Shown in pieces: positions 1-64,000 of a stretch of 64,000 nucleotides of DNA (positions within the stretch are counted from its first letter, which is position 1; every line of letters starts with the position of its first letter). The DNA is taken from positions 3,034,226 through 3,098,225 of the forward strand of contig CBDEHK010000001.1 of assembly GCA_965238305.1 (NCBI GenBank). Direction: 5' to 3'. This DNA comes from Alphaproteobacteria bacterium (GTDB lineage Bacteria; Pseudomonadota; Alphaproteobacteria; GCA-2731375). The notes below the pieces were generated by a model. That model was not told where the DNA came from. It worked only from the letters and a program-made list of their open reading frames with translations, and made no database searches. Position numbers and translations under genes: made by a program.

Positions 1-491
1 AGCATTGCCAGATGGTTCGGGAACTGGATCCGCGCACCACAGCAAGGGAATTTGGTGGCCAAGACAAGATAGCCGAGATATCGCGCCTGGCGATTAGTCG
101 GAACTTCCGCCGCCGGCAGTTTGACGACATTTATGGCGATTCCCATCAGCCAATACCAAACGGCGCAATGCAACGCCTTGAACGCCGCGCGACGCCCAGA
201 CCGTTGATCGTATTGGGTCTTTACGCCGCCTATTACCGCGAATGCAAAATTCAAGGCATCACGCGTTGGTATGCGGCAATGGATCCGGCGCTCGTCAGGC
301 TGTTGGCCAGGTTTGGCATTCACCTTACGCGCATTGGACCGGACAGTGACTATTACGGCAAGGTTGCCCCATACTCCGCCAAGATTGAGCAAATGGAACA
401 AGCTTTATTTCACGATAATCCGAGTTTGCTGCGTGAATTTGCTGAAGGATTATCACCAAATTTAAGACCGCCACAGTTAAGCGGCAGCTAA
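1..491 (+). CDS. 5'-truncated GNAT-fold autoinducer-synthase-family protein (LuxI-like / N-acyl amino acid synthase-like), C-terminal part
   Basis: ORF is open to the window edge. It has an EISRLAI motif followed by a hydrophobic core, which resembles the acyl-HSL synthase family (weak, by eye). Confidence 0.35.
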   Translation, partial: HCQMVRELDPRTTAREFGGQDKIAEISRLAISRNFRRRQFDDIYGDSHQPIPNGAMQRLERRATPRPLIVLGLYAAYYRECKIQGITRWYAAMDPALVRLLARFGIHLTRIGPDSDYYGKVAPYSAKIEQMEQALFHDNPSLLREFAEGLSPNLRPPQLSGS

Positions 492-3149
492 TCGGGCTAA
501 CGCTTCTTTCAGTTTCTCGCGCATCTGATCGGCTTCACCACGGCGTTCCCTTGCCGTCGCAACAACGTCCGCAGGGGCATTGGCGGTGAATTTCTCATTG
601 GTCAGCTTTTGATCCAGGCGGTCGACATCTTGCGATGCCTTATCGATTTCGCGGTTGAGCCGATCCTTTTCTTCCTCAATGTCGATGACATCGGATAATG
701 GCAGCACAATGGTCGCTTCGTCGATAACTGATTGAACGGAACCAGCCGGAATACCACCATCCAAGCGTTCGGCACCCGACAACCGGGCCAATCGCATGAT
801 AACGTCACGATGGTGTTGCAGCCGTGCGGCTGTTTCATCGTCCGCGCCTTTAAGCAGGAGCTGGATTTTCGCACCAGCAGGAATATTCATTTCGGTCCGG
901 ACCGAGCGAATTTCCGATATCAGGCGAATAACCCAATTCATTTCTGTTGCGGCACTGTCGGATGTCAACTTGTCATCATACGTCGGCCAGGCGCTATTAA
1001 TGAGCGGTATATTTTTTTGATAGTCCAGGCGTGCCCAAAGTTCTTCTGTCACAAAGGGCATAAAAGGATGCATCATCCGTAAAATCTGTTCTATTGCCCA
1101 AGCTGCGGTTGCTTGCGTTTCCGATTTAGCCGGACTGTCGTTGTCGTCTTGTAGATAAGGTTTCGCCAGCTCCACATACCAATCACAGAACGTACCCCAA
1201 ACAAAATGATAGACGTCATTGGCCGCTTCGTTGAATTTATAGCTTTCAAGGCCGTTCTCGATCTGTTCAACCGCATTCTTCACAGCACCGACAATCCATC
1301 GATTGACGCTTTGTTCGACGCTTGAAGGGTCGAAATTTTCTTGTGGCGTGCAGCCGTTCATTTCGCAAAATCGTGCCGCATTCCATAACTTAGTACCAAA
1401 ATTCCGGTAACCTTCAACGCGAGATTCAGAAAGTTTGACGTCACGCCCCATCGCCGCTTGCGATGTCAAGGTGAAACGTAGGGCATCTGCACCATACTTA
1501 TCGATAAGTTCCAAAGGATCGATGACGTTACCCTTGGATTTAGACATTTTCTGTCCTTTGGCGTCGCGCACCAAGGCATGGACGTAAACAGTTTCAAAAG
1601 GAATTTCATCCATGAAATGCAGTCCCATCATCATCATTCGGGCAACCCAGAAGAAAATGATGTCAAATCCTGTCACCAACAAGGAAGTCGGGTAATATCG
1701 TGCAAGTTCCGGCGTCTGATCCGGCCAGCCAAGGGTCGAAAACGGCCACAGTGCCGAAGAGAACCAAGTATCTAAAACGTCTTCATCACGGGTCAGCGTA
1801 GCAGTTTTGCCGTAATGTTTGGATGCGAGTTCCAATGCTTCGGATTCCGTTTCGGCAACAAAAACCTCTCCATCTTCGCCATACCAGGCTGGAATCTGAT
1901 GGCCCCACCAGAGTTGGCGGGAGATGCACCAGGGTTGAATATTTCGCATCCACTCAAAATAGGTTTTTTCCCACATTGCTGGGACGAACTTTGTACGACC
2001 TTGCTCCACCGCCTCAATCGCCGGTATTGCAAGGGTTTTTGCGTCCGCATACCATTGTTCGGTCAGCCAGGGTTCAATCGGCACGCCGCCGCGGTCACCG
2101 TAAGGAACCATATGGGTGTGATCGTCAATTTGCGCCAACAGGCCCAGTGCCTCTATATCGGCAACAACGCGGTCGCGGGCTTCAAATCGATCCAGACCAC
2201 GATAAGCTTCCGGTGCGTTTTCATTGATACAAGCAACCTTGTCGAAAATGTTGATCATTTCCAAATCGTGCCGGCGCCCGACTTCAAAGTCGTTAAAATC
2301 ATGGGCTGGGGTAATCTTCACAGCGCCTGATCCTTGTTCCGGATCGGTATAATCATCCGCAACGATAACGAGACGTCGACCGACCAGGGGCAAGATCGCG
2401 TGTTTGCCGAGCAAATGTTTATATCGTTCGTCGTCGGGATGAACGGCAACCGCGGTATCACCAAGCATGGTTTCCGGCCGGGTGGTCGCGACCGTGATAT
2501 ATCGCCCCTCTTCCCCTTCGATCGGGTACTTGAAATGCCAGAGATGACCCTGAATTTCTTTCTGCTCAACCTCCAGGTCCGAAATCGCCGTTTTCAGTTT
2601 CGGGTCCCAGTTCACCAGGCGCATATCTTTGTAAATAAGATTATCGCGGTAGAGAGATACGAAAACTTTTCGCACTGCCTTGGATAAACCATCGTCCATC
2701 GTGAAGCGTTCGCGCGACCAGTCGCAGGAAGCGCCGAGGCGGCGTAGCTGTCCAGTGATGGTGCCACCGGATTCTTCCTTCCATTTCCATACCGTATCGA
2801 TAAAACCTTCGCGGCCCATGCCCTCCCGACTTTCGCCTTTGCTTTCCAGTTGGCGCTCGACAACCATTTGTGTCGCAATGCCAGCATGGTCGGTACCGGG
2901 CTGCCATAAGGTGTCGTTGCCGCGCATCCGTGCCCACCGTATCATGATGTCCTGCAGGGTATTGTTGAGCGCATGCCCCATATGTAGACTACCGGTGACA
3001 TTCGGCGGCGGGATCACGATCGTATAGGGCTTCGCATCGGCTGCTCCACCGCAGCTAAAAGCGCCGGTCGCTTCCCACATTTCGTAAATTCGGCCCTCAA
3101 TCTCTTGGGGCTGATAATGTTTGTCCAACATAGTAATGTTCCATCTCAA
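477..3149 (-). CDS. valS: valyl-tRNA synthetase
   Basis: 890-aa ORF with a HMGH (HIGH-class) motif, KMSKS, an editing domain and a C-terminal coiled coil. Confidence 0.97.
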   Translation of the reverse strand: MRWNITMLDKHYQPQEIEGRIYEMWEATGAFSCGGAADAKPYTIVIPPPNVTGSLHMGHALNNTLQDIMIRWARMRGNDTLWQPGTDHAGIATQMVVERQLESKGESREGMGREGFIDTVWKWKEESGGTITGQLRRLGASCDWSRERFTMDDGLSKAVRKVFVSLYRDNLIYKDMRLVNWDPKLKTAISDLEVEQKEIQGHLWHFKYPIEGEEGRYITVATTRPETMLGDTAVAVHPDDERYKHLLGKHAILPLVGRRLVIVADDYTDPEQGSGAVKITPAHDFNDFEVGRRHDLEMINIFDKVACINENAPEAYRGLDRFEARDRVVADIEALGLLAQIDDHTHMVPYGDRGGVPIEPWLTEQWYADAKTLAIPAIEAVEQGRTKFVPAMWEKTYFEWMRNIQPWCISRQLWWGHQIPAWYGEDGEVFVAETESEALELASKHYGKTATLTRDEDVLDTWFSSALWPFSTLGWPDQTPELARYYPTSLLVTGFDIIFFWVARMMMMGLHFMDEIPFETVYVHALVRDAKGQKMSKSKGNVIDPLELIDKYGADALRFTLTSQAAMGRDVKLSESRVEGYRNFGTKLWNAARFCEMNGCTPQENFDPSSVEQSVNRWIVGAVKNAVEQIENGLESYKFNEAANDVYHFVWGTFCDWYVELAKPYLQDDNDSPAKSETQATAAWAIEQILRMMHPFMPFVTEELWARLDYQKNIPLINSAWPTYDDKLTSDSAATEMNWVIRLISEIRSVRTEMNIPAGAKIQLLLKGADDETAARLQHHRDVIMRLARLSGAERLDGGIPAGSVQSVIDEATIVLPLSDVIDIEEEKDRLNREIDKASQDVDRLDQKLTNEKFTANAPADVVATARERRGEADQMREKLKEALARLAAA

Positions 3150-3280
3150 TTACCAACCGCTACACCGGGTTAAGCCGTCGCAGACACATCAGTATAATTC
3201 AATCGTGATAGGTGAATATTTCGCGCAGGTAAAGTCTGGTGCTGGGAATTTGACAGTTACAAAAGCCATATCCAGGTGGT

Positions 3281-3967
3281 TTATTTTTTTTCGACCTGCC
3301 CTGCAAGCTTGTTGATTTCCCGTTCTACCAAACGTTCGACCAATGGAGGCAGGTTGTCATCCAACCATTCCTTCAGCATTGGTCTCAGCAGCTCCTTGAC
3401 GATATCTTCTAATGTTTTGTTTCCAGCCCCAATGGGGACACCGTGCGATGCGGCAACAGCGCCAGCTAAACTGGCAAACGAACCGGTGGTCTCGACGGCG
3501 GGTTGATTGGATATCAATTCCAAATTTACCGGTTCCGCTGGTTCGGCCGACGATACGGCTTCCGGTTCGGGTTCAGGGGCCGTTTCATTCGTATCCGCGA
3601 TTTCAAATTCGTCCATGGCCGGCGCCGCTTCCTCAAGCGCATCTGTCGAGGTATCGTCTACATCGTCGCTTAATTCTGAGATATCGGTTACTGAACCGTC
3701 GTCATTGACCATGTCAGTGAGTTCCAAAACATCTTCTTCAATTTCGTCGACGGCGTCCGGTGTTTCCTCGAATGCACTTGGTTCCGGCGTAAAATCACCC
3801 AACACATCATCAAGCTCGTCTTCGGTACTATCGTCAACGGGTTCAGCTTCGACAGCATCTTCAACGCTATCCTCCTCGACGTCGCCATCGGAAATGATTT
3901 TGCGAATCGACGCAAGAATCTCTTCCATGGTTGGCTCTTGCTCGCCGTCTTGTGCTTCTTCTGCCAT
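3281..3967 (-). CDS. popZ: pole-organizing protein PopZ homolog (DUF2497)
   Basis: N-terminus EPTMEEILASIRKIISD and C-terminus LEDIVKELLRPMLKEWLDDNLPPLVERLVEREI match PopZ conserved ends. The middle is highly acidic and low-complexity. Confidence 0.85.
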   Translation of the reverse strand: MAEEAQDGEQEPTMEEILASIRKIISDGDVEEDSVEDAVEAEPVDDSTEDELDDVLGDFTPEPSAFEETPDAVDEIEEDVLELTDMVNDDGSVTDISELSDDVDDTSTDALEEAAPAMDEFEIADTNETAPEPEPEAVSSAEPAEPVNLELISNQPAVETTGSFASLAGAVAASHGVPIGAGNKTLEDIVKELLRPMLKEWLDDNLPPLVERLVEREINKLAGQVEKK

Positions 3968-4095
3968 TTGTGCAGCCTTAAAAATACCTTAAGAATCAAC
4001 AATCTATATAGATTTTGTCGAATTCTTCAAGATATTCTCCACTAATTACCAACATACTACGGATTGCGCCGTTTGGTATCATACTTAGTTTGCCA

Positions 4096-5466
4096 CTATT
4101 CCGACGTGGTCTCAACGCCCCACCATTTGTCGCGAGTTTGTTTGGTATGCGCTATTGCGTCATAAACATCGACATCTAAACCTATATTGCTCGCCGTCAA
4201 TAGGCCCATGGCCTCCAACAAACGATAAACCGCAACATATTGATTTCGCTCTGTAATGACGAGCGAAACCCGCGCATCTAACAATTCTTGCTCGGCGTCC
4301 AACACATCCAAGGTGGTGCGGGAACCAACTGCAGATTCTTGCCGAACACCTTCAAGGGCAATTTCATTGGCGCGGATTTGTTCGTGGCGCGCAACAATTT
4401 CAGCACGGTTGGCTTCGTAAACTTCAAAGGCCTGATCGGCCCGTTCAACAACCGCCTGGCGCGTCGTTTCAACATTTATCCGTCGCTGGCTTCTGACTTC
4501 TTTGGCGCGACGTACACCACTATGGGCGGCACCGCCTTGATAAAGCGGGATGACAAGTTGTGCAATTAGAGATTCTTCTTCTGAATCTCGGTCTACAAAT
4601 GTCGAATCGTAAGACCTAGAAACACTCCCAATCAAATCGAATGTTGGTAGCAGGCGACCAAATGCAGCGTCTGTGGCATGTCCGGCTGCAGTCTCTGCTT
4701 CTTGCGCCGCAAGTAAATTCGGGTTGTTCTTGACCGCAACCTCAATAGCTTGTTCGGAAGATTTTGGTAGTTCGGGGAATTCAACCACCTGCTCAAGTTC
4801 GGTTGGCGCCTGTCCAACAACACGAAAATAAGTTGCCCTGACGACCGCCAAGTCGCCCTGTGCGGAAACCCGGTCGGCGACGGCGCGGCTCAAACGGGCT
4901 TCCGACTGCGCAACATCGGTGCGGGTCACTTCGCCGACTTCGAAGCGATCTTTTGAAGCCTCCAATTGGCGTTGCAGGACGCGCTGATTGCCCCGCGTCA
5001 GTTCCACGCGCGCCGTATCCCGAACGACATCCAGATAGGCAACGGCAGCATTCGCTAAGATTGCATTTTCCACCGCCAGCAATTCAGCTCGTCGAACGTC
5101 GACGACACTTTCGGCTTCTTTCACACCCGCTTCGGTTTGCCCGCCGGCATAAAGTGATTGCGACAAACGTAATTCACCCGAATACGGCATTGTGCTGTCA
5201 CTAGTCCGGGTATTAGAAGTTTTGAATCCATTATGCTCTGTTCCCAGGCTACCAATGGCGGAAACAGTGGGACGCCAGCCGGACATGGCGCCAGCGATAT
5301 CTTCGTTAGCGATCCGCAAAGCCGCCCGCGAGGCATCGATTTCCGGGTTGGTATTGTACGCTGACGCCAATGCGTCGTTCAAACTTTCCGCCGACAGCGG
5401 TGAAGCCACAGCCATGGCCAATCCAATGGTCGCGGCAAGCCAAGATTTATCACTAAAATATTTCAT
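4096..5466 (-). CDS. tolC: TolC-family outer membrane efflux protein
   Basis: Signal peptide, 456 aa, tandem-repeat coiled-coil/beta architecture typical of OEP family. Confidence 0.85.
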   Translation of the reverse strand: MKYFSDKSWLAATIGLAMAVASPLSAESLNDALASAYNTNPEIDASRAALRIANEDIAGAMSGWRPTVSAIGSLGTEHNGFKTSNTRTSDSTMPYSGELRLSQSLYAGGQTEAGVKEAESVVDVRRAELLAVENAILANAAVAYLDVVRDTARVELTRGNQRVLQRQLEASKDRFEVGEVTRTDVAQSEARLSRAVADRVSAQGDLAVVRATYFRVVGQAPTELEQVVEFPELPKSSEQAIEVAVKNNPNLLAAQEAETAAGHATDAAFGRLLPTFDLIGSVSRSYDSTFVDRDSEEESLIAQLVIPLYQGGAAHSGVRRAKEVRSQRRINVETTRQAVVERADQAFEVYEANRAEIVARHEQIRANEIALEGVRQESAVGSRTTLDVLDAEQELLDARVSLVITERNQYVAVYRLLEAMGLLTASNIGLDVDVYDAIAHTKQTRDKWWGVETTSE

Positions 5467-5526
5467 CTTTACTCCAACGCACCCGATTTATTGGGTGTCA
5501 TTTAATATATCTCTGACATCAGTCGA

Positions 5527-6204
5527 TCAAAAAGCGAATTCAGCCTCAACCTCAAATCCCGGTAACTGGGCCGTCATGGCATCGAATAGTATCCGTCTTG
5601 CAACGGTTTCGCCACTTCGTTCGTAAAACACCACCTGTCCGACTTGGCCGGAACGTTCGACGGTTAGTATTCGACCGTCGTCTTTCAACTGTGCCAGCAA
5701 AACTTCTGATGGTTTTGGAATGGCGCCGTTGACAAAAATCAGATCAAATGGCCCCTGGTCGGCTAAACCTTCCGCCATTGGTCCAGCTACCAACGCGGCA
5801 TTATCGATGCCCAATTCGTTCAAGGTGTCATTGCCTTCTTCGACCAGACTTTCAACCGCCTCCAGGCCAACAACAGTGCCGGCCAGTTGCGCCAAAACCG
5901 CGGTGGAATACCCCAATGCCGCTCCGATATCCAGGACCAGGTCGTCGCGATTGATTTCCGCCAATTGTAGCATGCGGGCGAAGATCATTGGTTCCAACAA
6001 GAAGCGGCCTTTGCCTATTTCCAGCTCTTCATCGATATAGGCAACGCCGATCATCGATTTAGGTACAAATCGTTCCCGCGCCACTGCCAACAAAGCATCC
6101 GAAACGCGTTCATCCGTAACCTTATTGGTCAGAACCTGACTATTCACCATGTTTGCACGCCGTGCGGATAAATCATTCATATTCTTGGTCACATCCAAGT
6201 TCAA
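5527..6204 (-). CDS. pcm: protein-L-isoaspartate O-methyltransferase
   Basis: SAM-binding motif VLDIGAALGYSTAVLAQL. The size fits PCMT. Confidence 0.85.
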   Translation of the reverse strand: MNLDVTKNMNDLSARRANMVNSQVLTNKVTDERVSDALLAVARERFVPKSMIGVAYIDEELEIGKGRFLLEPMIFARMLQLAEINRDDLVLDIGAALGYSTAVLAQLAGTVVGLEAVESLVEEGNDTLNELGIDNAALVAGPMAEGLADQGPFDLIFVNGAIPKPSEVLLAQLKDDGRILTVERSGQVGQVVFYERSGETVARRILFDAMTAQLPGFEVEAEFAF

Positions 6205-6392
6205 AACTTCGATAACATCGCCTCATGTTATATGGTGCTATTCGATGGAACTCAATCGAACTTTAGTGTTCATTCCAAGATAGAAATAGTGCAATTGGGC
6301 CGTTGACCGCAAGCAACAAGCGAAGTAAGTAACGGTCTCTCCGACTAAGTATCCGGAATGACCGTCATGGTCAGGCAGGATGACGAAGCGCC

Positions 6393-6466
6393 GGCGCGGT
6401 GGCGGAGTGGTTACGCAGCGGCCTGCAAAGCCGTGAACACCGGTTCGATTCCGGTCCGCGCCTCCA
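6393..6466 (+). tRNA. tRNA-Cys (GCA)
   Basis: 74-nt cloverleaf ending CGCGCCTCCA with anticodon loop CUGCAAA. Close to the E. coli tRNA-Cys sequence. Confidence 0.92.
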
Positions 6467-6504
6467 ATATTTTTCGGAAATTTCCAGGCTGATAGGATTA
6501 ATAC

Positions 6505-6771
6505 CTAGTGGGGCGATCTTCGCCGGGCCCGCCATTTTCGACGCAACCGGACATCGAAACGGCGTCGAAAGCGGCGAATTTTGGGACTATCATATGATAG
6601 AATAACGATCCCAAGTGGGATCATCCAAAATCCAAGTACAGGCAAAAAGCCAAGAAATCCGCCAAATATCAAGGCTACGCCACAGATGATGCGGAGCCAT
6701 TTTGGGTACCGCATAACGCGCCTTCGCAAGCGAACAAAAAAAGATTCGCTTGGCGGCGAACGCTCATCCAT
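6505..6771 (-). CDS. small inner-membrane protein, PGPGW/YbaN-like
   Basis: 88 aa with two TM helices around an LPVLGFWMIPLG motif and an Arg-rich tail. Confidence 0.4.
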   Translation of the reverse strand: MDERSPPSESFFVRLRRRVMRYPKWLRIICGVALIFGGFLGFLPVLGFWMIPLGIVILSYDSPKIRRFRRRFDVRLRRKWRARRRSPH

Positions 6772-6841
6772 TGCGGTTTCTCATCATAATTCGAAATCAG
6801 GATGGTCAGAAATAATTGCGTTTTCTATGTGGTCTCAGCGA

Positions 6842-7285
6842 TTATTTGCCGAATTTAGCGACGAATGCAGCTGATTCTTCGTCATCAAACGGCAGCGAAA
6901 TGTCGTTTTCTTCCAGCCATCCCTCGACTTCAACGGTGTGATCTTCATCATAGATATACCAGATGATCTCACCATTTGCCGCCACATATGCAGGTCCGTC
7001 AAAACGGTGACGCATGCCGTCCCAGGCCCAACCTTTGTCGCCATTTGCGCGTTCCAACGCCGGCCCACCTTCGCGGTGCATTTTGCCGTTTAGCCACCAT
7101 TCAACGGTGCCATTGGGATGAATGACCGCCGGACCATCATCGCGATGGGGCAGGCCGTCGATATACCACTTCTTTGTACCATTCGGCCATTCTACCGCCG
7201 GACCATCCTCGCGATGCAAAACATCATTGAGATACCAGCCCTTGCTGCCGTCCATATCGACCTTACAAATCGGCTTGTCAGACAT
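6842..7285 (-). CDS. MORN-repeat protein
   Basis: Repeated W(Y/W)xxGxxHRxDGPA units. Confidence 0.8.
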   Translation of the reverse strand: MSDKPICKVDMDGSKGWYLNDVLHREDGPAVEWPNGTKKWYIDGLPHRDDGPAVIHPNGTVEWWLNGKMHREGGPALERANGDKGWAWDGMRHRFDGPAYVAANGEIIWYIYDEDHTVEVEGWLEENDISLPFDDEESAAFVAKFGK

Positions 7286-7423
7286 CCTGAAAAAACTCCT
7301 GTCGCGACTGCCCAGAATCGAGTGTTCAAATTATACGTATTTTCATCCAAGTCAAAACCATTTATCAGCGACCTAACTTGCTTAATCATTCAATTAAAGA
7401 CAAGAATACAATGTGAAACCTAA

Positions 7424-8488
7424 GTGCAACAGTGCGGGGTGACAGATATGACGCAACAATTAACTATATTGAAAGTGGCTTTGACAGTTTGCGTATTGGC
7501 GATTTTGACTGCTTGTGCAACGAAGGAGCCGGCCAAGGCGCCGGTATCGGATAAAGCCTCGCCGCCGAAAAAGTCCATCGAGAAAATTCGTTATCCATTA
7601 GCCCTTCCAGCAGATAGCTTGATCGAAGCGAATGTCACCGAATATCCATGGAGTGCTTTCGGGCGCGTAAATGTCGGCGGGCGAGAGTTTTGTAACGGGA
7701 TGTTAATTTCTGCACGACATGTCCTGACCGAGGCTCGGTGCCTTTACAATCGCGATGATCAACGTTGGTGGGGGAAATCCTGGATTCATTTTGTTGCCGC
7801 CTATCAGCGCGAGGATGTACGTATCAATTCCGGCATCATAAAATTCGCCGTTTCCGAGAATTATAAACCTAACCGGAAACTTGTCTTCGGTGGGTTGAGC
7901 GAAAGTTGGGCGATTTTGGAGCTCGAGGAATCGCTCGGTAATCAAGTTGGTTGGCTTGGTCTCAGTTGGTACGACGACGTCATTGAAGATCAAAATTTAC
8001 GCGGTAATGTTAGTATTCTACAAGCTGGGTATAGTGCCGGAAAGCCTCATGCATTGAGCTTGGAAACTAACTGCAATCAAGTAACGTCAGGATGCCGTGG
8101 TGGCGCACGCCATGCTGGTCTGGTCCCCCTCGCCCACGACAGAATTATGTTTTTGGGTTTTCCGAGCCGGCAAAAACTTAACGCAGATAGCAACAACACG
8201 CGAAAACAAAATTTTGAGAACGGCTTACGAGAAGTAAATTTGGGTGTCGACGAAGCGGGACGGGCAAGTCGCGCGGGCGGTAAATTGCCGCGCCAATCGT
8301 TGGCAATGCTGCTTCGGTTTCTTGGTTACATTCAAGCCAATAATCTGACCCCGAGCGATGCCGAACTCAAGTCGGCGATCGAGCATTTTGAAGAAACTGA
8401 GGGTCGATCCGTACGCGGGGAACTTTCCTTGGAAACCCTAAGCCGCTTGCTTGATGCCCTGCTAAGGGCGCAGTCGCGGGTAAGTTAA
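7424..8488 (+). CDS. lipoprotein with trypsin-like peptidase fold and C-terminal peptidoglycan-binding domain
   Basis: Lipobox LTAC. It has a His-containing ISARHVLTEARC motif but no GDSGG serine motif. C-terminal PG_binding_1-like helices. Start probably at the M of MTQQL (7448). Confidence 0.55.
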   Translation: MQQCGVTDMTQQLTILKVALTVCVLAILTACATKEPAKAPVSDKASPPKKSIEKIRYPLALPADSLIEANVTEYPWSAFGRVNVGGREFCNGMLISARHVLTEARCLYNRDDQRWWGKSWIHFVAAYQREDVRINSGIIKFAVSENYKPNRKLVFGGLSESWAILELEESLGNQVGWLGLSWYDDVIEDQNLRGNVSILQAGYSAGKPHALSLETNCNQVTSGCRGGARHAGLVPLAHDRIMFLGFPSRQKLNADSNNTRKQNFENGLREVNLGVDEAGRASRAGGKLPRQSLAMLLRFLGYIQANNLTPSDAELKSAIEHFEETEGRSVRGELSLETLSRLLDALLRAQSRVS

Positions 8489-8581
8489 TCCCCGGGGCGC
8501 GCGTCAAATTTTTAGTGTCTGCCAGTCACCGCGAAGGGTTGGGGGCCTAGTCGGTCGGCTATTTTCCCGATCCCATCAACA

Positions 8582-9517
8582 TTGTTGTTTGCTAGCGCTA
8601 GACAAACGATCAGCTTATGCGGTTCTGTTGATAATAATTCACCACTGACTGGAGAAAATGGTTTGGAATCGATTGTTTTCATCGTCGTGCTGGCGGCGGC
8701 GGTCATGCACGCGACTTGGAATGCTCTTGTCAAAGTGTCCGGCGATCGGTTGTTTTCAATGGCCGTGATGATGATTACGCATACCGTTATCGCGGCGCCT
8801 TTTGTTTTTTATTTCGGATTGCCCGACCCTGATGCCTGGATATGGATAGGCTTGTCTGTCGTAATTCACCTATTTTACTATTTTGGCGTAATCTATCAGT
8901 ACCGGTACGGCGACCTGAGTTACGTCTATCCTATGTCGCGCGGGTCGGCGCCGCTGTTGGTCTGCTTAATCGCCTATCTGTATATCGGCGAAAGCCTGAC
9001 GTCGACAGGAATCGTCGCTATTATCGTTATATCACTCGGTATTCTGGTACTTGCTCTGCCACATCGGTTAAAATTTACATTCCCGGGTAAGGCGACCTTG
9101 GCGGCAATGTTCACTGCTCTCACAATCGCCGGATATACCATGGTCGACGGCATTGGCGGCCGCACGGACCCTCAGGTATTTCGCTATATCGCCTGGCTTT
9201 TTGTTCTTGAAGGTTGTCCACTTTTAGTCTTCATGTTGTGGCGGCGGAACAAAATGCAGTTGGTGGAGGCGTGGCGATCCGTCGGCGTTAAGAGTGTGCT
9301 TGGTGGAGTTTTGTCAACTGCGGCTTATGCGCTGGTTATTTGGGCCATGTCGACGACGCCGCTAGCCGCAGTATCGGCGTTGCGTGAGACAAGTGTGATC
9401 ATTGCGGCTTTGATCGGCACATATCTAATGAAAGAATCTCTCGGTCCACGCCGGATTGCGGCTTCAGCCCTGGTCACCATCGGCATTATCATTTTGCAGG
9501 TAGCTGGAAGAAACTGA
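8582..9517 (+). CDS. DMT/EamA-family transporter
   Basis: 10-TM duplicated EamA-like hydrophobic profile. The true start may be downstream. Confidence 0.7.
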   Translation: MLFASARQTISLCGSVDNNSPLTGENGLESIVFIVVLAAAVMHATWNALVKVSGDRLFSMAVMMITHTVIAAPFVFYFGLPDPDAWIWIGLSVVIHLFYYFGVIYQYRYGDLSYVYPMSRGSAPLLVCLIAYLYIGESLTSTGIVAIIVISLGILVLALPHRLKFTFPGKATLAAMFTALTIAGYTMVDGIGGRTDPQVFRYIAWLFVLEGCPLLVFMLWRRNKMQLVEAWRSVGVKSVLGGVLSTAAYALVIWAMSTTPLAAVSALRETSVIIAALIGTYLMKESLGPRRIAASALVTIGIIILQVAGRN

Positions 9518-9604
9518 CGAAAAAGATAATTTCTCTCTTTCCCCCGCAACGATGATTTGCTATTAGGCGATCCGTTGATGTAATACTCAGCAGAACCATA
9601 CTGA

Positions 9605-9680
9605 TCCCCGGTAGCTCAGTTGGTAGAGCAGGTGGCTGTTAACCACCTTGTCACTGGTTCGAGTCCGGTCCGGGGAGCCA
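9605..9680 (+). tRNA. tRNA-Asn (GTT)
   Basis: 76-nt cloverleaf with anticodon loop CUGUUAA and a 7-bp acceptor stem UCCCCGG/CCGGGGA. Confidence 0.92.
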
Positions 9681-9688
9681 AATCAAAA

Positions 9689-9720
9689 GGCCAACTTCGT
9701 AAGACGTTGGCCTTTTTTGG
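9689..9720 (+). terminator. rho-independent terminator after tRNA-Asn
   Basis: GGCCAAC-loop-GTTGGCC hairpin followed by TTTTTT. Confidence 0.8.
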
Positions 9721-9883
9721 TTTCAAACAAAGCTTGGTCCTTCGAGTGGCCGTCTTTTTGGTTGATCTCCCGACAGGTCATAACGAATTGAAAACCTTTT
9801 CAAATTAGAATGCGCTAAAGCGCAACGATTACAAATGGCGATAATGCTAATTTGTCAGATTTAGAACAAACTATCATGCCAGA

Positions 9884-11374
9884 TTGGGCGACAATCGACG
9901 AATGAAGAACTTTTTGCCGACAAAAGTGTGGCCTACAGCAATAATATGGTTTGCGATCGCGTCCATTTTCACCATGTCCGCCGTATTATTTTATGTTCAC
10001 AGGGCCGAACCTGATAGCCGACATTCGCTTCCATACAAAATCGCCCGACAGGCACAAAAATTAAGCACGGACACGCAAGATTTGGTCGAATACCGCCTGC
10101 TTCTTCAAAATGTTGCTAATCATGCAAATGACCTTCATGACAAATTGTTTTTGACGTCAATTATCCTTTTTCTCATTGCATTTATTTTAGCTGCCATGAT
10201 GATACTGAGATCTCGTAGTGAGAACGAATTGGAAGAGCGGGAACAACACTTTCGTGGGTTAGTTAATGGATCATCGCAGGGTGTATGGTTACACTCGGAA
10301 CTTCGGTTTGTTTACGTAAATAAATCGATGGCTAGCATCTTGGGATATGATGACCCTGCCGAACTTCTTAAATGCGAGAGTATTCTTGAGGTTTTTCCTG
10401 AACCACTACATGAGCGGCTTTGGCATTTGCATAATACGCGATTGTCGAGCGATATCGTCCCACATAATTTTGAAGCGCAGCTTGTTCGCACGGACGGTGA
10501 ACGGTTAAATGTGAACATAAATATCAAAGTTACTTCTTGGCAGGGCAAAAAAACCATTCAAGGTATGTTTTCGGACGTCTCCGACCAAAAATTTGCGGAA
10601 CAAAGGCTTCGTGTTGCGAAGGAAGAAGCTGAGTTTGCCAATCGGGCAAAAACGCAGTTCTTGGCAAATATGAGCCACGAACTGAGAACGCCTCTCAATG
10701 CCATTATCGGCTTTTCAGATATGATGCGTCGACAACCATTCGGTCCCTTGGGATCGCCAAAATATCTCGAATACAGTGAAGACATCAGCGATTCTGGTAA
10801 CCATCTGCTGGAAATAATTTCCGATGTACTTGATGTGTCGAAAATTGAAGCGGGGATGATGGAGCTGAACCGCCAACCGACCCAGTTGGCCCATATCGTC
10901 GACAGCTGCCTAAAATTCGTCGGCGCCAAAGCATCCGACGCCGGCATTGGATTATCAATCGAAATCGAGGATAACTTGCCCGACCTTTATTGCGATGAAT
11001 TACGCTTGCGGCAAATATTACTCAATTTACTCGCCAACGCTGTAAAATTTACCCCAAAAGGCGGCACCGTAAAAATAACCGCTATGCCTGCTCATCGTAA
11101 TCTATTGATTTTGTCTGTTGAAGACACCGGTCGCGGGATCGCGGCCGACGATTTGGACCGAATTTTGGAGCCTTTTGAACAGATTGAAAACGTAATGACC
11201 CGAAATCAGGAAGGGACCGGTCTTGGTCTCTATCTCGTCAAAACATTGACGGAAATGCATGGAGGGCGCATGGTCTTAAATAGCGAAATTGACGTTGGGA
11301 CAAAAATCGAATTATATCTGCCAACAATAAGCGAAGATCAATTCGCGTCGCATCTGGTCGCAGTACGGCATTAG
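9884..11374 (+). CDS. PAS-domain sensor histidine kinase
   Basis: N-terminal TM helices, a PAS region, the HisKA H-box MSHELRTPLNAI, and HATPase_c N/G boxes. Confidence 0.9.
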   Translation: MGDNRRMKNFLPTKVWPTAIIWFAIASIFTMSAVLFYVHRAEPDSRHSLPYKIARQAQKLSTDTQDLVEYRLLLQNVANHANDLHDKLFLTSIILFLIAFILAAMMILRSRSENELEEREQHFRGLVNGSSQGVWLHSELRFVYVNKSMASILGYDDPAELLKCESILEVFPEPLHERLWHLHNTRLSSDIVPHNFEAQLVRTDGERLNVNINIKVTSWQGKKTIQGMFSDVSDQKFAEQRLRVAKEEAEFANRAKTQFLANMSHELRTPLNAIIGFSDMMRRQPFGPLGSPKYLEYSEDISDSGNHLLEIISDVLDVSKIEAGMMELNRQPTQLAHIVDSCLKFVGAKASDAGIGLSIEIEDNLPDLYCDELRLRQILLNLLANAVKFTPKGGTVKITAMPAHRNLLILSVEDTGRGIAADDLDRILEPFEQIENVMTRNQEGTGLGLYLVKTLTEMHGGRMVLNSEIDVGTKIELYLPTISEDQFASHLVAVRH

Positions 11375-11653
11375 ATTGATAATATTCGCCTGGTGAATCG
11401 AACTTTTATTCGGCCATATCAATCTAATTCGTCCGTCCAGTTTCTCATCCTGAACATCCATTCGGGTTCATTCAGTACGCCAGCGGAAATTAGGATCGTG
11501 TAAATCAGAATCGCCCCAACAACGATGCCAAGGATCAATACCCATTTCGTTTTTTGTTCGTCAGCAGCCATATAAAAACCCTTTTTATTTTACTAATTAC
11601 TGTTCACTGCTTGACTAACGATGCCTGATTCTTGGCCAGAATAACCAAATTTT

Positions 11654-12616
11654 ATGGCAACTGCAAATATATGCGAGGTCCCTGGCCAAAAACTACAAAA
11701 ATATTACTTGGCAATGTTGGGTGCGACCCGATATTACCACTATGAGCCGATCCAATTTCAAGGCACTAGGGCGATTGACATGTTTATACAGACCGAGGCT
11801 ACCAATGACGACGCGACGGTAAGATTTTTTCCGGGCGAGCCCGTACTTACGCAAGGTCAAATTGAGTTTAGCGAACTTGAAAGTTCAGTTAATTCTCCTC
11901 TTGCCCGTGCCTTGTTGTCGCTTCCTGACATCAAACATGTGCAACTCAATGTGGATTATATTGCCGTAACAAAGATCGGCGACATAGATTGGGCGCACCT
12001 AAAACCGAGTGTGTTGGGCGCAATAATGGAACACTTTGTCGCCGGCCTTCCGGTTATCGAAGAAATGATTAGTACTAGTCCGGTGGACGAAGACTGGGAT
12101 CGCGCAGAAGATCACGAACTTATCGAGCAATTACGGGAACTAGTTACAACACGAGTAGCGCCAGCCCTGCAGGACGGCGGCGGTGTCGAATATCGCGGTT
12201 ACCGGGATGGGGTAGTGAAACTGGCACTTGAAGGCGTCGCAAAAATGCACGTTTCAGCTATAACCAATATGCTTAAACATTTCATCCCAGAAGTTGTTTC
12301 GATACGTGATGCGAATATGACGACTGGTGAAGGACTTGATACCGAACAGGGTAAGATCGCGCAGCGTATTATTGATGAGCAGGTTAATCCCGCTGTTGCC
12401 AGTCATGGCGGGTTTATTACCCTAATCGACGTAAAAGACAATGAGGTATTTGTACAGCTTGGTGGCGGTTGTCAGGGTTGTGGAATGGCCAACGTGACCC
12501 TAAAGCAGGGAATAGAAACAGCGATCCAGCAACATATGCCGGAAATTACGGCCGTTCTTGACGTCACCGAACACGCTGACGGCGACAATCCATACTATCA
12601 ACAATCGAAGAAATAA
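11654..12616 (+). CDS. Nfu/NifU-type Fe-S scaffold protein with Nfu_N plus tandem NifU-like domains
   Basis: Nfu_N-like N-terminus. The middle NifU-like domain lacks CxxC. The C-terminal domain has GGGCQGCGMA. Confidence 0.75.
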   Translation: MATANICEVPGQKLQKYYLAMLGATRYYHYEPIQFQGTRAIDMFIQTEATNDDATVRFFPGEPVLTQGQIEFSELESSVNSPLARALLSLPDIKHVQLNVDYIAVTKIGDIDWAHLKPSVLGAIMEHFVAGLPVIEEMISTSPVDEDWDRAEDHELIEQLRELVTTRVAPALQDGGGVEYRGYRDGVVKLALEGVAKMHVSAITNMLKHFIPEVVSIRDANMTTGEGLDTEQGKIAQRIIDEQVNPAVASHGGFITLIDVKDNEVFVQLGGGCQGCGMANVTLKQGIETAIQQHMPEITAVLDVTEHADGDNPYYQQSKK

Positions 12617-12630
12617 TCGTCGATTTTGAA

Positions 12631-13884
12631 GTGGATGCAGGATTGAAAAAACTTCTACTTCTCATTCCAACCACCAGCTATCGAACCGATGATTTCATGG
12701 CGGCGGCGGAAAAACTAGGCGTTGAGATTTATCTTGGTACTAATGAAAAACAGGCGCTAGAGGATCTTTCAGGTGGTCGAATTCTGGCTTTTGACTTTGA
12801 AGACATTGAACATGGCGCCTCCCAGATTGTCGAGAAGACGGCGGAAATCGGCCTAGATGCTGTGGTTTCGGTCGATGATGGCGCCAATGTTCTTTCTGCC
12901 GCAGCGGCAAAAAAATTAGGATTGCGACACAACGATCCGGACGCCGTCTCATTCAGCCGCAACAAATACTATTTCCGCCAGAAATTACAGGAAGCAGATT
13001 GCTTATCGCCTGATTTCCAATTGCAGCCGCTAACCGCCAATCCGGCGGAAATCGCGCGCGAGATTACATTCCCCTGCGTTATCAAACCGCTGACTTTGAA
13101 TATGAGCCGCGGCGTCATCCGGGCAGATGGACATAATTCCTTTGTCGCAGCGTTTGATCGCGTAAAAGAAATCATTGCACAACCCGATGCCAAAACTCCC
13201 GGGATTGCGGCGGATCATTTGATGATTGAAAGCTATGTACCGGGCAAAGAATACGCCATTGAGGGACTGATACGAAATGGTGAACTCATTATTTTGGCGA
13301 TATTCGATAAACCAGATCCGTTGGAGGGTCCCTATTTTGAAGAAACCATATATGTTACCCCTGCTTCTGTCTCTCCGGCGCTGAAATCAAATATTCATCA
13401 GGCAGCGCAAGATGCGATCAGGGCGATTGGGTTATCGGATGGACCGACCCATATCGATCTTCGGGTGAACGAAACTGGCGTCTACATTATCGAAGCGGAC
13501 GCCAGAACCATCGGAGGACACTGTGGTCGCAGCTTACGTTTCGGTGATGGCATGCGATTGGAAGAAGTGGTGTTGCGCCATGCACTGGACTTACCGATAA
13601 GGCTGGGCGAGCGGACGGACAAAGCCGGCGGTGTCATGATGATTCCAATTCCAAGCACCGGAATATTGAAAGAATTTCACGGGGTCGATGACGCGCAAAT
13701 GGTTCCAAATATTGCCGAAATATCAATTACAATTCCACTCAATCATAAAGTTGTTACGTTGCCGGATGGCGGGCGTTATTTGGGCTTCATTATCGCCCAC
13801 GCAAATACCGCATCAGAAGTAACCAATGCTTTGCGCACCGCTCATGCCCACCTTGAATTTGTCATCGATGACATCACAGAATAA
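12631..13884 (+). CDS. ATP-grasp domain protein
   Basis: GTG start. Central ATP-grasp fold motifs (VIKP..., ESYVPGKEYAIEG, IEADAR). Confidence 0.65.
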   Translation: MDAGLKKLLLLIPTTSYRTDDFMAAAEKLGVEIYLGTNEKQALEDLSGGRILAFDFEDIEHGASQIVEKTAEIGLDAVVSVDDGANVLSAAAAKKLGLRHNDPDAVSFSRNKYYFRQKLQEADCLSPDFQLQPLTANPAEIAREITFPCVIKPLTLNMSRGVIRADGHNSFVAAFDRVKEIIAQPDAKTPGIAADHLMIESYVPGKEYAIEGLIRNGELIILAIFDKPDPLEGPYFEETIYVTPASVSPALKSNIHQAAQDAIRAIGLSDGPTHIDLRVNETGVYIIEADARTIGGHCGRSLRFGDGMRLEEVVLRHALDLPIRLGERTDKAGGVMMIPIPSTGILKEFHGVDDAQMVPNIAEISITIPLNHKVVTLPDGGRYLGFIIAHANTASEVTNALRTAHAHLEFVIDDITE

Positions 13885-14191
13885 AACACCTGAAGTTAAT
13901 GTTGATTTTGCAGATGGCGTCCTTCATCTCGACTTGGGCAATTACGAAATTAGCATTACTTTGGGGGTAATACTTGATGATGGCGGAATGGTTATTTCGC
14001 AAGCGCTGAGTATATTTGCGCGTTGGCTCGTTGCTGATTGGGATGATTTGTCGGCGCAAGAAAGTATGGATTTGCGGAGTTTGTTCGCTGGTGCTGACAT
14101 TCGAGTATGCGATCACGCTTCCGCCGATGCGGATTTCCGGGTCGAGGCAAACGATATTTTTGAGTTTTTAATCGGGCTAAGAGCAGAATGA
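13868..14191 (+). CDS. small acidic hypothetical protein
   Basis: ATG overlaps the ATP-grasp stop by 17 nt. 107 aa, acidic, no known motif. Confidence 0.35.
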   Translation: MTSQNKTPEVNVDFADGVLHLDLGNYEISITLGVILDDGGMVISQALSIFARWLVADWDDLSAQESMDLRSLFAGADIRVCDHASADADFRVEANDIFEFLIGLRAE

Positions 14192-14204
14192 CGGATACTG
14201 ACCG

Positions 14205-15470
14205 ATGACTGAATTTTCCCGTGATGTCGCGTTGCTCTTGGTGCTCGCGTCCATGTTCGGATTGGTAAACCACAAGCTTCTCAAACTTCACCGAACGATT
14301 GGTTTGGTCATAGTTGCCCTGTTCTCTTCTTTGTCGATTTTGGCATTGGACGCCGTATTTCCATCATTTTCACTCGGCAAACAGTTTCGAGCCGAACTCA
14401 TTGAAATCGACTTCTCTGATGTTCTCATGCACGGAATGCTTAGTTTTCTGCTGTTTGCCGGTGCTATGCATGTAGACTTAAATCGATTGGCCGAACAAAA
14501 ATGGGTTGTGGGCGTAATGGCGACGTTCGGCGTCGTGACATCCACATTTTTGGTCGGCGGTGCGATGTGGTGGGTGTTTGGGGCGCTTGGGTTGCAGATT
14601 TCATTCATTTATTGTTTGATTTTTGGTGCCCTCATCTCGCCCACGGATCCCGTTGCGGTACTAGGTATACTGAAGACAGCCAACGCTCCAGAAAGTCTGG
14701 AAGCAAAGATCGCCGGTGAAAGTCTGTTTAACGACGGCGTCGGCGTGGTCGTATTTATCATATTGGTGGGCATTGCGGTCGGTACCGGCGACGGTGGCAA
14801 CCTTGACGCGATGGATATTGCCATCTTGTTTGGCAAAGAGGCTGTTGGCGGTGCGATGCTCGGTCTTATTGGCGGAGGTATCGCTTTTTACACGCTCAGA
14901 AGCGTCGATGAACACAATCTTGAAGTTCTGATCACATTGGCTCTGGTCACCGGTCTTTATGAATTGGCACAGTATCTTCATTCCTCCGGCCCGATCGCTG
15001 TCGTTGTCGCTGGGTTATTAATTGGCAATCACGGTAAACGTTTGGCGATGAGCGAAACAACCCGTGTCCATCTCAGCAATTTCTGGACCCTCATTGATGA
15101 AATATTGAATGCCGTGCTTTTTCTGCTGATCGGTCTCGAAGTTGTACTGATTTCAATGGAGGCTAGTTATATTATTGCTGGGATAATTGGCATACCCGTC
15201 GTCCTCCTATCAAGGTTCGTCTGTGTCGGCATTCCGATCACCCTGTTCCGCCTACGAGAAACATTCAGCCCGGGTGCTGTTCGAATTCTGACATGGGGTG
15301 GCTTGCGCGGCGGGATCTCTGTGGCACTCGCCTTGTCGTTGCCCCCAAGTCCAGAAAAGCCTCTTATTTTGACGGTTTGTTATCTGATCGTTATTTTTTC
15401 GATCATCGTTCAAGGTCTCACAGTCGGGTCTTTGGTCAAACGCCTAATTCCGAATGATCCATCCCGGTAA
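14205..15470 (+). CDS. Na+/H+ exchanger (CPA1/NhaP-type)
   Basis: 421 aa, multi-TM, with the CPA1 hallmark regions (ISPTDPVAV). Confidence 0.85.
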   Translation: MTEFSRDVALLLVLASMFGLVNHKLLKLHRTIGLVIVALFSSLSILALDAVFPSFSLGKQFRAELIEIDFSDVLMHGMLSFLLFAGAMHVDLNRLAEQKWVVGVMATFGVVTSTFLVGGAMWWVFGALGLQISFIYCLIFGALISPTDPVAVLGILKTANAPESLEAKIAGESLFNDGVGVVVFIILVGIAVGTGDGGNLDAMDIAILFGKEAVGGAMLGLIGGGIAFYTLRSVDEHNLEVLITLALVTGLYELAQYLHSSGPIAVVVAGLLIGNHGKRLAMSETTRVHLSNFWTLIDEILNAVLFLLIGLEVVLISMEASYIIAGIIGIPVVLLSRFVCVGIPITLFRLRETFSPGAVRILTWGGLRGGISVALALSLPPSPEKPLILTVCYLIVIFSIIVQGLTVGSLVKRLIPNDPSR

Positions 15471-15560
15471 AATACACAACAACCGTGTAATATAAATTAA
15501 ACTATCTTGAATAAACGGGGAACAATCCTTAGGTTTGTTGCGCGAAGTAAATCCCTCAAT

Positions 15561-16580
15561 ATGAACGAGCATACCATGGACATCAAAACCGGTTTTGTCG
15601 ACACGATCGGAAATACCCCCCTCATCCGCTTAAATCAGGCTTCGGAGGCGACCGGATGTGAAATCTATGGCAAAGCGGAATTTTTGAATCCCGGTGGCTC
15701 TGTCAAAGATCGTGCCGCCCTTGCCATCATCAAGGATGCCGAAGCGAAAGGCCAGATCGAGCCCGGCGGTATCATTGTTGAAGGGACGGCCGGGAATACC
15801 GGCATCGGCCTTACTTTGGTTGGCAATGCGCGTGGTTATAAATCCGTTATTGTTATTCCAGAAACTCAGACCGAAGAGAAAAAAAGCACCCTTCGAAACA
15901 TTGGCGCTGACGTACGTGAAGTCGCCGCCCTGCCCTATAAAGATCCAAACAATTATGTGAAGGTTTCAGGCCGACTGGCGGAAGAAATCAACCAAAGCCA
16001 CGATAAGGGCGCGATCTGGGCCAATCAATTCGACAATGTCGCCAATCGCCAAGGCCATTATGAAACCACAGGACCGGAGATATTTGCGCAGACCGACGGC
16101 AAGATAGACGGTTTCATTTGCGCCATCGGTTCTGGTGGTACCCTCGCTGGTGTGGCGATGGCGCTAACGGAACGCAAGCCGGAGATCAAAATCGGTTTGG
16201 CTGATCCACCAGGTGCGGCGCTATTCAACTATTACGCTCATGGTGAATTGAAGGCCGAAGGAAGCTCTATAACCGAAGGCATTGGACAAGGCCGGATCAC
16301 CGCCAATATTGAAGAATTAAAAGTCGATTTGCCGTTTTTTGTTCCGGACGCGGAGGCTGTACAGGTCGCTTTCGATCTTTTGCAGTATGAAGGTTTATCG
16401 CTGGGGCTATCCAGCGGCGTCAATGTTGCAGGTGCCATTCGGATGGCAAAAGAAATGGGCCCCGGCCATGTCATTGTCACGGTCCTATGCGACGGTTCCG
16501 ATCGTTACAAAAGTCGGATGTTCAACCCGGAATTTTTAAAAGGGTTGGACCTGCCGGTTCCCGCTTGGCTGGATCGTTGA
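15561..16580 (+). CDS. cysK: cysteine synthase (PLP-dependent, CysK/CysM family)
   Basis: GNTPLIRL, SVKDR lysine motif, GTAGNTG and GIGSGGT loops. Start codon uncertain (15507, 15561 or 15576). Confidence 0.8.
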   Translation: MNEHTMDIKTGFVDTIGNTPLIRLNQASEATGCEIYGKAEFLNPGGSVKDRAALAIIKDAEAKGQIEPGGIIVEGTAGNTGIGLTLVGNARGYKSVIVIPETQTEEKKSTLRNIGADVREVAALPYKDPNNYVKVSGRLAEEINQSHDKGAIWANQFDNVANRQGHYETTGPEIFAQTDGKIDGFICAIGSGGTLAGVAMALTERKPEIKIGLADPPGAALFNYYAHGELKAEGSSITEGIGQGRITANIEELKVDLPFFVPDAEAVQVAFDLLQYEGLSLGLSSGVNVAGAIRMAKEMGPGHVIVTVLCDGSDRYKSRMFNPEFLKGLDLPVPAWLDR

Positions 16581-16620
16581 GGTCTGCGATAGTGACGCCC
16601 GTTAACTAGCGGGTGATCGA

Positions 16621-17337
16621 ATGAATACAGAAACAATCTTCACTGACGATCCTTATGCACGGAATTGCGAAGCGAAAGTCGTGGCAATAAACGACCTCGG
16701 CGGCGTCATCTTGGACCGGACAGTATTTTATCCAACCGGTGGTGGGCAACCGGGTGATAGCGGTAATTTGCGTCTTGGTGATGGCCGCCAGATTTCGATC
16801 GTTACTGCCGTGAAAGGTGACAGCGCCAATGAAGTTGTCCATGTCCCTGCGGAGGGACAAGAGCCGCCGGCGATCGGCGACAAAGTCACTGCCGTCATCG
16901 ATTGGGATCGCCGTCATCGTCTGATGCGAATTCATACCTGTTTGCACCTGTTGTCTGCGGTCCTACCTTACCCTGTGACCGGTGGTCAAATTGGTGACGG
17001 AAAAGGACGGCTGGATTTTGACCTGCCGGAGATGTCAACGACAAAAGAAGAGATTACCGAAAAGCTAAATAGCCTGATTGTTAGGAATTTGGATGTTACT
17101 TACGACTGGATCAGCGACGAAGAATTATCCGCGAACCCGGACTTGGTAAAGACCATGTCGGTGAAACCGCCAATGGGCCTTGGCAAAGTGCGTCTAATTC
17201 GGTTGGACGATTGCGACCTACAGCCGTGTGGTGGCACGCATGTTCGTAACACCGGAGAAATCGGGTCCGTCCGGGTGCGCAAAATCGAAAAAAAAGGTAA
17301 ACAAAACCGTCGGGTCTCGATCGAATTTTCGGATTGA
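16621..17337 (+). CDS. alaX: alanyl-tRNA editing protein AlaX-like
   Basis: HTCLHLL and CGGTHV zinc-binding motifs of the Ala/Thr-tRNA synthetase second additional domain. Confidence 0.85.
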   Translation: MNTETIFTDDPYARNCEAKVVAINDLGGVILDRTVFYPTGGGQPGDSGNLRLGDGRQISIVTAVKGDSANEVVHVPAEGQEPPAIGDKVTAVIDWDRRHRLMRIHTCLHLLSAVLPYPVTGGQIGDGKGRLDFDLPEMSTTKEEITEKLNSLIVRNLDVTYDWISDEELSANPDLVKTMSVKPPMGLGKVRLIRLDDCDLQPCGGTHVRNTGEIGSVRVRKIEKKGKQNRRVSIEFSD

Positions 17338-17368
17338 CGATTGGTAGTGAATTGTAGGGATTTATCGA

Positions 17369-18220
17369 ATGGCTTTCAAAAACAAAGACGCTCTGGTCAA
17401 TGCAAAATGGCTGGCCAAGAACATAGAAAAGTCAGAAGTCAAAGTCGTCGACGCCAGCTGGTATATGCCGGCGCAACAGCGTAATCCCGCATCCGAATAT
17501 ACCGAAGCGCATATTCCCGGCGCGCAGTTTTTTGACATCGATGCCATCGCGGACACTGCTAACCCGCTCCCTCATATGTTTCCAACAGCCGCTCATTTTG
17601 CGACGGATGTCGGCAAACTAGGCATAACAAACGTCGATCATGTCGTCTGTTATGATGGCGGCGGCATGATGGCGGCCAGTCGCGCCTGGTGGATGTTTCG
17701 CGCCTTCGGTCATGAAAATGTATCCGTTTTGGATGGCGGCATTGCTAAATGGCAAGACGATAATAACCCGGTAGAATCAGGATCAGCCAATGTTACATCC
17801 GCCACCTATGATGCGGTATTGGCTGAAGACATGGTTCGTGATGTTGATCACATGCTCGATCTGATCCATAGCCGTAGTGGAGCGGAGCAAATTATCGATG
17901 CCCGCTCATCCGGACGATTTCATGGCACGGATCCGGAGCCACGCGAAGGCTTGCGTGGCGGTAAGATGCCGGGATCGCTCAATATTCCAATGCAGATGCT
18001 ATTGAACGACGACGGAACAATGAAGCCCAAAGGCGACTTGCAAGGTGTCTTTGCCGCGACTGGCTTCGGTTATGATCGCCCAGTTGTGACAACTTGTGGA
18101 TCCGGCATATCGGCAGCTTTATTATTGCTTGGCCTTCATCTGGTGGAGCATGAAGGGTTGGCCCTTTATGATGGCAGTTGGACCGAATGGGGCGGTCGTG
18201 CGGACACCCCAATAATCTAA
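17369..18220 (+). CDS. sseA: 3-mercaptopyruvate sulfurtransferase (tandem rhodanese)
   Basis: Two rhodanese domains with the active-site loop CGSGISAA. Confidence 0.85.
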   Translation: MAFKNKDALVNAKWLAKNIEKSEVKVVDASWYMPAQQRNPASEYTEAHIPGAQFFDIDAIADTANPLPHMFPTAAHFATDVGKLGITNVDHVVCYDGGGMMAASRAWWMFRAFGHENVSVLDGGIAKWQDDNNPVESGSANVTSATYDAVLAEDMVRDVDHMLDLIHSRSGAEQIIDARSSGRFHGTDPEPREGLRGGKMPGSLNIPMQMLLNDDGTMKPKGDLQGVFAATGFGYDRPVVTTCGSGISAALLLLGLHLVEHEGLALYDGSWTEWGGRADTPII

Positions 18221-18249
18221 ACATCATGATCTAAATTGGGTTTATCGAT

Positions 18250-19230
18250 ATGAAAATAAGAACGTATGAAGATGCGGACCTCGGTGCTGTGGTGCAGCTA
18301 TGGCGAGACTGCGACTTATTAGTTAATCCGTTGAACGATCCTAAAAAGGATATCAATTTCTGCCGCGAAAGCGGCCATGGTGACGTATTGGTTGGACTTG
18401 ATGATAATGACACTGTCGTTGCCTCGGTGATGATGGGACATGATGGACATCGTGGTTGGATCTATTATCTTGCCAGCCGGCCCGATATCCAGGGCCAAGG
18501 TCATGGCCGATTGATGACGGCAGCGGCGGAAAAATGGTTGAAAGATCGCAGCGTTCCGAAGGTCGAATTATTGGTGCGCGACACGAATTCACGTGTCATC
18601 GGTTTCTATCAACGTTGCGGTTATAATATTGAACCTCGGGCGGTCATGTCGCGGCGCTTGGATGGCGTGCCACTTGAACTCGCACAACAGAAGGACAACG
18701 ACCCGGTGGTGATCACTTATCTGTCGATGGATCGCCGTCCGAGCCTACCGCAGATCGAACCAAAATATAAACATTATGCCTTGATACGTGCGAACCAGCC
18801 GACGGTTTCGTTTTACCGCTATTTATACGACACGGTCGGTAAACAGTGGTTTTGGACTGACCGCAAAGGTTTGAGCGACGATGAGTTGAAGGCGGTGCTG
18901 GACGATGTGGCAGTGGATTTATTCGTGGTTTATGTCGAAGGCAGCCCAGCTGGGTTTTTCGAACTCGACCGCCGGGAGATGCCAACCATCGATTTGGCCT
19001 ATTTCGGAATCCTACCTGACTTTATCGGAGGCCGGCTCGGGCCGTGGTTATTGTCGCAAGCGCTGGAGGAAATTTGGCGCCATGAACCGACGCTTGTAAC
19101 AGTGAATACCTGCACACTGGATCACCCAAGCGCCTTGCCGCTTTATCAGCGTTTTGGTTATCAGCCCTACGACCGTAAAGAAGTGGCAACGCCGTGGCAG
19201 CGACAAGTTCCAGCCCTCGATGACTTTTGA
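18250..19230 (+). CDS. GNAT-family N-acetyltransferase (two GNAT-like halves)
   Basis: GNAT motif A (QGQGHGRLM) in the N-terminal half. The second half is acetyltransferase-like. Confidence 0.7.
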   Translation: MKIRTYEDADLGAVVQLWRDCDLLVNPLNDPKKDINFCRESGHGDVLVGLDDNDTVVASVMMGHDGHRGWIYYLASRPDIQGQGHGRLMTAAAEKWLKDRSVPKVELLVRDTNSRVIGFYQRCGYNIEPRAVMSRRLDGVPLELAQQKDNDPVVITYLSMDRRPSLPQIEPKYKHYALIRANQPTVSFYRYLYDTVGKQWFWTDRKGLSDDELKAVLDDVAVDLFVVYVEGSPAGFFELDRREMPTIDLAYFGILPDFIGGRLGPWLLSQALEEIWRHEPTLVTVNTCTLDHPSALPLYQRFGYQPYDRKEVATPWQRQVPALDDF

Positions 19231-19234
19231 CATG

Positions 19235-19273
19235 AAAACGCCGCGTCTTTATTCCAGACGCGGCGTCTTTGAT
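19235..19273. terminator. bidirectional intrinsic terminator between convergent genes
   Basis: 12-bp perfect stem ACGCCGCGTCT/AGACGCGGCGT with a 7-nt loop. A/T runs on both sides. Confidence 0.7.
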
Positions 19274-19289
19274 TTCGGATAATATTCTT

Positions 19290-20081
19290 CTAGTGTGCCA
19301 AAATTTGGCTTAAGAATAATTTCGTCCGGTCGCTTTGCGGATTGTTGAAGAATTCGTTCGGCGTATTCTGTTCAACGATCACCCCTTCATCCATGAAGAT
19401 GACCCGGTCGGCGACTTTGTTGGCAAAGCCCATTTCGTGCGTCACAACGATCATCGTCATGCCCGTTTCAGCCAATTGAATCATCGTATCCAGCACTTCT
19501 GATATCATTTCAGGATCAAGTGCGGAAGTCGGTTCATCAAACAACATGATACGCGGTTGCATGCACAGGGCCCGGGCGATCGCTACGCGTTGCTGCTGCC
19601 CGCCGGACATTTGTCCTGGATATTTGTCCGCTTGTTCGGGAATTTTAACCTTGGTCAAATATTCCATGGCGATTTCTTCTGCATCCGCTTTCGGCATTTT
19701 GCGAACCCAGATTGGAGCCAGAGTGCAATTTTGCAGAACCGTCAAATGTGGAAACAAATTGAAGGATTGAAAGACCATACCAACTTCAGAGCGGATCTGA
19801 TCGATATTCTTTAGATTGTTATCCATCGTCACGCCTTCGACGATGATGTCGCCACGTTGATGCTCTTCCAGGCGATTGATACAACGGATCAACGTCGATT
19901 TACCGGAACCTGAAGGCCCGCAAATAACGATCCGTTCCCGATTACTGACGGTCAGATTAATATCCCGCAGAACGTGGAAATCGCCATACCATTTGTTCAT
20001 ATCGGTGATCTGAATGGCGATCTCGTCAGACACCGCGGAAGCTATCTGGCCATTGCCTTCATTTGTTTCAGTACTAGACAT
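19290..20081 (-). CDS. aapP: general L-amino acid ABC transporter ATP-binding protein
   Basis: Walker [10 protein letters not shown], signature LSGGQQQRV, Walker B. Confidence 0.9.
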
Positions 20082-20116
20082 GCTTATTTACTCCTGCCCA
20101 TTTCCATGGATATTCT

Positions 20117-21460
20117 CTAGTTGGAGGTCTTACCGCCACCAAGTTTAGATTCAAGATGCTGGCTATATTTGGACATTAGGTAACAAAATATAAAGAACAC
20201 AAATGCCAAGAATACCAAGGGTTCTTTATGTAGCCCACGCCATGCCGGTTGCACGCTGATCTGTGTGGTCATGTTCAATACGTCGAACAAACCAATGATA
20301 TAGACCAGGGTTGTGCCCTTGAAAGCGCCGATGAAACTGCCGACGATATTCGGAATCATATATTTCAGTGCTTGCGGCATGATGATCAAACTCATCGATT
20401 GCCAATAACTCAGGCCAATTGCGTGTCCGCCTTCATATTGACCTTTGGGGATTGCCTGCAATCCGGCACGAACCGTTTCCGCCATATAACAGGCGGAAAA
20501 CAAACCAAATGCGACAATAACCTGCACCAATTTGTTGATCGCGAAACCTTCCGGCATGAACAGCGGGAACATTGTTGTTGCCATGAATAGTACCGTAATC
20601 AAGGGTACCGAACGAAACACTTCAATGATGGTGATGCTAACGCCCCGCACCACCGGCATCGTCGAACGTCGGCCTAGTGCCAATATAATACCGCCCGGTA
20701 AAGCCACGACAACGCCAATACCCGACAGCACCAGTGTCAGGTGCAAACCGCCCCATTTCGTCCAGCCTATTTCCGGCAATGACCAACCAAGCTGAATGAA
20801 AAAAGCGACAATTGTCAGACCGACAAAAATGCCGAGCTTGACGTTTCGTTGCGTTGACATGTTGGCATTGCTCATGCCGAATGTCTGTAAAATCAAGCCA
20901 CCTAAAGATCGGCCACTGGTCATACCAATGATCGAATGGATGCTGTTCCAGATGATTGAAACAATCGCCAAACTGATCATAACTTGCCAGAACACGCCTT
21001 TGTCGCCACCAAGGAAAAAATAATTAGACAGAAACGGGTAGAAAACTATAGCCGACGCTGCGATACCAATTTTGCCTTGTACGCGGGGCAACCATATTGG
21101 CAACATCCATAAGATAGCCAAACCGAGCCCGGCATTGACGCGCCATAGGTCGTCGCCCGGATAAACGCCATAGAATATTTTACGGAGATTATCAGAGTTA
21201 AAAACGCCGGCCCAGCAGGCGCCTTCGACATTGTTGTCGTAACAAGCGCGCCGGTTCTCGCCGCTGAATGTAGCATCTATGATGCCCCATTCGATAAAAC
21301 CGTAACCAGCCAGCCAAATGACATAGAGAGCCACTAAGGTTAGGAAAGAATTGAACCAGTTGCTGAATAGATTTTCGCTCACCCAGCCCAAAACACCGAC
21401 TTTGAACACAGGCGGTGCCATCGCGTCTTTGGCGGTCGGATCTGTTACTTCTACGGTCAT
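20117..21460 (-). CDS. aapM: amino acid ABC transporter permease
   Basis: Polar amino-acid permease fold with an EAA-like loop and a long N-terminal extension as in AapM. Confidence 0.8.
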   Translation of the reverse strand: MTVEVTDPTAKDAMAPPVFKVGVLGWVSENLFSNWFNSFLTLVALYVIWLAGYGFIEWGIIDATFSGENRRACYDNNVEGACWAGVFNSDNLRKIFYGVYPGDDLWRVNAGLGLAILWMLPIWLPRVQGKIGIAASAIVFYPFLSNYFFLGGDKGVFWQVMISLAIVSIIWNSIHSIIGMTSGRSLGGLILQTFGMSNANMSTQRNVKLGIFVGLTIVAFFIQLGWSLPEIGWTKWGGLHLTLVLSGIGVVVALPGGIILALGRRSTMPVVRGVSITIIEVFRSVPLITVLFMATTMFPLFMPEGFAINKLVQVIVAFGLFSACYMAETVRAGLQAIPKGQYEGGHAIGLSYWQSMSLIIMPQALKYMIPNIVGSFIGAFKGTTLVYIIGLFDVLNMTTQISVQPAWRGLHKEPLVFLAFVFFIFCYLMSKYSQHLESKLGGGKTSN

Positions 21461-21461
21461 C

Positions 21462-22664
21462 CTAACGCTCCAATATCTGTACGCGTTTGTTGTAATAATT
21501 CATCGCAGCTGAGATTGACAAACTTATTGTCATATAGAACAACATCGTCATTGCCACGATTTCAATCGCATAACCGCTTTGGTTAAGCGAAGTTTGCATG
21601 AACAAAGAAACAATTTCGGGATAACCGATGGCAACTGCAAGAGAAGAGTCTTTCACCACGTTCATCCAAGCACTTATCAGTGGCGGGATAATCGCCCGCA
21701 TCGCCTGGGGAATGATGACCAGTTGCAGGGTTTTATTTGGTCTTAAACCCAGTGAGTTCGACGCCTCTGTTTGCCCGCGGTTCACGGATTCTATGCCGGC
21801 CCGCACCATTTCAGCAATATAACTTGAATGGTAAATAGTTAACGCAACAAACATTGTCATCAAGGCCGGTGGTACCCTACCGCCGCCTTTAAAGTTGAAT
21901 CCTTTTAGCTCCGGAATATCCCAACCAAGCGGCATGCCGGTAATAAGAAATATGATCGCGGGTAATCCAAAGATCAAACCTAGCCCGGCCCAAAAAGATG
22001 GAAACTGCTGCCCTGTTTCATTTTGACGTTTATGTGCCCAGCGGGACATAAAATACGCCGCGACGCAGCCGATAAGAAGGGCCACTAAGGTCATCCAAAA
22101 TAAACCTTCCGGCTCTGGCCAAGGGACATAGAAGCCGCGATTGTTTAAAAATGAAATTCCTAGTAAATCGACACTTTGCTTTGGCCTCGGTAGTAGCGAG
22201 AAAACACCAAGATACCAGAAGATGATTTGGATGAGGAGCGGTGTATTCCGCAATGCTTCGACGTAAGCAGAAGCCAGTTTCGAAATCAACCAGTTGCTCG
22301 ACAGGCGCATGATGCCGACAACAAAACCAAGGATCGTTGTGAACACGATCGAAAATACGGAGACGAACAGTGTGTTGGTTACCCCAACCCAAAATATCCG
22401 CCCGTATGTGTCGCCGGGAACATAGGGTATCAATTTGAAATCGGTATCAAAGCCGGCGGATTGCCATAAAAAGCTAAACCCGGAATTCATCCCACGGGCT
22501 TCCATGTTGGCCGCGGTATTGGAGAAGAGATACCAAGCTAGCCAACCGACCAGTAAAAAAGTGAACATTTGATATGCAATCGAACGAAATTGTTCGTTGT
22601 ATAGAAACGCCATGGGGCCAGAAGCGCTTTCCCCAATAGCTTGACGTTCTTCTGCTGTCGACAT
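21462..22664 (-). CDS. aapQ: amino acid ABC transporter permease
   Basis: Permease fold. 2-nt gap to aapM. Confidence 0.8.
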   Translation of the reverse strand: MSTAEERQAIGESASGPMAFLYNEQFRSIAYQMFTFLLVGWLAWYLFSNTAANMEARGMNSGFSFLWQSAGFDTDFKLIPYVPGDTYGRIFWVGVTNTLFVSVFSIVFTTILGFVVGIMRLSSNWLISKLASAYVEALRNTPLLIQIIFWYLGVFSLLPRPKQSVDLLGISFLNNRGFYVPWPEPEGLFWMTLVALLIGCVAAYFMSRWAHKRQNETGQQFPSFWAGLGLIFGLPAIIFLITGMPLGWDIPELKGFNFKGGGRVPPALMTMFVALTIYHSSYIAEMVRAGIESVNRGQTEASNSLGLRPNKTLQLVIIPQAMRAIIPPLISAWMNVVKDSSLAVAIGYPEIVSLFMQTSLNQSGYAIEIVAMTMLFYMTISLSISAAMNYYNKRVQILER

Positions 22665-22704
22665 GGCGGTTACCGTTCTTGAAGAAGCAAAAATTACAGT
22701 AAGA

Positions 22705-22737
22705 AAAAATGCCGCTCAATTTTCATTGAGCGGCATT
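22705..22737 (-). terminator. intercistronic hairpin/attenuator between aapJ and aapQ
   Basis: 13-bp perfect stem AATGCCGCTCAAT with a TTTC loop. T-run on the transcribed (minus) strand. Confidence 0.55.
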
Positions 22738-22747
22738 CAATTCTAAA

Positions 22748-23788
22748 TCAACGGAACGGTGGGGCGTACATCAGGCCGCCACGGGTCCACAGATCATTGG
22801 CCGAACCAGCACGCGGGATGCCAATCCCGAGTTTGCCGCCGCCCATGTAAGCTTCGTAAACTTCGCCGAAGTTACCAACTTGTTTGATGATGTTGTATGC
22901 CCAGTCTTTGTCCAGGCCCAAACCTTCATGCAAGTTCCCTTCAAGACCAAGCATCCGCTTGACTTCAGGATTATTCGAGCTGCTGCGAATTTGATCAACA
23001 TTAGCTTTGTTGATACCTAATTCTTCCGCCGCAACCATCGCGAAAACCGTCCACTTGACGATATCCATCCATTGAGAATCGTTCTGACGAACAACTGGAC
23101 CCAAGGGTTCTTTGGAAATCGTTTCAGGCAGAATGACGTGTGCGTCTTGATCGGCAAAGCCAGCACGGCCGGAAGCCAGACCGGATTTATCGTTCGTCAT
23201 CGCATCGCAACCGCCTTTTAGGTAGGTTTCGTTACGAACGTTGGCATCCTCAAACGTCACCGGTTGAATGTCCATTTTGTTGGACCGGCTGAAGTCTGTC
23301 AGGTTCAATTCGGTGGTCGTACCGGTCACAACACAGACGGTTGCACCCTTCAATTCCATCGCGCTCTTGATGCCGGAATCTTTCGGTACCATGAAACCCT
23401 GGCCGTCATACATATTGACGGCAGTGAAATCCAAACCGAGTTGCGTATCACGCAACAGGGTCCACGTGGTAGTCCGCGACAGAACGTCGCTTTCACCATT
23501 CGCCATCGCGGTGAAACGCGATTGTGTGGTTACCGACTGGATTTCCAATTTCTTGGAATCGCCCAAAACGGCTGCTGCAATAGCCTGACATACAGCTACG
23601 TCACTGCCGTACCAATTGCCGTCTTTATCCAAGTTGTAGAAACCGTCAGCTGGTTTACCAACTTGGCAACGCAGCATGCCGCGTTTTTTAACAATTTCCA
23701 ATGTTGATTCTGCTGAGGCACCAACCGCGCCACCGACAAGAATGCCGGCTGCGGCCGAAGCGGCAGCAATTGTTTTCAATAACTTCAT
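22748..23788 (-). CDS. aapJ: general L-amino acid ABC transporter substrate-binding protein
   Basis: Signal peptide, SBP family 3 fold, 346 aa. Confidence 0.85.
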   Translation of the reverse strand: MKLLKTIAAASAAAGILVGGAVGASAESTLEIVKKRGMLRCQVGKPADGFYNLDKDGNWYGSDVAVCQAIAAAVLGDSKKLEIQSVTTQSRFTAMANGESDVLSRTTTWTLLRDTQLGLDFTAVNMYDGQGFMVPKDSGIKSAMELKGATVCVVTGTTTELNLTDFSRSNKMDIQPVTFEDANVRNETYLKGGCDAMTNDKSGLASGRAGFADQDAHVILPETISKEPLGPVVRQNDSQWMDIVKWTVFAMVAAEELGINKANVDQIRSSSNNPEVKRMLGLEGNLHEGLGLDKDWAYNIIKQVGNFGEVYEAYMGGGKLGIGIPRAGSANDLWTRGGLMYAPPFR

Positions 23789-24096
23789 CGTGTACTTCCT
23801 CCCATTACGGACTGCACTATTTTAAGATTCGTTTATCGCGACATCTTGAACCCGGTGCAAGCAACCACACTTGTCGATTAGAAGCTGCAGCTACAACTTT
23901 GCCGTTGCTTACTACCACTTGACGCTTCAAATCAGCGCAATCCCTGTTTGCCCGTCGTTCTTTTGCGACGCAACAGCTTAGATACTAGTCTGAATTTGCA
24001 GGAATCTCAACACGCAGAAATAGGTTTAGAAACCTTTTTCAATTTGGTGCTTCAATTAAATCTTAATGGAGAAGGCCGAAATCGCGAAAAACCCTT

Positions 24097-24309
24097 TTAG
24101 TCTGTTGATTTCACTTCTTCGCAGGCGAATTTCTTTTTGTAGGCACGAGGACTTTTTTCCGCCAGTTCTTTTTGATATTTCTCAGCTTTAGCCTTCTTTT
24201 CCAGGCAAATCTGTTTATTTGGATATTCGATCGAGCCCCATCCTTCCATGGTGTCACCCCGCACCCATTCGCCGTTCACCAATAAAAATACCACTAAAAG
24301 AAATTTCAT
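24097..24309 (-). CDS. small secreted Lys-rich protein
   Basis: 70 aa with a signal peptide and two Cys. No homology recognised. Confidence 0.3.
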   Translation of the reverse strand: MKFLLVVFLLVNGEWVRGDTMEGWGSIEYPNKQICLEKKAKAEKYQKELAEKSPRAYKKKFACEEVKSTD

Positions 24310-24467
24310 AGAGCTTGCGCCTTTCGCGAAAGAACATGTTCATTCAGGCATAACATGTGGGGAAAATCATGTTCAAGTCCTCAGAAGGTATGGTTTCACA
24401 ATCGTGAAAGTGACATGATGCGGCGAAATTCGTCTGTTAGAAATGTAAAATCTGAATGTGAAGGTAA

Positions 24468-25646
24468 ATGAAAGAAGCAACAATAATTGTAACGGCAGGA
24501 CGCCGTCCGCAAGAAAATCATGGCGTGGTCAATCCACCTGTCTATCATGCCTCAACGATTATTTCCGAGACTGTTCAAGAACAACGTGAAAAAGGGGCTG
24601 CCCGCCTCAAAGGCGATCGCGTGATTGCCTATGGCCGCTCCGGCACGCCGACACATTTTGCGCTCGAGGACGCAGTGATGGCTATCGAAGGCGGCGACCG
24701 CTGTAAAATTTATTCCTCCGGGGTTGGGGCGATTTCTGCCGTACTCCTGGCCTTTGTTGCAACAGGAGATCATATCCTTGTTGTCGACTGCACTTATGGC
24801 CCGACGCGACGTATCTGCAATCAACTATTGGCGCGCTTCGGGGTTGAGACAACCTATTACGACCCGATGATTGATCCAGCCGACTTGCGGGCGCTCATTC
24901 GTCCCAACACAAAGGTCGTGTTCGCGGAGGCACCTGGTTCTCTTACCTTTGAAATGCAAGACATTCCTGCTATCGCTGCCGTCGCGCATGAAAATAATTG
25001 TGTGATGGTCATGGACAATACTTGGGCTTCGCCGCTTTATTTCAAACCATTTGAGCATGGCGTCGACGTTTCCATTCAAGCCGGTACAAAATATATCGTC
25101 GGCCATTCCGACGTGATGATCGGGACCGTCACGGCACGGGAAGAGGTCTGGCCTGCAATCGCGGAAGCGACGGCTGATCTTGGACAAACCGCTGGACCGG
25201 ACGATATATATTTGGCCCAACGCGGGCTTCGCACTTTGGGCGTGCGCTTGCCACGCCACTGGGAAAACGGTTTGAAGTTGGCCGAATGGTTGCAGGAGAG
25301 AGAGGAAGTGGACTGCATTATGCATCCGGCAATGCCAGACGATCCGGGCCATCGCCTTTGGAAGCGCGATTTTCGCGGTGCCAGTGGATTGTTTGGGGTT
25401 TCTTTAAAACCGGTATCGACAGCCGGATTGGATGCCTTCATCGATCAACTTTCCTTGTTTGGTCTGGGTGCATCTTGGGGCGGATACGAAAGTCTGGTCT
25501 TAATTACGAAACCAAATTCCATGCGGGTTGCACGTCCCTGGCCTTCGGAAGGTCCTACTATCCGCTTCCACGCTGGCTTGGAAGATCCCGAAGATTTGAT
25601 CGCTGACTTGTCAGTCGGCTTTGACGCAATGGCGAAAGCAATATGA
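24468..25646 (+). CDS. metC: cystathionine beta-lyase (Cys/Met-metabolism PLP enzyme)
   Basis: Cys_Met_Meta_PP fold with the PLP lysine region (GTKYIVGHSD). Confidence 0.8.
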   Translation: MKEATIIVTAGRRPQENHGVVNPPVYHASTIISETVQEQREKGAARLKGDRVIAYGRSGTPTHFALEDAVMAIEGGDRCKIYSSGVGAISAVLLAFVATGDHILVVDCTYGPTRRICNQLLARFGVETTYYDPMIDPADLRALIRPNTKVVFAEAPGSLTFEMQDIPAIAAVAHENNCVMVMDNTWASPLYFKPFEHGVDVSIQAGTKYIVGHSDVMIGTVTAREEVWPAIAEATADLGQTAGPDDIYLAQRGLRTLGVRLPRHWENGLKLAEWLQEREEVDCIMHPAMPDDPGHRLWKRDFRGASGLFGVSLKPVSTAGLDAFIDQLSLFGLGASWGGYESLVLITKPNSMRVARPWPSEGPTIRFHAGLEDPEDLIADLSVGFDAMAKAI

Positions 25647-26038
25647 ATTTTGATAAGATTATTACAGAACTTGTTTTTGACGACGCTGGTTTAATTCCGG
25701 TTGTTGCGCAGCAGCACGATACTGGCGAAGTGTTGATGGTAGCCTGGATGAACGAAGATGCCGTACGCATCACGATACAAGAAAATCAGGTCTGCTATTA
25801 TTCGCGCTCCCGCCAAGCTTTGTGGCGGAAAGGTGAAAGTTCAGGCCAAACCCAGAAGTTAGTGGATTTTCGCTTCGATTGCGATGGCGACACCATCTTG
25901 TTGCAGGTCGATCAAAAAGGTGTCGCTTGTCATACCGGACGGCACAATTGCTTTTTCCGTGCCTATCGTGACGAAAAAACCGAAGTCATTGCCGACGTAC
26001 AAGTGTCGCCTGAAGAACTCTACGGAAAAAATGTTTAG
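25643..26038 (+). CDS. hisI: phosphoribosyl-AMP cyclohydrolase
   Basis: 131 aa with the HisI motifs (LIPVVAQQ, W...S...GESSG, CDGD). Overlaps the metC stop. Confidence 0.85.
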   Translation: MNFDKIITELVFDDAGLIPVVAQQHDTGEVLMVAWMNEDAVRITIQENQVCYYSRSRQALWRKGESSGQTQKLVDFRFDCDGDTILLQVDQKGVACHTGRHNCFFRAYRDEKTEVIADVQVSPEELYGKNV

Positions 26039-26798
26039 GCGATTGTTTATTGGCGCGGTAATTTTGTTTGACGCTTTTTCGTCAAGCGCGCAGGCGGAAC
26101 GTTTAAATATCCTCGCTGCCTCCAGCACGACAGAATTCCTAATCGCCGCGAAAAATGCCTATACCGCCGATAATCCAAATGCACCGGAGATAAAGTTAAT
26201 TTTTGCCTCCAGTTCCACACTGGCGCGACAGATCGAAGCCGGCGCGCCTGCAAACGTTTTTCTATCTGCCAATCAAACTTGGATGGATTATTTGGCCAAC
26301 AAGAAATTGCTCGTAAAAAAATCCCGACGGGATATTTTTTCCAATCGACTTGTGCTTGCTGGGCCCGCATCAAAAAGACCGGAGGTGCAATTTGATTCAC
26401 ATTTGCTCGAACGGTTGGGTGGCAACAAACTGATCATCGGCAATCCGAACCACGTGCCGGCTGGGCATTATGCCAAGCAAGCTTTAATCACCGCCAATTT
26501 ATGGGGCCTTTTAAAAGGGCAACTCGCCTACGCTAGTTCCGCCCGTGCTGCTGTCAGCCTAATTCAACGAACCAACTCACCAGGGATCGTTTACGCGACG
26601 GATATGCGAGTTGCCGACGATCTTGAAGTCTATGTGGAAATTGACAAGCGATTACATACTCCCATCCGCTACTCTATCGCTGTGTTAAAGGACGGTGCGA
26701 CACTTGTGGCAGCGCAGTTTGTCGCTTTTCTGCAGGCTACCCCACAACGCAAATTGATCCGCTTGTATGGTTTTCTTCCTCTTAGCGCAGCGGAATGA
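26031..26798 (+). CDS. modA: molybdate ABC transporter substrate-binding protein
   Basis: Signal peptide and ModA fold. Its start ATG (26031-26033) lies 3 nt upstream of the hisI stop codon (26036-26038), so the two genes overlap by 8 nt. Confidence 0.85.
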   Translation: MFRRLFIGAVILFDAFSSSAQAERLNILAASSTTEFLIAAKNAYTADNPNAPEIKLIFASSSTLARQIEAGAPANVFLSANQTWMDYLANKKLLVKKSRRDIFSNRLVLAGPASKRPEVQFDSHLLERLGGNKLIIGNPNHVPAGHYAKQALITANLWGLLKGQLAYASSARAAVSLIQRTNSPGIVYATDMRVADDLEVYVEIDKRLHTPIRYSIAVLKDGATLVAAQFVAFLQATPQRKLIRLYGFLPLSAAE

Positions 26799-27487
26799 TC
26801 ATGCTAGGTGACGTTGAAATCCAAGCATTGCTGTTATCTTTGAAAGTGTCGATTTGGGCGGTTGGAATTAGCCTGCCATTGGCGCTATTGACGGCTTGGA
26901 TTTTAGCGCGCCGGGAATTTCCGGGCAAAATTCTGTTTGACGGGTTTGTTCATCTACCGCTGGTGTTGCCGCCGGTCGTGGTCGGTTATCTACTCCTAGA
27001 AATCCTGGGTCGTCGCGGGGTGGTCGGTCGCTGGCTTTATGACACCTTCGATTTAAGTTTTGTGTTCTCTTGGCGAGGCGCAATGGTTGCGGCAGCCGTG
27101 ATGAGTTTTCCGTTAATTGTCCGGGCGATCCGTTTGTCGCTGGAAAGCGTTGACCGACGTTTGGAAGTTGCCGCCCGCACCCTCGGTGCGTCGCCGCTCC
27201 GCGTATTTGTCACGATTACTGTGCCGCTCATACTGCCGGGCATAATAAGCGGGACGATATTAGGACTGGCGCGCTGCTTAGGAGAGTTCGGCGCCACGAT
27301 AACCTTCGCCGCGAATGTACCGGGGGAAACCAATACGCTGCCACTGGCTATCTATTCGGTGTTGCAGACACCGGATGGGGAAGCTGCTGCCGTTCGGTTA
27401 TCTATTATCGCCATTATCCTGGCCTTAGCAGCGCTTGCCGGATCCGAATTCTGGGCCCGACGTTTACGTCGCCAAATGGGGTCATAG
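26795..27487 (+). CDS. modB: molybdate ABC transporter permease
   Basis: CysTW-type permease with an EAA loop. 4-nt overlap with modA. Confidence 0.85.
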   Translation: MIMLGDVEIQALLLSLKVSIWAVGISLPLALLTAWILARREFPGKILFDGFVHLPLVLPPVVVGYLLLEILGRRGVVGRWLYDTFDLSFVFSWRGAMVAAAVMSFPLIVRAIRLSLESVDRRLEVAARTLGASPLRVFVTITVPLILPGIISGTILGLARCLGEFGATITFAANVPGETNTLPLAIYSVLQTPDGEAAAVRLSIIAIILALAALAGSEFWARRLRRQMGS

Positions 27488-27490
27488 GCA

Positions 27491-28591
27491 ATGTTGGATG
27501 TTCATATCAAACATCAAAGTCAAGGCGCGCCGGCACTTGACGTGACTTTTCAAGCCCCTTCGGGGGTTACCAGTTTGTTTGGGCGGTCCGGTGCCGGCAA
27601 GACGACGGTAATCAATGTTCTTGCTGGTCTAATAAAGCCGCAATCCGGTCATATCGAGATCGATGGCGAGGTGATTTTTGACGCCACCAAAAAGGTAAAT
27701 GTGCCGCCGGACCAGCGCCGCTTTGGTTACGTTTTTCAAGATGCCAAGTTATTCCCGCATCTAAATGTTGAAAGCAACCTGCGTTATGGTTACAACTTGC
27801 TGCCGTCAGAGAAGCGAAAAATAGTTTTTGATGATGTGGTTTCATTATTGAAACTAGATCATTTGAGGCAACGGCGAACGCGTAATTTGTCCGGAGGTGA
27901 AAGCCAGCGCGTAGCCATTGGCCGGGCATTGTTAACCAGTCCACGACTATTGTTGCTAGACGAACCGCTGGCCAGTTTGGATGGCGCCCATCGCCGTGAA
28001 ATCATGCCGTACCTGGAAAATGTTCGCCAACAGCTAAATATCCCGATCATCTACGTCACCCATCAAATAGACGAGATCATCCGTTTGGCCGATCAGGTGG
28101 TTGTCATTGACGATGGCCGGGTGATGGCCACAGGCGCAGTCGAAGAGGTTCTAAGTCGGCTGGACCTACGTCCCCTCACCGGTCGTTTCGATGCCGGTGC
28201 AGCGCTTACCTGCAAAGTTGGCGCACATGACCGCCGCGATCAATTGACCCGACTGGAATTTTCCGGCGGCGCCATTGTAGTCCCATTCCAAGATTTGCCT
28301 GAAGGCCGCGAAATCCGCATTCGTATTCGGGCCCGAGATATTACCTTGTCGCTGACGAAACCAACGCAAACAAGTGTGTTAAATATCCTCGAAGGCCAGA
28401 TCATTGAGATTGCTGAAAGTGACAAAGCCCGCGCTGACGTTTTATTACAGGTCGGCAAAGATAAACTATGGGCCAGCGTTACCAAGCGTTCGGTTCGGGA
28501 ACTCGGATTGGAAATTGGCGTCTCGTTGTTTGCAATGATCAAGTCAGTTGCCGTCGACAGACATAGTATTGGCGGTAAAACCAATACTTAA
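27491..28591 (+). CDS. modC: molybdate ABC transporter ATP-binding protein with C-terminal TOBE domains
   Basis: Walker A GRSGAGKT, LSGGESQRV signature, C-terminal Mo-binding TOBE region. Confidence 0.85.
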   Translation: MLDVHIKHQSQGAPALDVTFQAPSGVTSLFGRSGAGKTTVINVLAGLIKPQSGHIEIDGEVIFDATKKVNVPPDQRRFGYVFQDAKLFPHLNVESNLRYGYNLLPSEKRKIVFDDVVSLLKLDHLRQRRTRNLSGGESQRVAIGRALLTSPRLLLLDEPLASLDGAHRREIMPYLENVRQQLNIPIIYVTHQIDEIIRLADQVVVIDDGRVMATGAVEEVLSRLDLRPLTGRFDAGAALTCKVGAHDRRDQLTRLEFSGGAIVVPFQDLPEGREIRIRIRARDITLSLTKPTQTSVLNILEGQIIEIAESDKARADVLLQVGKDKLWASVTKRSVRELGLEIGVSLFAMIKSVAVDRHSIGGKTNT

Positions 28592-28592
28592 T

Positions 28593-29837
28593 TCATGCTT
28601 GGCTATTCAGGCCGACAACAAATCGTTCGATCCGATCCATTGCTTCCGACAAAACTTCCTTCGATGCCGTTAAAGACATCCGCAAGTGACCTTCGCCACT
28701 TTCACCAAATCCAGTACCGGGGATCATTGTGACGCCTTCGGTCTCTACAAGGCGGTTGGCAAAACCATCGGCCCCCAAACCGCTTTCGCGAATGTCCAAC
28801 ATCACGAACATGCCGCCCTCCGGTTCAACGCAGGATATTTTCTGCATTTGGGCGATGCGATTGACCACCAGCTCGCGCCGTTCCCGGTAGGCAGCTAACA
28901 TCTCGTCGACTTCCGCAAAATCTTTCGAGACCGCCACCAAAGCCGCATCCATCACAAACGGGGGCGTGCCGAACAACATGCATTGGACAATATGCATGAT
29001 ATGGGTCGACATATCGCCTGGGGGCGCGACAATCCAGCCCAGTCGCCAACCCGGCATTGCGTGCGATTTCGACAAGCTGGAAATCACCGCTGTGCGTTCC
29101 GCCATGCCTTCACCAATAGATGGCGATAAGAATTCTTGACCATAAGTCAGACTGGCATAAACCTCATCAGACAAAACCCAAAGATCATGTTCCCGGCAAA
29201 CTATCGCCAAATCGTCGATTTCGGACCGCGTTAGCATTGCACCGGTCGGATTGTGAGGAAAATTGAGAAGAATAGCCCGGGTTTTAGGCGTGATTACAGC
29301 CTTTAGATCGTCAACATTAAGATGAAAGTTGTCTTCCCGTTTCAGCGGCAACGGCACCAATTCGGCGCCGGTAGCCCCAACGACGCCCATATACGTCGAA
29401 TACATCGGCTCCGGCACAATGAATTCATCGCCAGGGCCTGCCACGCACATGGCGGCGGCAAATAATGCCGCCTGCCCGCCAGACAACACGACTACTTGAT
29501 CGGCGACCATTTTTAGACCGGTAAGTTGGTTATGGCGTGTGGCAATGGCCGCCCGCAGCTCCGGCATGCCGGCAAAATCGGTATAATGCGTGCGCCCGTT
29601 GCGTAATGCATGAACGGCGGTTTCAATGATTTCAGATGGTGTGTCAAAATCCGGATCACCAATGCTGAGAAAGATTATGTCCTTTCCCTCTTCGGCTAAT
29701 CGCATCGCTTTGCCATGGACGTTCCAGGCTTGTGAGCCTTCGCCACCTGTCCGGCTTACCATCGGCGAATAGGTCATACCGGTTTTAGAATCGACCGGTC
29801 GTTCGGACGCTACATTTATGTCGACTTGTTTATTCAT
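28593..29837 (-). CDS. class I/II aminotransferase (aspartate aminotransferase family)
   Basis: PLP-lysine motif SLSKSHAMPGWRLGW. Confidence 0.8.
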   Translation of the reverse strand: MNKQVDINVASERPVDSKTGMTYSPMVSRTGGEGSQAWNVHGKAMRLAEEGKDIIFLSIGDPDFDTPSEIIETAVHALRNGRTHYTDFAGMPELRAAIATRHNQLTGLKMVADQVVVLSGGQAALFAAAMCVAGPGDEFIVPEPMYSTYMGVVGATGAELVPLPLKREDNFHLNVDDLKAVITPKTRAILLNFPHNPTGAMLTRSEIDDLAIVCREHDLWVLSDEVYASLTYGQEFLSPSIGEGMAERTAVISSLSKSHAMPGWRLGWIVAPPGDMSTHIMHIVQCMLFGTPPFVMDAALVAVSKDFAEVDEMLAAYRERRELVVNRIAQMQKISCVEPEGGMFVMLDIRESGLGADGFANRLVETEGVTMIPGTGFGESGEGHLRMSLTASKEVLSEAMDRIERFVVGLNSQA

Positions 29838-29972
29838 GAAATTCCAACCTTACCAACGATTGTGGCCTCGATATTGCAAACCTTTTTACAGTCCAGATAA
29901 CAGCCAATGGAGCTTCGGCGTGTTATATTTCGGTTTGCACAAGACTACAATCGTTGTGATTGGGTTAATGAT

Positions 29973-30317
29973 ATGTTTCGTATTGTAAGTTTGATTTTTG
30001 TATCAGCCTGTTTGTTCGCGACGAGCGGATGCGTTCGCGTGGGCGACAATATGGAAGTCATTGGCGAAAATATGACTGGTGGCGACTGCGACTGGTCGCG
30101 TTATGTCGAAGGTAAGAATTTTTGCCGGCATGAAAAACCGACGGCCATCGCCTACGAACCGTTATATTGCTACAAAAGTGTTGGCGCGGTTGATTGCTAT
30201 AATCAACCGCAACCTGGTCGTCGTTTGGTCGGGCAAAACAAAATACCAAATGATATGGTCGCTAAATCAGCAGATAATTCTGACAAAATGGCTAAATCGC
30301 AAAACTCGACGGAGTAG
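29973..30317 (+). CDS. Cys-rich lipoprotein of unknown function
   Basis: Lipobox FATSGC and six further Cys. Contains repeat copy A just after the lipobox. Confidence 0.5.
   Translation: MFRIVSLIFVSACLFATSGCVRVGDNMEVIGENMTGGDCDWSRYVEGKNFCRHEKPTAIAYEPLYCYKSVGAVDCYNQPQPGRRLVGQNKIPNDMVAKSADNSDKMAKSQNSTE
30036..30071 (+). repeat. 36-bp imperfect direct repeat, copy A
   Basis: cgcgtgggcgacaatatggaagtcattggcgaaaat. 33/36 identical to 34663-34698. Confidence 0.85.
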
Positions 30318-30426
30318 GGTTGGTATTAGGTATCGAGATCAACATCCGCGTTCTAATCAGGGATGAACCTTGGGCCCGACTTGATCGATAGGTAACAGAT
30401 TGTACCGGACACGTGGGTAGGCGCCG

Positions 30427-31875
30427 TCAGGCCACGACAGCCGACGGTGTTTTGTTTCCAGCAAGGTTACAGCGGGCATTCCAGCTATGGTTCCATGCCT
30501 CGAGATCCTTGGCGGGAACCGGTTTCGAGATATAATAACCTTGCGCATGATTGCAGCCGAGATCGGCCAAAGTTGCCCAATCTTCATGGCTTTCAATCCC
30601 TTCCGCCACAACTGTCAAATCCAGTTTGTGAGCAAGATCGATCATTGAACGGACAATGGCCAGATCCTCTTTGTGAATATACATTTTGGCGACAAAAGAC
30701 CGGTCGATCTTCATTTCCTGCAAGGGCAGATCGCTCAGGTAGGCAAGCGAGGAATAGCCGGTGCCGAAATCATCGATCGAAATTGCCACGCCCAGCGCCG
30801 CCAGCTGATTCAACGCCCGTACCGAGGCCTCTGGGTCGGCCATTAACGCAGTCTCGGTCACTTCGAACACCAAATACTCTGACAATTGGCGCCATTCGCT
30901 TAAAAATTCGATAATATCGTCCACGAGCGCCGGGTCATGCAGACTTCGCGGTGACAAGTTGACGGCGACCGCGTGCTTTATTCCGCTGGCCTGCCATAAC
31001 ATGATCTGCCGAACCGCCATGGCTACAGTTTTTCTGGTAAACGGCATGATCAACGAACTACTCTCGGCCAGCGGAATGAAATCGTCCGGCATGATTAAGC
31101 CTTTTTCAGGATGGCGCCAGCGAACCAGCGCCTCAAGGCCGCTGACATTCAATGTATTCATGTCAATCTTTGGTTGATAATAAAACTCCAACTGATCTTG
31201 CTTGACCGCATTTCTCAGATCGCTCGCGAAGAAATGCGGTCTTTGTGGAATAACACCATCTTGTGTGTCGTCATGGAAGCGAAAGCCACCGCCTCGTCGC
31301 TTGGCCTGGTACATTGCCCGGTCGGCCTTGCCGAGCAAAGTGACGAGATCGTCACCGTCATCGGGATACTGCGCCACCCCTATACTGGCTCCCACATCGA
31401 CTAACTGTTCTCCAAATTGGATTGGTAGCTGGACAACTTCAACAAGCTCCTGGGCAACTCTCGAAGCGTTTGGTATTCGACTTTCCAACGGTAGGACAAA
31501 GGCAAATTCGTCGCCGCCCATGCGCGCAACAGTGTCCGAGCTTCGTAGGCGTTGTTTGATACGTTTCGCGACGGTTTGCAGCACCTTGTCACCGGCTTCA
31601 TGTCCTAAGGTGTCATTAATCTCCTTGAACCGGTTTAGATCCATCAGCAAGATGAGAAGCGGTTGCTTTTTGCGATACGCCGCCTCGCGGGCCAGCTCGA
31701 AACGGTCCTGGTAGAGAGTTCGATTGGCCAAGCCGGTCAAGTCATCGTACAGGCTCAAACGCTCTAGCCCCTCGTTGGCGATAGTCAGCTCGTTCGTCAA
31801 CTCAGTGACACTGCGGTAGGTCTCCGCGAGTTCGGCTTCCAGTGCGGCGATTTTGGCGGATTGATCCGGCATCAT
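30427..31875 (-). CDS. GGDEF-EAL domain protein with N-terminal coiled coil
   Basis: RMGGDEFAF (GGDEF) followed by an EAL domain (EALVRW...). 4-nt overlap with the upstream PP2C gene. Confidence 0.9.
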   Translation of the reverse strand: MMPDQSAKIAALEAELAETYRSVTELTNELTIANEGLERLSLYDDLTGLANRTLYQDRFELAREAAYRKKQPLLILLMDLNRFKEINDTLGHEAGDKVLQTVAKRIKQRLRSSDTVARMGGDEFAFVLPLESRIPNASRVAQELVEVVQLPIQFGEQLVDVGASIGVAQYPDDGDDLVTLLGKADRAMYQAKRRGGGFRFHDDTQDGVIPQRPHFFASDLRNAVKQDQLEFYYQPKIDMNTLNVSGLEALVRWRHPEKGLIMPDDFIPLAESSSLIMPFTRKTVAMAVRQIMLWQASGIKHAVAVNLSPRSLHDPALVDDIIEFLSEWRQLSEYLVFEVTETALMADPEASVRALNQLAALGVAISIDDFGTGYSSLAYLSDLPLQEMKIDRSFVAKMYIHKEDLAIVRSMIDLAHKLDLTVVAEGIESHEDWATLADLGCNHAQGYYISKPVPAKDLEAWNHSWNARCNLAGNKTPSAVVA

Positions 31876-32899
31876 AACGTCTCCGTCGCGACGACAACTG
31901 TGGCGTCGTCATTGCTTTTGGCGAAATTGCGCATCAAGTAATGGCCGATCGAAGTGGGGCTCTCGACGTCATCGGGAGACTGCTCACGCAGATCCCACTG
32001 GCCCGTGATGCCATCGGTGTAGATCAATAGGGTGCCGCCTTCGGGCCAAACACTTTCGTTCACACGAAGTTTGGGCAAGGACCCCATGCCCAATACGCCT
32101 GGTCGGGTCATCAGTTGCGAACCGCCGACTGGGTATACGCGGGCCGCAACGTTACCGACCCCGACGTGGATCAGGCGGCGTTCAGGGACGGACACCCACA
32201 CCAGGGTGGCGGCGGCGCCTCGGGTGCCGCGCAGAACCTGGTGAAGGTCGCGGATAAGGTCCTCAGGATTTTTTTCCGGTTTGCCCGAATGTGCTCCATC
32301 GCGGCATCGCTGGCCCGCGCTGCCTCGGGACCGTGGCCCAAGCCATCTGCGACCGCGACCAATAGGCCGGCTTGATCTTCGTAAACGAAATAACCATCAC
32401 CGTTGGATTTTTCCCCAATGTAAGGGCGGGAATTGGCGCTGTATACAAAGCGTGCCGTTGTGCAATCGCGGCGCGTCCATTTTCTAACCGTAATGGAGGT
32501 TCCGACGTCCAAGGTCTCGTCTCCGGTTTGGCCATTCGCGACGCAAGAGCGGATTTCGAATTCGTCCATCAACCGCCGAACGGCGCCGAGCCCGCAACCG
32601 GTTGACCCTTGGCTTGACCAGTGATCGTTCAGCGCGGCCTGCAGATCGGCAATACCCGGACCTCTGTCTCTGGACGAAATTTCAATTCCGACGGTGATGT
32701 CGCTGTTACAATCGGAAACTGTAATTTCTCCGTCGACGGTTCGGTGACGCACCAAGTTCGTGGCTAGTTCCGTCGCCGCTGTCGCAGCTTCCGCCACCGC
32801 TTGGTCGTTCAATCCCGTGCCAAGCGCAATCCGCCGAACTTCGCGGCGGACATGGCCGACGTCTCCATCGGTGCGTACGGGTATTACGACGCCAACCAT
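31872..32899 (-). pseudogene. RsbT-like GHKL Ser kinase domain fused to PP2C (RsbX/RsbU-like) phosphatase, interrupted by a 1-nt frameshift
   Basis: The N-terminus has TELATNLV, DRGPGIAD and GCGLGAVRRLMDEF (RsbT/RsbW-like). The PP2C motifs VAVADGLGHG ... RGAAATLV ... VGVGNV ... IYTDGI are split between two frames. The frames converge at the T7 tract 32269-32275 (A7 on the coding strand). Confidence 0.75.
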
Positions 32900-33279
32900 T
32901 TTACGATTTCTACCCGTGTGCCTTCGCCGATCACCGATTCGATCTGGAAGTCGTCGCTTAACCGCCGGGCGCCGGGCAACCCCTGGCCCAGGCTATTGGC
33001 AGTGCTGTAGCCTTCGCCCATCGCCCGTTCGATATCCGGGATGCCCGGGCCCTGATCGGTGAAGATGCAACGCACGCCGCACCTGTCATCGCCATTGACT
33101 GGGACGACTTGCATTTCGCCGCCGCCGCCATGAACCAAGGTGTTGCGGGCCAGTTCGCTGACTGCCGTGGCGACCCGGGTCTTGTCGATCATCGAGAACG
33201 CCAGATCGGCCGCAACCTCGCGGGCGACGCTGCGTGCGCGAACGATGTCGTCCTCGCCCCTTATTTCAATCAGCTGCAT
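32884..33279 (-). CDS. rsbT: stressosome Ser/Thr kinase RsbT homolog
   Basis: Near-collinear with B. subtilis RsbT: SELARN, DQGPGIPD, GYSTANSLGQGLPGARRL, GEGT. Confidence 0.9.
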   Translation of the reverse strand: MQLIEIRGEDDIVRARSVAREVAADLAFSMIDKTRVATAVSELARNTLVHGGGGEMQVVPVNGDDRCGVRCIFTDQGPGIPDIERAMGEGYSTANSLGQGLPGARRLSDDFQIESVIGEGTRVEIVKWLAS

Positions 33280-33700
33280 CCAATTGATCCTGCGATTGTA
33301 GAATATTATCATGGCCGTTTGGCGGCGCTTCCGGCGTCGTCCTTTCTAACCGGTACCCCAGCGATTCGAGACCCAATTCCAGGGTTTGACAGGTATTGAT
33401 GTCAGGCAGGCCCAGCCCCATTTCGATCATCGTAATCGCCACCACCGGCTGCATGCCGACCAGGCTCACCTCGGTGTTCATCAACTTTGCCATACAGGCG
33501 GTCTCGGTGAGCACGCGGCCGATGTAGGAATCGACTAGCTCCAGGCTAGATATGTCTATCAATAAGGCGTTCGCATCGTGTTCCTGGATGCACTGCAGGA
33601 TAAGTTCCTGCAGCGCCGTCGCGACCCGGTCGTTCAGCTCCTGCTGGATCGAGACCAGAAGAAGGTCTCCGATCCTGAGTACGGGTATCTCGGACATCAT
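33266..33700 (-). CDS. rsbS: STAS-domain protein RsbS homolog
   Basis: Single STAS domain, 144 aa. 4-nt overlap with rsbR. Confidence 0.8.
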   Translation of the reverse strand: MMSEIPVLRIGDLLLVSIQQELNDRVATALQELILQCIQEHDANALLIDISSLELVDSYIGRVLTETACMAKLMNTEVSLVGMQPVVAITMIEMGLGLPDINTCQTLELGLESLGYRLERTTPEAPPNGHDNILQSQDQLDAAD

Positions 33701-34590
33701 GCGGCTCGCGATATGCCGTCAACCAATTCTATGGCGAGCTTTAGGCCTTCTTGCAGTGTGCTGCGAGTTTCCAAGGTTGAAAGATCCAGTCCGAGATTGA
33801 CGATCGCGACAGCTGTGGCGGGGGAGATGCCGGTCAGAATGCATTTGCCCCCCATCAGCACGATGGAAGACGCCATCGAAATCAGGTGGTTCGCGACCAT
33901 AGTGTCCATTACCGGAACACCTGTAATATCGATGATAATGACCCGGGCATTTTCTTTGCTTAGACGTTGTAGCGTTCTTTCGGTGCAGTTTTGCATGCGC
34001 CGGCTGTCTAGCGTGCCAATCAGTGGCAACACCAGCACGCCCTGCCATACGGCGATGGCAGGGGTGGAGAGCTCTTCAACTTCTTGCGCCTTGCGCTCGA
34101 TCTCCGCCTTGATCTGCTTGATCACCGTCAGATCACGCATGATGGCGGTCAATATGCGCCGCCCCTGCACATGAAACTCTCTGATACCGATTTCGAGAGG
34201 GATCAACGTGCCATCCCTGTGCAGCCCATTGATCTCTCGCCAACTGGCCCGATCACCGGTGGCATCGGCTTCGGGATGGTCCGCCGCATTTTTGTCCTGT
34301 ATGAGTTTCGGGACGTCGGGCACCAGCTTCTCGAAGTTCAGTTCGGCGGCCTCCTCTTTCGAATAATCGAACAGCTTTTCCGCGGCCTGGTTGAAAAGTT
34401 CCACGCCGCCCTGGTCATCGAAAGCGATCATCGCATCGGCTGAAAACTCGATCAGTTCATTGTAATATTCCGTTGACCATTGCGCTGATGTGACCGGCGT
34501 TTTGGCAGAACCGTTGCCCCGTGCCTGCACAGTGTCTTGTACTTGGTTGCTCATCGTGAAAAACCTCTGTGACATGCTTTGTATTTGCAA
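33697..34590 (-). CDS. rsbR: RsbR-like stressosome sensor (N-terminal PAS-like domain plus C-terminal STAS)
   Basis: The C-terminal STAS domain has a conserved Thr-rich region. The N-terminal half resembles a PAS fold. Confidence 0.8.
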   Translation of the reverse strand: MQIQSMSQRFFTMSNQVQDTVQARGNGSAKTPVTSAQWSTEYYNELIEFSADAMIAFDDQGGVELFNQAAEKLFDYSKEEAAELNFEKLVPDVPKLIQDKNAADHPEADATGDRASWREINGLHRDGTLIPLEIGIREFHVQGRRILTAIMRDLTVIKQIKAEIERKAQEVEELSTPAIAVWQGVLVLPLIGTLDSRRMQNCTERTLQRLSKENARVIIIDITGVPVMDTMVANHLISMASSIVLMGGKCILTGISPATAVAIVNLGLDLSTLETRSTLQEGLKLAIELVDGISRAA

Positions 34591-34662
34591 AAAATCTAAT
34601 ATGAATTTATCTGCAGTTACTTAACAATTGATTTATAACTACGTATTTTGTGCGGAATGAAA

Positions 34663-34698
34663 CGCGTGGGTGACAATATGGAAATCATCGGCGAAAAT
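34663..34698 (+). repeat. 36-bp imperfect direct repeat, copy B (remnant of the lipoprotein 5' coding region)
   Basis: cgcgtgggtgacaatatggaaatcatcggcgaaaat. Upstream bases also partly resemble the signal-peptide region of copy A. Confidence 0.85.
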
Positions 34699-34801
34699 TT
34701 TGGCCCGGACGCGATGCAGTTACTTAGGGAACAACGACTGGAAAGTTTCCATGGGAAGCGGAGCGGCGTCTGGTCAGGTTTCCCTATCGACCAAAGAAAA
34801 T

Positions 34802-34878
34802 TGGCGACCCCTGCAGGACTTGAACCTGCGACCTCAAGATTAGAAATCTCGCGCTCTATCCAGCTGAGCTAAGGGGCC
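34802..34878 (-). tRNA. tRNA-Arg (TCT)
   Basis: 77-nt cloverleaf with anticodon loop UUUCUAA. Similar to E. coli argU. Confidence 0.9.
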
Positions 34879-34947
34879 ATGTGCGGACATTTGTATTGTT
34901 TCGACAAATTGTTCATCAGTGCAATTCCGATACGCCGCCCGGCAGGG

Positions 34948-35274
34948 TTAAGGGCGCGGAAGCGGATCGGTGCCGGGACCTCTAACCGAAGTCGGGGCAA
35001 AATTATCCGCGTATGTTTTTACCCGAAACTTACGTTGGCGCGGCAATTTGACCAGATATGAAATGTCATTGCGTTCGCAGTAAGCTACGGCTTCTTCTTC
35101 TGTTTCAAAGCGCATTCGTAGCTGCTGGTTGGTATCTTCGGAGCCGGTCCAACCCATCAACGGTTCGACGTGACGTGGTGATGACTGTTCGAATTCCAAC
35201 ACCCATTTTTTCGAATTGCCGTGGCCGGACTGCATCGTCGATTTAGCCGGTTGGAAAATTATTGCATTACGCAC
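34948..35274 (-). CDS. ETC complex I subunit (NDUFS4-like) conserved-region protein
   Basis: IFQPAKSTMQSGHG...WVLEFE signature of the bacterial NDUFS4-like family. Confidence 0.75.
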   Translation of the reverse strand: MRNAIIFQPAKSTMQSGHGNSKKWVLEFEQSSPRHVEPLMGWTGSEDTNQQLRMRFETEEEAVAYCERNDISYLVKLPRQRKFRVKTYADNFAPTSVRGPGTDPLPRP

Positions 35275-35510
35275 GAATAGAACCCCAACAAAGTCAATAA
35301 TCTAGCGCTGGAATATAACCGACTATTTTTGCGAAGTCACGGATCGATCAAGGTTTTACCGGTAATAATCTTCGCAATCATTAAAGCGCCCAGTATTGTT
35401 TTTTGATTATGAGATCGGCGCGGCAATATGCACGGCACGCTAGGTGCGGCATTATGCGAATTTACCTAGGCATTGAAGGGTACGGCGGTTCCTGTCGGAA
35501 ACCTGTGTTG

Positions 35511-36443
35511 TTATTTAGAATCCCGAAATTGCCCGTACAATACTTCCGCCAGCACGCATCCGCAAATGACCGCAATCGCTAAAGTCTGGATCCAGGTAAT
35601 ATTACTTCCAAGGAACACCAAAGCACAGACGGCGGCGATGACAGGTTTGAGGAAAAACAAATAGCTTGCTCGCGCCGTATCCGGTGCGGCCGACAGTCCC
35701 CACAGCCAAAGGATGAACCCAACGCAGGTGTTCCAAATTCCGAGCGTCAGGATCGAATAATATGCAACAGGCTCACGATCAAACAGCGTGAGCGGGTTGA
35801 CCCAAATATTCCATGCGCTTCCGACGGTGAGCCAGAGGGCAACAGTGCCTAAAATAAAAGTCAGGGCGGTAATACGGATCGCGCCATATTCGACGATCAC
35901 CGGCTTAACAAGAACGACATAGAAACCGCCTATTACAGAACATGCGATTGCCATGAAAATCCCGTTCAAATCGTCGCTACCGAGCTCAAGCTGCGCCAAA
36001 TAACCGTCGGTCAACAGGAAGATAACACCACCCAGGGCGCCTATGCCGCTGATTAATTTTGGTACCGTTATACGGTTACGATTGATCAACGCATCTGCCA
36101 TCACGGTCATGATCGGCATGGTCGTGATGACAGTTGCCACTTGAATAACAGAGGCAAAATCCAACGACCAATGGAACAACAATTGACCTAATGCCATGCC
36201 GAATACCGCCAAGGATATAATCTTAACGGGTTGTTCCTTGAGCGGACGCCACAAATTCCGGGTTGACGGCAACGCTAGCGCCACCAAAAACAAACTTAGA
36301 CTGCCAATCAAATAACGCCACACCGATACTTCTGGACCGCCGATGCCGGATAGCACGGCGAAAAACTCACTGGTGGCATGACCGAATACACCCAGTAAAG
36401 TTGCCGCATATGCACGGATTGTCAAACTTGATCCACCGGTCAC
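35511..36443 (-). CDS. DMT/EamA-family transporter
   Basis: 10 predicted TM helices and duplicated EamA halves. Confidence 0.7.
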   Translation of the reverse strand: MTGGSSLTIRAYAATLLGVFGHATSEFFAVLSGIGGPEVSVWRYLIGSLSLFLVALALPSTRNLWRPLKEQPVKIISLAVFGMALGQLLFHWSLDFASVIQVATVITTMPIMTVMADALINRNRITVPKLISGIGALGGVIFLLTDGYLAQLELGSDDLNGIFMAIACSVIGGFYVVLVKPVIVEYGAIRITALTFILGTVALWLTVGSAWNIWVNPLTLFDREPVAYYSILTLGIWNTCVGFILWLWGLSAAPDTARASYLFFLKPVIAAVCALVFLGSNITWIQTLAIAVICGCVLAEVLYGQFRDSK

Positions 36444-36493
36444 TTATGCGCCTGCCTATTGCCGAATTCATAATTAAACTGGTGTAGAAAAAG

Positions 36494-36570
<77 letters not shown>

Positions 36571-36714
36571 ATCAACGGCCCCAACGACTAGTCAAGAACA
36601 CTAGGCCCGATACGACTTTGAGCCGCAAGCGTTACTAAGTGTTTTTATGAACTTGCGCAAGCCAGAATGTTGCGCCCTAATCTGTCTTCTGATCGGTTGT
36701 TTTTTACTTTTTTA

Positions 36715-36993
36715 TCAGTTGACGGAACGGCGTCCGATCACGAGCGCATCATTTGGAAATCCACCGCATTTACTGATCGCGGATTCTTCGTAGGTGTCGA
36801 CCTGTTGGCGATATATATTGTTCACCAATTCAACAGGAAGATTTCCTGAACGGCCGACTGCGGACGCCGTTGCGACCAGCATGGATAAGACGGTTTCTTC
36901 ACCATATTCTTCCGCCATTGTTGTGCTTAACGATTCCAGCAATATCCGAAAACCGTGGATTGATTGATTACCTGCCATGTTAAATGCCCCCAT
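36715..36993 (-). CDS. hypothetical protein
   Basis: 92-aa ORF with no recognisable motif. Confidence 0.3.
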   Translation of the reverse strand: MGAFNMAGNQSIHGFRILLESLSTTMAEEYGEETVLSMLVATASAVGRSGNLPVELVNNIYRQQVDTYEESAISKCGGFPNDALVIGRRSVN

Positions 36994-37212
36994 AAAACAA
37001 TTTTCAATGAATTAATTCCAATAAGTTAACAAATTTAGCCGACGTCGAATACTTGGCATTGATACCAGGGTGCATTCGCCGACGACCGCCCGTTGTTCTT
37101 GATTTCAGCACGGATAATTCGCCTAGTATATAATTATACTAATCACTTGCGCAATTATCGGCATAAGCTTAGACGGAATATTTACTTTGCCGTCCTCCAA
37201 AGGAAAACTGGG

Positions 37213-38394
37213 ATGCGATCATATTCGTTGAATAGCGCTGTTGAAAAAGTCAGCTCGCCGCCGATAGCGGAGGCCAAGGCGTGGGTAAGTTCCGCCATTA
37301 GTTCGGCTGAATATCCTTTGATTGATCTTGCCCAGGCGGTTCCAAACTATCCACCGCCGGACGGCTTAATGGATCATTTAGCGGCGTTCGTCCACCAAAC
37401 CGAGAGCGCTTTTTATACCGACATACTTGGTCTGGCATCGCTACGAGAATGTTATGCTGCCAGTCTGAAGCGAGAATATAATGGGCAAATTTCGGGCGGC
37501 AATATCGCCATAACGCCTGGCTGTAATAATGCATACTGTTTGGCGACGATGGCACTGGCCGGTCCTGGCGACGAAATCATATTGCCGACCCCATTCTATT
37601 TCAATCACGATATGTGGTTGACGATGACTGGGATAACGCCGAGGTTATTAGCAACACGGCCGACAGCCGATGGCATGTTGCCGGATTTAGACGAAGCCAA
37701 ATCGCTTATTGGCCCAAAGACACGGGCGATATTATTGGTCACTCCGAATAATCCGACAGGAACCGAATATCCAGAGGAAATTATCCATGATTTTGCAGAT
37801 CTTGCGCAACAACGCGGGATCGCTTTGATTCTTGACGAAACCTACAAGGATTTTCGAGAAGTAGAGACATCGTCACATAGACTTTTCGAGGACAAGAATT
37901 GGCCAGACCATTTGATCCACTTATACAGTTTCTCGAAAGCCTACAGTTTGGCCGGTTACCGGGTCGGCGCAATTACCGCCGGCGAAGCGTTGATTGACGC
38001 GGTTGGAAAAATTGCCGATACACTTAATATTTGTACTTCGCATGTCGGTCAGGCTGCGGCGTTGTTTGGTTTGCAGCAACTGCAAACCTGGCGAAACGAC
38101 AAGCGCCACGATTTGCTGCGATTATTGCATTCTTTGGACAATAGTTTTTCCGAGCAAACCTCAGCCTTTAAACTGGCATCGCGCGGGGCATTTTTTGCCT
38201 TCCTATCGCACCCGTTTGCTGACAAGACCTCGATGGAGGTCGCGCAGCAATTAGTCAGCCAAAGCAATATTCTGTGTTTACCCGGCAGTTTTTTTGGTCC
38301 GGATCAAGAATCTTATCTCAGGATCGCCTTTGCAAATGTCGATGAAGCCGGTCTACGCAACGCCGTCGCCAGGCTTAGCCGCATAGATATTTGA
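37213..38394 (+). CDS. class I/II aminotransferase
   Basis: PLP-lysine motif YSFSKAYSLAGYRVG. AGGA RBS before the ATG at 37213. Confidence 0.8.
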   Translation: MRSYSLNSAVEKVSSPPIAEAKAWVSSAISSAEYPLIDLAQAVPNYPPPDGLMDHLAAFVHQTESAFYTDILGLASLRECYAASLKREYNGQISGGNIAITPGCNNAYCLATMALAGPGDEIILPTPFYFNHDMWLTMTGITPRLLATRPTADGMLPDLDEAKSLIGPKTRAILLVTPNNPTGTEYPEEIIHDFADLAQQRGIALILDETYKDFREVETSSHRLFEDKNWPDHLIHLYSFSKAYSLAGYRVGAITAGEALIDAVGKIADTLNICTSHVGQAAALFGLQQLQTWRNDKRHDLLRLLHSLDNSFSEQTSAFKLASRGAFFAFLSHPFADKTSMEVAQQLVSQSNILCLPGSFFGPDQESYLRIAFANVDEAGLRNAVARLSRIDI

Positions 38395-38406
38395 GTTAAA
38401 TTCCAC

Positions 38407-39225
38407 TTACGCAAAGACAATATCGCCAATCAGGAATGATCCAGCTGCCAAATCTTTCAGCAAGATATTGCCGTCTTCGCCAGCGGAAATAAGAATTCCG
38501 TCAGCGACATCGCTGACGACCACATCACTGGCGGTCAGTCCAACAAGGACAATACTGTCATTGCCATCGCCATAGTCGGTTACTTCGTCGGGGCCGCCAC
38601 CCTGTCCGAATATGAACATGTCATTGCCGCTGCCGCCGGTCAGAACATCGCCGCCATTGTTACCGTAAATGTAATCGTCGCCGGCGCCACCATCTATCGT
38701 ATCAACACCTTGTCCACCAAATATCGTGTCCGCGCCGTCGCCGCCGGATAACATGTCGGTACCCTGATTTCCGTATATCAAATCAGCGCCTGTCCCGCTG
38801 CCGCCATCGATTTGGTCGCTTCCCATATTACCGTACAGCACGTCATTGCCGATGCCACCATCGATGTCGTCATCGCTCTGGCCACCATAGACGGTATCAT
38901 TTCCGCTTTCGCCAAACAGCAAATCGTCTTTTTGATTACCGTAGATGATATCCGCATCGGCGCCGCCATATATTGTATCGACATCCATATTGCCATAAAG
39001 GACATCTTCGCCGGTATCACCGTAGATCAGATCGCTCTGCTGTCCGCCATAGATCCAATCGTTGCCATCGCCGCCATACATCAGGTCTTCACCTTGATTG
39101 CCATAGACAATGTCGGCCCCGGCCAGCGCCGAAATCGTATCGTCACCTTGGAAGCCATAAATGGAATCGTCCCCTGTGGTCCCAACCAACGGATCCGGAT
39201 TCTTAGTACCTTCAACAAGTGCCAT
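38407..39225 (-). CDS. hemolysin-type calcium-binding (RTX) repeat protein
   Basis: More than 20 GGxGxDxUx nonapeptide repeats. No N-terminal signal peptide. Confidence 0.85.
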
Positions 39226-39328
39226 AGTTGATGCTCCAATATTTGGTAAATTTCTTAATCAGCAATTCATCATGTTGGCAGGGTTTGCGATTGTCGCAAC
39301 AGATTTTGTATTCAAATTGGGTAAAATA

Positions 39329-39766
39329 TTAGCTGTTGCGGCGCTCGATCCGACGGAAAACGCCACTCGCAGTCATAACCAGGCGGTGCTTAACGCGCAA
39401 TTCCGCTTCAACGAATGTCAGTGTGCGGGTGGTTCGGGAGACGTTGCCAGTACCAACCAGCCAATCACCGACCCGAGCTGGACCGGCAAAATCCGTCGTC
39501 ATCCGAATGGTCACAGACGGTCCGCCTGAGGCTTCTCTGGCGGAACTTCCCAAGACGGTGTCCGCCATGCTCATCAACATGCCACCATGAACGATACCGG
39601 CATTATTAGTGTGTTTTGGTTGAATACGAATAGCGCGACAACACATCGGATTTTCGTCAAACTGAAATATCGGACCCAATAACCTGGAGAATTCGCTAGG
39701 TCCTATAATAGGAGAAAACCCGTTGGGTGCGTTCGCTGCCAGGATTTCTATTTCAGAACAATCCAT
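39329..39766 (-). CDS. PaaI-family hotdog thioesterase
   Basis: GIVHGGMLMSMADTVLG motif. Confidence 0.8.
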   Translation of the reverse strand: MDCSEIEILAANAPNGFSPIIGPSEFSRLLGPIFQFDENPMCCRAIRIQPKHTNNAGIVHGGMLMSMADTVLGSSAREASGGPSVTIRMTTDFAGPARVGDWLVGTGNVSRTTRTLTFVEAELRVKHRLVMTASGVFRRIERRNS

Positions 39767-39768
39767 CG

Positions 39769-40236
39769 CTAGTTTTGCGCCTTAGCGTCCTGAACGACGC
39801 GATCGCCAACACGGATCGCCAGGGTTTTCGAAAGGCCGCCGTTGATTTCGAGAACCATCTTTATCGGCATGCCTGGGCCTATTTCTTGGAGCGAATGAGG
39901 TGTTGCGTTGTGATGAATATATTCAATTTTTCCAGATTTATCTAAGAACAGAATATCCAATGGTATCAGAGTATTCCGCATCCAAAATTGAACTAATTGG
40001 GCATTGGGATAAACAAACAACATCCCCTGATCAAACGGCAATTCTCGCCGATGCATCAGACCAATTTCCCTGCTTTTTGATGTCGCTGCAATCTCGACAA
40101 AAAATGGTATCTCCGCCTTGGAAGTCGCTACCACGATTTTCCGTAAATCGCGTGCAAAGACATTTCCGCTGACAAAGACGAAAACTGCAAAAAACAAAAT
40201 GAAAGGTAATTGTTTACCTGGCTTAGTCACTGATTT
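39769..40236 (-). CDS. DUF192 (COG1430) protein with signal peptide
   Basis: Probable GTG start giving a signal peptide. C-terminal DUF192 core. Confidence 0.6.
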   Translation of the reverse strand, partial: KSVTKPGKQLPFILFFAVFVFVSGNVFARDLRKIVVATSKAEIPFFVEIAATSKSREIGLMHRRELPFDQGMLFVYPNAQLVQFWMRNTLIPLDILFLDKSGKIEYIHHNATPHSLQEIGPGMPIKMVLEINGGLSKTLAIRVGDRVVQDAKAQN

Positions 40237-40744
40237 CTGCGACCAAGGGTCCTTTGGATCCGCGACCGACGCGAATGCGAATTTCCTGACCTGGTTCCAA
40301 ATCATCTAGGCCAAAACGACGCAAGGTTTCAATATGGATGAAAATATCCTGACTGCCCTCGCCCTCAGTTACAAAACCATAACCCTTGGTCCGGTTGAAC
40401 CACTTCACCGTAACGTCAAGGGTATCGCCTTCCGCCTCGACCGCCGTGAAATTCGCATTACTACTGGGACGAGGTTCAGAACTTGGTTTGATAGCGGTGG
40501 AGATATCCAATTCGATTATCCGCTGTGCCTGAAGACCGCGGTCCCGTTTGACCGCTTCACAAACCACTGTTGTTCCTTCATGAACAAGCTGAACACCCGC
40601 TTCTCGCAAAACGGTTTTGTGTAGCAAAACGTCTCCTGCATCGGTTACGATAAAACCGTAACCTTTCACAGAATCGAACCATTTTACCGGACCACGTGCA
40701 ATAACGCCTTCTTCCGGATCTTCGTCTACTGATTCCATACTCAT
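40223..40744 (-). CDS. cold-shock protein with two cold-shock domains
   Basis: Two copies of VKWF(D/N)xxKGYGF(I/V). GGAAG RBS before the ATG at 40744. Confidence 0.85.
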   Translation of the reverse strand: MSMESVDEDPEEGVIARGPVKWFDSVKGYGFIVTDAGDVLLHKTVLREAGVQLVHEGTTVVCEAVKRDRGLQAQRIIELDISTAIKPSSEPRPSSNANFTAVEAEGDTLDVTVKWFNRTKGYGFVTEGEGSQDIFIHIETLRRFGLDDLEPGQEIRIRVGRGSKGPLVAEISD

Positions 40745-40931
40745 CGGGCTTCCAACTAACCTGCCGAAAAGAAACCTTAGCACGAATCACCAATTCTGGC
40801 CAAGTGAGGAATGCTAACAAACGTCTATAAGCCACTCAGATACTTTAATAATATTGAGGACTAGCAATATTATGCGCCGCTGATTAGTCTGGCGCCCAAT
40901 TAGCAGCCTATTTAGACCACAGTTTAAGGGG

Positions 40932-41486
40932 ATGGCGTTGAACGAGACGGCTGACATAAAGCGAGCCGACGATGAAGAGGCTAAAGCCCAAGCGATGCAG
41001 GGCCATTGGCTTCGTCACACTATCAGCCTCACTGTTTTGTTGACGATCGTTTGGTTGCTTTTATCCGGACATTACACGCCGCTTATTCTGTTTTTTGGCG
41101 CCGCTTCCGTTGCTTTGACCGTTTTTATTTCGATCCGCATGGATTTGTTGGATTTTGAAGGTTTGCCGTCCCATATCGCTTGGCGGACGGTAGTGTTTTA
41201 CTGGCCATGGTTGATTTTGGAGATCGTGTTGGCGAATGTTGACGTGATAAAGCGGATCCTTTCGCCGGAATTGGATATCCAACCGACGGTTTTTACTGCT
41301 GAGGCAAGTCAATCGACAGACCTTGGGATGGTCATCTACGCCAATTCGATAACCCTCACACCCGGTACTGTATCGATTGACCTTAATCCGGGTCAGATTG
41401 AAGTCCACGCCCTTTCGACGGCTGGTGCGGAAGGAATTCTTGCAGGCGAAATGGATCGCCGCTGCAGCGAATTGGACAAGGCTTAG
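40932..41486 (+). CDS. mrpE: Mrp/Mnh antiporter subunit E
   Basis: MnhE signature NSITLTPGT and TM helices. Confidence 0.8.
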   Translation: MALNETADIKRADDEEAKAQAMQGHWLRHTISLTVLLTIVWLLLSGHYTPLILFFGAASVALTVFISIRMDLLDFEGLPSHIAWRTVVFYWPWLILEIVLANVDVIKRILSPELDIQPTVFTAEASQSTDLGMVIYANSITLTPGTVSIDLNPGQIEVHALSTAGAEGILAGEMDRRCSELDKA

Positions 41487-41492
41487 ATCGCG

Positions 41493-41795
41493 ATGGAAGT
41501 ACAATTCGACAGTGCGATGTTTGATGTGACTGCGATTGCGCTCCTGATTGCAATGGGCTTGGCATTGGCGAGAGCATTTCTCGGACCGACGGTGTTTGAT
41601 CGGGTGCTGGCGGTCAATAGTTTCGGGACCAAAACCGTTGTGTTGATTGCCGTCCTAGGGTTTGTGATGGGTCGACCGGATTTTATGGACATCGCACTGA
41701 TTTATGCCTTGATGAACTTTATCGGAACGATTGCAGTATTGAAATTCGTCAAATATGGCGATTTTTCACGGGCCAGTGGAGATAACGAAGGATGA
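41493..41795 (+). CDS. mrpF: Mrp/Mnh antiporter subunit F
   Basis: About 100 aa with 3 TM helices in an MrpF pattern. Confidence 0.75.
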   Translation: MEVQFDSAMFDVTAIALLIAMGLALARAFLGPTVFDRVLAVNSFGTKTVVLIAVLGFVMGRPDFMDIALIYALMNFIGTIAVLKFVKYGDFSRASGDNEG

Positions 41796-42133
41796 GCTTT
41801 GTTGTTGACACGATATCTTGGTTGCTTCTGTTAACGGGGTCTTTCGTCGTCGTTATTGGCGCTTTTGGTCTGATACGAATGCCGGATTTCTACACCCGGC
41901 TGCACCCCGCTGGCGTGACGGACACGTTGGGCGCTGGCTTGATTATTCTTGGCCTTATCTTCCAAGTCGGCTTTAACTTAATCGCCGTGAAGCTTGTTCT
42001 GATTCTTCTTTTTCTATTTTTCACCAGTCCAACATCATCCCACGCAACAGCACGCGCGGCGATGGCGGACGGGCTCAAGCCACTACTTTCTGGCAAGAAA
42101 AATAAATCTTCGGATCAAGACACGTCGGATTAG
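41792..42133 (+). CDS. mrpG: Mrp/Mnh antiporter subunit G
   Basis: RMPDFYTRLHP motif. 4-nt overlap with mrpF. Confidence 0.8.
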   Translation: MSFVVDTISWLLLLTGSFVVVIGAFGLIRMPDFYTRLHPAGVTDTLGAGLIILGLIFQVGFNLIAVKLVLILLFLFFTSPTSSHATARAAMADGLKPLLSGKKNKSSDQDTSD

Positions 42134-42140
42134 TATGTAG

Positions 42141-42722
42141 ATGTTCATACAGTTCATCATAAATATAACCCTTTTGGCATTTATGGGCGCTACGGCAATC
42201 GCAATTCTGCGGGTACGCAACTTATTCGCCGTTGCCATGTTGTCCGGAATTTACAGCTTCCTGGCGGCAACTGTGTTTGTGTTATTAGATGCCGTCGATG
42301 TCGCCTTTACAGAAGCAGCCGTTGGTGCGGGCGTGTCGACAGTATTGATGTTAGGTGCATTGTCTCTCATCGGCGAAAATCGTGAAAAAGTATCCATCCA
42401 TACACCGATATTGCCCTTAATCGTGGTGACTATAACCGGCGTTGCGTTGCTTTATGGGGTTAGCGACATGCCCGCCTTCGCCGATCCGGAGGCCCCAGCG
42501 AATAAACATGTCGCGCCTTATTATTTGGAAGAAAGTAAAAAAGAAATCGGTGTTCCCAATGTGGTGACGTCTATTCTGTCGAGTTATAGAGGCTACGATA
42601 CGTTGGGTGAGACAGGGGTCATATTTACCGCCGGTATCGCTGTCATGTCGTTGCTGGGCGGAACTTTTTGGCGACGCCGGCGACCACGTAAAAAGGAAGA
42701 TCCAACTGGAGACGGAGGATGA
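42141..42722 (+). CDS. MbhD/MbhE-like (DUF4040 / MrpA C-terminal-like) membrane subunit
   Basis: TM protein with a VVTSILSSYRGYDTLGE region resembling MrpA-C/MbhD-E. Confidence 0.55.
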   Translation: MFIQFIINITLLAFMGATAIAILRVRNLFAVAMLSGIYSFLAATVFVLLDAVDVAFTEAAVGAGVSTVLMLGALSLIGENREKVSIHTPILPLIVVTITGVALLYGVSDMPAFADPEAPANKHVAPYYLEESKKEIGVPNVVTSILSSYRGYDTLGETGVIFTAGIAVMSLLGGTFWRRRRPRKKEDPTGDGG

Positions 42723-43156
42723 AGCATCATCGTGTCCTTCGCATCGTTTCAAAGTTTCTTATCCCGTTGATCATGATTTTTGGGCTGTATGTGCAGTTTC
42801 ATGGAGATTATGGACCTGGTGGCGGCTTCCAAGCTGGCGTGATATTTGCGGCCGGCATCATCCTCTATGCGCTTGTATTCGGACTGGATCATGCCATGAA
42901 AGTGGTCCCGCCCCGCATTATTACCAAGTTTGTCGCACTTGGATTGTTGTTGTACACCGGCGTCGGCATTGCCGGGATGCTGCTGGGCGGGGAGTTCTTG
43001 AATTACTCGGTTCTGGGCGCGACCCAACAAAGTGGTCAGCACCTTGGCATTTTATTGATCGAACTTGGCGTTGGCACCACAGTTGCCGCGACGATCACCA
43101 CGATATTCTATTATTTTGCTGGCTATCGCGGTTTGGGCGACGAGGATCAGCCATGA
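42719..43156 (+). CDS. mrpB: Mrp/Mnh antiporter subunit B
   Basis: GGGFQAGVI signature. 4-nt overlap with the upstream gene. Confidence 0.8.
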   Translation: MKHHRVLRIVSKFLIPLIMIFGLYVQFHGDYGPGGGFQAGVIFAAGIILYALVFGLDHAMKVVPPRIITKFVALGLLLYTGVGIAGMLLGGEFLNYSVLGATQQSGQHLGILLIELGVGTTVAATITTIFYYFAGYRGLGDEDQP

Positions 43157-43509
43157 ATTTGATCATCGCTCACTATAATTACTGGATCGTGATCCTGCTG
43201 ATGATGCTCGGTTTTTATATCGTCATCGCACAAGGTAATCTGATTAAGAAACTGATTGGTTTGAACCTCTTCCAAACCTCTGTCTTTCTGCTTTATATTT
43301 CTATCTCGAAAGTTGAAGGCGGAACCGCGCCGATTTTTGACGATCGTTTCAACGTCTTTTCCAACCCCCTGCCCCACGTTTTGATCCTAACGGCAATCGT
43401 TGTCGGTGTCGCAACCATGGCGGTCGGCCTCGCGTTGATTATACGCATTCGCGATGCCTATGGCACGATCGAGGAAGATGAGATCAATCGACAGGATGAT
43501 ACCCCATGA
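43153..43509 (+). CDS. mrpC: Mrp antiporter subunit C (NuoK-like)
   Basis: 118 aa with 3 TM helices and NuoK/MrpC conserved acidic positions. ATGA overlap with mrpB. Confidence 0.8.
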   Translation: MNLIIAHYNYWIVILLMMLGFYIVIAQGNLIKKLIGLNLFQTSVFLLYISISKVEGGTAPIFDDRFNVFSNPLPHVLILTAIVVGVATMAVGLALIIRIRDAYGTIEEDEINRQDDTP

Positions 43510-44987
43510 TTGTCGATAATCTTCCTGCCATATTGATCATTCTGCCGCTGCTGGGGGCGCCGGTTTGCTTGTTATTAGGGCGCGGTGATTGGTCTTGGGG
43601 GCTCAGCCTGATCGTGACCTGGCTTTCATTTGCGGTCGCCATCGCGCTTTTAATTATCGTCTGGAACGGCGAAGTGATCGAATATCCATTGGGTGGATGG
43701 TCGGCCCCATGGGGCATCGTTTACCGGCTGGACCCGGCGAACGCATTCGTCCTCCTTATCGTCTCCGCTATCAGTGCAATACTACTACCTTACTGTTGGC
43801 GCAGTGTGCAGCGGGAAGTACCGGAAAATCGGCAACATCTATTTTATTCGCTCTATCTACTGTGCCAGACCGGTCTCATGGGTATCGCCATCACCGGCGA
43901 CGCATTTAACGTTTTTGTATTCTTGGAAATTTCCTCACTCTCAAGTTATGCCTTGATTGCACTCGGCAGTCATCGCAAGGCCCTGACGTCCGCTTTCACT
44001 TATCTGATTATGGGGACGATTGGCGCCACCTTCATCCTGATTGGCATTGGCTTGATCTACATGATGACCGGCACCCTTAACATGACTGATATGCATGACA
44101 AGATGGCAGCTATTGGGGAGAAAGCACCAATAATGGCGGCCTTTGCATTCATTACCGTTGGTGTGGTGCTGAAACTTGCGCTCTTCCCACTGCATCTATG
44201 GATGCCTAACGCCTATGCTTATGCGCCAAGTGCGGTCTCTGCCTTTATCGCAGCGACGGCAACTAAAGTGTCGATCTATGTGCTGCTGCGGTTCGTCTTT
44301 ACGGTGTTTGGTCAGGATTTGGCTTTCGGGGCCGCGCCCCTCAATTATGTCCTGATGGTGCCAGCGATCATTGCTATGTTTGCCGGCTCTTTGGTGGCGA
44401 TCTTTCAGACCGACATCAAACGCATGTTAGCTTATTCCAGTGTGGCGCAAATTGGTTACATCGTCCTCGCCATCAGTTTAGTCAGTCTCGGCGGCATAAC
44501 GGCCAGTTTCCTGCATATCTTCAATCACGCTTTGATGAAAGCTGCCTTATTTGGCGTTATGGGTTGCATATTTTTTCGCCTATCGTCGGTGCGATTAAAC
44601 GACATGGCTGGTTTGGCGAAAGAAATGCCGTTGACCTTCGCCTGTTTCCTAATTGGTGGGATGAGTTTAATCGGCGTGCCGCTAACCGGTGGATTTATTT
44701 CAAAATTCTATCTTATCAAAGCAACTTTGGAACTTGATTTTTGGTGGCTTAGCTTCTTGATCCTAGCCTCCAGTTTGCTCGCAGTCATCTATATCTGGCG
44801 CATTGTTGAAGTGATGTATTTCAAACCGGCCCCTGAAGGCCGGGTGCCAGTGAAAGAAGCGCCACTATCAATGCTGATCCCGACCATTATCCTGGCGGCG
44901 GCAAATATTTATTTTGGAATCGAGACTAGCTTGCCCATAGGCGTATCGGAAGCGGCAGCTAAAGCATTGTTAGGAGGGGCATGGTGA
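43506..44987 (+). CDS. mrpD: Mrp antiporter subunit D (NuoN/M-like antiporter-like subunit)
   Basis: Proton_antipo_M fold (LHLWMPNAYA...). Confidence 0.85.
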   Translation: MIVDNLPAILIILPLLGAPVCLLLGRGDWSWGLSLIVTWLSFAVAIALLIIVWNGEVIEYPLGGWSAPWGIVYRLDPANAFVLLIVSAISAILLPYCWRSVQREVPENRQHLFYSLYLLCQTGLMGIAITGDAFNVFVFLEISSLSSYALIALGSHRKALTSAFTYLIMGTIGATFILIGIGLIYMMTGTLNMTDMHDKMAAIGEKAPIMAAFAFITVGVVLKLALFPLHLWMPNAYAYAPSAVSAFIAATATKVSIYVLLRFVFTVFGQDLAFGAAPLNYVLMVPAIIAMFAGSLVAIFQTDIKRMLAYSSVAQIGYIVLAISLVSLGGITASFLHIFNHALMKAALFGVMGCIFFRLSSVRLNDMAGLAKEMPLTFACFLIGGMSLIGVPLTGGFISKFYLIKATLELDFWWLSFLILASSLLAVIYIWRIVEVMYFKPAPEGRVPVKEAPLSMLIPTIILAAANIYFGIETSLPIGVSEAAAKALLGGAW

Positions 44988-46450
44988 ATAGCGCGATCCT
45001 CATGCTCTGGGCGATTGCCATACCGTTGATTGCAGCGGTCATTATTCCGCTTTTCCACGAACATCCTAATCGCCGTGAAGGCGTTACTTTGATTGCAACG
45101 GCGATCTTATTTGCAGTCGTTTTGGTGTTGATAACCGGCGATAACCGGTTTGAGTTCGCCCGCATAGAACTTATTGAGCCGATCCCCAATATTGCCATCG
45201 CTTTCCGTTTGGAACCATTGGGGGCGATTTTTGCCGCTGTCGCGTCATTATTATGGATCGTCAGTTCATTGTTCGGGATCGGTTATATGCGCGGCAATAA
45301 TGAGCCGCGACAGACCCGTTTTTACATTGCATTTGCGATCGCCATCGGCAGCACCATGGGCATTTGTTTTGCCGGCAATCTGCTGACTTTGTTCATCTTC
45401 TACGAAGCGCTGACGATTTCGACTTATCCTCTGGTTGCCCATCACAAGAACGATGAAGCGGTTAAGTCCGGCCGTACCTATCTCGGCATTTTGATGGGCA
45501 CATCAATTGGGTTTTTGCTGTTCGCGATAGTTATCACTTATGTCGAAACCGGGACGTTGGATTTTGTCGACGGCGGCATCTTGTCCGGACGGGTGACGCC
45601 GTTCACAGGAAGTGTGCTGTTGTTGTTATTCATGTACGGCGTCGGTAAAGCTGCCTTGATGCCGCTCCACAGATGGTTGCCGGCGGCGATGGTCGCGCCG
45701 ACCCCAGTGAGCGCACTTTTGCATGCCGTTGCGGTCGTGAAAGCGGGTGTTTTCTCCGTCGTGAAAATTGCCGTCTATGTCTTTGGCGTCGATTATCTAC
45801 GCGAACTTTCAGCTTCTTCGATCATTCTTTATGCCGCTGGTTTCACTATTATTATCGCTTCCATTGTTGCGCTTCGTCAGGACAATTTGAAACGACGCTT
45901 GGCCTATTCGACGATCAGTCAGCTTTCCTATGTCATTTTGGCCATGTTCATCCTGACGCCGATGTCGACAACTGGCGCGGCGTTACATATTGCTGTCCAC
46001 GCCTTCGGCAAAATCACCCTTTTTATGGCAGCCGGCGCGATCTATACAGCAGCCCACAAAACTCTGGTCAGTCAGTTGGACGGAATTGGTAAACGTATGC
46101 CTTGGACGATGACGGCCTTTGCCGTCGGATCCCTTTCGATGATCGGCGTGCCGCCGGCTGCGGGATTTCTGAGTAAATGGTATATGTTGCTCGGCGCGTT
46201 AGAGAGCGAACAGATTTTCGCTATTGGCGTCATCGTGATTTCGACATTGCTGAATGCGGGATATTTTCTACCGGTCGTTTATGCTGCATTTTTGAAACCG
46301 GAAAAGATCGATAGCAATCATCCCGTGGAACATGGCGAAGCGCCAATATTTATTGTCATCGCCCTAACCGCAACCGCGATCCTTACAGTCTTACTGTTTC
46401 TGTTCCCTGGATTTGTCTTGGAACTGGCAAAAAATGTCGCCGGGGGGTAG
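44981..46450 (+). CDS. second MrpD/NuoM-like antiporter-like subunit
   Basis: LHRWLPAAMVAPTPVSALLHAVAVVKAGVF is a NuoM/MrpD hallmark. Confidence 0.85.
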   Translation: MVNSAILMLWAIAIPLIAAVIIPLFHEHPNRREGVTLIATAILFAVVLVLITGDNRFEFARIELIEPIPNIAIAFRLEPLGAIFAAVASLLWIVSSLFGIGYMRGNNEPRQTRFYIAFAIAIGSTMGICFAGNLLTLFIFYEALTISTYPLVAHHKNDEAVKSGRTYLGILMGTSIGFLLFAIVITYVETGTLDFVDGGILSGRVTPFTGSVLLLLFMYGVGKAALMPLHRWLPAAMVAPTPVSALLHAVAVVKAGVFSVVKIAVYVFGVDYLRELSASSIILYAAGFTIIIASIVALRQDNLKRRLAYSTISQLSYVILAMFILTPMSTTGAALHIAVHAFGKITLFMAAGAIYTAAHKTLVSQLDGIGKRMPWTMTAFAVGSLSMIGVPPAAGFLSKWYMLLGALESEQIFAIGVIVISTLLNAGYFLPVVYAAFLKPEKIDSNHPVEHGEAPIFIVIALTATAILTVLLFLFPGFVLELAKNVAGG

Positions 46451-46461
46451 AGGATATAGTC

Positions 46462-46728
46462 ATGTCAGATAACTCGTTGCATGAAGACAAACACTGGCTT
46501 ATCCGCCCACAAATCATCAGGTTATTGTGGCGAATTGGCCTATTTGTATTATTGCTTACCGTCCTCGCTGCCCTGACATATGAAGCGCATCCCTATTTCG
46601 GCTACGATGGCTGGTTCGCCTTTTATGCAACTTTCGGCTTTTTTTCCTGCGTGGGCATGGTGTTTTTCGCTAAATTCCTAGCTGTCTTTTTGAAACGCCC
46701 AGACGACTATTACGAGAAGGATCAATAA
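46462..46728 (+). CDS. small two-TM membrane protein of unknown function
   Basis: 88 aa, positioned between the large antiporter-like genes. Confidence 0.4.
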   Translation: MSDNSLHEDKHWLIRPQIIRLLWRIGLFVLLLTVLAALTYEAHPYFGYDGWFAFYATFGFFSCVGMVFFAKFLAVFLKRPDDYYEKDQ

Positions 46729-46731
46729 GCG

Positions 46732-48411
46732 ATGCCGATCCCTCCCGCACTCATTATGTTCCTGGGCGCATTGATCATCGCTTTGTTGCGCGGGCCCCAG
46801 CGCAGTATCGTGGCGATGATTATCCCGATCCTGACACTGGCGACCATTTGGACCGTGCCGGATGGGGAAGTCATCAGTTTCACCTTCCTGGAGTATATTA
46901 TTGTCCCCTTGGAAGGGGATAAATTGTCGCGGTTGTTTGCCAGTATTTTCTCCCTCATGGCCTTCGCCGGTGCAATGTTCGCAGCAAAACAAAAAGAGCG
47001 GATGGAATTGCCAGCGGCGTTTGTCTATTCCGGGGCCGCGATCGGGGTCAGTTTAGCGGGCGATCTGATCACGATGTTCGTCTTTTGGGAGATTATGGCA
47101 GTCGCCTCGACGTTGGTGATCTGGTCGGCCCGTACCAAACAAGCCGAAAGCGCATCGTTGCGTTACGTCTTAATTCATCTGTTTGGTGGTGTGATCCTGA
47201 TGATCGGTGTTGTCGGGCAAGTGCTGGAAACAGGATCGACGGAATTTGGCGCCGTTCATCTGGAAAGTTTTTCTAGTTGGTGCATGCTGGTGGGTTTCCT
47301 GATCAATGCCGGCGCTCCGCCCTTCTCCGCTTGGCTTCCGGATGCTTATCCAGAAGCGTCCTTTTCTGGCATGGTGTTTCTATCCGCTTTTACGACAAAA
47401 ACCGCGGTTTATGTATTGATCCGAGCTTTTCCAGGCACGGAAGTCTTAATCCCCATCGGCGTCTTTATGATTTTCTATGGCATCATTTATGCGCTACTGG
47501 AAAATGATATGCGGCGAATATTGGCCTATTCCATTATCAATCAGGTCGGCTTCATGGTCACAGGAATTGGCATCGGCGGAGAGATGGCGCTGAATGGTGC
47601 GGCGGCCCATGCCTTTACCCACATAATATATAAAGCCTTGTTGTTGATGTCGGCGGGGTCGGTGATGATGATGACCGGCGGGGTGCGGAAATGTTCCAGT
47701 CTCGGTGGCTTATTTCAGTCCATGCCCTATACCGCAACAATGGGCATAATCGGGGCGTTGGCAATTTCCTCATTTCCTTTTACGTCCGGATTTGTGTCGA
47801 AGTCGATGATCACGCAGGGTGCGATTGATGCCCACATGATGTGGGTTTGGCTGGCTTTGGCCGCCGCATCAGCCGGTGTCTTCCTGCATGCGGGCATTAA
47901 ATTCCCCTGGTTTGTCTTCTTCCAGAAAGATTCCGGCTTGCGTCCGTCGGAGCCGCCGTGGAGCATGCGGATCGCCATGGGGCTATTTGCCTTTCTTTGC
48001 ATCGCCATAGGCGTTTACCCCGATCCCCTTTATGCATTGCTGCCTTATGCCGTAAATTACGTACCTTATACAGTTGGTCACGTGGTCGAGATGCTGCAGC
48101 TCTTATTATTCTCAGGCCTCGCCTTCTTCCTGTTTTTGCCATATATGAAGCGAACGTTGACACTTACCCTCGATTTGGACTGGTTTTATCGTCGTTTGTT
48201 CAAGAACCTCTTTAAGGATGCGGCGGCCCAGGCAGGTAAAGCTCATGCGACCTCCTGGACCGATGGTGAACTGCGGTTGAGGCAGTTGATTGCGCGAATA
48301 TCCCGCCATCACGGCGAACAGGGCATATTGGCCCGGACCTGGCCGACCGGCAGTATGGTGCTATGGGCGGCCGCATTATTAGGCGGCTATCTAATCCTTT
48401 ATTATCGGTGA
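46732..48411 (+). CDS. MrpA/NuoL-like antiporter-like subunit (short form)
   Basis: AWLPDAY motif. 559 aa, so it lacks a long MrpA C-terminal extension. Confidence 0.85.
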   Translation: MPIPPALIMFLGALIIALLRGPQRSIVAMIIPILTLATIWTVPDGEVISFTFLEYIIVPLEGDKLSRLFASIFSLMAFAGAMFAAKQKERMELPAAFVYSGAAIGVSLAGDLITMFVFWEIMAVASTLVIWSARTKQAESASLRYVLIHLFGGVILMIGVVGQVLETGSTEFGAVHLESFSSWCMLVGFLINAGAPPFSAWLPDAYPEASFSGMVFLSAFTTKTAVYVLIRAFPGTEVLIPIGVFMIFYGIIYALLENDMRRILAYSIINQVGFMVTGIGIGGEMALNGAAAHAFTHIIYKALLLMSAGSVMMMTGGVRKCSSLGGLFQSMPYTATMGIIGALAISSFPFTSGFVSKSMITQGAIDAHMMWVWLALAAASAGVFLHAGIKFPWFVFFQKDSGLRPSEPPWSMRIAMGLFAFLCIAIGVYPDPLYALLPYAVNYVPYTVGHVVEMLQLLLFSGLAFFLFLPYMKRTLTLTLDLDWFYRRLFKNLFKDAAAQAGKAHATSWTDGELRLRQLIARISRHHGEQGILARTWPTGSMVLWAAALLGGYLILYYR

Positions 48412-48845
48412 TGGTGTCGACAGTGGTCGCCTACCTGAATTTTCACATCTTTGCGGCGTTGCTGAATGGGTTGGCACTAGGTTCAATGATATTTTTCGCC
48501 GCCATCGTGACGCCAAGTGTTTTTAAGGCTTTGGAAGGCGAGCATCGAAGTCGTTATCTGGAAACAATATTTCCGCTCTATTTTCGCGCGATGGCCGGAT
48601 TGGAAGCTATTGCCGGGATATTGATTATCTATCGGATAGAAGGTTGGGCCTTGTTAGCCGTTGCCGCCGCATTCATGTTTTCCGACCAAGCCCTGCGGCC
48701 AACCATTAATCGGCTTCGCGCCGGCCATTATGCTGGCGATGCGGACACAAGTGTGCGATTTAAGAAGATGCACCGCCTCAGTGTGCTCATCAATCTGGCG
48801 CAAATTTTTATCTCTCTGATTGTTTTTTTCCGTTTAGCTGTCTAG
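48411..48845 (+). CDS. four-TM membrane protein (DUF4149-like), translationally coupled
   Basis: Its ATG overlaps the upstream TGA stop (tgATGg arrangement), so the two genes share 1 nt (48411). The 144-aa hydrophobic start is inferred inside listed ORF 48363-48845. Confidence 0.5.
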   Translation: MVSTVVAYLNFHIFAALLNGLALGSMIFFAAIVTPSVFKALEGEHRSRYLETIFPLYFRAMAGLEAIAGILIIYRIEGWALLAVAAAFMFSDQALRPTINRLRAGHYAGDADTSVRFKKMHRLSVLINLAQIFISLIVFFRLAV

Positions 48846-48875
48846 AACCAAACCTCAACTCAATTCGAAGGAATT

Positions 48876-49502
48876 TTGACAATGGATATGACCGGCGAAT
48901 ACCGCATCAAAGCCAGCCGCGAACAGGTTTGGGCCGCCCTCAATGATCCAGAAATCCTGAAACAGAGCATACCCGGTTGCGATAGTCTCGAACAAACCTC
49001 TGATAATGCTTTTGCCGCCACTGTGACAACCAAAGTAGGTCCGGTGAAAGCCAAATTCAAAGGCGAAGTCGAGCTTAGCGATATCGACCCGCCCAATGGC
49101 TATACAATCTCCGGTGAAGGCAAAGGCGGCGCTGCGGGATTTGCCAAAGGCGGTGCAAAAGTAAAACTTGAGCAAGACGGCAGCGAAACTATTCTTTCTT
49201 ATGAAGTTAACGCCAATGTTGGCGGTAAAATGGCTCAGTTGGGTGCTCGCCTCATCGATGGTACGGCAAAAAAACTATCGGCGGAGTTTTTCCAGAAATT
49301 TGCCGAACTAGCGGAAGCGTCAGAAGAAGCTGCGGCAGCAGATATGAAGCCAGAAGTAGTGGCACCAGCAGCAGAACAAATAACCGATGAACACGTGCCG
49401 CTGGAAATGCGTGAAAGCGCAAACTGGAATGGCTTGCCATCCTGGATATGGATTGGTGGAGCTATTGTCGCGGTCGTTATCGTGTTGTGGCTCGCGACCT
49501 AA
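48876..49502 (+). CDS. coxG: CoxG (SRPBCC) with C-terminal transmembrane anchor
   Basis: SRPBCC/CoxG fold. C-terminal LPSWIWIGGAIVAVVIVLWLAT helix. Confidence 0.8.
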   Translation: MTMDMTGEYRIKASREQVWAALNDPEILKQSIPGCDSLEQTSDNAFAATVTTKVGPVKAKFKGEVELSDIDPPNGYTISGEGKGGAAGFAKGGAKVKLEQDGSETILSYEVNANVGGKMAQLGARLIDGTAKKLSAEFFQKFAELAEASEEAAAADMKPEVVAPAAEQITDEHVPLEMRESANWNGLPSWIWIGGAIVAVVIVLWLAT

Positions 49503-49675
49503 CCTTTATGTGATATCTCCCGCTAATTTAATGTCTATGCTTGACGTCGCGCCCACATTCTTCGAGACTGTTAGGCAAGGAGCGACTTTTGAGGGCAATG
49601 AAGCGTTTTCATGCTATTGATTAAGTCTAATAATCTCCGACTTGAAAGCTAAAACAAAAAAAAGGGAGGATCGGT

Positions 49676-50143
49676 ATGCCATCGGTTTCTATGACCGTGA
49701 ACGGGCAATCCGTCACGAAAGACGTAGAGGAACGCACACTCCTCGTTCAATTTCTTCGCGAAACACTTGCTCTCACCGGCACCCATGTCGGTTGCGATAC
49801 CAGTCAATGCGGCGCCTGTGTCGTCGACGTGAATGGGAAAGCGATTAAATCATGTACGGCGCTAGCGGTCATGAATGATGGGGCGGACGTGACCACGATC
49901 GAAGGGCTTGCCAATGGTGCTGAATTGCATCCAATGCAGGAAGCTTTCCGCGATAATCATGGCTTGCAATGCGGTTTCTGCACACCGGGTATGGTGATGA
50001 CCGGGATCGACATGGCCAATCGCCATGCCAGCCTGGACGAAGCAACTGTACGCCAGGAATTGGAAGGTAATATCTGCCGCTGCACCGGTTACCACAATAT
50101 TGTCAAATCGATATTGGCGGGCGCTGAAGCGATGCGCGGTTAG
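49676..50143 (+). CDS. coxS: Mo-hydroxylase small subunit (2x [2Fe-2S])
   Basis: CDTSQCGAC ferredoxin-type motif and CRCTGY second-cluster motif. AGGGAGG RBS. Confidence 0.9.
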
Positions 50144-50187
50144 ACCAAACCTACGGAATTCAACCATTCAAAAAGGGGAGAAATGCC

Positions 50188-52542
50188 ATGAATGCCGAAA
50201 CGGGTATTGGCGCTTCTGTCAAAAGAGTAGAAGACAAACGTTTCCTCACTGGCAAAGGCCGGTATACAGACGACATTAATATACCCGGTCAATCATATGC
50301 CTATTTCGTGCGCTCGCCGCACGCTCACGCCACTTTGAATTCTATCGACATAAGTGCAGCGACGGCCTTAGCAGGTGTGTTGGCTGTCTTCACCGGCGAT
50401 GATTTGGCTGCCGATGGTATCGGTCCGCTGGTTTGCGGTGCGGCGTTGACCGGTACGGACGGTGAAGGCCAAAAAGCGCCGGCCCATCCGGCGCTGGCGC
50501 AAGGCAAAGTGCGCTATGTCGGTGACCATGTTGCGGTGGTAATTGCCGAAACCTTGGCACTGGCCAAGGATGGCGCAGAACTGGTCGATGTCGATTACGG
50601 CGTATTGCCAAGTACAACCGATCTTGCAAGCAGCGATCAGGACGGCAAACCGCAGATTCATGAGGAAGCACCGAACAACATCTGCATCGATTGGGAATTT
50701 GGCGAGAGGGCTGATGTTGATGCAGCCATGGCCGGCGCCCATCATGTTGCGGAATTGGAACTGGTCAACAATCGCATGGTGACCAATCCGGTGGAACCGC
50801 GGGCTGCTGTGGGTGACTATAACTCCGGCACCGAAGAGTTGACTTTGTACGTCACGACACAAAACCCGCATGTCCATCGCTTGGTATTTTCAGCCTTCAA
50901 CGGTCTTGCGCCCGAACATAAATTGCGGGTCGTCGGCCCGGATGTCGGTGGTGGATTCGGTGTCAAGATATTTACCTATTCAGAAGAACTGGTTTGTGCC
51001 TGGGCTGCCCGCAAAATCGATCGTGCGGTCAAATGGACGGCGGAGAAATCCGAGACTTTCATGTCCGATGCACATGGCCGAGATCATGTCACAAAAGTAA
51101 GACTGGCTATGGACGAAAATGGCAAGTTCCTTGCCCTGCATTGTCAGACTAAGGCCAACATGGGTGCTTATCTACAACTCTTTTCGGTGACTGTCCCGAC
51201 CCTGTTCCACGCTTTCTTGTTAGCAGGGCCCTACACCACGCCGGCAATACTTTGCGAAATTCGTAATATGTTTACCAATACTTCACCCGTAGATGCTTCG
51301 CGCGGCGCCGGCCGGCCAGAAGCGACTTACATCCTGGAGCGGATTGTCGACGTCGCGGCACGAGACTTGGGCCTGGATCCTGCGGAACTGAGACGACGCA
51401 ACTTCATCGCCGCTGATGCTTTTCCATATCAAACGCCGGTCGTGCATCTTTATGATTCAGGTGACTACGACGCCGCGTTGGATAAGGCGATTGAAATTGC
51501 TGACTATGCGGGATTGTCGGCGCGGCAAGAAGAAGCTAAAGGCCGCGGCAAACGTCGGGGAATTGGTTTATCGTCCTATATCGAAGCTTGCGGTGTTGCG
51601 CCATCAGCTGCGGTGGGCTCTTTGGGCGTCGGCGTCGGACTTTGGGAATCTGCGCAAGTCCGATTTAATCCAACGGGCAATGTTCAGGTTTTCACTGGTA
51701 CCCATTCACATGGTCAAGGCCATGAGACGGCCTTTGCCCAACTTATCAACGATCAACTCGGCGTGCCGATTGAGAATGTTGATGTGATCCACGGCGATAC
51801 CGCCCGCACCCAATTTGGTATGGGGACCTATGGTTCTCGTTCCCTTGCGGTTGGCGGTGTAGCGATTACCAATGCCTGTCAAAAAATTATTGATAAGGGC
51901 AAGAAAATTGCCGCTCATCTAATGGAAGCGGCAGAAGAAGACGTCGAATTCGCAGGCGGCAACTTCACAGTAGCCGGTACCGACAAATCGGTAAATATAG
52001 CCGAAGTCGCATTTGCCGCCTATGTGCCACATAACTATCCAGAGGGCGTCGAACCTGGACTAGATGAAAACGCCTTTTTCGATCCTTTGAACTTCTCCTT
52101 CCCCGCCGGCACACATATTTGTGAAGTGGAGGTGGATCCGGATACCGGGAAAGTGGAGATTGTGGATTATACAGCGGTCGACGATTTTGGCCGTTTGATC
52201 AATCCCATGATCGTTGCCGGGCAAGTTCATGGCGGTATCGCTCATGGTGTCGGACAGGCGCTACTGGAAGTCTGTAAATACGACAGTGAAAGCGGTCAGT
52301 TGCTGACTGGTTCCTTGATGGATTACGCGATGCCCAGGGCAGACAATGTGCCAAACTTCAAAGTCGACTACGCGCCAACAGAGCCGGCCCATAACCCGCT
52401 TGGTGTTAAGGGCTGTGGTGAAGCAGGTGCGATTGCGGCGCCGCCTGCGGTCATTAACGCCATCGCCAACGCTTTGGGTGTGAAGCACGTCGACATGCCG
52501 GCGACGTCGGAAAATGTCTGGCGTGCGGCACAGGGCGCTTGA
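50188..52542 (+). CDS. coxL: Mo-hydroxylase large subunit (form II CoxL-like / xanthine dehydrogenase family)
   Basis: 784 aa molybdopterin-binding subunit. Active-site loop ASRGAGRPE. Confidence 0.9.
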
Positions 52543-52574
52543 GTTTAGGGCTTAGATTAAAGGAGCAATGAAAG

Positions 52575-53369
52575 ATGTATAACTTCTCCTATCATCGTCC
52601 GGCCAGTGTGGCGGACGCTGTTAATGCCCTTAACGGGGCAGAAGATGGAAAATTTGTCGCTGGTGGTCAAACTTTGCTGCCGACCATGAAACAACGTTTG
52701 GCAGCGCCCAGTGACTTAGTCGATCTATCCGGCGTGGCGGACCTGACTGGCATCACAGTAGCCGATGGTAACGTGACCATTGGGGCCATGACCTGCCATG
52801 CGGACGTCGCTAATTCGGCAGATGTGCAGAATGCGATACCGGCGTTGGCAGGTTTGGCTGGGCGGATTGGTGATCCGGCGGTGCGCCACAAGGGTACGCT
52901 TGGTGGCTCGATCGCAAATGCAGATCCGGCGGCTGATTATCCGGCCGCGGTTTGTGCGTTAAGCGCGACTGTCAACACCAACAAACGGTCGATTGCTGGT
53001 AATGAATTTTTCACCGATCTTTTCGAAACCGCGTTGGAGGAAGATGAAATCATTACCAGTGTTTCCTTTCCTGTTCCCGACGCCGCCGCCTATATGAAGT
53101 TCGAAAACCCGGCGTCGCGATATGCAATTGTCGGTGTGTTCGTTGCTAAAACATCCGGTGGTGTGCAAGTCGGCGTCACCGGTGCAACTTCACATGCCCA
53201 TCGCGGTCCGAGGCTGGAAGCGGCGTTGAATGCCAACTTCTCGCCAGATGCTGTCGATAGTGTCGAACTGCCGGTTGATATTATGAATTCAGACATTCAT
53301 GCCAGTTCTGAATATCGGGCCCATTTGGTTAAGGTCATGGCCAAACGCGCCGTCGCCGCTTGCGGTTAA
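52575..53369 (+). CDS. coxM: Mo-hydroxylase FAD-binding medium subunit
   Basis: FAD_binding_5 and CO_deh_flav_C fold. 264 aa. Confidence 0.85.
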   Translation: MYNFSYHRPASVADAVNALNGAEDGKFVAGGQTLLPTMKQRLAAPSDLVDLSGVADLTGITVADGNVTIGAMTCHADVANSADVQNAIPALAGLAGRIGDPAVRHKGTLGGSIANADPAADYPAAVCALSATVNTNKRSIAGNEFFTDLFETALEEDEIITSVSFPVPDAAAYMKFENPASRYAIVGVFVAKTSGGVQVGVTGATSHAHRGPRLEAALNANFSPDAVDSVELPVDIMNSDIHASSEYRAHLVKVMAKRAVAACG

Positions 53370-53388
53370 GACGCGGCTCGAAAAATAT

Positions 53389-53416
53389 CGAACAGGGGGA
53401 GGCCTGCCTCCCCCTG
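53389..53416 (+). terminator. GC-rich perfect hairpin after coxM
   Basis: CAGGGGGAGG-cctg-CCTCCCCCTG 10-bp stem. Weak T tract, so it may function as a terminator or an RNA-stability element. Confidence 0.45.
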
Positions 53417-53457
53417 TTCGCCGCGCCCTATACGCAATATCTTCTTCGGAAATAGCT

Positions 53458-55206
53458 TTACTTGATTTTGCCCTGGCGCAGGGCATTTTCAATATACTGT
53501 TCTATCGTGATTGTCCGACTGTTCACGCGAAAACTGACATGATCTCTGTGCCGATGGGAAGACAATTGACTAGCTGGCAAATAGACAAAATAGTTTTTAT
53601 CAACTAGATCGGTTGACCTATAGTCGAACAAGTTAATACCATTAAAATGCTCACATTGATCACGAGACGAGTAAATTCTACACAATGTCATCGCCAGATC
53701 ATTCAGAAGGACGACATCATCTATTAGCTTTATGTTCTTCTGTTTTTGATCGAAATTTTTGATCATTAAGAGCGGTTGATAGCGGTTCAACCCCCAAAAT
53801 TTATGGCCATTGATGGAAATATTGCCAGGAGGCTGATCAAAAAAATAACCTGGTTTGCCATGATCAGATTTCAGCACCACCACCGACTTATCATAAATTC
53901 CTAATTTCTTTAGCTTTTTGAGGAAACCTCCAAATTGACGGAGCGCGCACTTTGCTTGCGCCAGCATACCCACTTGATTTTGGTGCTTGACATTCCACTG
54001 ATGATTGCCAATTTCACAGTTTTCTTTCGTTCTTATTGGAAAATGTGTATGGGTAAAATGTACCATACGAACAGATTCCTCCAACTTTTCCGATGTTTTT
54101 AATCCCGCCAGAAATTCATTAAAAAGTTTGTTTTCGTAAACGGTGCGCCGCGGTTCGAAAATCGTGCGCCGTCGATCGAAAATAGCTTCATATCTTGGGA
54201 TTTCCAGAATTTTTCTTTTTATTTCTCTAAGGTTTGTATATTTGCCGAATATGCATGTTCCAATTCTGCATTGGGCCATATTTATAAGATCAAGCAGGCT
54301 ATCGATGTTGTTCGGATATTTGGCCAGGTCAAATTGATTGATAGTTTGTTCTCGATCAACAAATCGAGCGTATAAGCCTAATGCATAAGCATTTTCAGAA
54401 ACATTCAATACAGCATAATTTTTGAAGCTTGCTTGCTCAGAATAGTAATCTACTATTTGGTCTACATTGGGCCCGATTTTTTCGAAATCTTGAACACCGA
54501 ATAGCTCGCCCATTATTGACGATTCTGTTGCTGGGCTTTGCGCAACAGCATTGGTGAAAAATAAGAAATCTTTCAGTGAATTCTTGAATTCTGGCGATGT
54601 CCCAAGGGCCTCGCGAATCACTACTCCCGGCAGACCGTCAAAACTAATGACAAATACATTCTGTTTAGTCGAAACCGAAAGAAAATCGCTGATATCGACG
54701 GAGTCCTCACTTTGCAAGGCGTGAAGCATCGGAAGATAAAATAAACTCGATATTGATACAGTGCTCACAAAAATGAGCGAGACTAATTTGATACCAGCAT
54801 AGCGCCAAACCCCAAATGTGATGACCGCGCATATAATTACCGCGAGGCTAAATTTTTGCGGATTAACTGGCGGCGATAGAGCTGAAAACATACCAGCACT
54901 ATCGATGATCGGTAGTAAATATCCTGTAATAACTACAAATAATGAAAAATAGACTACTATTACCCGGACAAACGTTAAGGAGTTTTCGTTATTTTTTATT
55001 AAAATAACCGAACATAAATAAAGTATTACTAGGCAGATAAAGAATACAATAAACACCGGCAGAGAAATATGTAGAAAATAGGTTAAATCGACACCAATAA
55101 TTTCAGTGTAATTATTCTTCCACACAATTAATGGAACGCCGATAAATAAATTAAAACTTAGAACAAATAATAAGCAGATGGAAAATTTTTCATTACCGAT
55201 ATTCAT
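53458..55206 (-). CDS. multi-TM membrane protein with C-terminal sulfatase/alkaline-phosphatase-superfamily domain (LtaS/EptA/OpgB-like)
   Basis: The N-terminal third is hydrophobic with several TM helices. C-terminal VVLKSDHGKP sulfatase-type motif. Strongly AT-rich coding sequence. Confidence 0.6.
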   Translation of the reverse strand: MNIGNEKFSICLLFVLSFNLFIGVPLIVWKNNYTEIIGVDLTYFLHISLPVFIVFFICLVILYLCSVILIKNNENSLTFVRVIVVYFSLFVVITGYLLPIIDSAGMFSALSPPVNPQKFSLAVIICAVITFGVWRYAGIKLVSLIFVSTVSISSLFYLPMLHALQSEDSVDISDFLSVSTKQNVFVISFDGLPGVVIREALGTSPEFKNSLKDFLFFTNAVAQSPATESSIMGELFGVQDFEKIGPNVDQIVDYYSEQASFKNYAVLNVSENAYALGLYARFVDREQTINQFDLAKYPNNIDSLLDLINMAQCRIGTCIFGKYTNLREIKRKILEIPRYEAIFDRRRTIFEPRRTVYENKLFNEFLAGLKTSEKLEESVRMVHFTHTHFPIRTKENCEIGNHQWNVKHQNQVGMLAQAKCALRQFGGFLKKLKKLGIYDKSVVVLKSDHGKPGYFFDQPPGNISINGHKFWGLNRYQPLLMIKNFDQKQKNIKLIDDVVLLNDLAMTLCRIYSSRDQCEHFNGINLFDYRSTDLVDKNYFVYLPASQLSSHRHRDHVSFRVNSRTITIEQYIENALRQGKIK

Positions 55207-55773
55207 GTGATATTCATACTAACTTTATTCGACTTGGCATTTACGTCCAAATTGTATGCCGATAACAGCTTCGGGCACCAATGAATTTGGAATAATAACG
55301 ACGAGCTATAGAAAATCAACTGCACGAATAAAGGCGTTTTCTTGGTACTCAACGCTGAAGCGGTACTACTGAAATGTAGTCGTGGACAGATTTCACTCCG
55401 ATGGTGGTAGTAATACATAATCGAATCTCCCCGAAAACCATAATTACCAACAGACCTTGTTTCATGACCTGGCTATTTTCCGAACCCTATCGCTTGTTTT
55501 ATTGTCCATTCCTAATTTATCGGATTTTGAGCTCACGAATTATTCTTCGCTCAGTGCTTCTCTATCATTTGCAGCTGTTAGGCTATGAATTTCGGGCGAA
55601 AAGCGCTGGTCAATCAGCCGGTTTGTGGCGTAATATTTTGCCGTTGCAAAATAGACATTAACTGAGATGAAAATGCTCGACAATCGTCGAGAAGTTGTCG
55701 ATAGACTTTAACAGCGCCGGTCTTTCTGTTTTGAGAATGGGGTGCTTCGCTTTCCCCAACCTTTCGCTGGATC

Positions 55774-56703
55774 ATGCCGATGCCGTCAAAACTACCCAGT
55801 TCCGTTGATCAGACGCTGACATTGTTAAGCGATGGCGATTATGTCGCTGATCGTAGTTTGGCGACGACTTTGTACCTTGCCCTTGCCATGGGCCGGCCCT
55901 TGTTTCTGGAAGGAGAAGCCGGGGTCGGGAAAACCGAAATCGCTAAAGTATTGTCGGAAACCCTTGGTCGCAAACTGGTCAGGCTTCAATGTTATGAAGG
56001 GTTGGACATATCTTCTGCGGTTTATGAGTGGAATTATGCGCGGCAAATGATTGAAATTCGTTTGGCGGAAGCGAGCCACGAAGCCGAACGGGATAAGCTG
56101 TCGGATGATATCTTTTCGACAGAGTTCCTGATCGAAAGACCGCTGTTACAGGCACTTCGAGCCGATGATAGTGGCCCGCCTGTCCTACTGATTGACGAGT
56201 TGGACCGCACCGACGAGCCGTTTGAAGCTTATCTCCTTGAAGTTTTGTCCGACTTCCAAATCACTATTCCGGAAATTGGTTCGATCAAGGCAGAGGAAGC
56301 ACCGATCGTTGTCGTCACCTCGAACCGCACGCGGGAAATCCATGATGCCTTAAAACGGCGTTGTCTATATCACTGGGTCGGTTATCCGGATGCAGTACGG
56401 GAATTGGAAATCCTGCGGACTAAACTGCCCGGTATCGACAAGACCCTGAGCCGTCAAGTTGTCTCTTTCATTCAGGCCTTGCGGCAAGAAGACCTATTCA
56501 AACTCCCCGGCGTCGCAGAAACCCTGGACTGGGCCAGTGCCCTTACCCAGCTTGATAAACTCGCTCTGGACCCGTCGACGATAGACGATACCCTGGGGGT
56601 CTTGCTGAAATATCAAGATGACATTGTCAAAATACAAGGAAGTGAAGCCGCCCGCATCCTGGAAGATGTAAAACAGGAACTGGCCGGCTCGCCGCTGGGA
56701 TAG
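55774..56703 (+). CDS. coxD: MoxR-type AAA+ ATPase CoxD
   Basis: Walker A GEAGVGKT and AAA_5 architecture. Confidence 0.85.
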   Translation: MPMPSKLPSSVDQTLTLLSDGDYVADRSLATTLYLALAMGRPLFLEGEAGVGKTEIAKVLSETLGRKLVRLQCYEGLDISSAVYEWNYARQMIEIRLAEASHEAERDKLSDDIFSTEFLIERPLLQALRADDSGPPVLLIDELDRTDEPFEAYLLEVLSDFQITIPEIGSIKAEEAPIVVVTSNRTREIHDALKRRCLYHWVGYPDAVRELEILRTKLPGIDKTLSRQVVSFIQALRQEDLFKLPGVAETLDWASALTQLDKLALDPSTIDDTLGVLLKYQDDIVKIQGSEAARILEDVKQELAGSPLG

Positions 56704-57930
56704 ATGAACGATAGTACATCCTCGCCCGATCACGGCAAAATGGCAGAGAATATTATGCATTTTGCTCGGGTCTTGCGCGCGGCCGGCCTGCCGCTAGGAC
56801 CGGGAAAAGTATTGGATGCCGTTCGCGCCGTCGAGATCGCCGGCATTGGTCGCCGGGACGATTTTTATTGGACTTTGTTCTCGATTTTCGTCAATCGCTA
56901 CGATCAGCGTGAGTTGTTCGATCAGGCTTTTCATATATTCTGGCGCAACCCGCAGATCATGGAAAAGATGATGGGGATGCTGTTGCCGATGCTGGAATTG
57001 CCACCGGATCAGTCCCATGATCAGCAGGAGATTATCCGCCGTCTCGCCGAGGCGATGGGTAAAGGAGAACGGGAAAGCCGAGAAGAGGACGGCGAGGAAG
57101 TAGAATTTGATGCCACTTTGACTTATTCCGCCCGAGAAGTGCTGCAGGAAATCGATTTCGAAAGCATGTCGGCGGAAGAATTGGCGGAAGCGCGTGCCGC
57201 TATCGCCCGCATGAAACTGCCAATTGCCGAAGTTACGACCCGACGGTTTATTGCCAATTCGCGTGGACATCGGATCGATATGCGCCGGACAATGCGGGCG
57301 GCGTTACGTTCAGGTGGCGACATCATCCCGCTTAGGAAACGTAAGCGCAAGCGGCGCCATCCCCCTCTCGTCGTCTTGTGCGACATCTCCGGCTCCATGA
57401 ACCGTTACAGTCGCATGTTCCTGCATTTTATGCATGCGATCACGAATGACCGAGATCGCGTCTCGACTTTCGTTTTTGGTACCCGACTGACAAACATAAC
57501 ACGGTATTTGCGACAAAAAGATGTCGACGTCGCGTTGGATCAAGTCACCGAAGCAGTTGACGATTGGTCAGGTGGCACCCGCATAGGTGCCTGTTTCAAA
57601 TCCTTCAACGATCATTGGTCCAGGCGGGTTTTGGCCCAAGGCGCGGTGGTTCTAATCATCTCCGACGGTCTGGATCGCGATGCCGGCAGTGGATTGCGGA
57701 AGGAGATGGAGCGTTTGCACAAATCTTGCCGCCGTCTTATCTGGTTAAATCCGCTCTTGCGTTATGAGGGTTTTCAACCCAAATCTAGAGGGGTGCGTGC
57801 GATGTTGCCACATGTCGACGATTTTCGTAGCGTGCATAATCTTAGCAGTTTGTCCGAATTGACCGATATACTTGGTCAGCCGGCAAGGCCGAACGACAGC
57901 GACAAACAATTCAAGGAAATGGTAGCCTGA
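56704..57930 (+). CDS. coxE: VWA-domain protein CoxE
   Basis: C-terminal VWA domain with MIDAS motif (DISGSM). Start codon abuts the coxD stop. Confidence 0.85.
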   Translation: MNDSTSSPDHGKMAENIMHFARVLRAAGLPLGPGKVLDAVRAVEIAGIGRRDDFYWTLFSIFVNRYDQRELFDQAFHIFWRNPQIMEKMMGMLLPMLELPPDQSHDQQEIIRRLAEAMGKGERESREEDGEEVEFDATLTYSAREVLQEIDFESMSAEELAEARAAIARMKLPIAEVTTRRFIANSRGHRIDMRRTMRAALRSGGDIIPLRKRKRKRRHPPLVVLCDISGSMNRYSRMFLHFMHAITNDRDRVSTFVFGTRLTNITRYLRQKDVDVALDQVTEAVDDWSGGTRIGACFKSFNDHWSRRVLAQGAVVLIISDGLDRDAGSGLRKEMERLHKSCRRLIWLNPLLRYEGFQPKSRGVRAMLPHVDDFRSVHNLSSLSELTDILGQPARPNDSDKQFKEMVA

Positions 57931-57932
57931 CC

Positions 57933-58253
57933 ATGATCGAACATGACAAAGTTTTAGAAGCAGCCGCCAAGTGGAAAGCGGAAGGACGAAACGTGGCTTT
58001 GGCGACGGTCGTTAATACTTGGGGTTCCTCCCCCCGTCCTGTTGGTAGCCAATTGGTGGCCGATGAAAAAGGGAATTTCATTGGCTCTGTCTCCGGCGGT
58101 TGCATCGAAGGCGCTGTTGTTGGGGAAGCCATGGCCTCAATCGAAGACGGAAAAACGCGGTTGTTGGATTATGGTGTCAGCGATGAAATGGCCTGGGAAG
58201 TTGGTCTGACTTGCGGCGGTAAAGTGCAGGTATTTGTAGAGAAAGTTGAATGA
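57933..58253 (+). CDS. XdhC/CoxI family protein, N-terminal domain
   Basis: XdhC_CoxI N-domain pattern (ATVV...GSSPR, SGGCIEG). Confidence 0.75.
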   Translation: MIEHDKVLEAAAKWKAEGRNVALATVVNTWGSSPRPVGSQLVADEKGNFIGSVSGGCIEGAVVGEAMASIEDGKTRLLDYGVSDEMAWEVGLTCGGKVQVFVEKVE

Positions 58254-58936
58254 AGCAAACTATCCTAGAACAATTGTTGGCGGATCGCGCCGCCAAGCGG
58301 CCGGTTGTTCTGGCGACGGACATGACGACAGGCGGCGAACGGTTGATATATCCGATGGCGGATAATCCGGACCCGTTGAATGAAGCCGCGGCCATCACCT
58401 TGCGTGACGATAAATCCTCAGTCACAAGCACAGCGGACGGCGATGTGTTTCTGCACGCCTATAATCCGCCGTTGCGGATGATTATTGTCGGTGCTGTGCA
58501 TATTGCGCAGCCGCTCTCTCGGATGGCGGCAACCAATGGTTTCGATGTCACGGTTGTTGATCCACGCGGCGGCTTTGTCAGCGAAGAAAGATTTCCCGAC
58601 GTTTTTGTGCGGGCGGAATGGCCGGATGATGCCCTGATCGAACTGGGGATCGATCATCGCACCGCAATCGTTACATTGACACACGACCCTAAGATCGATG
58701 ATCCCGCCTTGCACATCGCGCTCAGATCGCCAGCCTTTTACATCGGCTGCCTCGGCAGCAACCGTACGCATGCCATGCGGATAGAGCGACTAGGCAATGA
58801 TGGCCTGAACGAAGCCGAGATCGCCCGCATCCATGGCCCGATCGGTCTCGATATCGGGGCCAAGTCTCCCTCAGAAATTGCGATATCCATTTTAGCGGAA
58901 GTCACGCAGGCGTTGAGGCGAGGAGATACGCTTTGA
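58250..58936 (+). CDS. XdhC/CoxI family protein, Rossmann-like C-terminal domain
   Basis: XdhC_C pattern (IVGAVHIAQ). 4-nt overlap with the N-domain ORF. Confidence 0.75.
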   Translation: MKQTILEQLLADRAAKRPVVLATDMTTGGERLIYPMADNPDPLNEAAAITLRDDKSSVTSTADGDVFLHAYNPPLRMIIVGAVHIAQPLSRMAATNGFDVTVVDPRGGFVSEERFPDVFVRAEWPDDALIELGIDHRTAIVTLTHDPKIDDPALHIALRSPAFYIGCLGSNRTHAMRIERLGNDGLNEAEIARIHGPIGLDIGAKSPSEIAISILAEVTQALRRGDTL

Positions 58937-60561
58937 TCTTTGCGCGCATGACGACGCAGGATGCGGTCGGCGCCTTTCTCGTTCATTCCATCGCCTTATC
59001 TGGCCAGCGTATGAAAAAGGGACGGATCCTCAATGAAGAGGATGTAAAATCGCTGATTTCCGCCGGCTATGATGAAATTTTAGCCGCCCGCCTGGAAGAT
59101 ACCGATCTGGCGGAAGATGAAGCGGCGGAACAAATCGCTGCTGCGGCTCAGGGGGCGCACGTTCGGTTGCAAGCTGCCTTCACCGGGCGGGCCAATTTAT
59201 TTGCGGATAACAAAGGTATCGTTATCATTGATCGCGATCGGATTGATGATCTCAACCTCTTGGACGAAGCGATCACGATCGCGACGGTGGAACCGTATTC
59301 TATAGTTGAGCCGGGTCAGATGCTGGCGACTGTCAAAATTATTCCTTTCGCGGCATCGGTATCAAATGTTGACGCGGCTTCTGCAATCGCCTGCAATCGC
59401 TCGCCGCTGGTGTCGATTGCGCCATTTCGGGAAAAATCGGCCGGTGTGATTATGACCCGATTACCGGAAACGAAAAAATCCGTCCTGACAAAAACGCTAT
59501 CTGTGTTGAACGACCGCCTGACCGGTTTGGGCAGCAAAATTCAACGATCAAATGAATGTGTGCATCGGAGTGAAAATGTCGCTGCCGCCGTCACCGAACA
59601 AAAATTAGCTGGTTGCGACCCCATATTGATCTTCGGCGCCTCCGCAATCACCGACCGTCTGGATGAAGTGCCAAGCGGTATTGTCGAAGCCGGCGGGGAA
59701 ATCCATCACTTTGGCATGCCCGTCGATCCCGGCAATCTGCTTCTATTGGCAGAATTGGATGGCACGCCGGTTATTGGCCTACCGGGCTGCGCCCGCTCGC
59801 CGAAATTAAACGGCTTTGATTGGGTGCTGCAACGCCTGTGCGCCGATGTCGCGATAGGCAGAAAAGATATTATGCGCATGGGCGCCGGTGGTCTGCTGAA
59901 AGAAATATCTACGCGACCACAACCCAGGACCGGCAAGCAAGCCGAGGGCCTTGATGTGACCCCACGTGCAGCACGGATTGCAGGCCTGGTATTGGCCGCC
60001 GGGCAATCCAGACGGATGGGCGAAGCAAACAAATTGCTAGTCGAGATCGATGGCCAGGCAATGGTCCGCCACGCGATTGCAGCAGCACAACAATCCAATC
60101 TACATTCCATACTAGTCGTAACCGGTCATCAAAGTCAGGACGTTCGTGCTAATTTGGCAGAAGAAGGGATTGAGTTTGCCCATAACCCGAATTTTGCAGA
60201 TGGCTTGAGCAGCACTTTGCGTATCGGCATTGAACATCTGTCAGACGACATTGATGGCGTCATGATCATTCTTGGCGACATGCCGAATATTCGCAGCGAC
60301 CATATCGACCGTCTGATCGCCGCCTTTAATCCATTAGAAGGTCGCGGCATATGTGTCCCGACTTTCAACGGCAAACGCGGCAATCCGGTTTTATTCTCCG
60401 CCGAACTATTGGCCGAAATTACCAATGTCGCCGGTGACGTCGGGGCGAAACATTTGATTGGCCAGCACGAAGATGTCGTCGCCGAAGTGGCGATGCCGGA
60501 CGATGCAATACTTCTGGATATCGACACGCCTGAGGCACTGGCTGATTATCAAAGCGTTTAG
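58933..60561 (+). CDS. mocA: molybdopterin-binding (MoeA/MoCF-biosynthesis-like) domain fused to MobA-like NTP transferase (molybdenum cofactor cytidylyltransferase MocA-like)
   Basis: Central MoCF_biosynth-like GxxD region. C-terminal GLVLAAGQSRRMG nucleotidyltransferase motif. Confidence 0.75.
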   Translation: MIFARMTTQDAVGAFLVHSIALSGQRMKKGRILNEEDVKSLISAGYDEILAARLEDTDLAEDEAAEQIAAAAQGAHVRLQAAFTGRANLFADNKGIVIIDRDRIDDLNLLDEAITIATVEPYSIVEPGQMLATVKIIPFAASVSNVDAASAIACNRSPLVSIAPFREKSAGVIMTRLPETKKSVLTKTLSVLNDRLTGLGSKIQRSNECVHRSENVAAAVTEQKLAGCDPILIFGASAITDRLDEVPSGIVEAGGEIHHFGMPVDPGNLLLLAELDGTPVIGLPGCARSPKLNGFDWVLQRLCADVAIGRKDIMRMGAGGLLKEISTRPQPRTGKQAEGLDVTPRAARIAGLVLAAGQSRRMGEANKLLVEIDGQAMVRHAIAAAQQSNLHSILVVTGHQSQDVRANLAEEGIEFAHNPNFADGLSSTLRIGIEHLSDDIDGVMIILGDMPNIRSDHIDRLIAAFNPLEGRGICVPTFNGKRGNPVLFSAELLAEITNVAGDVGAKHLIGQHEDVVAEVAMPDDAILLDIDTPEALADYQSV

Positions 60562-61376
60562 TTGCTTGAAATTTCTTCCAGAAACTTAAACTCAAGCTCC
60601 GTTGAGCCATATTTTGTAATATCACCGTGACCAGCCGCGTCCAAGGTGAACATCTGCTTTGGCTGGCTTGCTTTCTGAAATAATTTCAATCCGAAGCGGT
60701 AGGGTACAACCCGATCCCGTTTGCCATGAATGATCAGCAGTGGGGCATCGATATCCCGAATAATCTTGGCGTTATCAAAACGATCCCACATCAGCAGGCC
60801 GACCGGCAGGAATACGTAGGCCGCCTGCCCGACATCGACGGCAGATGAAAACGGGCTTTCTAAAATCAACGCTTTAATTTTGGTTTCCGCCGCCATTTGA
60901 ACCGCCACCCCGGTTCCAAGACTTTCGCCGACAATAATCAGATTTTCATTCTTCACGCCGTCGTTTTTTAGGAAATTTATCGCCGCGCGGCCATCGTTGA
61001 ATAGCCCTTCTTCGCTGGGCGTGCCTGGATTGCCGCCATAACCGCGATATTCGGTCATCAGCACACCAAAGCCGGACTTTACAAACGGTAAAACCCGGCC
61101 CAGACGGTAAGCAATATGACCCCCATTGCCATGGTAATGAACAATTGTGTCATGGCCTTCTTTGGCTGGGACGTACCAAGCTTTCAACGATAATCCATCT
61201 GATGTTTCGAGCGTGATTTCTTGAAACATCCCGGCGTCGTAAGCCGCTGGCGCCCGCAAATCCTGGGCCGGGAAATATTGCAAGCGCCGCTGCAGAACGA
61301 AAACGATCGCGACCAAACAGAGATAACCTATGATAATACCTGTGATCACGCGTCGCGCATCCGTTAACAAAGTCAT
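60558..61376 (-). CDS. alpha/beta hydrolase
   Basis: GESLG nucleophile elbow. 272 aa. Confidence 0.75.
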   Translation of the reverse strand: MTLLTDARRVITGIIIGYLCLVAIVFVLQRRLQYFPAQDLRAPAAYDAGMFQEITLETSDGLSLKAWYVPAKEGHDTIVHYHGNGGHIAYRLGRVLPFVKSGFGVLMTEYRGYGGNPGTPSEEGLFNDGRAAINFLKNDGVKNENLIIVGESLGTGVAVQMAAETKIKALILESPFSSAVDVGQAAYVFLPVGLLMWDRFDNAKIIRDIDAPLLIIHGKRDRVVPYRFGLKLFQKASQPKQMFTLDAAGHGDITKYGSTELEFKFLEEISSN

Positions 61377-62233
61377 TCCTGAGACATTTCCCTGATGTCC
61401 TGGTTCCTGTTGTTCATTTCCGCCATCAGGCGATTAGCATCCTCTGTTATCATCAGATCGCGAAATAACGTGCGTTCATCGCGGAGACCATCGCTGAGTG
61501 ACTTTTCCACCGAAAAACGAATAAGCTTCTTGATATGGGCGACCGCTTTTGGCGGTTTGATCGATATCTGCTGTGCTAATGCCAGCGCGCCGTCCAACGC
61601 GCTATCTGCTAGGCGATCGACCATGCCCAATGCCAACGCTTCGTCGGGATCAACCGTACGTCCCGTTAAGCACAAATCCAACGCCTTACTCGCACCGATC
61701 AGGCGCGCCAGCCGCTGGGTACCGTCCGCCCCTGGCAGGATGCCGATATTCACTTCTGGCTGCCCCAGGCTATAGTCGCCCTTCTGGGCAACCCGAAAAT
61801 CGCAGGCCAGAGCCGTTTCGAACCCACCGCCCATGGCATTGCCGTTGATCGCCGCGATATAGGGTTTGGGCGAAGCCGCGATCCGGTTGAAAATAATATC
61901 AAGGTCCCGCTCGCCCACCGTGTCTGCCGCATCATAGGGCGCTTTTTCGATAAAATAAGGCGCGATTTTGGCAAGTTCACGGACATCATAGTGGCGGATG
62001 AAATAATCCTTGTTGCCGCCGGTTAAAATAACCACGCGGACACTCTCATCCGTTTCCACTTGCGCCACCGCTACCGCCAATTCGTCGACCGTAAACCGGT
62101 TCATATAGAGTTCCGGCGGCGTCAACGTGATGACGGCAATTGAATTTTCGACCTTGATACTGACCTGTTCCATGACCATCCCTTTATCAATCAACGAATA
62201 ATGGCGGCCTTCGCCGCATCGAACAAGCGGCAA
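61373..62233 (-). CDS. enoyl-CoA hydratase/isomerase family protein
   Basis: Crotonase fold (AAINGNAMGGGFETALACDFRVA). Confidence 0.85.
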   Translation of the reverse strand: MPLVRCGEGRHYSLIDKGMVMEQVSIKVENSIAVITLTPPELYMNRFTVDELAVAVAQVETDESVRVVILTGGNKDYFIRHYDVRELAKIAPYFIEKAPYDAADTVGERDLDIIFNRIAASPKPYIAAINGNAMGGGFETALACDFRVAQKGDYSLGQPEVNIGILPGADGTQRLARLIGASKALDLCLTGRTVDPDEALALGMVDRLADSALDGALALAQQISIKPPKAVAHIKKLIRFSVEKSLSDGLRDERTLFRDLMITEDANRLMAEMNNRNQDIREMSQE

Positions 62234-62676
62234 AATTTATCGATCTGATAGGGCGGTAGTCAGAAATTTGGTGATCCCAGGGCGTCTTGATTGCCAATTG
62301 ACTTCCGCGGGTGGGGTGCCGGATGCAGGACGTTACGCCAGATATACTCACGAATATGAGCCTGGATACATTGATGTATGTTAAGCTGACAGGGGCGCTG
62401 ACATATGGCCGGATTTCAAGGACGGTCGATAATAAGCGTTTGGAATATTGCCGCCGTGCGGTCTTATTGTCCGGTGAACGGTTAGCGATGTTCACGCGGC
62501 ATGAAGATACGAAATGGAGTTCGGTGCATTGATTTTGCTAATCGTTTCTTACGCTGGGCACATCAAAAATGTTTCAAATATGAACTGAGCCTTTAATACT
62601 AATTTCACACTAGTTTGATAAAATTCACTTCTTTGACGAAAGATTTGCTATTGCGATCTGGCTGGGGGGAACTCCC

Positions 62677-63171
62677 TTGATCAAAGAACAAAATACTTGG
62701 CGATCAAAAGAGACACTTGAGTGTCCGATTCCTTCTGATCATAATGTCCCTCGGCTGGTTTCCTTCTTTCAACTTTGGTGTTCGAAATTTGACGGGTCTA
62801 ATGTACCTTGCCGTGACGATTTCTCGTTTGTAGACTTGCGCCCATACATGGGTTGGGTCGTCATTATTAACGTCGAACGTAGAGGGAATGACCGCTGGCT
62901 GTATAATTACCTCTTGGTGGGCACAGAAGTCGTCGACATATTTAGCCTTGATTTTACCGGAATGGAAATAGCTTCAATTATAGAACACGCAAATCTTCCT
63001 ATGGTAGTGGACAGTTTCGAATTTTGTGCTCGCAATTTGCTCCCCCATTATCGGTCGTCACCAGTGCTCGCACCCGGTCGTGATTTCATAAATATGAATG
63101 GATTATTGCTACCGCTTGCTTCAGATGGTGAGAAGGCGGACAAACTGAAAGGCTGTGTTCAACTTCAATAG
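62677..63171 (+). CDS. PAS_5 (DUF1457)-like family protein
   Basis: Pattern VPCRDDFSFVDLRPY...NVERRGNDRWLYNYLLVGTEVVD...TGMEI, resembling the alphaproteobacterial PAS_5 family. Confidence 0.45.
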   Translation: MIKEQNTWRSKETLECPIPSDHNVPRLVSFFQLWCSKFDGSNVPCRDDFSFVDLRPYMGWVVIINVERRGNDRWLYNYLLVGTEVVDIFSLDFTGMEIASIIEHANLPMVVDSFEFCARNLLPHYRSSPVLAPGRDFINMNGLLLPLASDGEKADKLKGCVQLQ

Positions 63172-63182
63172 CGCCCTTCTAT

Positions 63183-63711
63183 TCAAACCAAACTCTCAAC
63201 CGTCTCAGCCCGCGAACTATCATTGATGTACATATTCTGAGCTTTCCCCAGTATGTCCCACCCCTCCATCGCCTTCTCAATACGGTGCCAGCCGTACAGA
63301 CGATCAAACAGGCCTTCCTTAGCTAACCCCTCTACTTTGGCAACAAATCCATGACCGACTTCAATTAGCACAATAATAGCGACGCGAGTTAATCGGGCAA
63401 GTAGACCTCCAAGACGGCGACCACGCCACTTAGGGTCGACATCTAAGCCGCCCTGATGCCAAATACACCCGGAAAATTTCTCGCGTGCTGGCATGACCCA
63501 TTTCGGCTGATAGTCGAGGCAATTTGGGGTCGTTTTCCAAACTCGCATGGATTCTGACCCGAGTTAACGCGCTATCTATTATGTCCGGGTGATCGAAATA
63601 CCGACCCCGCGCTGGACCGCCTACGAAGCCATGCGTTTGAAAATAGAAGTACGGGAATAGGTGCCTATGGGCATCCCGAACGCGGCTATACCTCATCGAT
63701 TTGGTACACAC
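63183..63711 (-). pseudogene. possible frameshifted GNAT acetyltransferase
   Basis: Two overlapping minus-strand ORFs in different frames. The downstream one has GNAT motif A (LDVDPKWRGRRLGGLL). Confidence 0.3.
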
Positions 63712-63741
63712 CGTAAAGAAATATCAGGCAGTTTGAATTTT

Positions 63742-63817
63742 TGGTGACCCCAGGGGGACTTGAACCCGCCACCTCCGGCTTGAAAGGCCGGCATCCTGAC
63801 CTCTAGACCATGGGGCC
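63742..63817 (-). tRNA. tRNA-Glu (TTC)
   Basis: 76-nt cloverleaf with anticodon loop CUUUCAA and a GTCTAGAGG D-arm typical of tRNA-Glu. One C-C mismatch in the T-stem. Confidence 0.8.
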
Positions 63818-64000
63818 AATACGCATGCACGCGATTGAAGGCACCACGTACCTGCTCGGGCGGTAAAAATCAAGGTCTTCTTGAGTAAATTGTGGGAAAA
63901 ATTTATTTTCCCGGTCGGGCCGCATCTTCGACGATAATTTGCACGTTTCTGCGGCCCTGCCAATCGTCTGCGCGCAGGTGTCCGGCGATATGCAATTGGC

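Follow-up and report, generated by a model that had tools for sequence, protein, structure and literature searches.

In B. subtilis, RsbR, RsbS and RsbT form part of an RsbR-RsbS-RsbT-RsbU-RsbV-RsbW-SigB-RsbX system whose output is transcriptional. An RsbW-like kinase and a PP2C domain occur in one protein of a STAS-based pathway in SypE of Vibrio fischeri and OsaC of Streptomyces coelicolor, and in SiaABCD a diguanylate cyclase with nothing but a helical stalk at its N terminus is governed by a PP2C phosphatase, a kinase and a partner-switch protein. In Moorella thermoacetica, an RsbR/S/T/X-type module (MtR-MtS-MtT-MtX) adjoins the c-di-GMP enzyme MtG without a sigma factor, and the stressosome controls a diguanylate cyclase according to Quin 2012 (Structure 20:350), in the form in which that work is cited in PMC12143880 and PMC4976288; MtG itself consists of RsbU_N, GAF and GGDEF domains (PMC12143880). 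In the Gram-negative rsbRSTX operons (Pane-Farre 2005; Heinz et al. 2022, PMC9237108; Vibrio), rsbR, rsbS, rsbT and a phosphatase gene are followed directly by a signalling output, recurrently a c-di-GMP enzyme or a histidine kinase and mostly without RsbU_N. Modules with c-di-GMP outputs are included in that survey (PMC9237108); the first-pass annotation had likewise mentioned alternative outputs for RsbRST modules. The locus described here is a variant of this known rsbRSTX-plus-output scheme and not a new kind.

The window, by which we mean the whole 64-kb stretch analysed, carries on the minus strand of positions 30427-34590 the series rsbR, rsbS, rsbT, a kinase-PP2C gene (K+P) and a GGDEF-EAL gene, with domains assigned by Pfam profile search (Table 1). 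The order, strand, coordinates, domains and overlaps first annotated for five co-directional genes all hold, and STAS, PAS, HATPase_c_2, SpoIIE, GGDEF and EAL were found by Pfam; five intact genes, however, are not present, because K+P is split into two ORFs and the cluster thus comprises six. Overlaps of 4 nt (ATGA) join rsbR to rsbS and K+P to GGDEF-EAL, rsbT and K+P overlap by 16 nt, and rsbS and rsbT by 14 nt, provided that rsbT starts at ATG 33279. Elsewhere in the window there is no further STAS, HATPase_c_2, PP2C, GGDEF or EAL ORF, nor any sigma-70-family ORF when searched with sigma-factor query sequences. The absence of sigma-B, RsbV and RsbW homologs that had been noted is borne out within these 64 kb of a 4.9-Mb genome, where RsbU, RsbV, RsbW and SigB were not found linked to the module. 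The window proteins found in the protein collection were all singleton clusters.

Table 1. Features of the rsbRST cluster, in order of transcription (positions counted from the first letter of the window)
Feature	Position	Strand	Basis and content
rsbR-like	33697..34590	-	PAS ~34126-34467 (N-terminal) and STAS ~33748-34056 (C-terminal); Pfam STAS 2.5e-16, PAS_9 1.7e-07
rsbS-like	33266..33700	-	Single STAS domain; Pfam STAS 1.2e-10
rsbT-like GHKL serine kinase, directly after rsbS	32884..33312	-	Pfam HATPase_c, HATPase_c_2
K+P, 5' part	32171..32899	-	242-aa ORF; RsbT-like ATP-binding domain ~32483-32863 and first third of PP2C; HATPase_c_2 2.1e-12
A7 homopolymer (T7 on + strand), site of -1 shift in K+P frame	32269..32275	-	Translations in both frames and sequence
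K+P, 3' part, -1 frame	31872..32268	-	Rest of RsbX-type PP2C; mechanical ORF 31872-32201 (109 aa); Pfam SpoIIE
GGDEF-EAL output, 482 aa	30427..31875	-	GGDEF ~31291-31752 (Pfam 6.9e-47); EAL ~30520-31221 (Pfam 5.5e-74)
Output N-terminal helix motif, aa 8-40, KIAALEAELAETYRSVTELTNELTIANEGLERL	31756..31854	-	AlphaFold model and conservation
Invariant Thr19 codon in helix motif	31819-31821	-	Motif conservation

The first three genes have the features of a stressosome module, namely an RsbR with a sensor and a STAS domain, an RsbS consisting of a single STAS domain and an RsbT kinase encoded directly after it. The longest rsbR-like ORF starts at TTG 34590, and an AGAGG lies 9 nt 5' of ATG 34554, the likely start, which would give a protein of 285 aa, the length of the RsbR orthologue in a related locus (L001). 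The best solved relatives of its STAS part are RsbR chains, from V. vulnificus (7O0I, E 1.6e-27) and Listeria (6QCM), and the phospho-acceptor positions are retained in 'IGTLDS' and 'VMDT', aligned with the Listeria and Vibrio sites; we take these phosphorylatable Thr/Ser residues to be the equivalents of B. subtilis T171 and T205. The PAS domain matches the haem-PAS of BjFixL best (E 1.3e-12), with Gln at the position of the proximal His, and haem is a doubtful ligand. Among solved structures, RsbS is nearest to B. subtilis RsbS (6JHK, E 4.9e-27), Listeria RsbS (6QCM) and Moorella MtS (2VY9), and the Ser of its 'VDS' aligns to 'IDS' of B. subtilis RsbS, the conserved Ser presumably being the equivalent of S59. 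RsbT, which likely starts at ATG 33279 to give 131 aa, shares 47% identity with B. subtilis RsbT in a gapless alignment of 126 residues, in keeping with the near-collinearity first noticed; its best solved relative is SpoIIAB. The homology to the B. subtilis system covers RsbS, the STAS part of RsbR, RsbT and RsbX, together with the phospho-acceptor positions, but here the phosphatase gene directly follows rsbT and the output is enzymatic rather than transcriptional.

The fourth gene encodes an RsbT-like kinase domain joined to an RsbX-type minimal PP2C domain. Both domains reside in one protein after repair of a frameshift, as they do in all intact homologues, although the fusion reported in the first annotation is not one intact ORF in the sequence. 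The kinase domain shares 31% identity with the RsbT of the window, and its ATP-binding motifs (E44, N48, D78xGPG, G101xG103) are invariant in alignments of 31 and 50 homologues. Moorella MtX (3ZT9, 8.4e-17) and B. subtilis RsbX (3W40, 2.7e-14) are the best solved relatives of the PP2C part, and a structure model of a K+P orthologue (P0002) gives a TM score of 0.92 to MtX (3ZT9) and 0.80 to SpoIIAB. The PP2C of the window is nearest to MtX in sequence, as the modelled PP2C of P0002 is in fold. MtX, however, is a single-domain PP2C, and the Gram-negative surveys likewise describe single-domain RsbX, with a globin sensor where this locus has PAS. The fusion was initially taken for a peculiarity of this locus; it is instead the usual fourth gene, with >6366 homologues, and it immediately follows rsbR-rsbS-rsbT in 63 of 80 sampled loci from many phyla. 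All full-coverage homologues among the matches listed contain both domains in ~320-360 aa. We found no paper on the K+P fusion. SypE and OsaC (cited in PMC3999984) resemble it in carrying a GHKL serine kinase and PP2C in one polypeptide of a STAS-based system, but SypE has a receiver between the domains and OsaC has PAS and GAF, whereas the window protein has neither and lies inside an rsbRST operon.

In the fifth gene product, 41 residues forming one helix precede the GGDEF and EAL domains, and there is no sensor domain. The RxxD I-site (R111, D114), GGDEF (120-124) and EAL (248-250) are invariant among orthologues, as are N306, E338, E341, DDFG (368-371), K389, E425 and Q445 of the EAL domain, and both domains are therefore predicted to be catalytically complete with an intact I-site. 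The output thus resembles MtG in being a predictedly competent GGDEF enzyme, with intact GGDEF and RxxD, whose gene overlaps the K+P stop. It differs from MtG in having a helix, GGDEF and EAL in place of RsbU_N, GAF and GGDEF (PMC12143880), and the RsbU_N docking site gave no match (E <= 0.01). Of 70 other outputs, 8 carry RsbU_N, and most outputs sampled are histidine kinases (50-57 of 70). RsbU_N, employed in both Bacillus and Moorella, is the sole proven RsbT-binding domain, and an output without it counts against the mechanism set out below. The helix and GGDEF domain also align to SiaD of the Pseudomonas aeruginosa SiaABCD system (PMC7647112) by the NCBIfam model (E 1.4e-40, below the cut-off), a likeness that consists in this alignment; SiaC does not correspond to a classical RsbS/RsbR pair, and SiaABCD lacks both a stressosome-type scaffold and an EAL domain.

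The AlphaFold model places residues 5-42 of the output in a single helix, and the N-terminal coiled coil originally proposed is a specific conserved helix, with RsbU_N absent. It carries the motif ELxETYRSVTELTNEL here and L..ELEETNRGVvAL..EL elsewhere, its Thr being invariant across the sampled loci apart from a Ser in one, and no Pfam family covers it. Among module-linked orthologues, the helix is conserved like the catalytic domains (66% vs 59% and 57%). In an orphan homologue (P0203), whose locus has no module within 7 kb upstream and ~4 kb downstream, the motif has decayed (33-39% vs 64-65%). With an HMM refined iteratively on the same, phylogenetically non-independent loci in which it was then counted, related motifs were found in 46 of 68 sampled K+P loci, only in the gene directly after K+P, and were absent (E <= 0.01) in the other 22; the 57 matches among 8665 ORFs all lie on the module strand and start 21-582 nt past the K+P stop. 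The motif is also present on kinases that occupy the output slot in two sister loci (L083, L085), and many other outputs have an N-terminal HATPase_c_2 of their own directly ahead of it. Searches started from the motif alone recovered module loci, two of them clear (L087, L093), two fragmented with RsbR-type genes upstream (L091, L092) and one with rsbT nearby (L090). The conserved helix is a candidate for signal transfer from such clusters.

These data bear on whether the GGDEF-EAL enzyme is the target of the module or a mere neighbour, regulated independently, for instance through its I-site or by other partners, while the true target lies elsewhere in the genome. The want of RsbU_N, the small share of the genome inspected and the prevalence of histidine kinase outputs would all suit such independence. 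We nevertheless regard it as quite improbable, given the translational coupling suggested by the ATGA overlap, the lack of a sensor in the enzyme itself, the motif shared with same-slot kinases and lost in the orphan copy, and the adjacency to K+P in at least five other loci (L001, L002, L082, L086 and L087), where the R-S-T-K+P-GGDEF/EAL order recurs with K+P proteins of 44-62% identity; L088 was merged with L086 in this count, since their search scores are identical. As a matter of comparative genomics, judged by gene order, coupling and a module-specific motif, the output first proposed, a c-di-GMP enzyme in place of a sigma factor, holds up.

We favor the view that this is probably an rsbR-rsbS-rsbT-rsbX (stressosome) type operon with a bifunctional c-di-GMP enzyme as its output, the steps being modelled on B. 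subtilis, Moorella and Vibrio. RsbR and RsbS would build a scaffold that holds RsbT, and a signal perceived through PAS would cause RsbT to phosphorylate RsbS and RsbR and to leave the scaffold. Either the released RsbT or the K+P kinase domain could then engage the N-terminal helix of the output, by docking or by phosphorylation of Thr19, which would shift the geometry of the GGDEF-EAL dimer and with it the balance of c-di-GMP synthesis and breakdown, until the PP2C domain resets the system. On these grounds of sequence and analogy we infer control of c-di-GMP by the module. More tentatively, and at somewhat less than even odds, the Thr-containing helix may be a previously undescribed receiver element through which RsbT-type kinase domains of K+P modules control outputs such as histidine kinases and GGDEF-EAL enzymes, by docking or Thr phosphorylation. 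We found no mention of a conserved output helix in the Gram-negative rsbRSTX survey literature, and, if real, such a receiver would explain how stressosomes signal to outputs without RsbU_N, a question left open by PMC9237108.

The same motif would also suit a partner switch, in which the K+P kinase domain and not RsbT holds the output helix as an anti-sigma factor would, fixing the enzyme in one state until dephosphorylated RsbS/RsbR competes and frees it, with PP2C setting STAS phosphorylation and RsbT only tuning the scaffold. The motif does keep company with the kinase domain, occurring in none of the six loci with single-domain RsbX, four of which have RsbU_N on the output, but these six are few and of related lineages, and two K+P loci (L003, L019) have outputs that carry RsbU_N all the same. 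The HATPase_c_2 directly before the motif in many outputs, the invariant ATP-binding motifs and SpoIIAB-like fold of the K domain and the precedent of SypE and OsaC, fused kinase-PP2C proteins acting on a STAS protein, point the same way; against this, RsbT is present in every locus and is closer to the proven effector-binding protein. We consider the partner switch unlikely.

Whether the PP2C step operates in this strain depends on the A7 run, where a -1 frameshift causes the 5' K+P ORF to stop prematurely and separates the DGLGHG from the TRGAA motif of the PP2C fold. Insertion of one A into the run restores a 342-aa K+P that is collinear with 30 intact homologues (~340 aa) and passes Pfam SpoIIE with the full length of the profile aligned (40.2 bits, positions 3-189 of 192). 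The shift might be bypassed by -1 ribosomal or transcriptional slippage giving some full-length K+P, with changes in run length perhaps acting as an on/off switch. The required shift falls on CGG AAA AAA A, a site that permits re-pairing of tRNA-Lys, and its product would be the repaired protein, but there is no stimulatory RNA structure 3' of the run (z = -0.77) and no perfect X XXY YYZ heptamer in frame, seven A's are short for efficient transcriptional slippage, and the aligned homologues have no Lys-Lys/A run here and are intact, so that nothing is conserved at the site. Such bypass is highly improbable.

Unless the frameshift is a sequencing error, the PP2C reset step is presumably lost in this strain, and the module may be non-functional here. 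That the lesion is real, leaving the RsbX-type phosphatase dead, the module locked with RsbT released or decaying, and the translational coupling of GGDEF-EAL weakened too, has in our estimate a little short of an even chance. The shift is present in the sequence and splits a domain that the K+P homologues among the matches listed retain; moreover, 11 other homopolymers of >=7 bases lie inside ORFs that are intact and the pairs tested included no second broken gene, so homopolymer errors do not abound in the assembly. An isolated miscall in a homopolymer is, however, a frequent fault of assemblies, and there is no further degeneration: the invariant catalytic residues of both K+P domains are all retained, and the lesion is therefore either very recent or an artefact.

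Pfam searches on the minus strand bear out the domains that the first-pass annotation had read at this locus (PAS plus STAS, STAS, HATPase, PP2C, GGDEF and EAL), and its overlapping stops and starts also hold, with an ATGA common to the rsbR/rsbS and PP2C/GGDEF-EAL junctions and a 16-nt overlap between rsbT and the gene for the kinase-phosphatase fusion (K+P, an RsbT-like kinase domain joined to an RsbX-type PP2C). Between the module genes no terminator or promoter rises above chance. The likely start of rsbR is the ATG at 34554, as AGAGG lies 9 nt upstream and the resulting 285-aa product matches the orthologue at the homologous locus L001, whereas the longest frame is the one tabulated; rsbT likely starts at the ATG at 33279. 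The module as first observed is real, but what had been taken as five genes appears as six open reading frames between 30427 and 34590, and a frameshift in the kinase-PP2C gene had been missed.

Open reading frames of the module in transcription order, with their Pfam domains
Feature	Domains	Coordinates	Strand	Length (aa)	Source
rsbR	PAS + STAS	33697-34590	-	297	Pfam
rsbS	STAS	33266-33700	-	144	Pfam
rsbT	HATPase_c / HATPase_c_2	32884-33312	-	142	Pfam
K+P, 5' frame	HATPase_c_2 + start of PP2C	32171-32899	-	242	Pfam
K+P, 3' frame	end of SpoIIE-type PP2C	31872-32201	-	109	Pfam
Output	GGDEF (E 6.9e-47) + EAL (E 5.5e-74)	30427-31875	-	482	Pfam

The two K+P frames are a single gene in which the reading frame changes by -1. 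Translation in frame 0 gives ...MEHIRANRKKILRTLS... up to its stop at 32171, and the -1 frame goes on ...NPEDLIRDLHQVLRGTRGAA... until the stop at 31872, the switch lying at an A7 run (CGG AAA AAA ATC, T7 at 32269-32275 on the plus strand). One extra A restores a 342-aa K+P with a full-profile Pfam SpoIIE match above threshold, and when aligned with 30 intact homologues the repaired protein keeps all invariant residues of both domains and introduces no gap at the junction, where the single gap column is due to a one-residue insertion in the homologue P0008. A programmed frameshift is unlikely, since no RNA structure stands out downstream of the A7 run (z = -0.77) and the corresponding site in the aligned K+P homologues holds no Lys-Lys/A run. 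Nor is the assembly generally error-prone at homopolymers, because the 11 other runs of at least 7 bases in the window all fall within intact reading frames and the overlapping pairs considered as further frameshifts (39769/40223, 42141/42607 and 46732/48363) were shown to be separate genes. The 242-aa and 109-aa products are each on record exactly, from one contig, and the window proteins traced in the database are all singleton clusters. The frame change is either a real recent mutation or a single miscall; the module in this strain may be defective, and a genuine frameshift would leave it without the reset step.

The solved structures closest to RsbS are B. subtilis RsbS (6JHK, E 4.9e-27), Listeria RsbS and Moorella MtS, and the serine of its VDS motif aligns with the B. 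subtilis site. For the STAS half of RsbR they are RsbR chains from V. vulnificus (7O0I, E 1.6e-27) and Listeria, with both phospho-acceptor positions kept, as Ser and Thr. The RsbR PAS domain has the haem-PAS of Bradyrhizobium FixL as its nearest solved relative (E 1.3e-12); a Gln aligns with the FixL proximal His, which makes haem binding doubtful on sequence grounds, and we do not claim haem-based oxygen sensing. RsbT aligns without gaps to B. subtilis RsbT at 47% identity, the reference sequence serving as a lead that the strength of the match itself validates. The kinase domain of K+P is a paralogue of the window RsbT (31% identity) with ATP-binding motifs that are invariant in 31 and in 50 homologues, and its PP2C half is nearest by sequence to Moorella MtX (3ZT9) and B. 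subtilis RsbX (3W40). Folds were compared through the AlphaFold model of the orthologue P0002 (62% identical, pLDDT 90), in which the PP2C domain gives a TM score of 0.92 to 3ZT9 and 0.85 to 3W40, and the N-terminal domain 0.80 to SpoIIAB.

The first-pass interpretation was right in outline, except that the fusion, there singled out as a feature of this instance, is common rather than special, and the kind of system is already known. The repaired K+P has at least 6366 database homologues at E <= 1e-5, called ATP-binding SpoIIE family protein phosphatase in some sources; among the 120 homologues listed nearly all are 320-360 aa long with both domains, and the nearest come from alphaproteobacterial MAGs. 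A scan with one genome per species confirmed 466 loci; the 80 retained span Alphaproteobacteria, Acidobacteriota, Bacteroidota, Cyanobacteria, Actinomycetota, Bacillota, haloarchaea and others. Homologues of rsbR-rsbS-rsbT directly precede the fusion in 63 of these 80 loci; most of the others are truncated at a contig end, and in six loci the fusion slot holds a PP2C-only gene. The window module therefore belongs to a very large rsbRSTX subclass in which X carries an extra RsbT-like domain, and in other respects is a typical example of a known scheme. Published surveys of rsbRSTX modules describe a single-domain RsbX (PMC9237108), whereas here X is fused to a kinase domain. We found no discussion of the subclass in the literature and nothing specific on the fusion or on the helix motif of its outputs, of which an earlier description in Pane-Farre 2005 is possible.

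The genes directly downstream of the fusion (n = 70) include 50-57 histidine kinases and 2 GGDEF-EAL genes; receiver domains occur in 20 of the 70 and RsbU_N in 8. Among the closest relatives, L001, L082, L086, L002 and L087 each also have a GGDEF-EAL output, of 471-488 aa (L088 has search scores identical to those of L086 and was counted with it). The RxxD I-site, the GGDEF and EAL motifs and the other EAL catalytic residues are all invariant among the orthologues, and the output may possess both synthesis (GGDEF) and breakdown (EAL) activities. A stressosome-type module driving a c-di-GMP enzyme is already established in Moorella, and inference has extended such outputs to Vibrio, Chromobacterium and Herbaspirillum (PMC12143880, PMC4976288, PMC9237108).

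Stressosomes are widespread, and the route to their outputs is known only for Bacillus and Moorella; most outputs have no RsbU_N docking domain, and an RsbT-output interaction was looked for and not detected (Heinz et al. 2022, PMC9237108). The window output likewise has no RsbU_N. It has no sensor domain of its own either, and the lack of a sensor makes for a compact test case. Its residues 1-42 are predicted to form one helix leading into the GGDEF domain, and in the module-linked orthologues I9, L12, E13, E15, L16, E18, T19, Y20, R21, S22, L26, T27, N28 and L30 are near-invariant, with a mean pairwise identity of 66% over the helix, 59% over GGDEF and 57% over EAL. The helix has no Pfam family, giving only sub-threshold coiled-coil noise. 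An HMM built from five GGDEF-EAL N termini also matches kinases after the fusion, two in L085 and one each in L083 and L068, and others more weakly, the general form being L..EL[EA][ED]TN[RK]G[VL]xAL..EL. Iterated on the same loci, it gives 57 matches among 8665 stop-to-stop reading frames (1.3 million residues; 86 loci and the window), all on the module strand and starting 21-582 nt past the fusion stop, either at the extreme N terminus, as in the window, or behind a kinase's N-terminal HATPase_c_2. The motif is present in 46 of the 68 fusion loci whose downstream sequence is long enough and in none of the six PP2C-only loci, samples that are small and phylogenetically non-independent, with the HMM refined on the same loci; the output of a PP2C-only locus carries RsbU_N in four cases and is a separate kinase-domain gene in two. 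The threonine (Thr19 in the window) is the sole invariant residue in a 35-sequence alignment, outside which L021 has Ser at this position.

A metagenome scan with the helix alone returned four loci: L087 has a full module, L088 duplicates L086, L089 begins at the motif and so gives no information, and in L090 an rsbT and part of an rsbR are close by on the opposite strand. Searching proteins with the motif profile gave only fragments of at most 81 aa. Three on long contigs served as context checks, and each is preceded by RsbR-type genes: the order RsbR-RsbS-RsbT-K+P-motif-kinase is clean in L093, whereas the loci L091 and L092 are broken into fragments. The GGDEF-EAL protein P0203 (L094, 7001-8443) is 59% identical to the window protein overall and 64-65% in both catalytic domains, and has no STAS or kinase genes within 7 kb upstream and about 4 kb downstream. 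Its helix is 39% identical to that of the window protein (33% in its close relative P0204), with T19, Y20, R21, S22, T27 and N28 all replaced in an N terminus that is still coiled-coil. Small and phylogenetically non-independent as these samples also are, the motif evidence points one way and is consistent with a module-specific helix. A variant of the helix, LEAEL.[EQ]SH.NLGRL, in which Ser takes the place of the invariant Thr, occurs in the short GGDEF-EAL proteins P0227, P0235 and P0242 (460-487 aa), one of which comes from a MAG of the Rhodospirillaceae.

Alongside the observed domain content, catalytic and phospho-acceptor residues, gene coupling, synteny and module-specific helix, a course of signaling can be proposed. 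On the model of B. subtilis, Moorella and Vibrio, a scaffold of RsbR and RsbS would sequester RsbT, a cue sensed by the PAS domain would cause RsbS and RsbR to be phosphorylated and RsbT to be set free, and the PP2C would reset the system. The comparative pattern further suggests that an RsbT-type domain may act on the output helix, either docking on it or phosphorylating Thr19, and that this could alter the geometry of the GGDEF-EAL dimer. Such a step would be in line with the coiled-coil linker mechanism that has been described in RsbU and in GGDEF enzymes (PMC12143880) and agrees with the suggestion that RsbT may phosphorylate outputs that have no RsbU_N (PMC9237108). The main alternative, that the kinase domain of the fusion itself holds the helix in the manner of an anti-sigma factor, is favoured by the co-occurrence of motif and fusion; in favour of RsbT are its ubiquity and its similarity to the proven effector-binding protein. 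The hallmarks of the subclass are the second RsbT-like kinase domain on the reset phosphatase and outputs with a common short Thr-helix, and it is this conserved helix that we consider the most useful result, as it makes the hand-over of the signal testable.

In the sister loci L083 (6029-8545) and L085 (6056-10664) the GGDEF-EAL slot is filled by a histidine kinase that shares the ETY[RQ]S helix. A receiver-HD-GYP protein follows the kinase in L083, where the output is therefore likely still c-di-GMP; L085 has two helix-bearing kinases and three receiver proteins. Many output kinases, among them those of L008, L029, L047, L067, L074 and L075, have their own N-terminal HATPase_c_2 before HisKA, so that RsbT-like domains number three at these loci (in RsbT, in K+P and in the output itself), and in L074 the helix motif lies between HATPase_c_2 and HisKA.

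Elsewhere in the 64-kb window there is no other STAS, HATPase_c_2, PP2C, GGDEF or EAL reading frame; RpoE and SigB queries found no sigma-70-family frame in it, and its Rfam matches, with no c-di-GMP riboswitch, are five tRNAs only, including a tRNA-Arg(TCT) gene at 34802-34878 (-), ~210 nt upstream of rsbR. G+C is 0.54-0.63 from rsbR to K+P (31500-34500) versus about 0.47-0.53 in the flanks, and transposase genes adjoin related modules (of IS110 type in L001 and of DDE type in L085); horizontal mobility of the module is possible. An NDUFS4-family gene (complex I 18-kDa subunit-like) lies at 34948-35274 (-). Among bacteria the family is characteristic of Alphaproteobacteria, in agreement with the alphaproteobacterial origin of the module's nearest homologues. 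On the other side, a 590-bp gap (29838-30426) separates the GGDEF-EAL gene from an aminotransferase gene and holds a putative 136-aa reading frame (29907-30317, +) with no Pfam or NCBIfam match. Further off, 38407-39225 (-) encodes 272 aa that are almost all RTX calcium-binding nonapeptide repeats (10 stretches matched, E 2.8e-61), and 40223-40783 (-) encodes tandem cold-shock domains (2 CSD stretches matched) and adjoins a DUF192 gene. A run of membrane-subunit genes at 42141-48411 (+) resembles Mrp/Mnh-type cation:proton antiporters, with Pfam matches to MbhD/MbhE (42141-42722), NuoK-like Oxidored_q2 (42607-43509) and Proton_antipo_M (46732-48411), an assignment drawn from these three scanned stretches; two further frames lie between the last two of them (43506-46450), and a DUF4149 reading frame (48363-48845) follows.

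What the first reader, a model, noticed from the sequence alone, without database searches (positions are those of the whole stretch)
31872..32899. RsbT-like kinase fused to PP2C phosphatase, broken by a 1-nt frameshift in an A7 homopolymer
The ORF at 32171-32899 encodes a second RsbT/RsbW-like GHKL kinase domain. It runs into the start of a PP2C domain (VAVADGLGHG...AAMEHIRANRKK). The rest of the PP2C domain (NPEDLIRDLHQVLRGTRGAAATLV...VGVGNV...IYTDGI) is in another frame (ORF 31872-32201). The two frames converge exactly at the T7 run at 32269-32275, which is A7 on the coding strand. An A8 tract would give one continuous protein of about 340 aa. This could be a sequencing homopolymer error, a genuine inactivating mutation of the feedback phosphatase, or slippage-prone phase variation. 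The kinase-PP2C fusion itself is unusual for an RsbX-position gene.
Basis: seen in the sequence. Interest (0 to 1): 0.55.

Follow-up and report, generated by a model that had tools for sequence, protein, structure and literature searches.

The report
Frameshifted stressosome kinase-phosphatase gene
A stress-signalling gene that joins a kinase-like domain to an RsbX-type phosphatase is split by one missing base in a run of seven A's; the fused gene is common in bacteria, and the break looks like an assembly error or a very recent mutation.

Summary
On the minus strand, ORF 32899..32171 and the -1 frame running to the stop at 31872 meet at an A7 tract (T7 at 32269-32275). Adding one A gives a 342-aa protein with a HATPase_c_2 (GHKL) domain and a SpoIIE/PP2C domain. 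It aligns without a gap at the junction to ~340-aa homologues. The phosphatase half is RsbX-type: its closest solved structures are Moorella MtX (3ZT9) and B. subtilis RsbX (3W40).

The gene is fourth in an rsbR-rsbS-rsbT-X module, followed by a GGDEF-EAL gene. The fusion is not unusual. More than 6,000 database proteins share it, and it held the same position in all five other loci inspected, in several phyla.

The stretch after the break shows no decay: 13 of 13 invariant residues are kept and identity to the nearest orthologue is 62% on both sides. No orthologue has an A-run there, and no stimulatory RNA structure follows the tract. Programmed recoding is therefore unlikely.

What remains is a one-base shortfall with no detectable age: an assembly homopolymer undercall (slightly favoured) or a very recent loss-of-function mutation. 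Only reads or resequencing can decide. Interest is low.

The parts
33697..34590 (-). rsbR-like sensor gene (PAS + STAS), first gene of the module
   Evidence: Pfam PAS/PAS_9 at residues 42-155 and STAS at 179-281. Same architecture and position in L001, L004, L007 and L009.
33266..33700 (-). rsbS-like single STAS-domain scaffold gene
   Evidence: Pfam STAS, E 1e-10; conserved second position in the related loci.
32884..33312 (-). rsbT-like GHKL switch-kinase gene. The true start is probably the second ATG at 33279, giving 131 aa like the homologues.
   Evidence: Pfam HATPase_c / HATPase_c_2. Best solved relatives are SpoIIAB anti-sigma F kinases. Homologues are 129-134 aa.
32276..32899 (-). 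5' part of the GHKL-RsbX fusion gene, read in frame 0 (residues 1-208): whole GHKL domain plus the first third of the PP2C domain, including metal-binding motifs D168 and D185
   Evidence: Invariant E44/N48 (N box), D78-G80-G82 (G1), G101-G103-G105 (G2), NGD166-168 and DG185-186.
32269..32275 (-). A7 homopolymer (T7 on the + strand) where the two reading frames meet. A8 would read Lys-Lys-Asn.
   Evidence: It lies in the loop between helices 191-206 and 212-222 of the predicted PP2C domain. The tract is absent from five orthologues.
32171..32268 (-). Out-of-frame tail of the as-assembled 242-aa product (about 32 non-homologous residues), with the premature stop at 32171-32173
31872..32268 (-). 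3' part of the fusion gene in the -1 frame (residues 211-342): the rest of the PP2C domain, with the GN motif (G249 N250), D296-G297 and D331-D332. The stop TGA at 31872-31874 overlaps the ATG of the next gene.
   Evidence: 13/13 invariant and 29/30 columns conserved at >=80% are retained, with 62.1% identity to P0002.
30427..31875 (-). GGDEF-EAL output gene (c-di-GMP synthesis/hydrolysis), fifth gene of the operon
   Evidence: Pfam GGDEF at residues 42-195 (E 7e-47) and EAL at 219-452 (E 5e-74). Same gene after the fusion in L001 and L004.

Best explanation
The locus is an ordinary five-gene stressosome operon: rsbR (PAS-STAS), rsbS (STAS), rsbT (GHKL kinase), a GHKL-RsbX fusion, and a GGDEF-EAL output enzyme. 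The fourth gene belongs to a large, widespread family of ~340-aa proteins in which an RsbT-paralogous ATP-binding domain is fused to an RsbX-type PP2C phosphatase. By analogy with B. subtilis RsbX and Moorella MtX, the phosphatase domain removes the phosphates that RsbT puts on RsbS/RsbR. RsbT can then be recaptured and signalling to the c-di-GMP enzyme is reset. The fused GHKL domain probably docks on, or acts on, the same STAS partners. These functional steps are inferred, not shown. The reading frame is broken only by a one-base shortfall (A7 instead of A8) in a lineage-specific Lys-Lys-Asn tract. Everything downstream is perfectly preserved, so the break has no detectable evolutionary age. 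I judge it most likely a homopolymer undercall in the consensus of this single-contig 4.9-Mb assembly, meaning the real gene is intact.
For: The frames meet at the A7 tract and +1 A restores 342 aa. Both domains are found, with SpoIIE spanning the junction. The alignment to 19 homologues has no gap at the junction, with invariant D296, W302 and D331-D332 after the shift. The GHG-TRG spacing of 43 residues is identical to five orthologues (for the orthologues; the query's spacing counted by hand). The C-terminal part retains 13/13 invariant and 29/30 conserved residues, and its identity to P0002 is 62.1% against 61.7% for the N-terminal part. The PP2C half is closest to MtX 3ZT9 (E 9e-33; TM 0.91, rmsd 2.0 A) and RsbX 3W40 (E 2e-27; TM 0.84). 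The GHKL half resembles SpoIIAB/RsbW and is 31% identical to the neighbouring RsbT. Synteny R-S-T-fusion-output holds in 5/5 loci. The natural stop overlaps the start of the downstream gene, as expected for an intact coupled operon. Single-base deletion in the longest homopolymer of a gene is the classic residual error of long-read consensus (my own knowledge). None of the 10 exact window proteins found in the collection has a Logan (read-level assembly) source, so no independent short-read assembly of this organism turned up in the collection.
Against: The assembly does not look generally error-prone at homopolymers. The window has 15 runs of >=7 nt and 56 of >=6 nt. Of these, 10 and 36 lie well inside the ~59 long ORFs taken as genes, and none of them other than this tract breaks a frame. 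Three 8-nt runs were called elsewhere. A real A8-to-A7 replication slip would look identical. Loss-of-function mutations in rsbX and other stressosome regulators are known to arise readily in culture and in isolates (Listeria, PMC13068326). No reads, no second assembly and no close relative were available.
Confidence: 0.5

Rival explanations
1. This is a genuine, very recent loss-of-function mutation. Replication slippage shortened A8 to A7 in this strain, giving a 242-aa product with an intact GHKL domain, a PP2C stump lacking D296 and D331/D332, and about 32 junk residues. Without the feedback phosphatase, RsbS/RsbR would stay phosphorylated and RsbT would stay free. The GGDEF-EAL output would then be locked in its stress state. 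Translational coupling to the downstream gene would also be lost, although that gene has its own GGAG Shine-Dalgarno sequence.
For: The sequence as given carries A7. Every other homopolymer that lies inside one of the window's long ORFs is in frame, so the assembly looks accurate. Homopolymers are also biological indel hotspots (PMC1088944, discussion). rsbX and other rsb loss-of-function alleles arise and are selected in Listeria isolates and during passage (PMC13068326). The metal-binding motifs D296 and D331/D332 lie after the shift, so the lesion would inactivate the enzyme.
Against: There is no second lesion and no relaxation of conservation downstream, so the event would have to be extremely recent. 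The rest of the operon is intact. No population or strain data exist to show the allele.
Confidence: 0.38
2. This is programmed or tolerated recoding. RNA polymerase slippage (+1 A) or -1 ribosomal slippage of tRNA-Lys on AAA-AAA-A yields the same ...RKKNPED... full-length protein from a fraction of expression events. The cell would then make both a stand-alone GHKL protein and some full-length kinase-phosphatase.
For: Both a -1 ribosomal shift on CGG-AAA-AAA-ATC and a +1 A transcript give exactly the homologous continuation (worked out). Slippage on 8-9 A runs is productive in some bacteria and rescues frameshifted genes (PMC1088944; the tssM A11 case, PMC4256274). The downstream frame is perfectly preserved.
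Against: The A-run is absent at this position in all five orthologous genes examined, which have no frameshift there. All ~340-aa homologues are encoded in one frame. The 119 nt downstream fold no better than shuffles (z -1.0), and the only hairpin starts about 20 nt after the tract. The nearest GGAG lies 18 nt upstream of the tract (seen), farther than I recall being effective for -1 stimulation. A7 is shorter than the ~9-nt length at which selection against slippage-prone runs becomes evident in many genomes (PMC1088944). At best this would be low-level adventitious rescue, not a designed feature.
Confidence: 0.05
3. This is a phase-variable contingency switch. The tract toggles between A7 and A8 in the population, reversibly turning stressosome reset off and on.
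For: A mononucleotide tract sits within a regulator whose loss changes a global output, and indels in such tracts are reversible in principle (inference only).
Against: A 7-8 nt tract is short for a high-frequency switch (my own knowledge). The tract is not conserved in orthologues. There is no enrichment of long tracts in this operon, where the only other run of 5 nt or more in the gene is A5. No population data could be found.
Confidence: 0.05

Closest known systems
Moorella thermoacetica MtX (PDB 3ZT9) and Bacillus subtilis RsbX (PDB 3W40), the stressosome feedback PP2C phosphatases
   Same: The PP2C domain (residues ~150-342 of the repaired protein) matches both by profile (E 9e-33 and 2e-27) and by predicted fold (TM 0.91 and 0.84). 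It carries the 'GN' motif-5 signature of RsbX-type group II PP2Cs (G249 N250; PMC4524716). It lies directly after rsbR-rsbS-rsbT. As in Moorella, the downstream output is a c-di-GMP enzyme (as cited in PMC12143880).
   Different: The solved MtX and RsbX chains are 193-199 aa and carry the PP2C domain only. Here a ~145-aa GHKL ATP-binding domain precedes the phosphatase. As assembled, the gene is frameshifted.
HATPase_c_2 + SpoIIE proteins of ~340 aa, which some sources name 'ATP-binding SpoIIE family protein phosphatase' (for example in Pseudobacteroides cellulosolvens)
   Same: Same two domains in the same order and at the same length. Identity is 35-62% over the full length. The position as fourth gene of R-S-T-X modules is the same in 5/5 loci.
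   Different: Those genes are uninterrupted. This one needs one extra A. The nearest relative is only 62% identical, so this is a divergent lineage.
Mycobacterium tuberculosis Rv1364c (PDB 3KE6), an RsbU-type PP2C fused to an RsbW-type kinase
   Same: A PP2C phosphatase and a GHKL partner-switching kinase sit in one polypeptide. It was recovered by the fold search (ranks 45-46).
   Different: As I recall, the domain order there is the reverse (phosphatase before kinase) and there are extra sensor and STAS domains. The match is much weaker (E 1.5e-7, TM 0.43). It is not part of an rsbRST module.
Transcriptional-slippage rescue of interrupted genes (Citrobacter tssM A11; 9A/9T genes of Baranov et al. 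2005)
   Same: A frame break sits exactly at a poly-A run, and adding one A to the mRNA would restore the full-length protein.
   Different: Those tracts are 9-11 nt and are conserved among homologues (PMC4256274, PMC1088944). This one is 7 nt and lineage-specific.

Membership tests
RsbX-type (group II, 'GN') PP2C phosphatase | Sequence-profile similarity to experimentally characterised RsbX/MtX | tested here: met
   3ZT9 E 9.2e-33 and 3W40 E 1.9e-27, covering profile positions 150-342.
RsbX-type (group II, 'GN') PP2C phosphatase | PP2C fold matching RsbX/MtX | tested here: met
   AF2 model with pLDDT 85.7. Foldseek top hits are 3ZT9 (TMt 0.91, rmsd 2.0 A) and 3W40 (TMt 0.84).
RsbX-type (group II, 'GN') PP2C phosphatase | Full set of acidic metal-binding motifs (GD, DG, DG, DD) plus the GN motif 5, encoded in one reading frame | tested here: not met
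   All motifs are present and invariant (D168, D185, G249-N250, D296, D331-D332). However, D296, D331/D332 and the GN motif lie in the -1 frame after the A7 tract. The requirement is met only if one A is added.
RsbX-type (group II, 'GN') PP2C phosphatase | Gene immediately downstream of rsbR-rsbS-rsbT (RSTX module) | tested here: met
   Gene order 34590 to 30427 on the minus strand, with overlapping starts and stops.
RsbX-type (group II, 'GN') PP2C phosphatase | Dephosphorylates RsbS-P / RsbR-P | not testable with these tools
   Requires biochemistry.
GHKL serine kinases of partner-switching systems (RsbT/RsbW/SpoIIAB) | HATPase_c_2 domain above the Pfam threshold, with N, G1 and G2 ATP-binding boxes | tested here: met
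   PF13581 scores 46.9 bits against a cutoff of 27.4. E44, N48, D78-G80-G82 and G101-G103-G105 are invariant in 20 sequences. The fold matches SpoIIAB at TMt 0.74-0.77. The domain is 31% identical to the adjacent RsbT.
GHKL serine kinases of partner-switching systems (RsbT/RsbW/SpoIIAB) | Phosphorylates a STAS-domain partner | not testable with these tools
No paper on the fused form was found in the searched library.
~340-aa HATPase_c_2-SpoIIE fusion family | Collinear full-length alignment and conserved operon position | tested here: met
   97-100% query coverage for most of the listed hits. No gap at the junction. Fourth position in L001, L004/5, L006, L007/8 and L009.
Programmed frameshift / transcriptional slippage gene | Slippery tract and two-frame organisation conserved among homologues | tested here: not met
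   None of five orthologues has an A-run at the site, and all are single-frame. All ~340-aa hits are single ORFs.
Programmed frameshift / transcriptional slippage gene | Stimulatory element (downstream structure at 5-9 nt, or a suitably spaced upstream SD-like sequence), or a tract of 9 nt or more | tested here: not met
   Downstream fold z-score is -1.0, with 29/200 shuffles as stable, and the hairpin starts about 20 nt away. The tract is A7, against the 9-nt threshold in PMC1088944.
Phase-variable contingency locus | Tract-length polymorphism within or between populations | not testable with these tools
   No reads are available. No second copy of this species was found in the protein database, genome contigs or metagenome contigs.

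The most novel reading that the evidence does not exclude
The A7 tract might be a real, maintained feature. Low-level RNA-polymerase or ribosome slippage, or reversible A7/A8 switching, would then let one gene yield both a stand-alone RsbT-like GHKL protein and a small, tunable amount of the full kinase-phosphatase, setting how fast this stressosome resets its c-di-GMP output. Separately, the fused GHKL-RsbX family itself (thousands of members at the RsbX position) seems uncharacterised in the literature I could search, which describes RsbX in RSTX modules as single-domain.
Probability: 0.05. Interest if true: 0.55.

Novelty: new member of a known kind. Interest (0 to 1): 0.15.

Why it matters
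The finding matters little as it stands. It is one more member of an abundant, database-annotated family, carrying a single-base frame break that is either an assembly error or a fresh mutation. Practically, the two ORFs should be annotated as one gene, either frameshifted or corrected. If the A7 allele is real, this strain would be a natural feedback-phosphatase-null stressosome, with c-di-GMP signalling expected to be locked in the stress state. The more useful by-product concerns the family. A GHKL domain fused to RsbX is the rule in many rsbRST-X modules across phyla, yet the stressosome literature I could search treats RsbX as a single-domain protein. The role of that second kinase-like domain is an open, testable question.

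Tried and rejected
- Source organism and other copies. An exact look-up of the 242-aa and 109-aa ORFs found them only on one 4,897,822-bp NCBI/ENA contig, unnamed. The look-up of encoding contigs had no record of them or of the GGDEF-EAL gene. The genome-contig scan returned only a 29%-identical Melioribacteraceae locus. A metagenome scan with the tract flanks, allowing 6-10 bases between them, found nothing. No orthologue above 62% identity and no population data were obtained.
- A CoxL protein at 90% identity or more led to an ENA metagenome contig. That contig is only 78% identical at the DNA level, so it is not the same species.
- Other possible homopolymer frame breaks in the window. Seventeen edit-and-merge candidates were found. 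For those I checked with Pfam or against the ORF list, the pairs are ordinary adjacent or overlapping genes: hisI/modA-like, Mrp/Mbh subunits and DUF4149. The remainder were not examined one by one.
- Recoding signals. The downstream RNA fold is not significant, and there is no conserved tract.
- The promoter/terminator scan of 30200-35000 gave nothing informative on the minus strand.
- Literature on the fused GHKL-RsbX form. Four searches found no description of it.
- I considered that the shift might lie elsewhere than in the A-run. I rejected this because homology on both sides confines it to CGG-AAAAAAA-TCC, and only +1 nt restores the conserved 43-residue spacing.
Full report
**1. Observation**

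On the minus strand, an ATG at 32899 opens a 242-aa ORF that ends at a stop at 32171-32173. A second ORF in the -1 frame (GTG at 32201) runs to a TGA at 31872-31874. The second frame is in fact open from about 50 codons upstream of a T7 run at 32269-32275, which is A7 on the coding strand. Inserting one A gives a continuous 342-aa protein reading ...AAMEHIRANRKKNPEDLIRDLHQVLRGTRG....

**2. What the repaired protein is**

- Pfam finds HATPase_c_2 (residues 13-121, 46.9 bits) and SpoIIE (177-338, 40.2 bits). The SpoIIE match spans the junction.
- A profile of the family hits the solved stressosome phosphatases best: Moorella MtX 3ZT9 (E 9e-33) and B. subtilis RsbX 3W40 (E 2e-27). The N-terminal half hits SpoIIAB and RsbW (E ~1e-6).
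- An AlphaFold2 model (pLDDT 85.7, pTM 0.74) superposes on 3ZT9 with TM 0.91 and rmsd 2.0 A, and on 3W40 with TM 0.84. Its N-domain superposes on SpoIIAB with TM 0.74-0.77.
- The invariant G249-N250 is the 'GN' motif 5 that characterises RsbX-type group II PP2Cs (PMC4524716).
- The GHKL domain keeps the N box (E44, N48), G1 (D78xGxG) and G2 (G101xGxG) invariant across 20 family members. It is 31% identical to the adjacent RsbT-like protein (E 1e-18).

**3. Context**

The gene is fourth in a tightly packed minus-strand operon:

| Position | Coordinates | Gene |
|---|---|---|
| 1 | 34590-33697 | PAS-STAS (RsbR-like) |
| 2 | 33700-33266 | STAS (RsbS-like) |
| 3 | 33312-32884 | GHKL kinase (RsbT-like) |
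| 4 | 32899-31872 | GHKL-RsbX fusion |
| 5 | 31875-30427 | GGDEF-EAL |

The fusion gene's natural stop overlaps the ATG of the GGDEF-EAL gene. This is the rsbRSTX module with a c-di-GMP output. That layout has been described for Moorella and many Gram-negative bacteria (PMC9237108; Quin et al. 2012 as cited in PMC12143880).

**4. Is the fusion unusual? No.**

- The repaired protein found 6,347 proteins at E<=1e-10 among the 8,000 candidates scored. Nearly all of the 120 listed are 320-365 aa with both domains. Where named, they are called 'SpoIIE family protein phosphatase', 'ATP-binding SpoIIE family protein phosphatase' or 'anti-sigma regulatory factor (Ser/Thr protein kinase)'. They come from Alphaproteobacteria, Clostridia, Eremiobacterota, Planctomycetes, Nitrospirales and others.
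- In every locus I opened, the fusion is the fourth gene after R-S-T and precedes an output gene:
  - L001 (62% identity): GGDEF-EAL output.
  - L004/L005 (Alphaproteobacteria MAG): GGDEF-EAL output.
  - L006 (Pseudobacteroides cellulosolvens): histidine kinase output.
  - L007/L008: histidine kinase output.
  - L009: GGDEF output.
- The published description of RSTX modules that I could read calls RsbX a single-domain PP2C (PMC9237108), and the solved MtX and RsbX chains are PP2C-only. I found no paper on the fused form. The family is abundant and annotated but apparently uncharacterised.

**5. The frame break**

- The alignment to 19 full-length homologues has no gap at the junction.
- The distance from the GHG motif to the TRG motif is 43 residues, exactly as in five orthologues, and only if one base is added. 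The orthologue spacing comes; I counted the query's spacing by hand from the translation.
- The site falls in a variable loop between two helices of the PP2C domain (residues 207-211).
- Two of the four acidic metal-binding motifs (D296-G297 and D331-D332) and the GN motif lie after the shift. The as-assembled 242-aa product could not be an active phosphatase.
- Downstream of the shift the sequence shows no decay. It keeps 13/13 residues invariant in the other 19 sequences and 29/30 of those conserved at 80% or more. Its identity to the nearest orthologue is 62.1%, against 61.7% upstream.

The lesion is therefore an artefact, very recent, or bypassed during expression.

**6. Programmed recoding**

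A -1 ribosomal slip on CGG-AAA-AAA-ATC, or one extra A in the mRNA, would give exactly the homologous continuation (derived). The other evidence argues against a programmed event:

- None of five orthologues has an A-run at this position, and all are single-frame.
- The 119 nt downstream fold no better than shuffled controls (z -1.0), and the hairpin starts about 20 nt away.
- The nearest GGAG is 18 nt upstream.
- A7 is below the ~9-nt length at which selection against slippage-prone runs becomes evident in many genomes, although 8 A's can be productive in some bacteria (PMC1088944). The known rescue cases use 9-11 A's that are conserved (PMC4256274).

Low-level adventitious rescue is possible. 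A programmed feature is unlikely (about 5%).

**7. Artefact or real mutation**

No reads, second assembly or close relative could be found. The ORFs occur only on one 4.9-Mb NCBI/ENA contig. The next relative is 62% identical. The genome and metagenome scans were empty.

The window itself looks clean:

- It holds about 59 long ORFs taken as genes.
- 10 of the 15 runs of >=7 nt and 36 of the 56 runs of >=6 nt lie well inside those ORFs. None of them other than this tract breaks a frame.
- The other 'mergeable' ORF pairs that I checked are ordinary neighbouring genes.

This argues against a grossly error-prone assembly. It does not exclude a single residual homopolymer undercall, which is the typical last error of long-read consensus (my own knowledge). 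Real rsbX and rsb loss-of-function alleles do arise readily (PMC13068326). The complete absence of decay favours the artefact slightly. My estimates are artefact about 0.50, genuine recent mutation about 0.38, recoding about 0.05, and phase variation about 0.05.

**8. Mechanism if intact (inferred from RsbX/MtX)**

- RsbT phosphorylates RsbS and RsbR on stress and leaves the stressosome to act on the GGDEF-EAL enzyme.
- The PP2C domain of the fusion dephosphorylates RsbS/RsbR so that RsbT is recaptured.
- The fused RsbT-like GHKL domain may target the phosphatase to the STAS core, or add a second kinase activity.

If the A7 allele is real, I expect no reset, persistently free RsbT and a locked output. 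Translational coupling to the GGDEF-EAL gene would be lost, though that gene has its own GGAG about 5 nt upstream.

**9. Verdict**

This is a new, divergent member of a known and abundant family with an ordinary single-base frame break. Interest is low (0.15). The only decisive test is reads or resequencing.

Noticed in passing
L001, L004/L005, L006, L007/L008, L009 (fourth gene of each R-S-T module): A ~340-aa GHKL + RsbX-type PP2C fusion sits at the RsbX position in distant phyla, followed by different outputs (GGDEF-EAL, GGDEF, histidine kinases). The stressosome papers I could read describe RsbX as a single-domain PP2C, so the role of the extra kinase-like domain seems unstudied.
   Followed up: partly
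window 30427-31875 (-): The GGDEF-EAL output protein has only a ~40-residue N-terminal helix before the GGDEF domain and no recognisable RsbU_N domain. By eye, the GGDEF motif, an RxxD site just upstream of it, and the EAL motif are all present. How RsbT would contact it is unclear.
   Followed up: no
window 32884-33312 (-): The RsbT-like ORF as listed (142 aa, overlapping rsbS by 47 nt) is longer than its homologues (129-134 aa). The second ATG at 33279 (MQLIEIRG...) would give 131 aa. The 142-aa and the 144-aa RsbS translations are not in the protein collection, which suggests gene callers used other start codons.
   Followed up: partly
L001 556-1722 and L007 1462-2061: Transposase genes (IS110-family in L001, a DDE IS240-type fragment in L007) lie directly upstream of the stressosome operon in two related loci. 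This hints that the module moves horizontally. In the window, a tRNA-Arg(tct) at 34802-34878 lies directly upstream of the operon.
   Followed up: no
window 34948-35274 (-): A small protein matches NDUS4 (PF04800, E 4e-35), the NADH dehydrogenase Fe-S protein 4 family. I recall this family as typical of Alphaproteobacteria and mitochondria, which is the only hint to the taxon of the unnamed source genome.
   Followed up: no
window 41792-48411 (+): An Mrp/Mbh-like multisubunit cation/proton antiporter cluster. Confirmed parts are the MbhD/MbhE and NuoK-like (Oxidored_q2) subunits and two Proton_antipo_M subunits (44981-46450 and 46732-48411). The 493-aa ORF at 43506-44987 is probably another large subunit but was not scanned. 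The long overlapping ORFs here mimic split genes but are ordinary neighbours.
   Followed up: partly
window 48363-53369 (+); L003: A DUF4149 gene is followed by what looks like a CoxG/CoxS/CoxL/CoxM-like molybdenum hydroxylase cluster. The Pfam domains for the cluster were seen only on the related contig L003. The region is 78% identical in DNA to a 286-kb ENA metagenome contig (ERZ25072999), and the large subunit is at least 90% identical in protein. That contig is the closest relative of the source organism seen in any search.
   Followed up: partly

Follow-up and report, generated by a model that had tools for sequence, protein, structure and literature searches.

Probable lineage-restricted synteny of two known gene modules, an Mrp-type antiporter and a CoxSLM-type molybdenum hydroxylase, in marine Alphaproteobacteria

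Can an Mrp-type antiporter be coupled directly to a molybdenum hydroxylase? The question is raised by 15 co-directional ORFs, all on the + strand, that span positions 40932-53369 of the window (the whole stretch of 64,000 nucleotides that was analyzed). The original prediction read them as mrpE-F-G-(MbhD/E)-B-C-D-D-small-A'-DUF4149 followed by coxG-S-L-M, and these gene identities are correct according to Pfam. The Mrp part and the DUF4149 gene are as follows.

40932..41486, +: mrpE, 184 aa (Pfam MNHE, 98 bits)
41493..41795, +: mrpF, 100 aa (Pfam MrpF_PhaF, 71 bits)
41792..42133, +: mrpG, 113 aa (Pfam PhaG_MnhG_YufB, 95 bits); 4-nt overlap with mrpF
42141..42722, +: MbhD/MbhE-fusion subunit, 193 aa (Pfam MbhD and MbhE)
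42719..43156, +: mrpB, 145 aa (Pfam MnhB, 101 bits); 4-nt overlap with the MbhD/E gene
43153..43509, +: mrpC, 118 aa, NuoK-like (Pfam Oxidored_q2, 84 bits); 4-nt overlap with mrpB
43506..44987, +: mrpD1, 493 aa, antiporter-like, MrpD/NuoN-like (Pfam Proton_antipo_M, 224 bits)
44981..46450, +: mrpD2, 489 aa, second antiporter-like subunit (Pfam Proton_antipo_M, 194 bits)
46462..46728, +: 88-aa protein between D2 and D3, with two hydrophobic stretches by sequence
46732..48411, +: mrpD3, 559 aa, third antiporter-like subunit (Pfam Proton_antipo_M)
48411..48845, +: DUF4149 membrane protein, 144 aa (Pfam DUF4149, 41 bits)

The MbhD/E fusion matched NCBIfam NF009159 ("DUF4040 domain-containing protein") with 203 bits against a cut-off of 141, and is equivalent to the C-terminal domain of MrpA and to the "MrpB" of Pyrococcus furiosus (PMC8415708). 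The top NCBIfam matches of D1 were MrpD-type models and NuoN. D2 gave a weak Proton_antipo_N match in Pfam and 576 bits with NF006236, and D3 gave 675 bits with NF009310 (cut-off, 564). In the AF2 model of D3, a long lateral-type helix (491-527) is followed by a terminal TM helix (540-558), and the best Foldseek matches in the PDB were MrpA (7qru_A and 6z16_A) and NuoL (8e9g_L). This fold backs the A' label that had been given to the 559-aa protein; as modeled, D3 resembles the N-terminal domain of MrpA and NuoL. The 88-aa protein had no match in Pfam and NCBIfam searches. By tblastn, 79 of 80 loci carry it between D2 and D3, and it probably belongs to this type of Mrp as a subunit. The predicted absence of NuoB/C/D/I and hydrogenase subunits was borne out: neither these domains nor NuoH (PF00146) were found by Pfam in any of the 15 ORFs.

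The 80 species-level loci, centered on Mrp, come from Alpha-, Beta-, and Gammaproteobacteria and Gemmatimonadota. Nearly all of them have the ten-gene order mrpE-F-G-MbhD/E-B-C-D1-D2-(88 aa)-D3, with mrpE as the first gene in loci reaching that far upstream (tblastn). No conserved flanking partner was found in the 55-68 loci with enough flank, where a single gene family occurred in 10 loci at most. Genes for cox lie within 10 kb of Mrp in only four of the 80 loci and are contiguous with it in none; opposite-strand genes part the two in L014 and L058, a ChaN gene sits between them in L071, and they are 6 kb apart in L022. At least 76 of the 80 sampled species carry the ten-gene Mrp without any cox gene nearby.

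The E-F-G-B-C-D order had been likened to that of Mbh/FHL-type membrane arms, but the same order occurs in the stand-alone group 3 Mrp of P. furiosus (mrpEFGBB'CD, PF1147-53), which is described as a Na+-coupled antiporter in pH homeostasis (PMC8415708). The two systems share the order E-F-G-B(MbhD/E fusion)-B'-C-D and have no adjacent redox module. Compared with P. furiosus Mrp, the window cluster, which is bacterial and defined by its genes, adds D2, D3 with its MrpA/NuoL-like lateral helix, and the conserved 88-aa protein, and thereby supplies the MrpA-N "energy input" counterpart missing from P. furiosus Mrp. All domain equivalents of the canonical group 1/2 Mrp (mrpABCDEFG of Bacillus pseudofirmus and Anoxybacillus flavithermus; 7qru and 6z16) are present in the window, where the D3 model is closest to MrpA and D1 fits MrpD-type models. 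Unlike in the canonical systems, two separate proteins, D3 and MbhD/E, take the place of MrpA, the genes come in a permuted order, and the set is enlarged by one antiporter-like and one small subunit. Two clusters annotated as multisubunit Na+:H+ antiporters, MrpEFGBBCDD of the Solemya velum symbiont (PMC4287430) and Mnh/MrpEFGBCD1D2D3 of Verruconatronum alginivorum (PMC13274419), appear to be of the same type by gene content and order; these are genome annotations, likened by description only. The Mrp-derived complexes (MBH, MBS, FHL, complex I, and CODH-Mch-Mnh3 of Thermococcus onnurineus) have homologous membrane-arm subunits, and complex I also has three antiporter-like subunits. In contrast to all of these, the window cluster lacks both a NuoH/MbhM-like subunit and a NuoB/D-like module, and it shows no conserved linkage with a redox enzyme.

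The cox cluster extends past 53369, where the described run of genes ends, and continues at 55774-60561.

48882..49502, +: coxG, 206 aa (Pfam COXG, 130 bits)
49676..50143, +: coxS, 155 aa, two [2Fe-2S] domains (Pfam Fer2 and Fer2_2)
50188..52542, +: coxL-type molybdopterin subunit, 784 aa (Pfam Ald_Xan_dh_C, MoCoBD_1, and MoCoBD_2)
52575..53369, +: coxM, 264 aa, FAD subunit (Pfam FAD_binding_5, 159 bits)
55774-56703, +: coxD-like AAA protein (Pfam, NCBIfam)
56704-57930, +: CoxE-like VWA protein (Pfam, NCBIfam)
57927-58253, +: XdhC_CoxI protein (Pfam, NCBIfam)
58250-58936, +: XdhC_C protein (Pfam, NCBIfam)
58933-60561, +: MocA-like NTP transferase (Pfam, NCBIfam)

A minus-strand gene (53458-55206, 38% GC) splits the cluster after coxM; in L082 and L087, the maturation genes come directly after coxM. 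The assignment to form II molybdenum hydroxylases holds in that the enzyme is form II-like, but its active-site loop, ASRGAGR, departs from the canonical AYRGAGR. The best PDB match of the CoxL-type protein was CoxL of 8uem (chain A, 618 bits), and it scored under every NCBIfam cut-off (TIGR02416, 629 versus 991). The Mo-CODH of Mycobacterium smegmatis (PMC12202499; 8uem and 8uds) has the same CoxS, CoxL, and CoxM subunits and the same CoxD, CoxE, and XdhC-type maturation genes. The window differs from it in the order coxSLM instead of coxMSL, and in having ASRGAGR instead of AYXCSFR. As judged from sequence, the enzyme is unlikely to act on CO because the [MoCu] cysteine is absent and the TIGR02416 score is below the cut-off.

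CoxG consists of an SRPBCC domain, an acidic/Pro-rich linker, and a C-terminal TM helix (maximum hydropathy of the tail, 2.66), the same three parts as in M. smegmatis CoxG, whose crystal chain 8uds_D it matched at E = 1e-9. In that published architecture, the membrane helix serves a quinone-shuttle function (PMC12202499). The predicted TM helix is present, but it is a general CoxG trait, and many loci without Mrp have a TM-anchored CoxG. A coxG start at TTG 48876 was rejected for ATG 48882, which fits a 206-aa product in a public protein collection.

The boundary between the modules is where gene packing shifts. Spacing inside mrpE...D3 is −7 to +11 nt, and D3 and the DUF4149 gene overlap by 1 nt (TGATG); a DUF4149 start at 48363 was replaced by the ATG at 48411 in this overlap with the D3 stop codon. 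The cox genes are looser, with gaps of 36 nt (DUF4149-coxG), 173 nt (coxG-coxS), 44 nt (coxS-coxL), and 32 nt (coxL-coxM). The range of 0-45 nt that had been claimed fits most junctions but fails at coxG-coxS, where the gap is AT-rich and non-coding. It holds the first of two elements.

49540..49568, +: promoter-like element TTGACG-N17-GAGACT, 136 nt upstream of the coxS ATG
53389..53420, strand unassigned: terminator-like hairpin, a near-perfect palindrome with a 14-bp stem (10 G-C pairs)

In an alignment of this intergenic region, the promoter-like element stands out as a conserved block, whereas identity is otherwise only 49%. Upstream of coxS, TTGAC[CG]-N17-nAnACT occurs in 22 of 46 distinct loci versus ~0.08 expected by chance (background, 0.0017 per 265 nt), in loci both with and without Mrp. 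From this sequence pattern, the 173-nt gap probably contains a separate promoter for coxSLM, and coxS is preceded by a strong Shine-Dalgarno sequence, AAGGGAGG. A hairpin scan found no terminator-like structure in the DUF4149-coxG or coxG-coxS gaps, and the RNA of the latter is unstructured (z = 0.19); therefore, all 15 genes could be co-transcribed. The first strong hairpin of the run comes only after coxM (53389-53420), before the convergent minus-strand gene, and the scan called it on the minus strand.

The order coxG-S-L-M is conserved in dozens of CoxL-centered loci, down to 57% CoxL identity. Among the ~22 such loci in which the upstream sequence extends 3 kb or more, Mrp lies upstream in only one (L148), where a TPS-domain gene and a TetR gene intervene. 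A lack of this linkage in other genomes had been named as evidence against the suggested coupling, and the linkage is indeed largely missing elsewhere (4/80 Mrp-centered and 1/~22 CoxL-centered loci), so that the coupling is not supported. Mrp and cox are contiguous only in the window and in two relatives (L082/L083 and L087; D3 identity, 70-86%). In L084-L086, Mrp is followed by an FBP aldolase gene without cox, and in L081, Mrp-DUF4149-CoxG is followed by OsmC and mer genes without coxSLM. A divergent cold-shock gene upstream of Mrp is also syntenic (L081 and L084-L087), and a DUF192 gene lies upstream of Mrp in the window, L087, and 10 of 55 Mrp loci; these shared genes indicate general retention of synteny. 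DUF4149 was found by profile search only in L081, L082, L083, L087, and L148, each time directly after D3, and neither DUF4149 nor CoxG occurs in the 80 broader Mrp loci. DUF4149 is a clade-specific gene that is translationally coupled to the 3' end of the mrp operon. As a counterpoint to a two-module view, CoxG is kept with Mrp-DUF4149 in L081, and CoxG or DUF4149 could have a role tied to Mrp. Mrp and cox lie within 10 kb of each other in eight alphaproteobacterial lineages (the window, L082/83, L087, L148, L014, L022, L058, and L071); this proximity exceeds random placement, and the lineages are related, hence not independent.

Based on these comparisons, two autonomous known gene modules lying side by side in lineage-restricted synteny are the best explanation (probability of roughly 0.8). 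It is unlikely that the genes form a single transcription unit for a shared physiological program without a physical complex, in which DUF4149 and coxG would be expressed from the mrp promoter, coxSLM would be reached by read-through, and the antiporter and oxidase would be co-expressed, for example, under alkaline, saline, or energy-limited conditions. The co-directional genes, the late hairpin, the scant promoter room in the 36-nt gap, and the contiguity kept at 70-86% D3 identity are in its favor, but the coxS-upstream motif is common to loci without Mrp, and in L014, L058, L071, and L148, opposite-strand or unrelated genes interrupt the linkage, which most genomes lack. Moreover, co-transcription alone would not prove functional dependence. 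A much less probable alternative takes DUF4149 and the CoxG-like SRPBCC protein as clade-specific Mrp accessories, for example, in lipid or quinone binding, independent of the downstream CoxSLM. L081 and the position of DUF4149 after D3 in all five loci having it agree with this, and CoxG homologues can serve enzymes besides CODH (PMC11962113). However, L148 leaves DUF4149 with D3 and coxG with coxSLM, 5 kb apart, dozens of loci without Mrp have CoxG immediately before coxS, the mer genes at the place of coxSLM in L081 are consistent with secondary replacement, and the broader Mrp loci have neither protein.

An ion-translocating supercomplex, in which the CoxG TM helix, DUF4149, or both would anchor CoxSLM to Mrp and ion translocation through the three antiporter-like subunits would be powered by substrate oxidation, is the most improbable reading, with next to no weight. 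Contiguity in the window, L082/83, and L087, the translational coupling of DUF4149 to D3 with coxG next, and a trio of antiporter-like subunits that, as in complex I, includes one bearing a lateral helix would suit it. To our knowledge, every known Mrp-derived redox pump has NuoH/MbhM-like and NuoB/D-like coupling subunits, and both are absent here. The ten-gene Mrp without nearby cox or another conserved partner, the widespread cox clusters with TM-anchored CoxG but no Mrp, and the conserved promoter-like element of coxSLM also argue against it. Quinone shuttling is an established and sufficient role for CoxG (PMC12202499).

Here, we propose how the two modules would work. The region 40932-48411 probably encodes a stand-alone "group 3"-type Mrp (CPA3) monovalent cation/proton antiporter with the canonical parts complete (D3 as MrpA-N, MbhD/E as MrpA-C, D1 as MrpD, and B, C, E, F, and G), plus the extra antiporter-like D2 and the 88-aa membrane protein. 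By analogy with characterized Mrp systems, it may export Na+ or K+ against H+, driven by the pmf, and would require no redox module. The regions 48882-53369 and 55774-60561 make up a form II-like CoxSLM Mo-hydroxylase cluster with maturation genes. As in M. smegmatis, the membrane-tethered CoxG may extract quinone from the membrane and present it to the soluble enzyme, and substrate electrons would reach the ordinary respiratory chain via the quinone pool. Transcription from the mrp promoter likely continues into coxG, and we infer no physical contact between Mrp and Cox. Their adjacency would be synteny inherited within a small group of marine Alphaproteobacteria, and the Mrp-Cox neighborhood in these few related organisms looks like an ordinary one rather than a new ion-pumping respiratory complex.

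Fifteen codirectional genes on the plus strand occupy positions 40932–53369 of the window, and ORF listing with Pfam and NCBIfam scans bore out all 15 gene identifications of the original prediction. By Pfam, mrpE (MNHE) is followed by mrpF (MrpF_PhaF), mrpG (PhaG_MnhG), a 193-aa fusion of MbhD and MbhE, an MnhB-domain protein, and an MrpC/NuoK-like protein (Oxidored_q2). The module is completed by D1 (493 aa), D2 (489 aa), and D3 (559 aa), all three with a Proton_antipo_M domain, and by an 88-aa protein located between mrpD2 and mrpD3. The last five genes encode a DUF4149 protein, CoxG, CoxS, a CoxL-type molybdopterin subunit, and CoxM. Intergenic gaps from mrpE to D3 range from −7 to +11 nt, including four 4-nt overlaps. 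The DUF4149 gene starts at ATG 48411, overlapping the stop codon of D3 (TGATG), and coxG starts at ATG 48882, 36 nt after the DUF4149 gene, yielding a 206-aa product that is present in the public protein collection. Gaps of 0–45 nt had been claimed throughout, which is incorrect for coxG and coxS: 173 nt of AT-rich noncoding DNA precedes coxS, and the following gaps are 44 and 32 nt. With −7 to +11 nt in the Mrp part versus 36, 173, 44, and 32 nt in the cox part, the packing differs across the module boundary. Elsewhere in the window, positions 38407–39225 of the minus strand encode a 272-aa protein made up mostly of RTX repeats (calcium-binding nonapeptides; 10 stretches matched), and the local GC content at 32001–34000 is 58% (~50% in the rest of the window).

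The canonical Mrp domains (A N-terminal, A C-terminal, B, C, D, E, F, and G) are all present according to Pfam and the D3 model. Both D3 and the MbhD/E fusion exceeded NCBIfam thresholds, D3 the curated one of NF009310 ("Na(+)/H(+) antiporter subunit D"; 675 versus 564 bits) and the fusion that of NF009159. The AlphaFold2 model of D3, built on 23 homologues (pLDDT 73, pTM 0.77), has a TM helix (448–474), a long helix (491–527), and a terminal TM helix (540–558) in its C-terminal part. As modeled, D3 is the equivalent of the N-terminal domain of MrpA, because its best Foldseek matches in the PDB were MrpA (7qru_A and 6z16_A) and also NuoL. The charged residues conserved in antiporter-like subunits are Glu in TM5, Lys in TM7, and Lys/Glu in TM12. 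In the D3 sequence alignment, Glu120, Lys223, His293, Lys301, Lys357, and Lys390 are invariant across the 23 homologues. The MbhD/E fusion is the counterpart of the C-terminal domain of MrpA (PMC8415708). Therefore, beyond the full canonical set of Mrp parts, the cluster has one additional antiporter-like subunit and also the 88-aa protein. This protein (46462–46728) has two hydrophobic stretches and matched no Pfam or NCBIfam family. It was found by tblastn at the same position in 79 of the 80 Mrp loci compared (the best 80 of at least 589 related stretches), which span several phyla; it probably represents a conserved, unannotated subunit in Mrp complexes of this kind. Our literature search found no biochemical study of the ten-gene variant.

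To our knowledge, every known Mrp-derived pump has coupling subunits of the NuoH/NuoB/NuoD kind. Complex I, MBH, MBS, and FHL possess them, whereas the window cluster does not. None of the 11 membrane proteins matched PF00146 (NuoH/MbhM/HycD-like subunits) at E ≤ 0.01, and no NuoB/NuoD-type, hydrogenase-like domain was found between 38407 and 60561. The claimed absence of NuoB, NuoC, NuoD, NuoI, and hydrogenase subunits was correct for the 15 genes, and NuoH is likewise absent from them. The original prediction had also likened the E-F-G-B-C-D order to a respiratory membrane arm. We rejected this order as a sign of such an arm, as stand-alone Mrp has the same one. The window order matches E-F-G-B-B′-C-D, published for Pyrococcus furiosus, whose stand-alone Mrp (group 3) functions in antiport with no redox partner (PMC8415708). 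A review covers "irregular" group 3 orders (PMC5703873), and the clusters "MrpEFGBBCDD" (PMC4287430) and "Mnh/MrpEFGBCD1D2D3" (PMC13274419) are both annotated as Na+:H+ antiporters in bacterial genome papers.

One genome per species was scanned with an alignment of D3 homologues, giving at least 600 matching stretches, of which at least 589 encode relatives. The best 80 of these at least 589 loci, from Alpha-, Beta-, and Gammaproteobacteria and Gemmatimonadota, were compared with 10-kb flanks by tblastn using the 15 window proteins; MAGs of Rhodospirillaceae, Alphaproteobacteria, and Thalassospiraceae were the nearest relatives. The window mrp genes are packed tightly into a single operon, and almost every locus of sufficient extent keeps the order E-F-G-MbhDE-B-C-D1-D2-88aa-D3. 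Only four of these best 80 loci (L014, L022, L058, and L071) have cox genes within 10 kb of Mrp; all four are alphaproteobacterial and kin to one another, so that they do not count as independent events. None of the four is contiguous: Mrp and cox are separated by an opposite-strand gene in L014, two opposite-strand ORFs in L058, a ChaN-type gene in L071, and ~6 kb in L022. Clusters in L058 (13233–18371), L071 (8831–10751), and L014 (8497–9762) read (coxG)-coxS-coxM, with no coxL detected in them; the ORFs after coxM in L058 are sized like coxD, coxE, and XdhC genes. In clustering of the flanking ORFs, no family occurred in more than 10 of the 55–68 loci with enough flank. The commonest was an upstream DUF192 gene, which is also present in the window. 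Judged by its neighborhoods, the Mrp module is an autonomous unit without a conserved redox partner, because no flanking family recurs widely and cox proximity is confined to those four loci.

The criteria for form I and form II enzymes (motifs and gene order) were taken from PMC13203968. The assignment to form II in the original prediction agrees with the gene order coxS-coxL-coxM but not with the active-site motif. From its sequence, the window enzyme is called a form II-like CoxSLM, because the loop of CoxL reads ASRGAGR instead of AYRGAGR, differing at the tyrosine; the CSFR of the form I motif AYXCSFR does not occur in the window CoxL. Loops of CoxL orthologues read AYRGAGR in 41 loci, ASRGAGR in 20 (including the window), ACRGAGR in 12, and AERGAGR in three. 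The tyrosine position of the motif varies (Tyr, Ser, Cys, or Glu) within a single CoxL subclade comprising the window and L082–L167. CoxL scored below all NCBIfam cut-offs (629 versus 991 bits for TIGR02416, whose cut-off a form I Mo-Cu CO dehydrogenase should reach), and its best structure match was Mycobacterium smegmatis CoxL (8uem_A, 618 bits). The cox cluster runs past 53369 to 60561, with genes for a coxD-like AAA protein, a coxE-like VWA protein, XdhC_CoxI, XdhC_C, and a MocA-like protein. One further gene sits between coxM and coxD:

53458–55206, minus strand: sulfatase-family gene encoding a 582-aa membrane protein, with a weak Sulfatase match and 38% GC versus ~50% around it

This low-GC gene looks like a recent insertion that split the cox cluster, because coxM directly adjoins coxD and the maturation genes in two close relatives (L082 and L087).

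CoxG has an N-terminal COXG/SRPBCC domain (PF06240, 130 bits), and residues 3–146 match M. smegmatis CoxG (crystal chain 8uds_D, E = 1e-9). An acidic, proline-rich linker leads to a C-terminal hydrophobic helix (tail ...PAAEQITDEHVPLEMRESANWNGLPSWIWIGGAIVAVVIVLWLAT). The hydropathy maximum of 2.66 bears out the predicted TM helix, and an SRPBCC domain, a flexible linker, and a C-terminal TM helix make up the described CoxG architecture (Kropp et al., PMC12202499). The same study demonstrated quinone binding by CoxG and proposed shuttling from the membrane to Mo-CODH. By analogy, the known CoxG quinone shuttle would be a sufficient route from the soluble Mo-hydroxylase to the respiratory chain. 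The same tail was found in Mrp-free loci, including L088, L100–L104, L108–L116, L120, L124, L125, L129, and L164. The helix was also considered as a feature special to the window locus, and this was rejected given its presence in these many orthologues.

A metagenome scan with the window CoxL returned 80 loci, in which tblastn found the order coxG-coxS-coxL-coxM kept down to ~57% CoxL identity. Upstream sequence of ≥3 kb before coxG or coxS is present in ~22 loci; among these, only L148 has Mrp genes there (D3 and DUF4149), with a 1309-aa TPS-domain gene and a TetR gene in between. Unrelated genes precede coxG in other loci, such as those for a 608-aa protein (nine loci) and an ABC ATPase (four loci). 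The neighborhood search suggested with the original prediction thus went against it, with cox near few of the best 80 Mrp loci and Mrp near a single CoxL locus; no linkage of a redox and a membrane module was conserved across genomes in the Mrp-centered, CoxL-centered, or flanking-family comparisons. A contiguous Mrp-DUF4149-coxG-SLM-DEF arrangement occurs in the close relatives L082/L083 (D3 86% identical) and L087 (70%). In L087, mrpD1 is in two pieces (6772–8264; 291 + 187 aa) on a metagenome contig, reflecting a frameshift or an assembly error. L081 (D3 84%) has Mrp-DUF4149-CoxG and lacks coxSLM. After coxG, in the place that coxSLM takes in relatives, its positions 12791–16423 encode OsmC, MerT, an HMA protein, and MerR (the last three a mer set) along with unknown genes, which suggests replacement by mobile DNA. 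L084–L086 (D3 71%) have an FBP aldolase gene after Mrp and neither DUF4149 nor cox. L081 and L084–L087 share with the window a divergent cold-shock gene that lies upstream of mrpE; therefore, the region keeps synteny in general. Homologue searching with DUF4149 gave 13 proteins, mostly on contigs shorter than 2 kb without neighborhood information, and the profile built from them detected DUF4149 only in L081, L082, L083, L087, and L148, each time directly 3′ of D3. It detected none in the 80 broader Mrp loci (the best 80 of at least 589) or in other cox loci. No relevant paper turned up in a literature search for CoxG combined with Mrp.

The generic promoter and terminator scan gave counts at the shuffled expectation (22 versus 23.3 and 23 versus 22.0) and was uninformative save for a strong hairpin 3′ of coxM (53389–53420). 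RNA folding of the coxG–coxS gap gave no significant structure (z = 0.19). Rfam gave no match at 39000–58000 (E ≤ 1), with no Moco or other riboswitch, and nothing in the region at gathering scores over the whole window, where five tRNAs were found elsewhere. Alignment of the gap from five loci (49% mean identity) contained one conserved block, CTTGAC(C/G)-N17-nAnACT:

49540–49568, plus strand: motif TTGAC[CG]-N17-nAnACT, the conserved block of the gap alignment

The motif occurs within 260 nt upstream of coxS, at distances of 79–185 nt, in 22 of 46 distinct loci, mostly without Mrp (beside the window, L022, L058, L082, L087, L088, L100, L101, L104, L108–L110, L113, L114, L116, L120, L121, L124, L126, L129, L148, and L164). 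Over both strands of all 5.04 Mb retrieved, it has just 33 occurrences, a background of 0.0017 per 265 nt. The motif fits a candidate sigma-70-type promoter for form II-like coxSLM, because a spacer of fixed length and variable sequence separates a −35-like half (TTGAC) from a −10-like half (A2/T6).

Here, we propose that the locus consists of two autonomous modules, a stand-alone Mrp and a form II-like CoxSLM, adjacent by lineage-restricted synteny (probability about 0.8). By analogy with known systems, the Mrp part would be a pmf-driven stand-alone antiporter of the group 3 type, and the form II-like CoxSLM cluster would be served by the CoxG quinone shuttle. Co-transcription of the Mrp and cox genes is possible, because the structure scan found no terminator-like hairpin between D3 and coxM; co-regulation of the antiporter and the oxidase through such read-through is nevertheless unlikely in our estimate. 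A redox-driven Mrp–Cox supercomplex is very unlikely, because the locus has none of the coupling subunits that every known Mrp-derived pump has, Mrp and cox are each widely conserved without the other, and the linkage tolerates intervening and opposite-strand genes. We give similarly little credence to a small marine alphaproteobacterial clade in which mrp, DUF4149, and coxG are co-transcribed and DUF4149 and the CoxG helix tether the Mo-hydroxylase to Mrp, coupling substrate oxidation directly or locally to cation/proton translocation.

If such tethering were true, the Mo-hydroxylase would provide a redox-linked Mrp without the NuoH/NuoB/NuoD interface. If real, an Mrp-coupled Mo-hydroxylase would add a new class to the respiratory ion pumps, with implications for the evolution of complex I-like enzymes. 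The evidence argues against it: the two modules are conserved separately, only a few relatives share the linkage, in others it is broken, and the known CoxG shuttle would suffice to connect the enzyme to the respiratory chain. Three features of the locus are of modest value: a ten-gene Mrp variant in which an unannotated 88-aa subunit accompanies three antiporter-like subunits, related to at least 589 stretches; a conserved promoter-like motif where coxSLM units begin, recurring in many marine bacteria; and Tyr/Ser/Cys/Glu variation at the tyrosine of the form II motif within one CoxL subclade.
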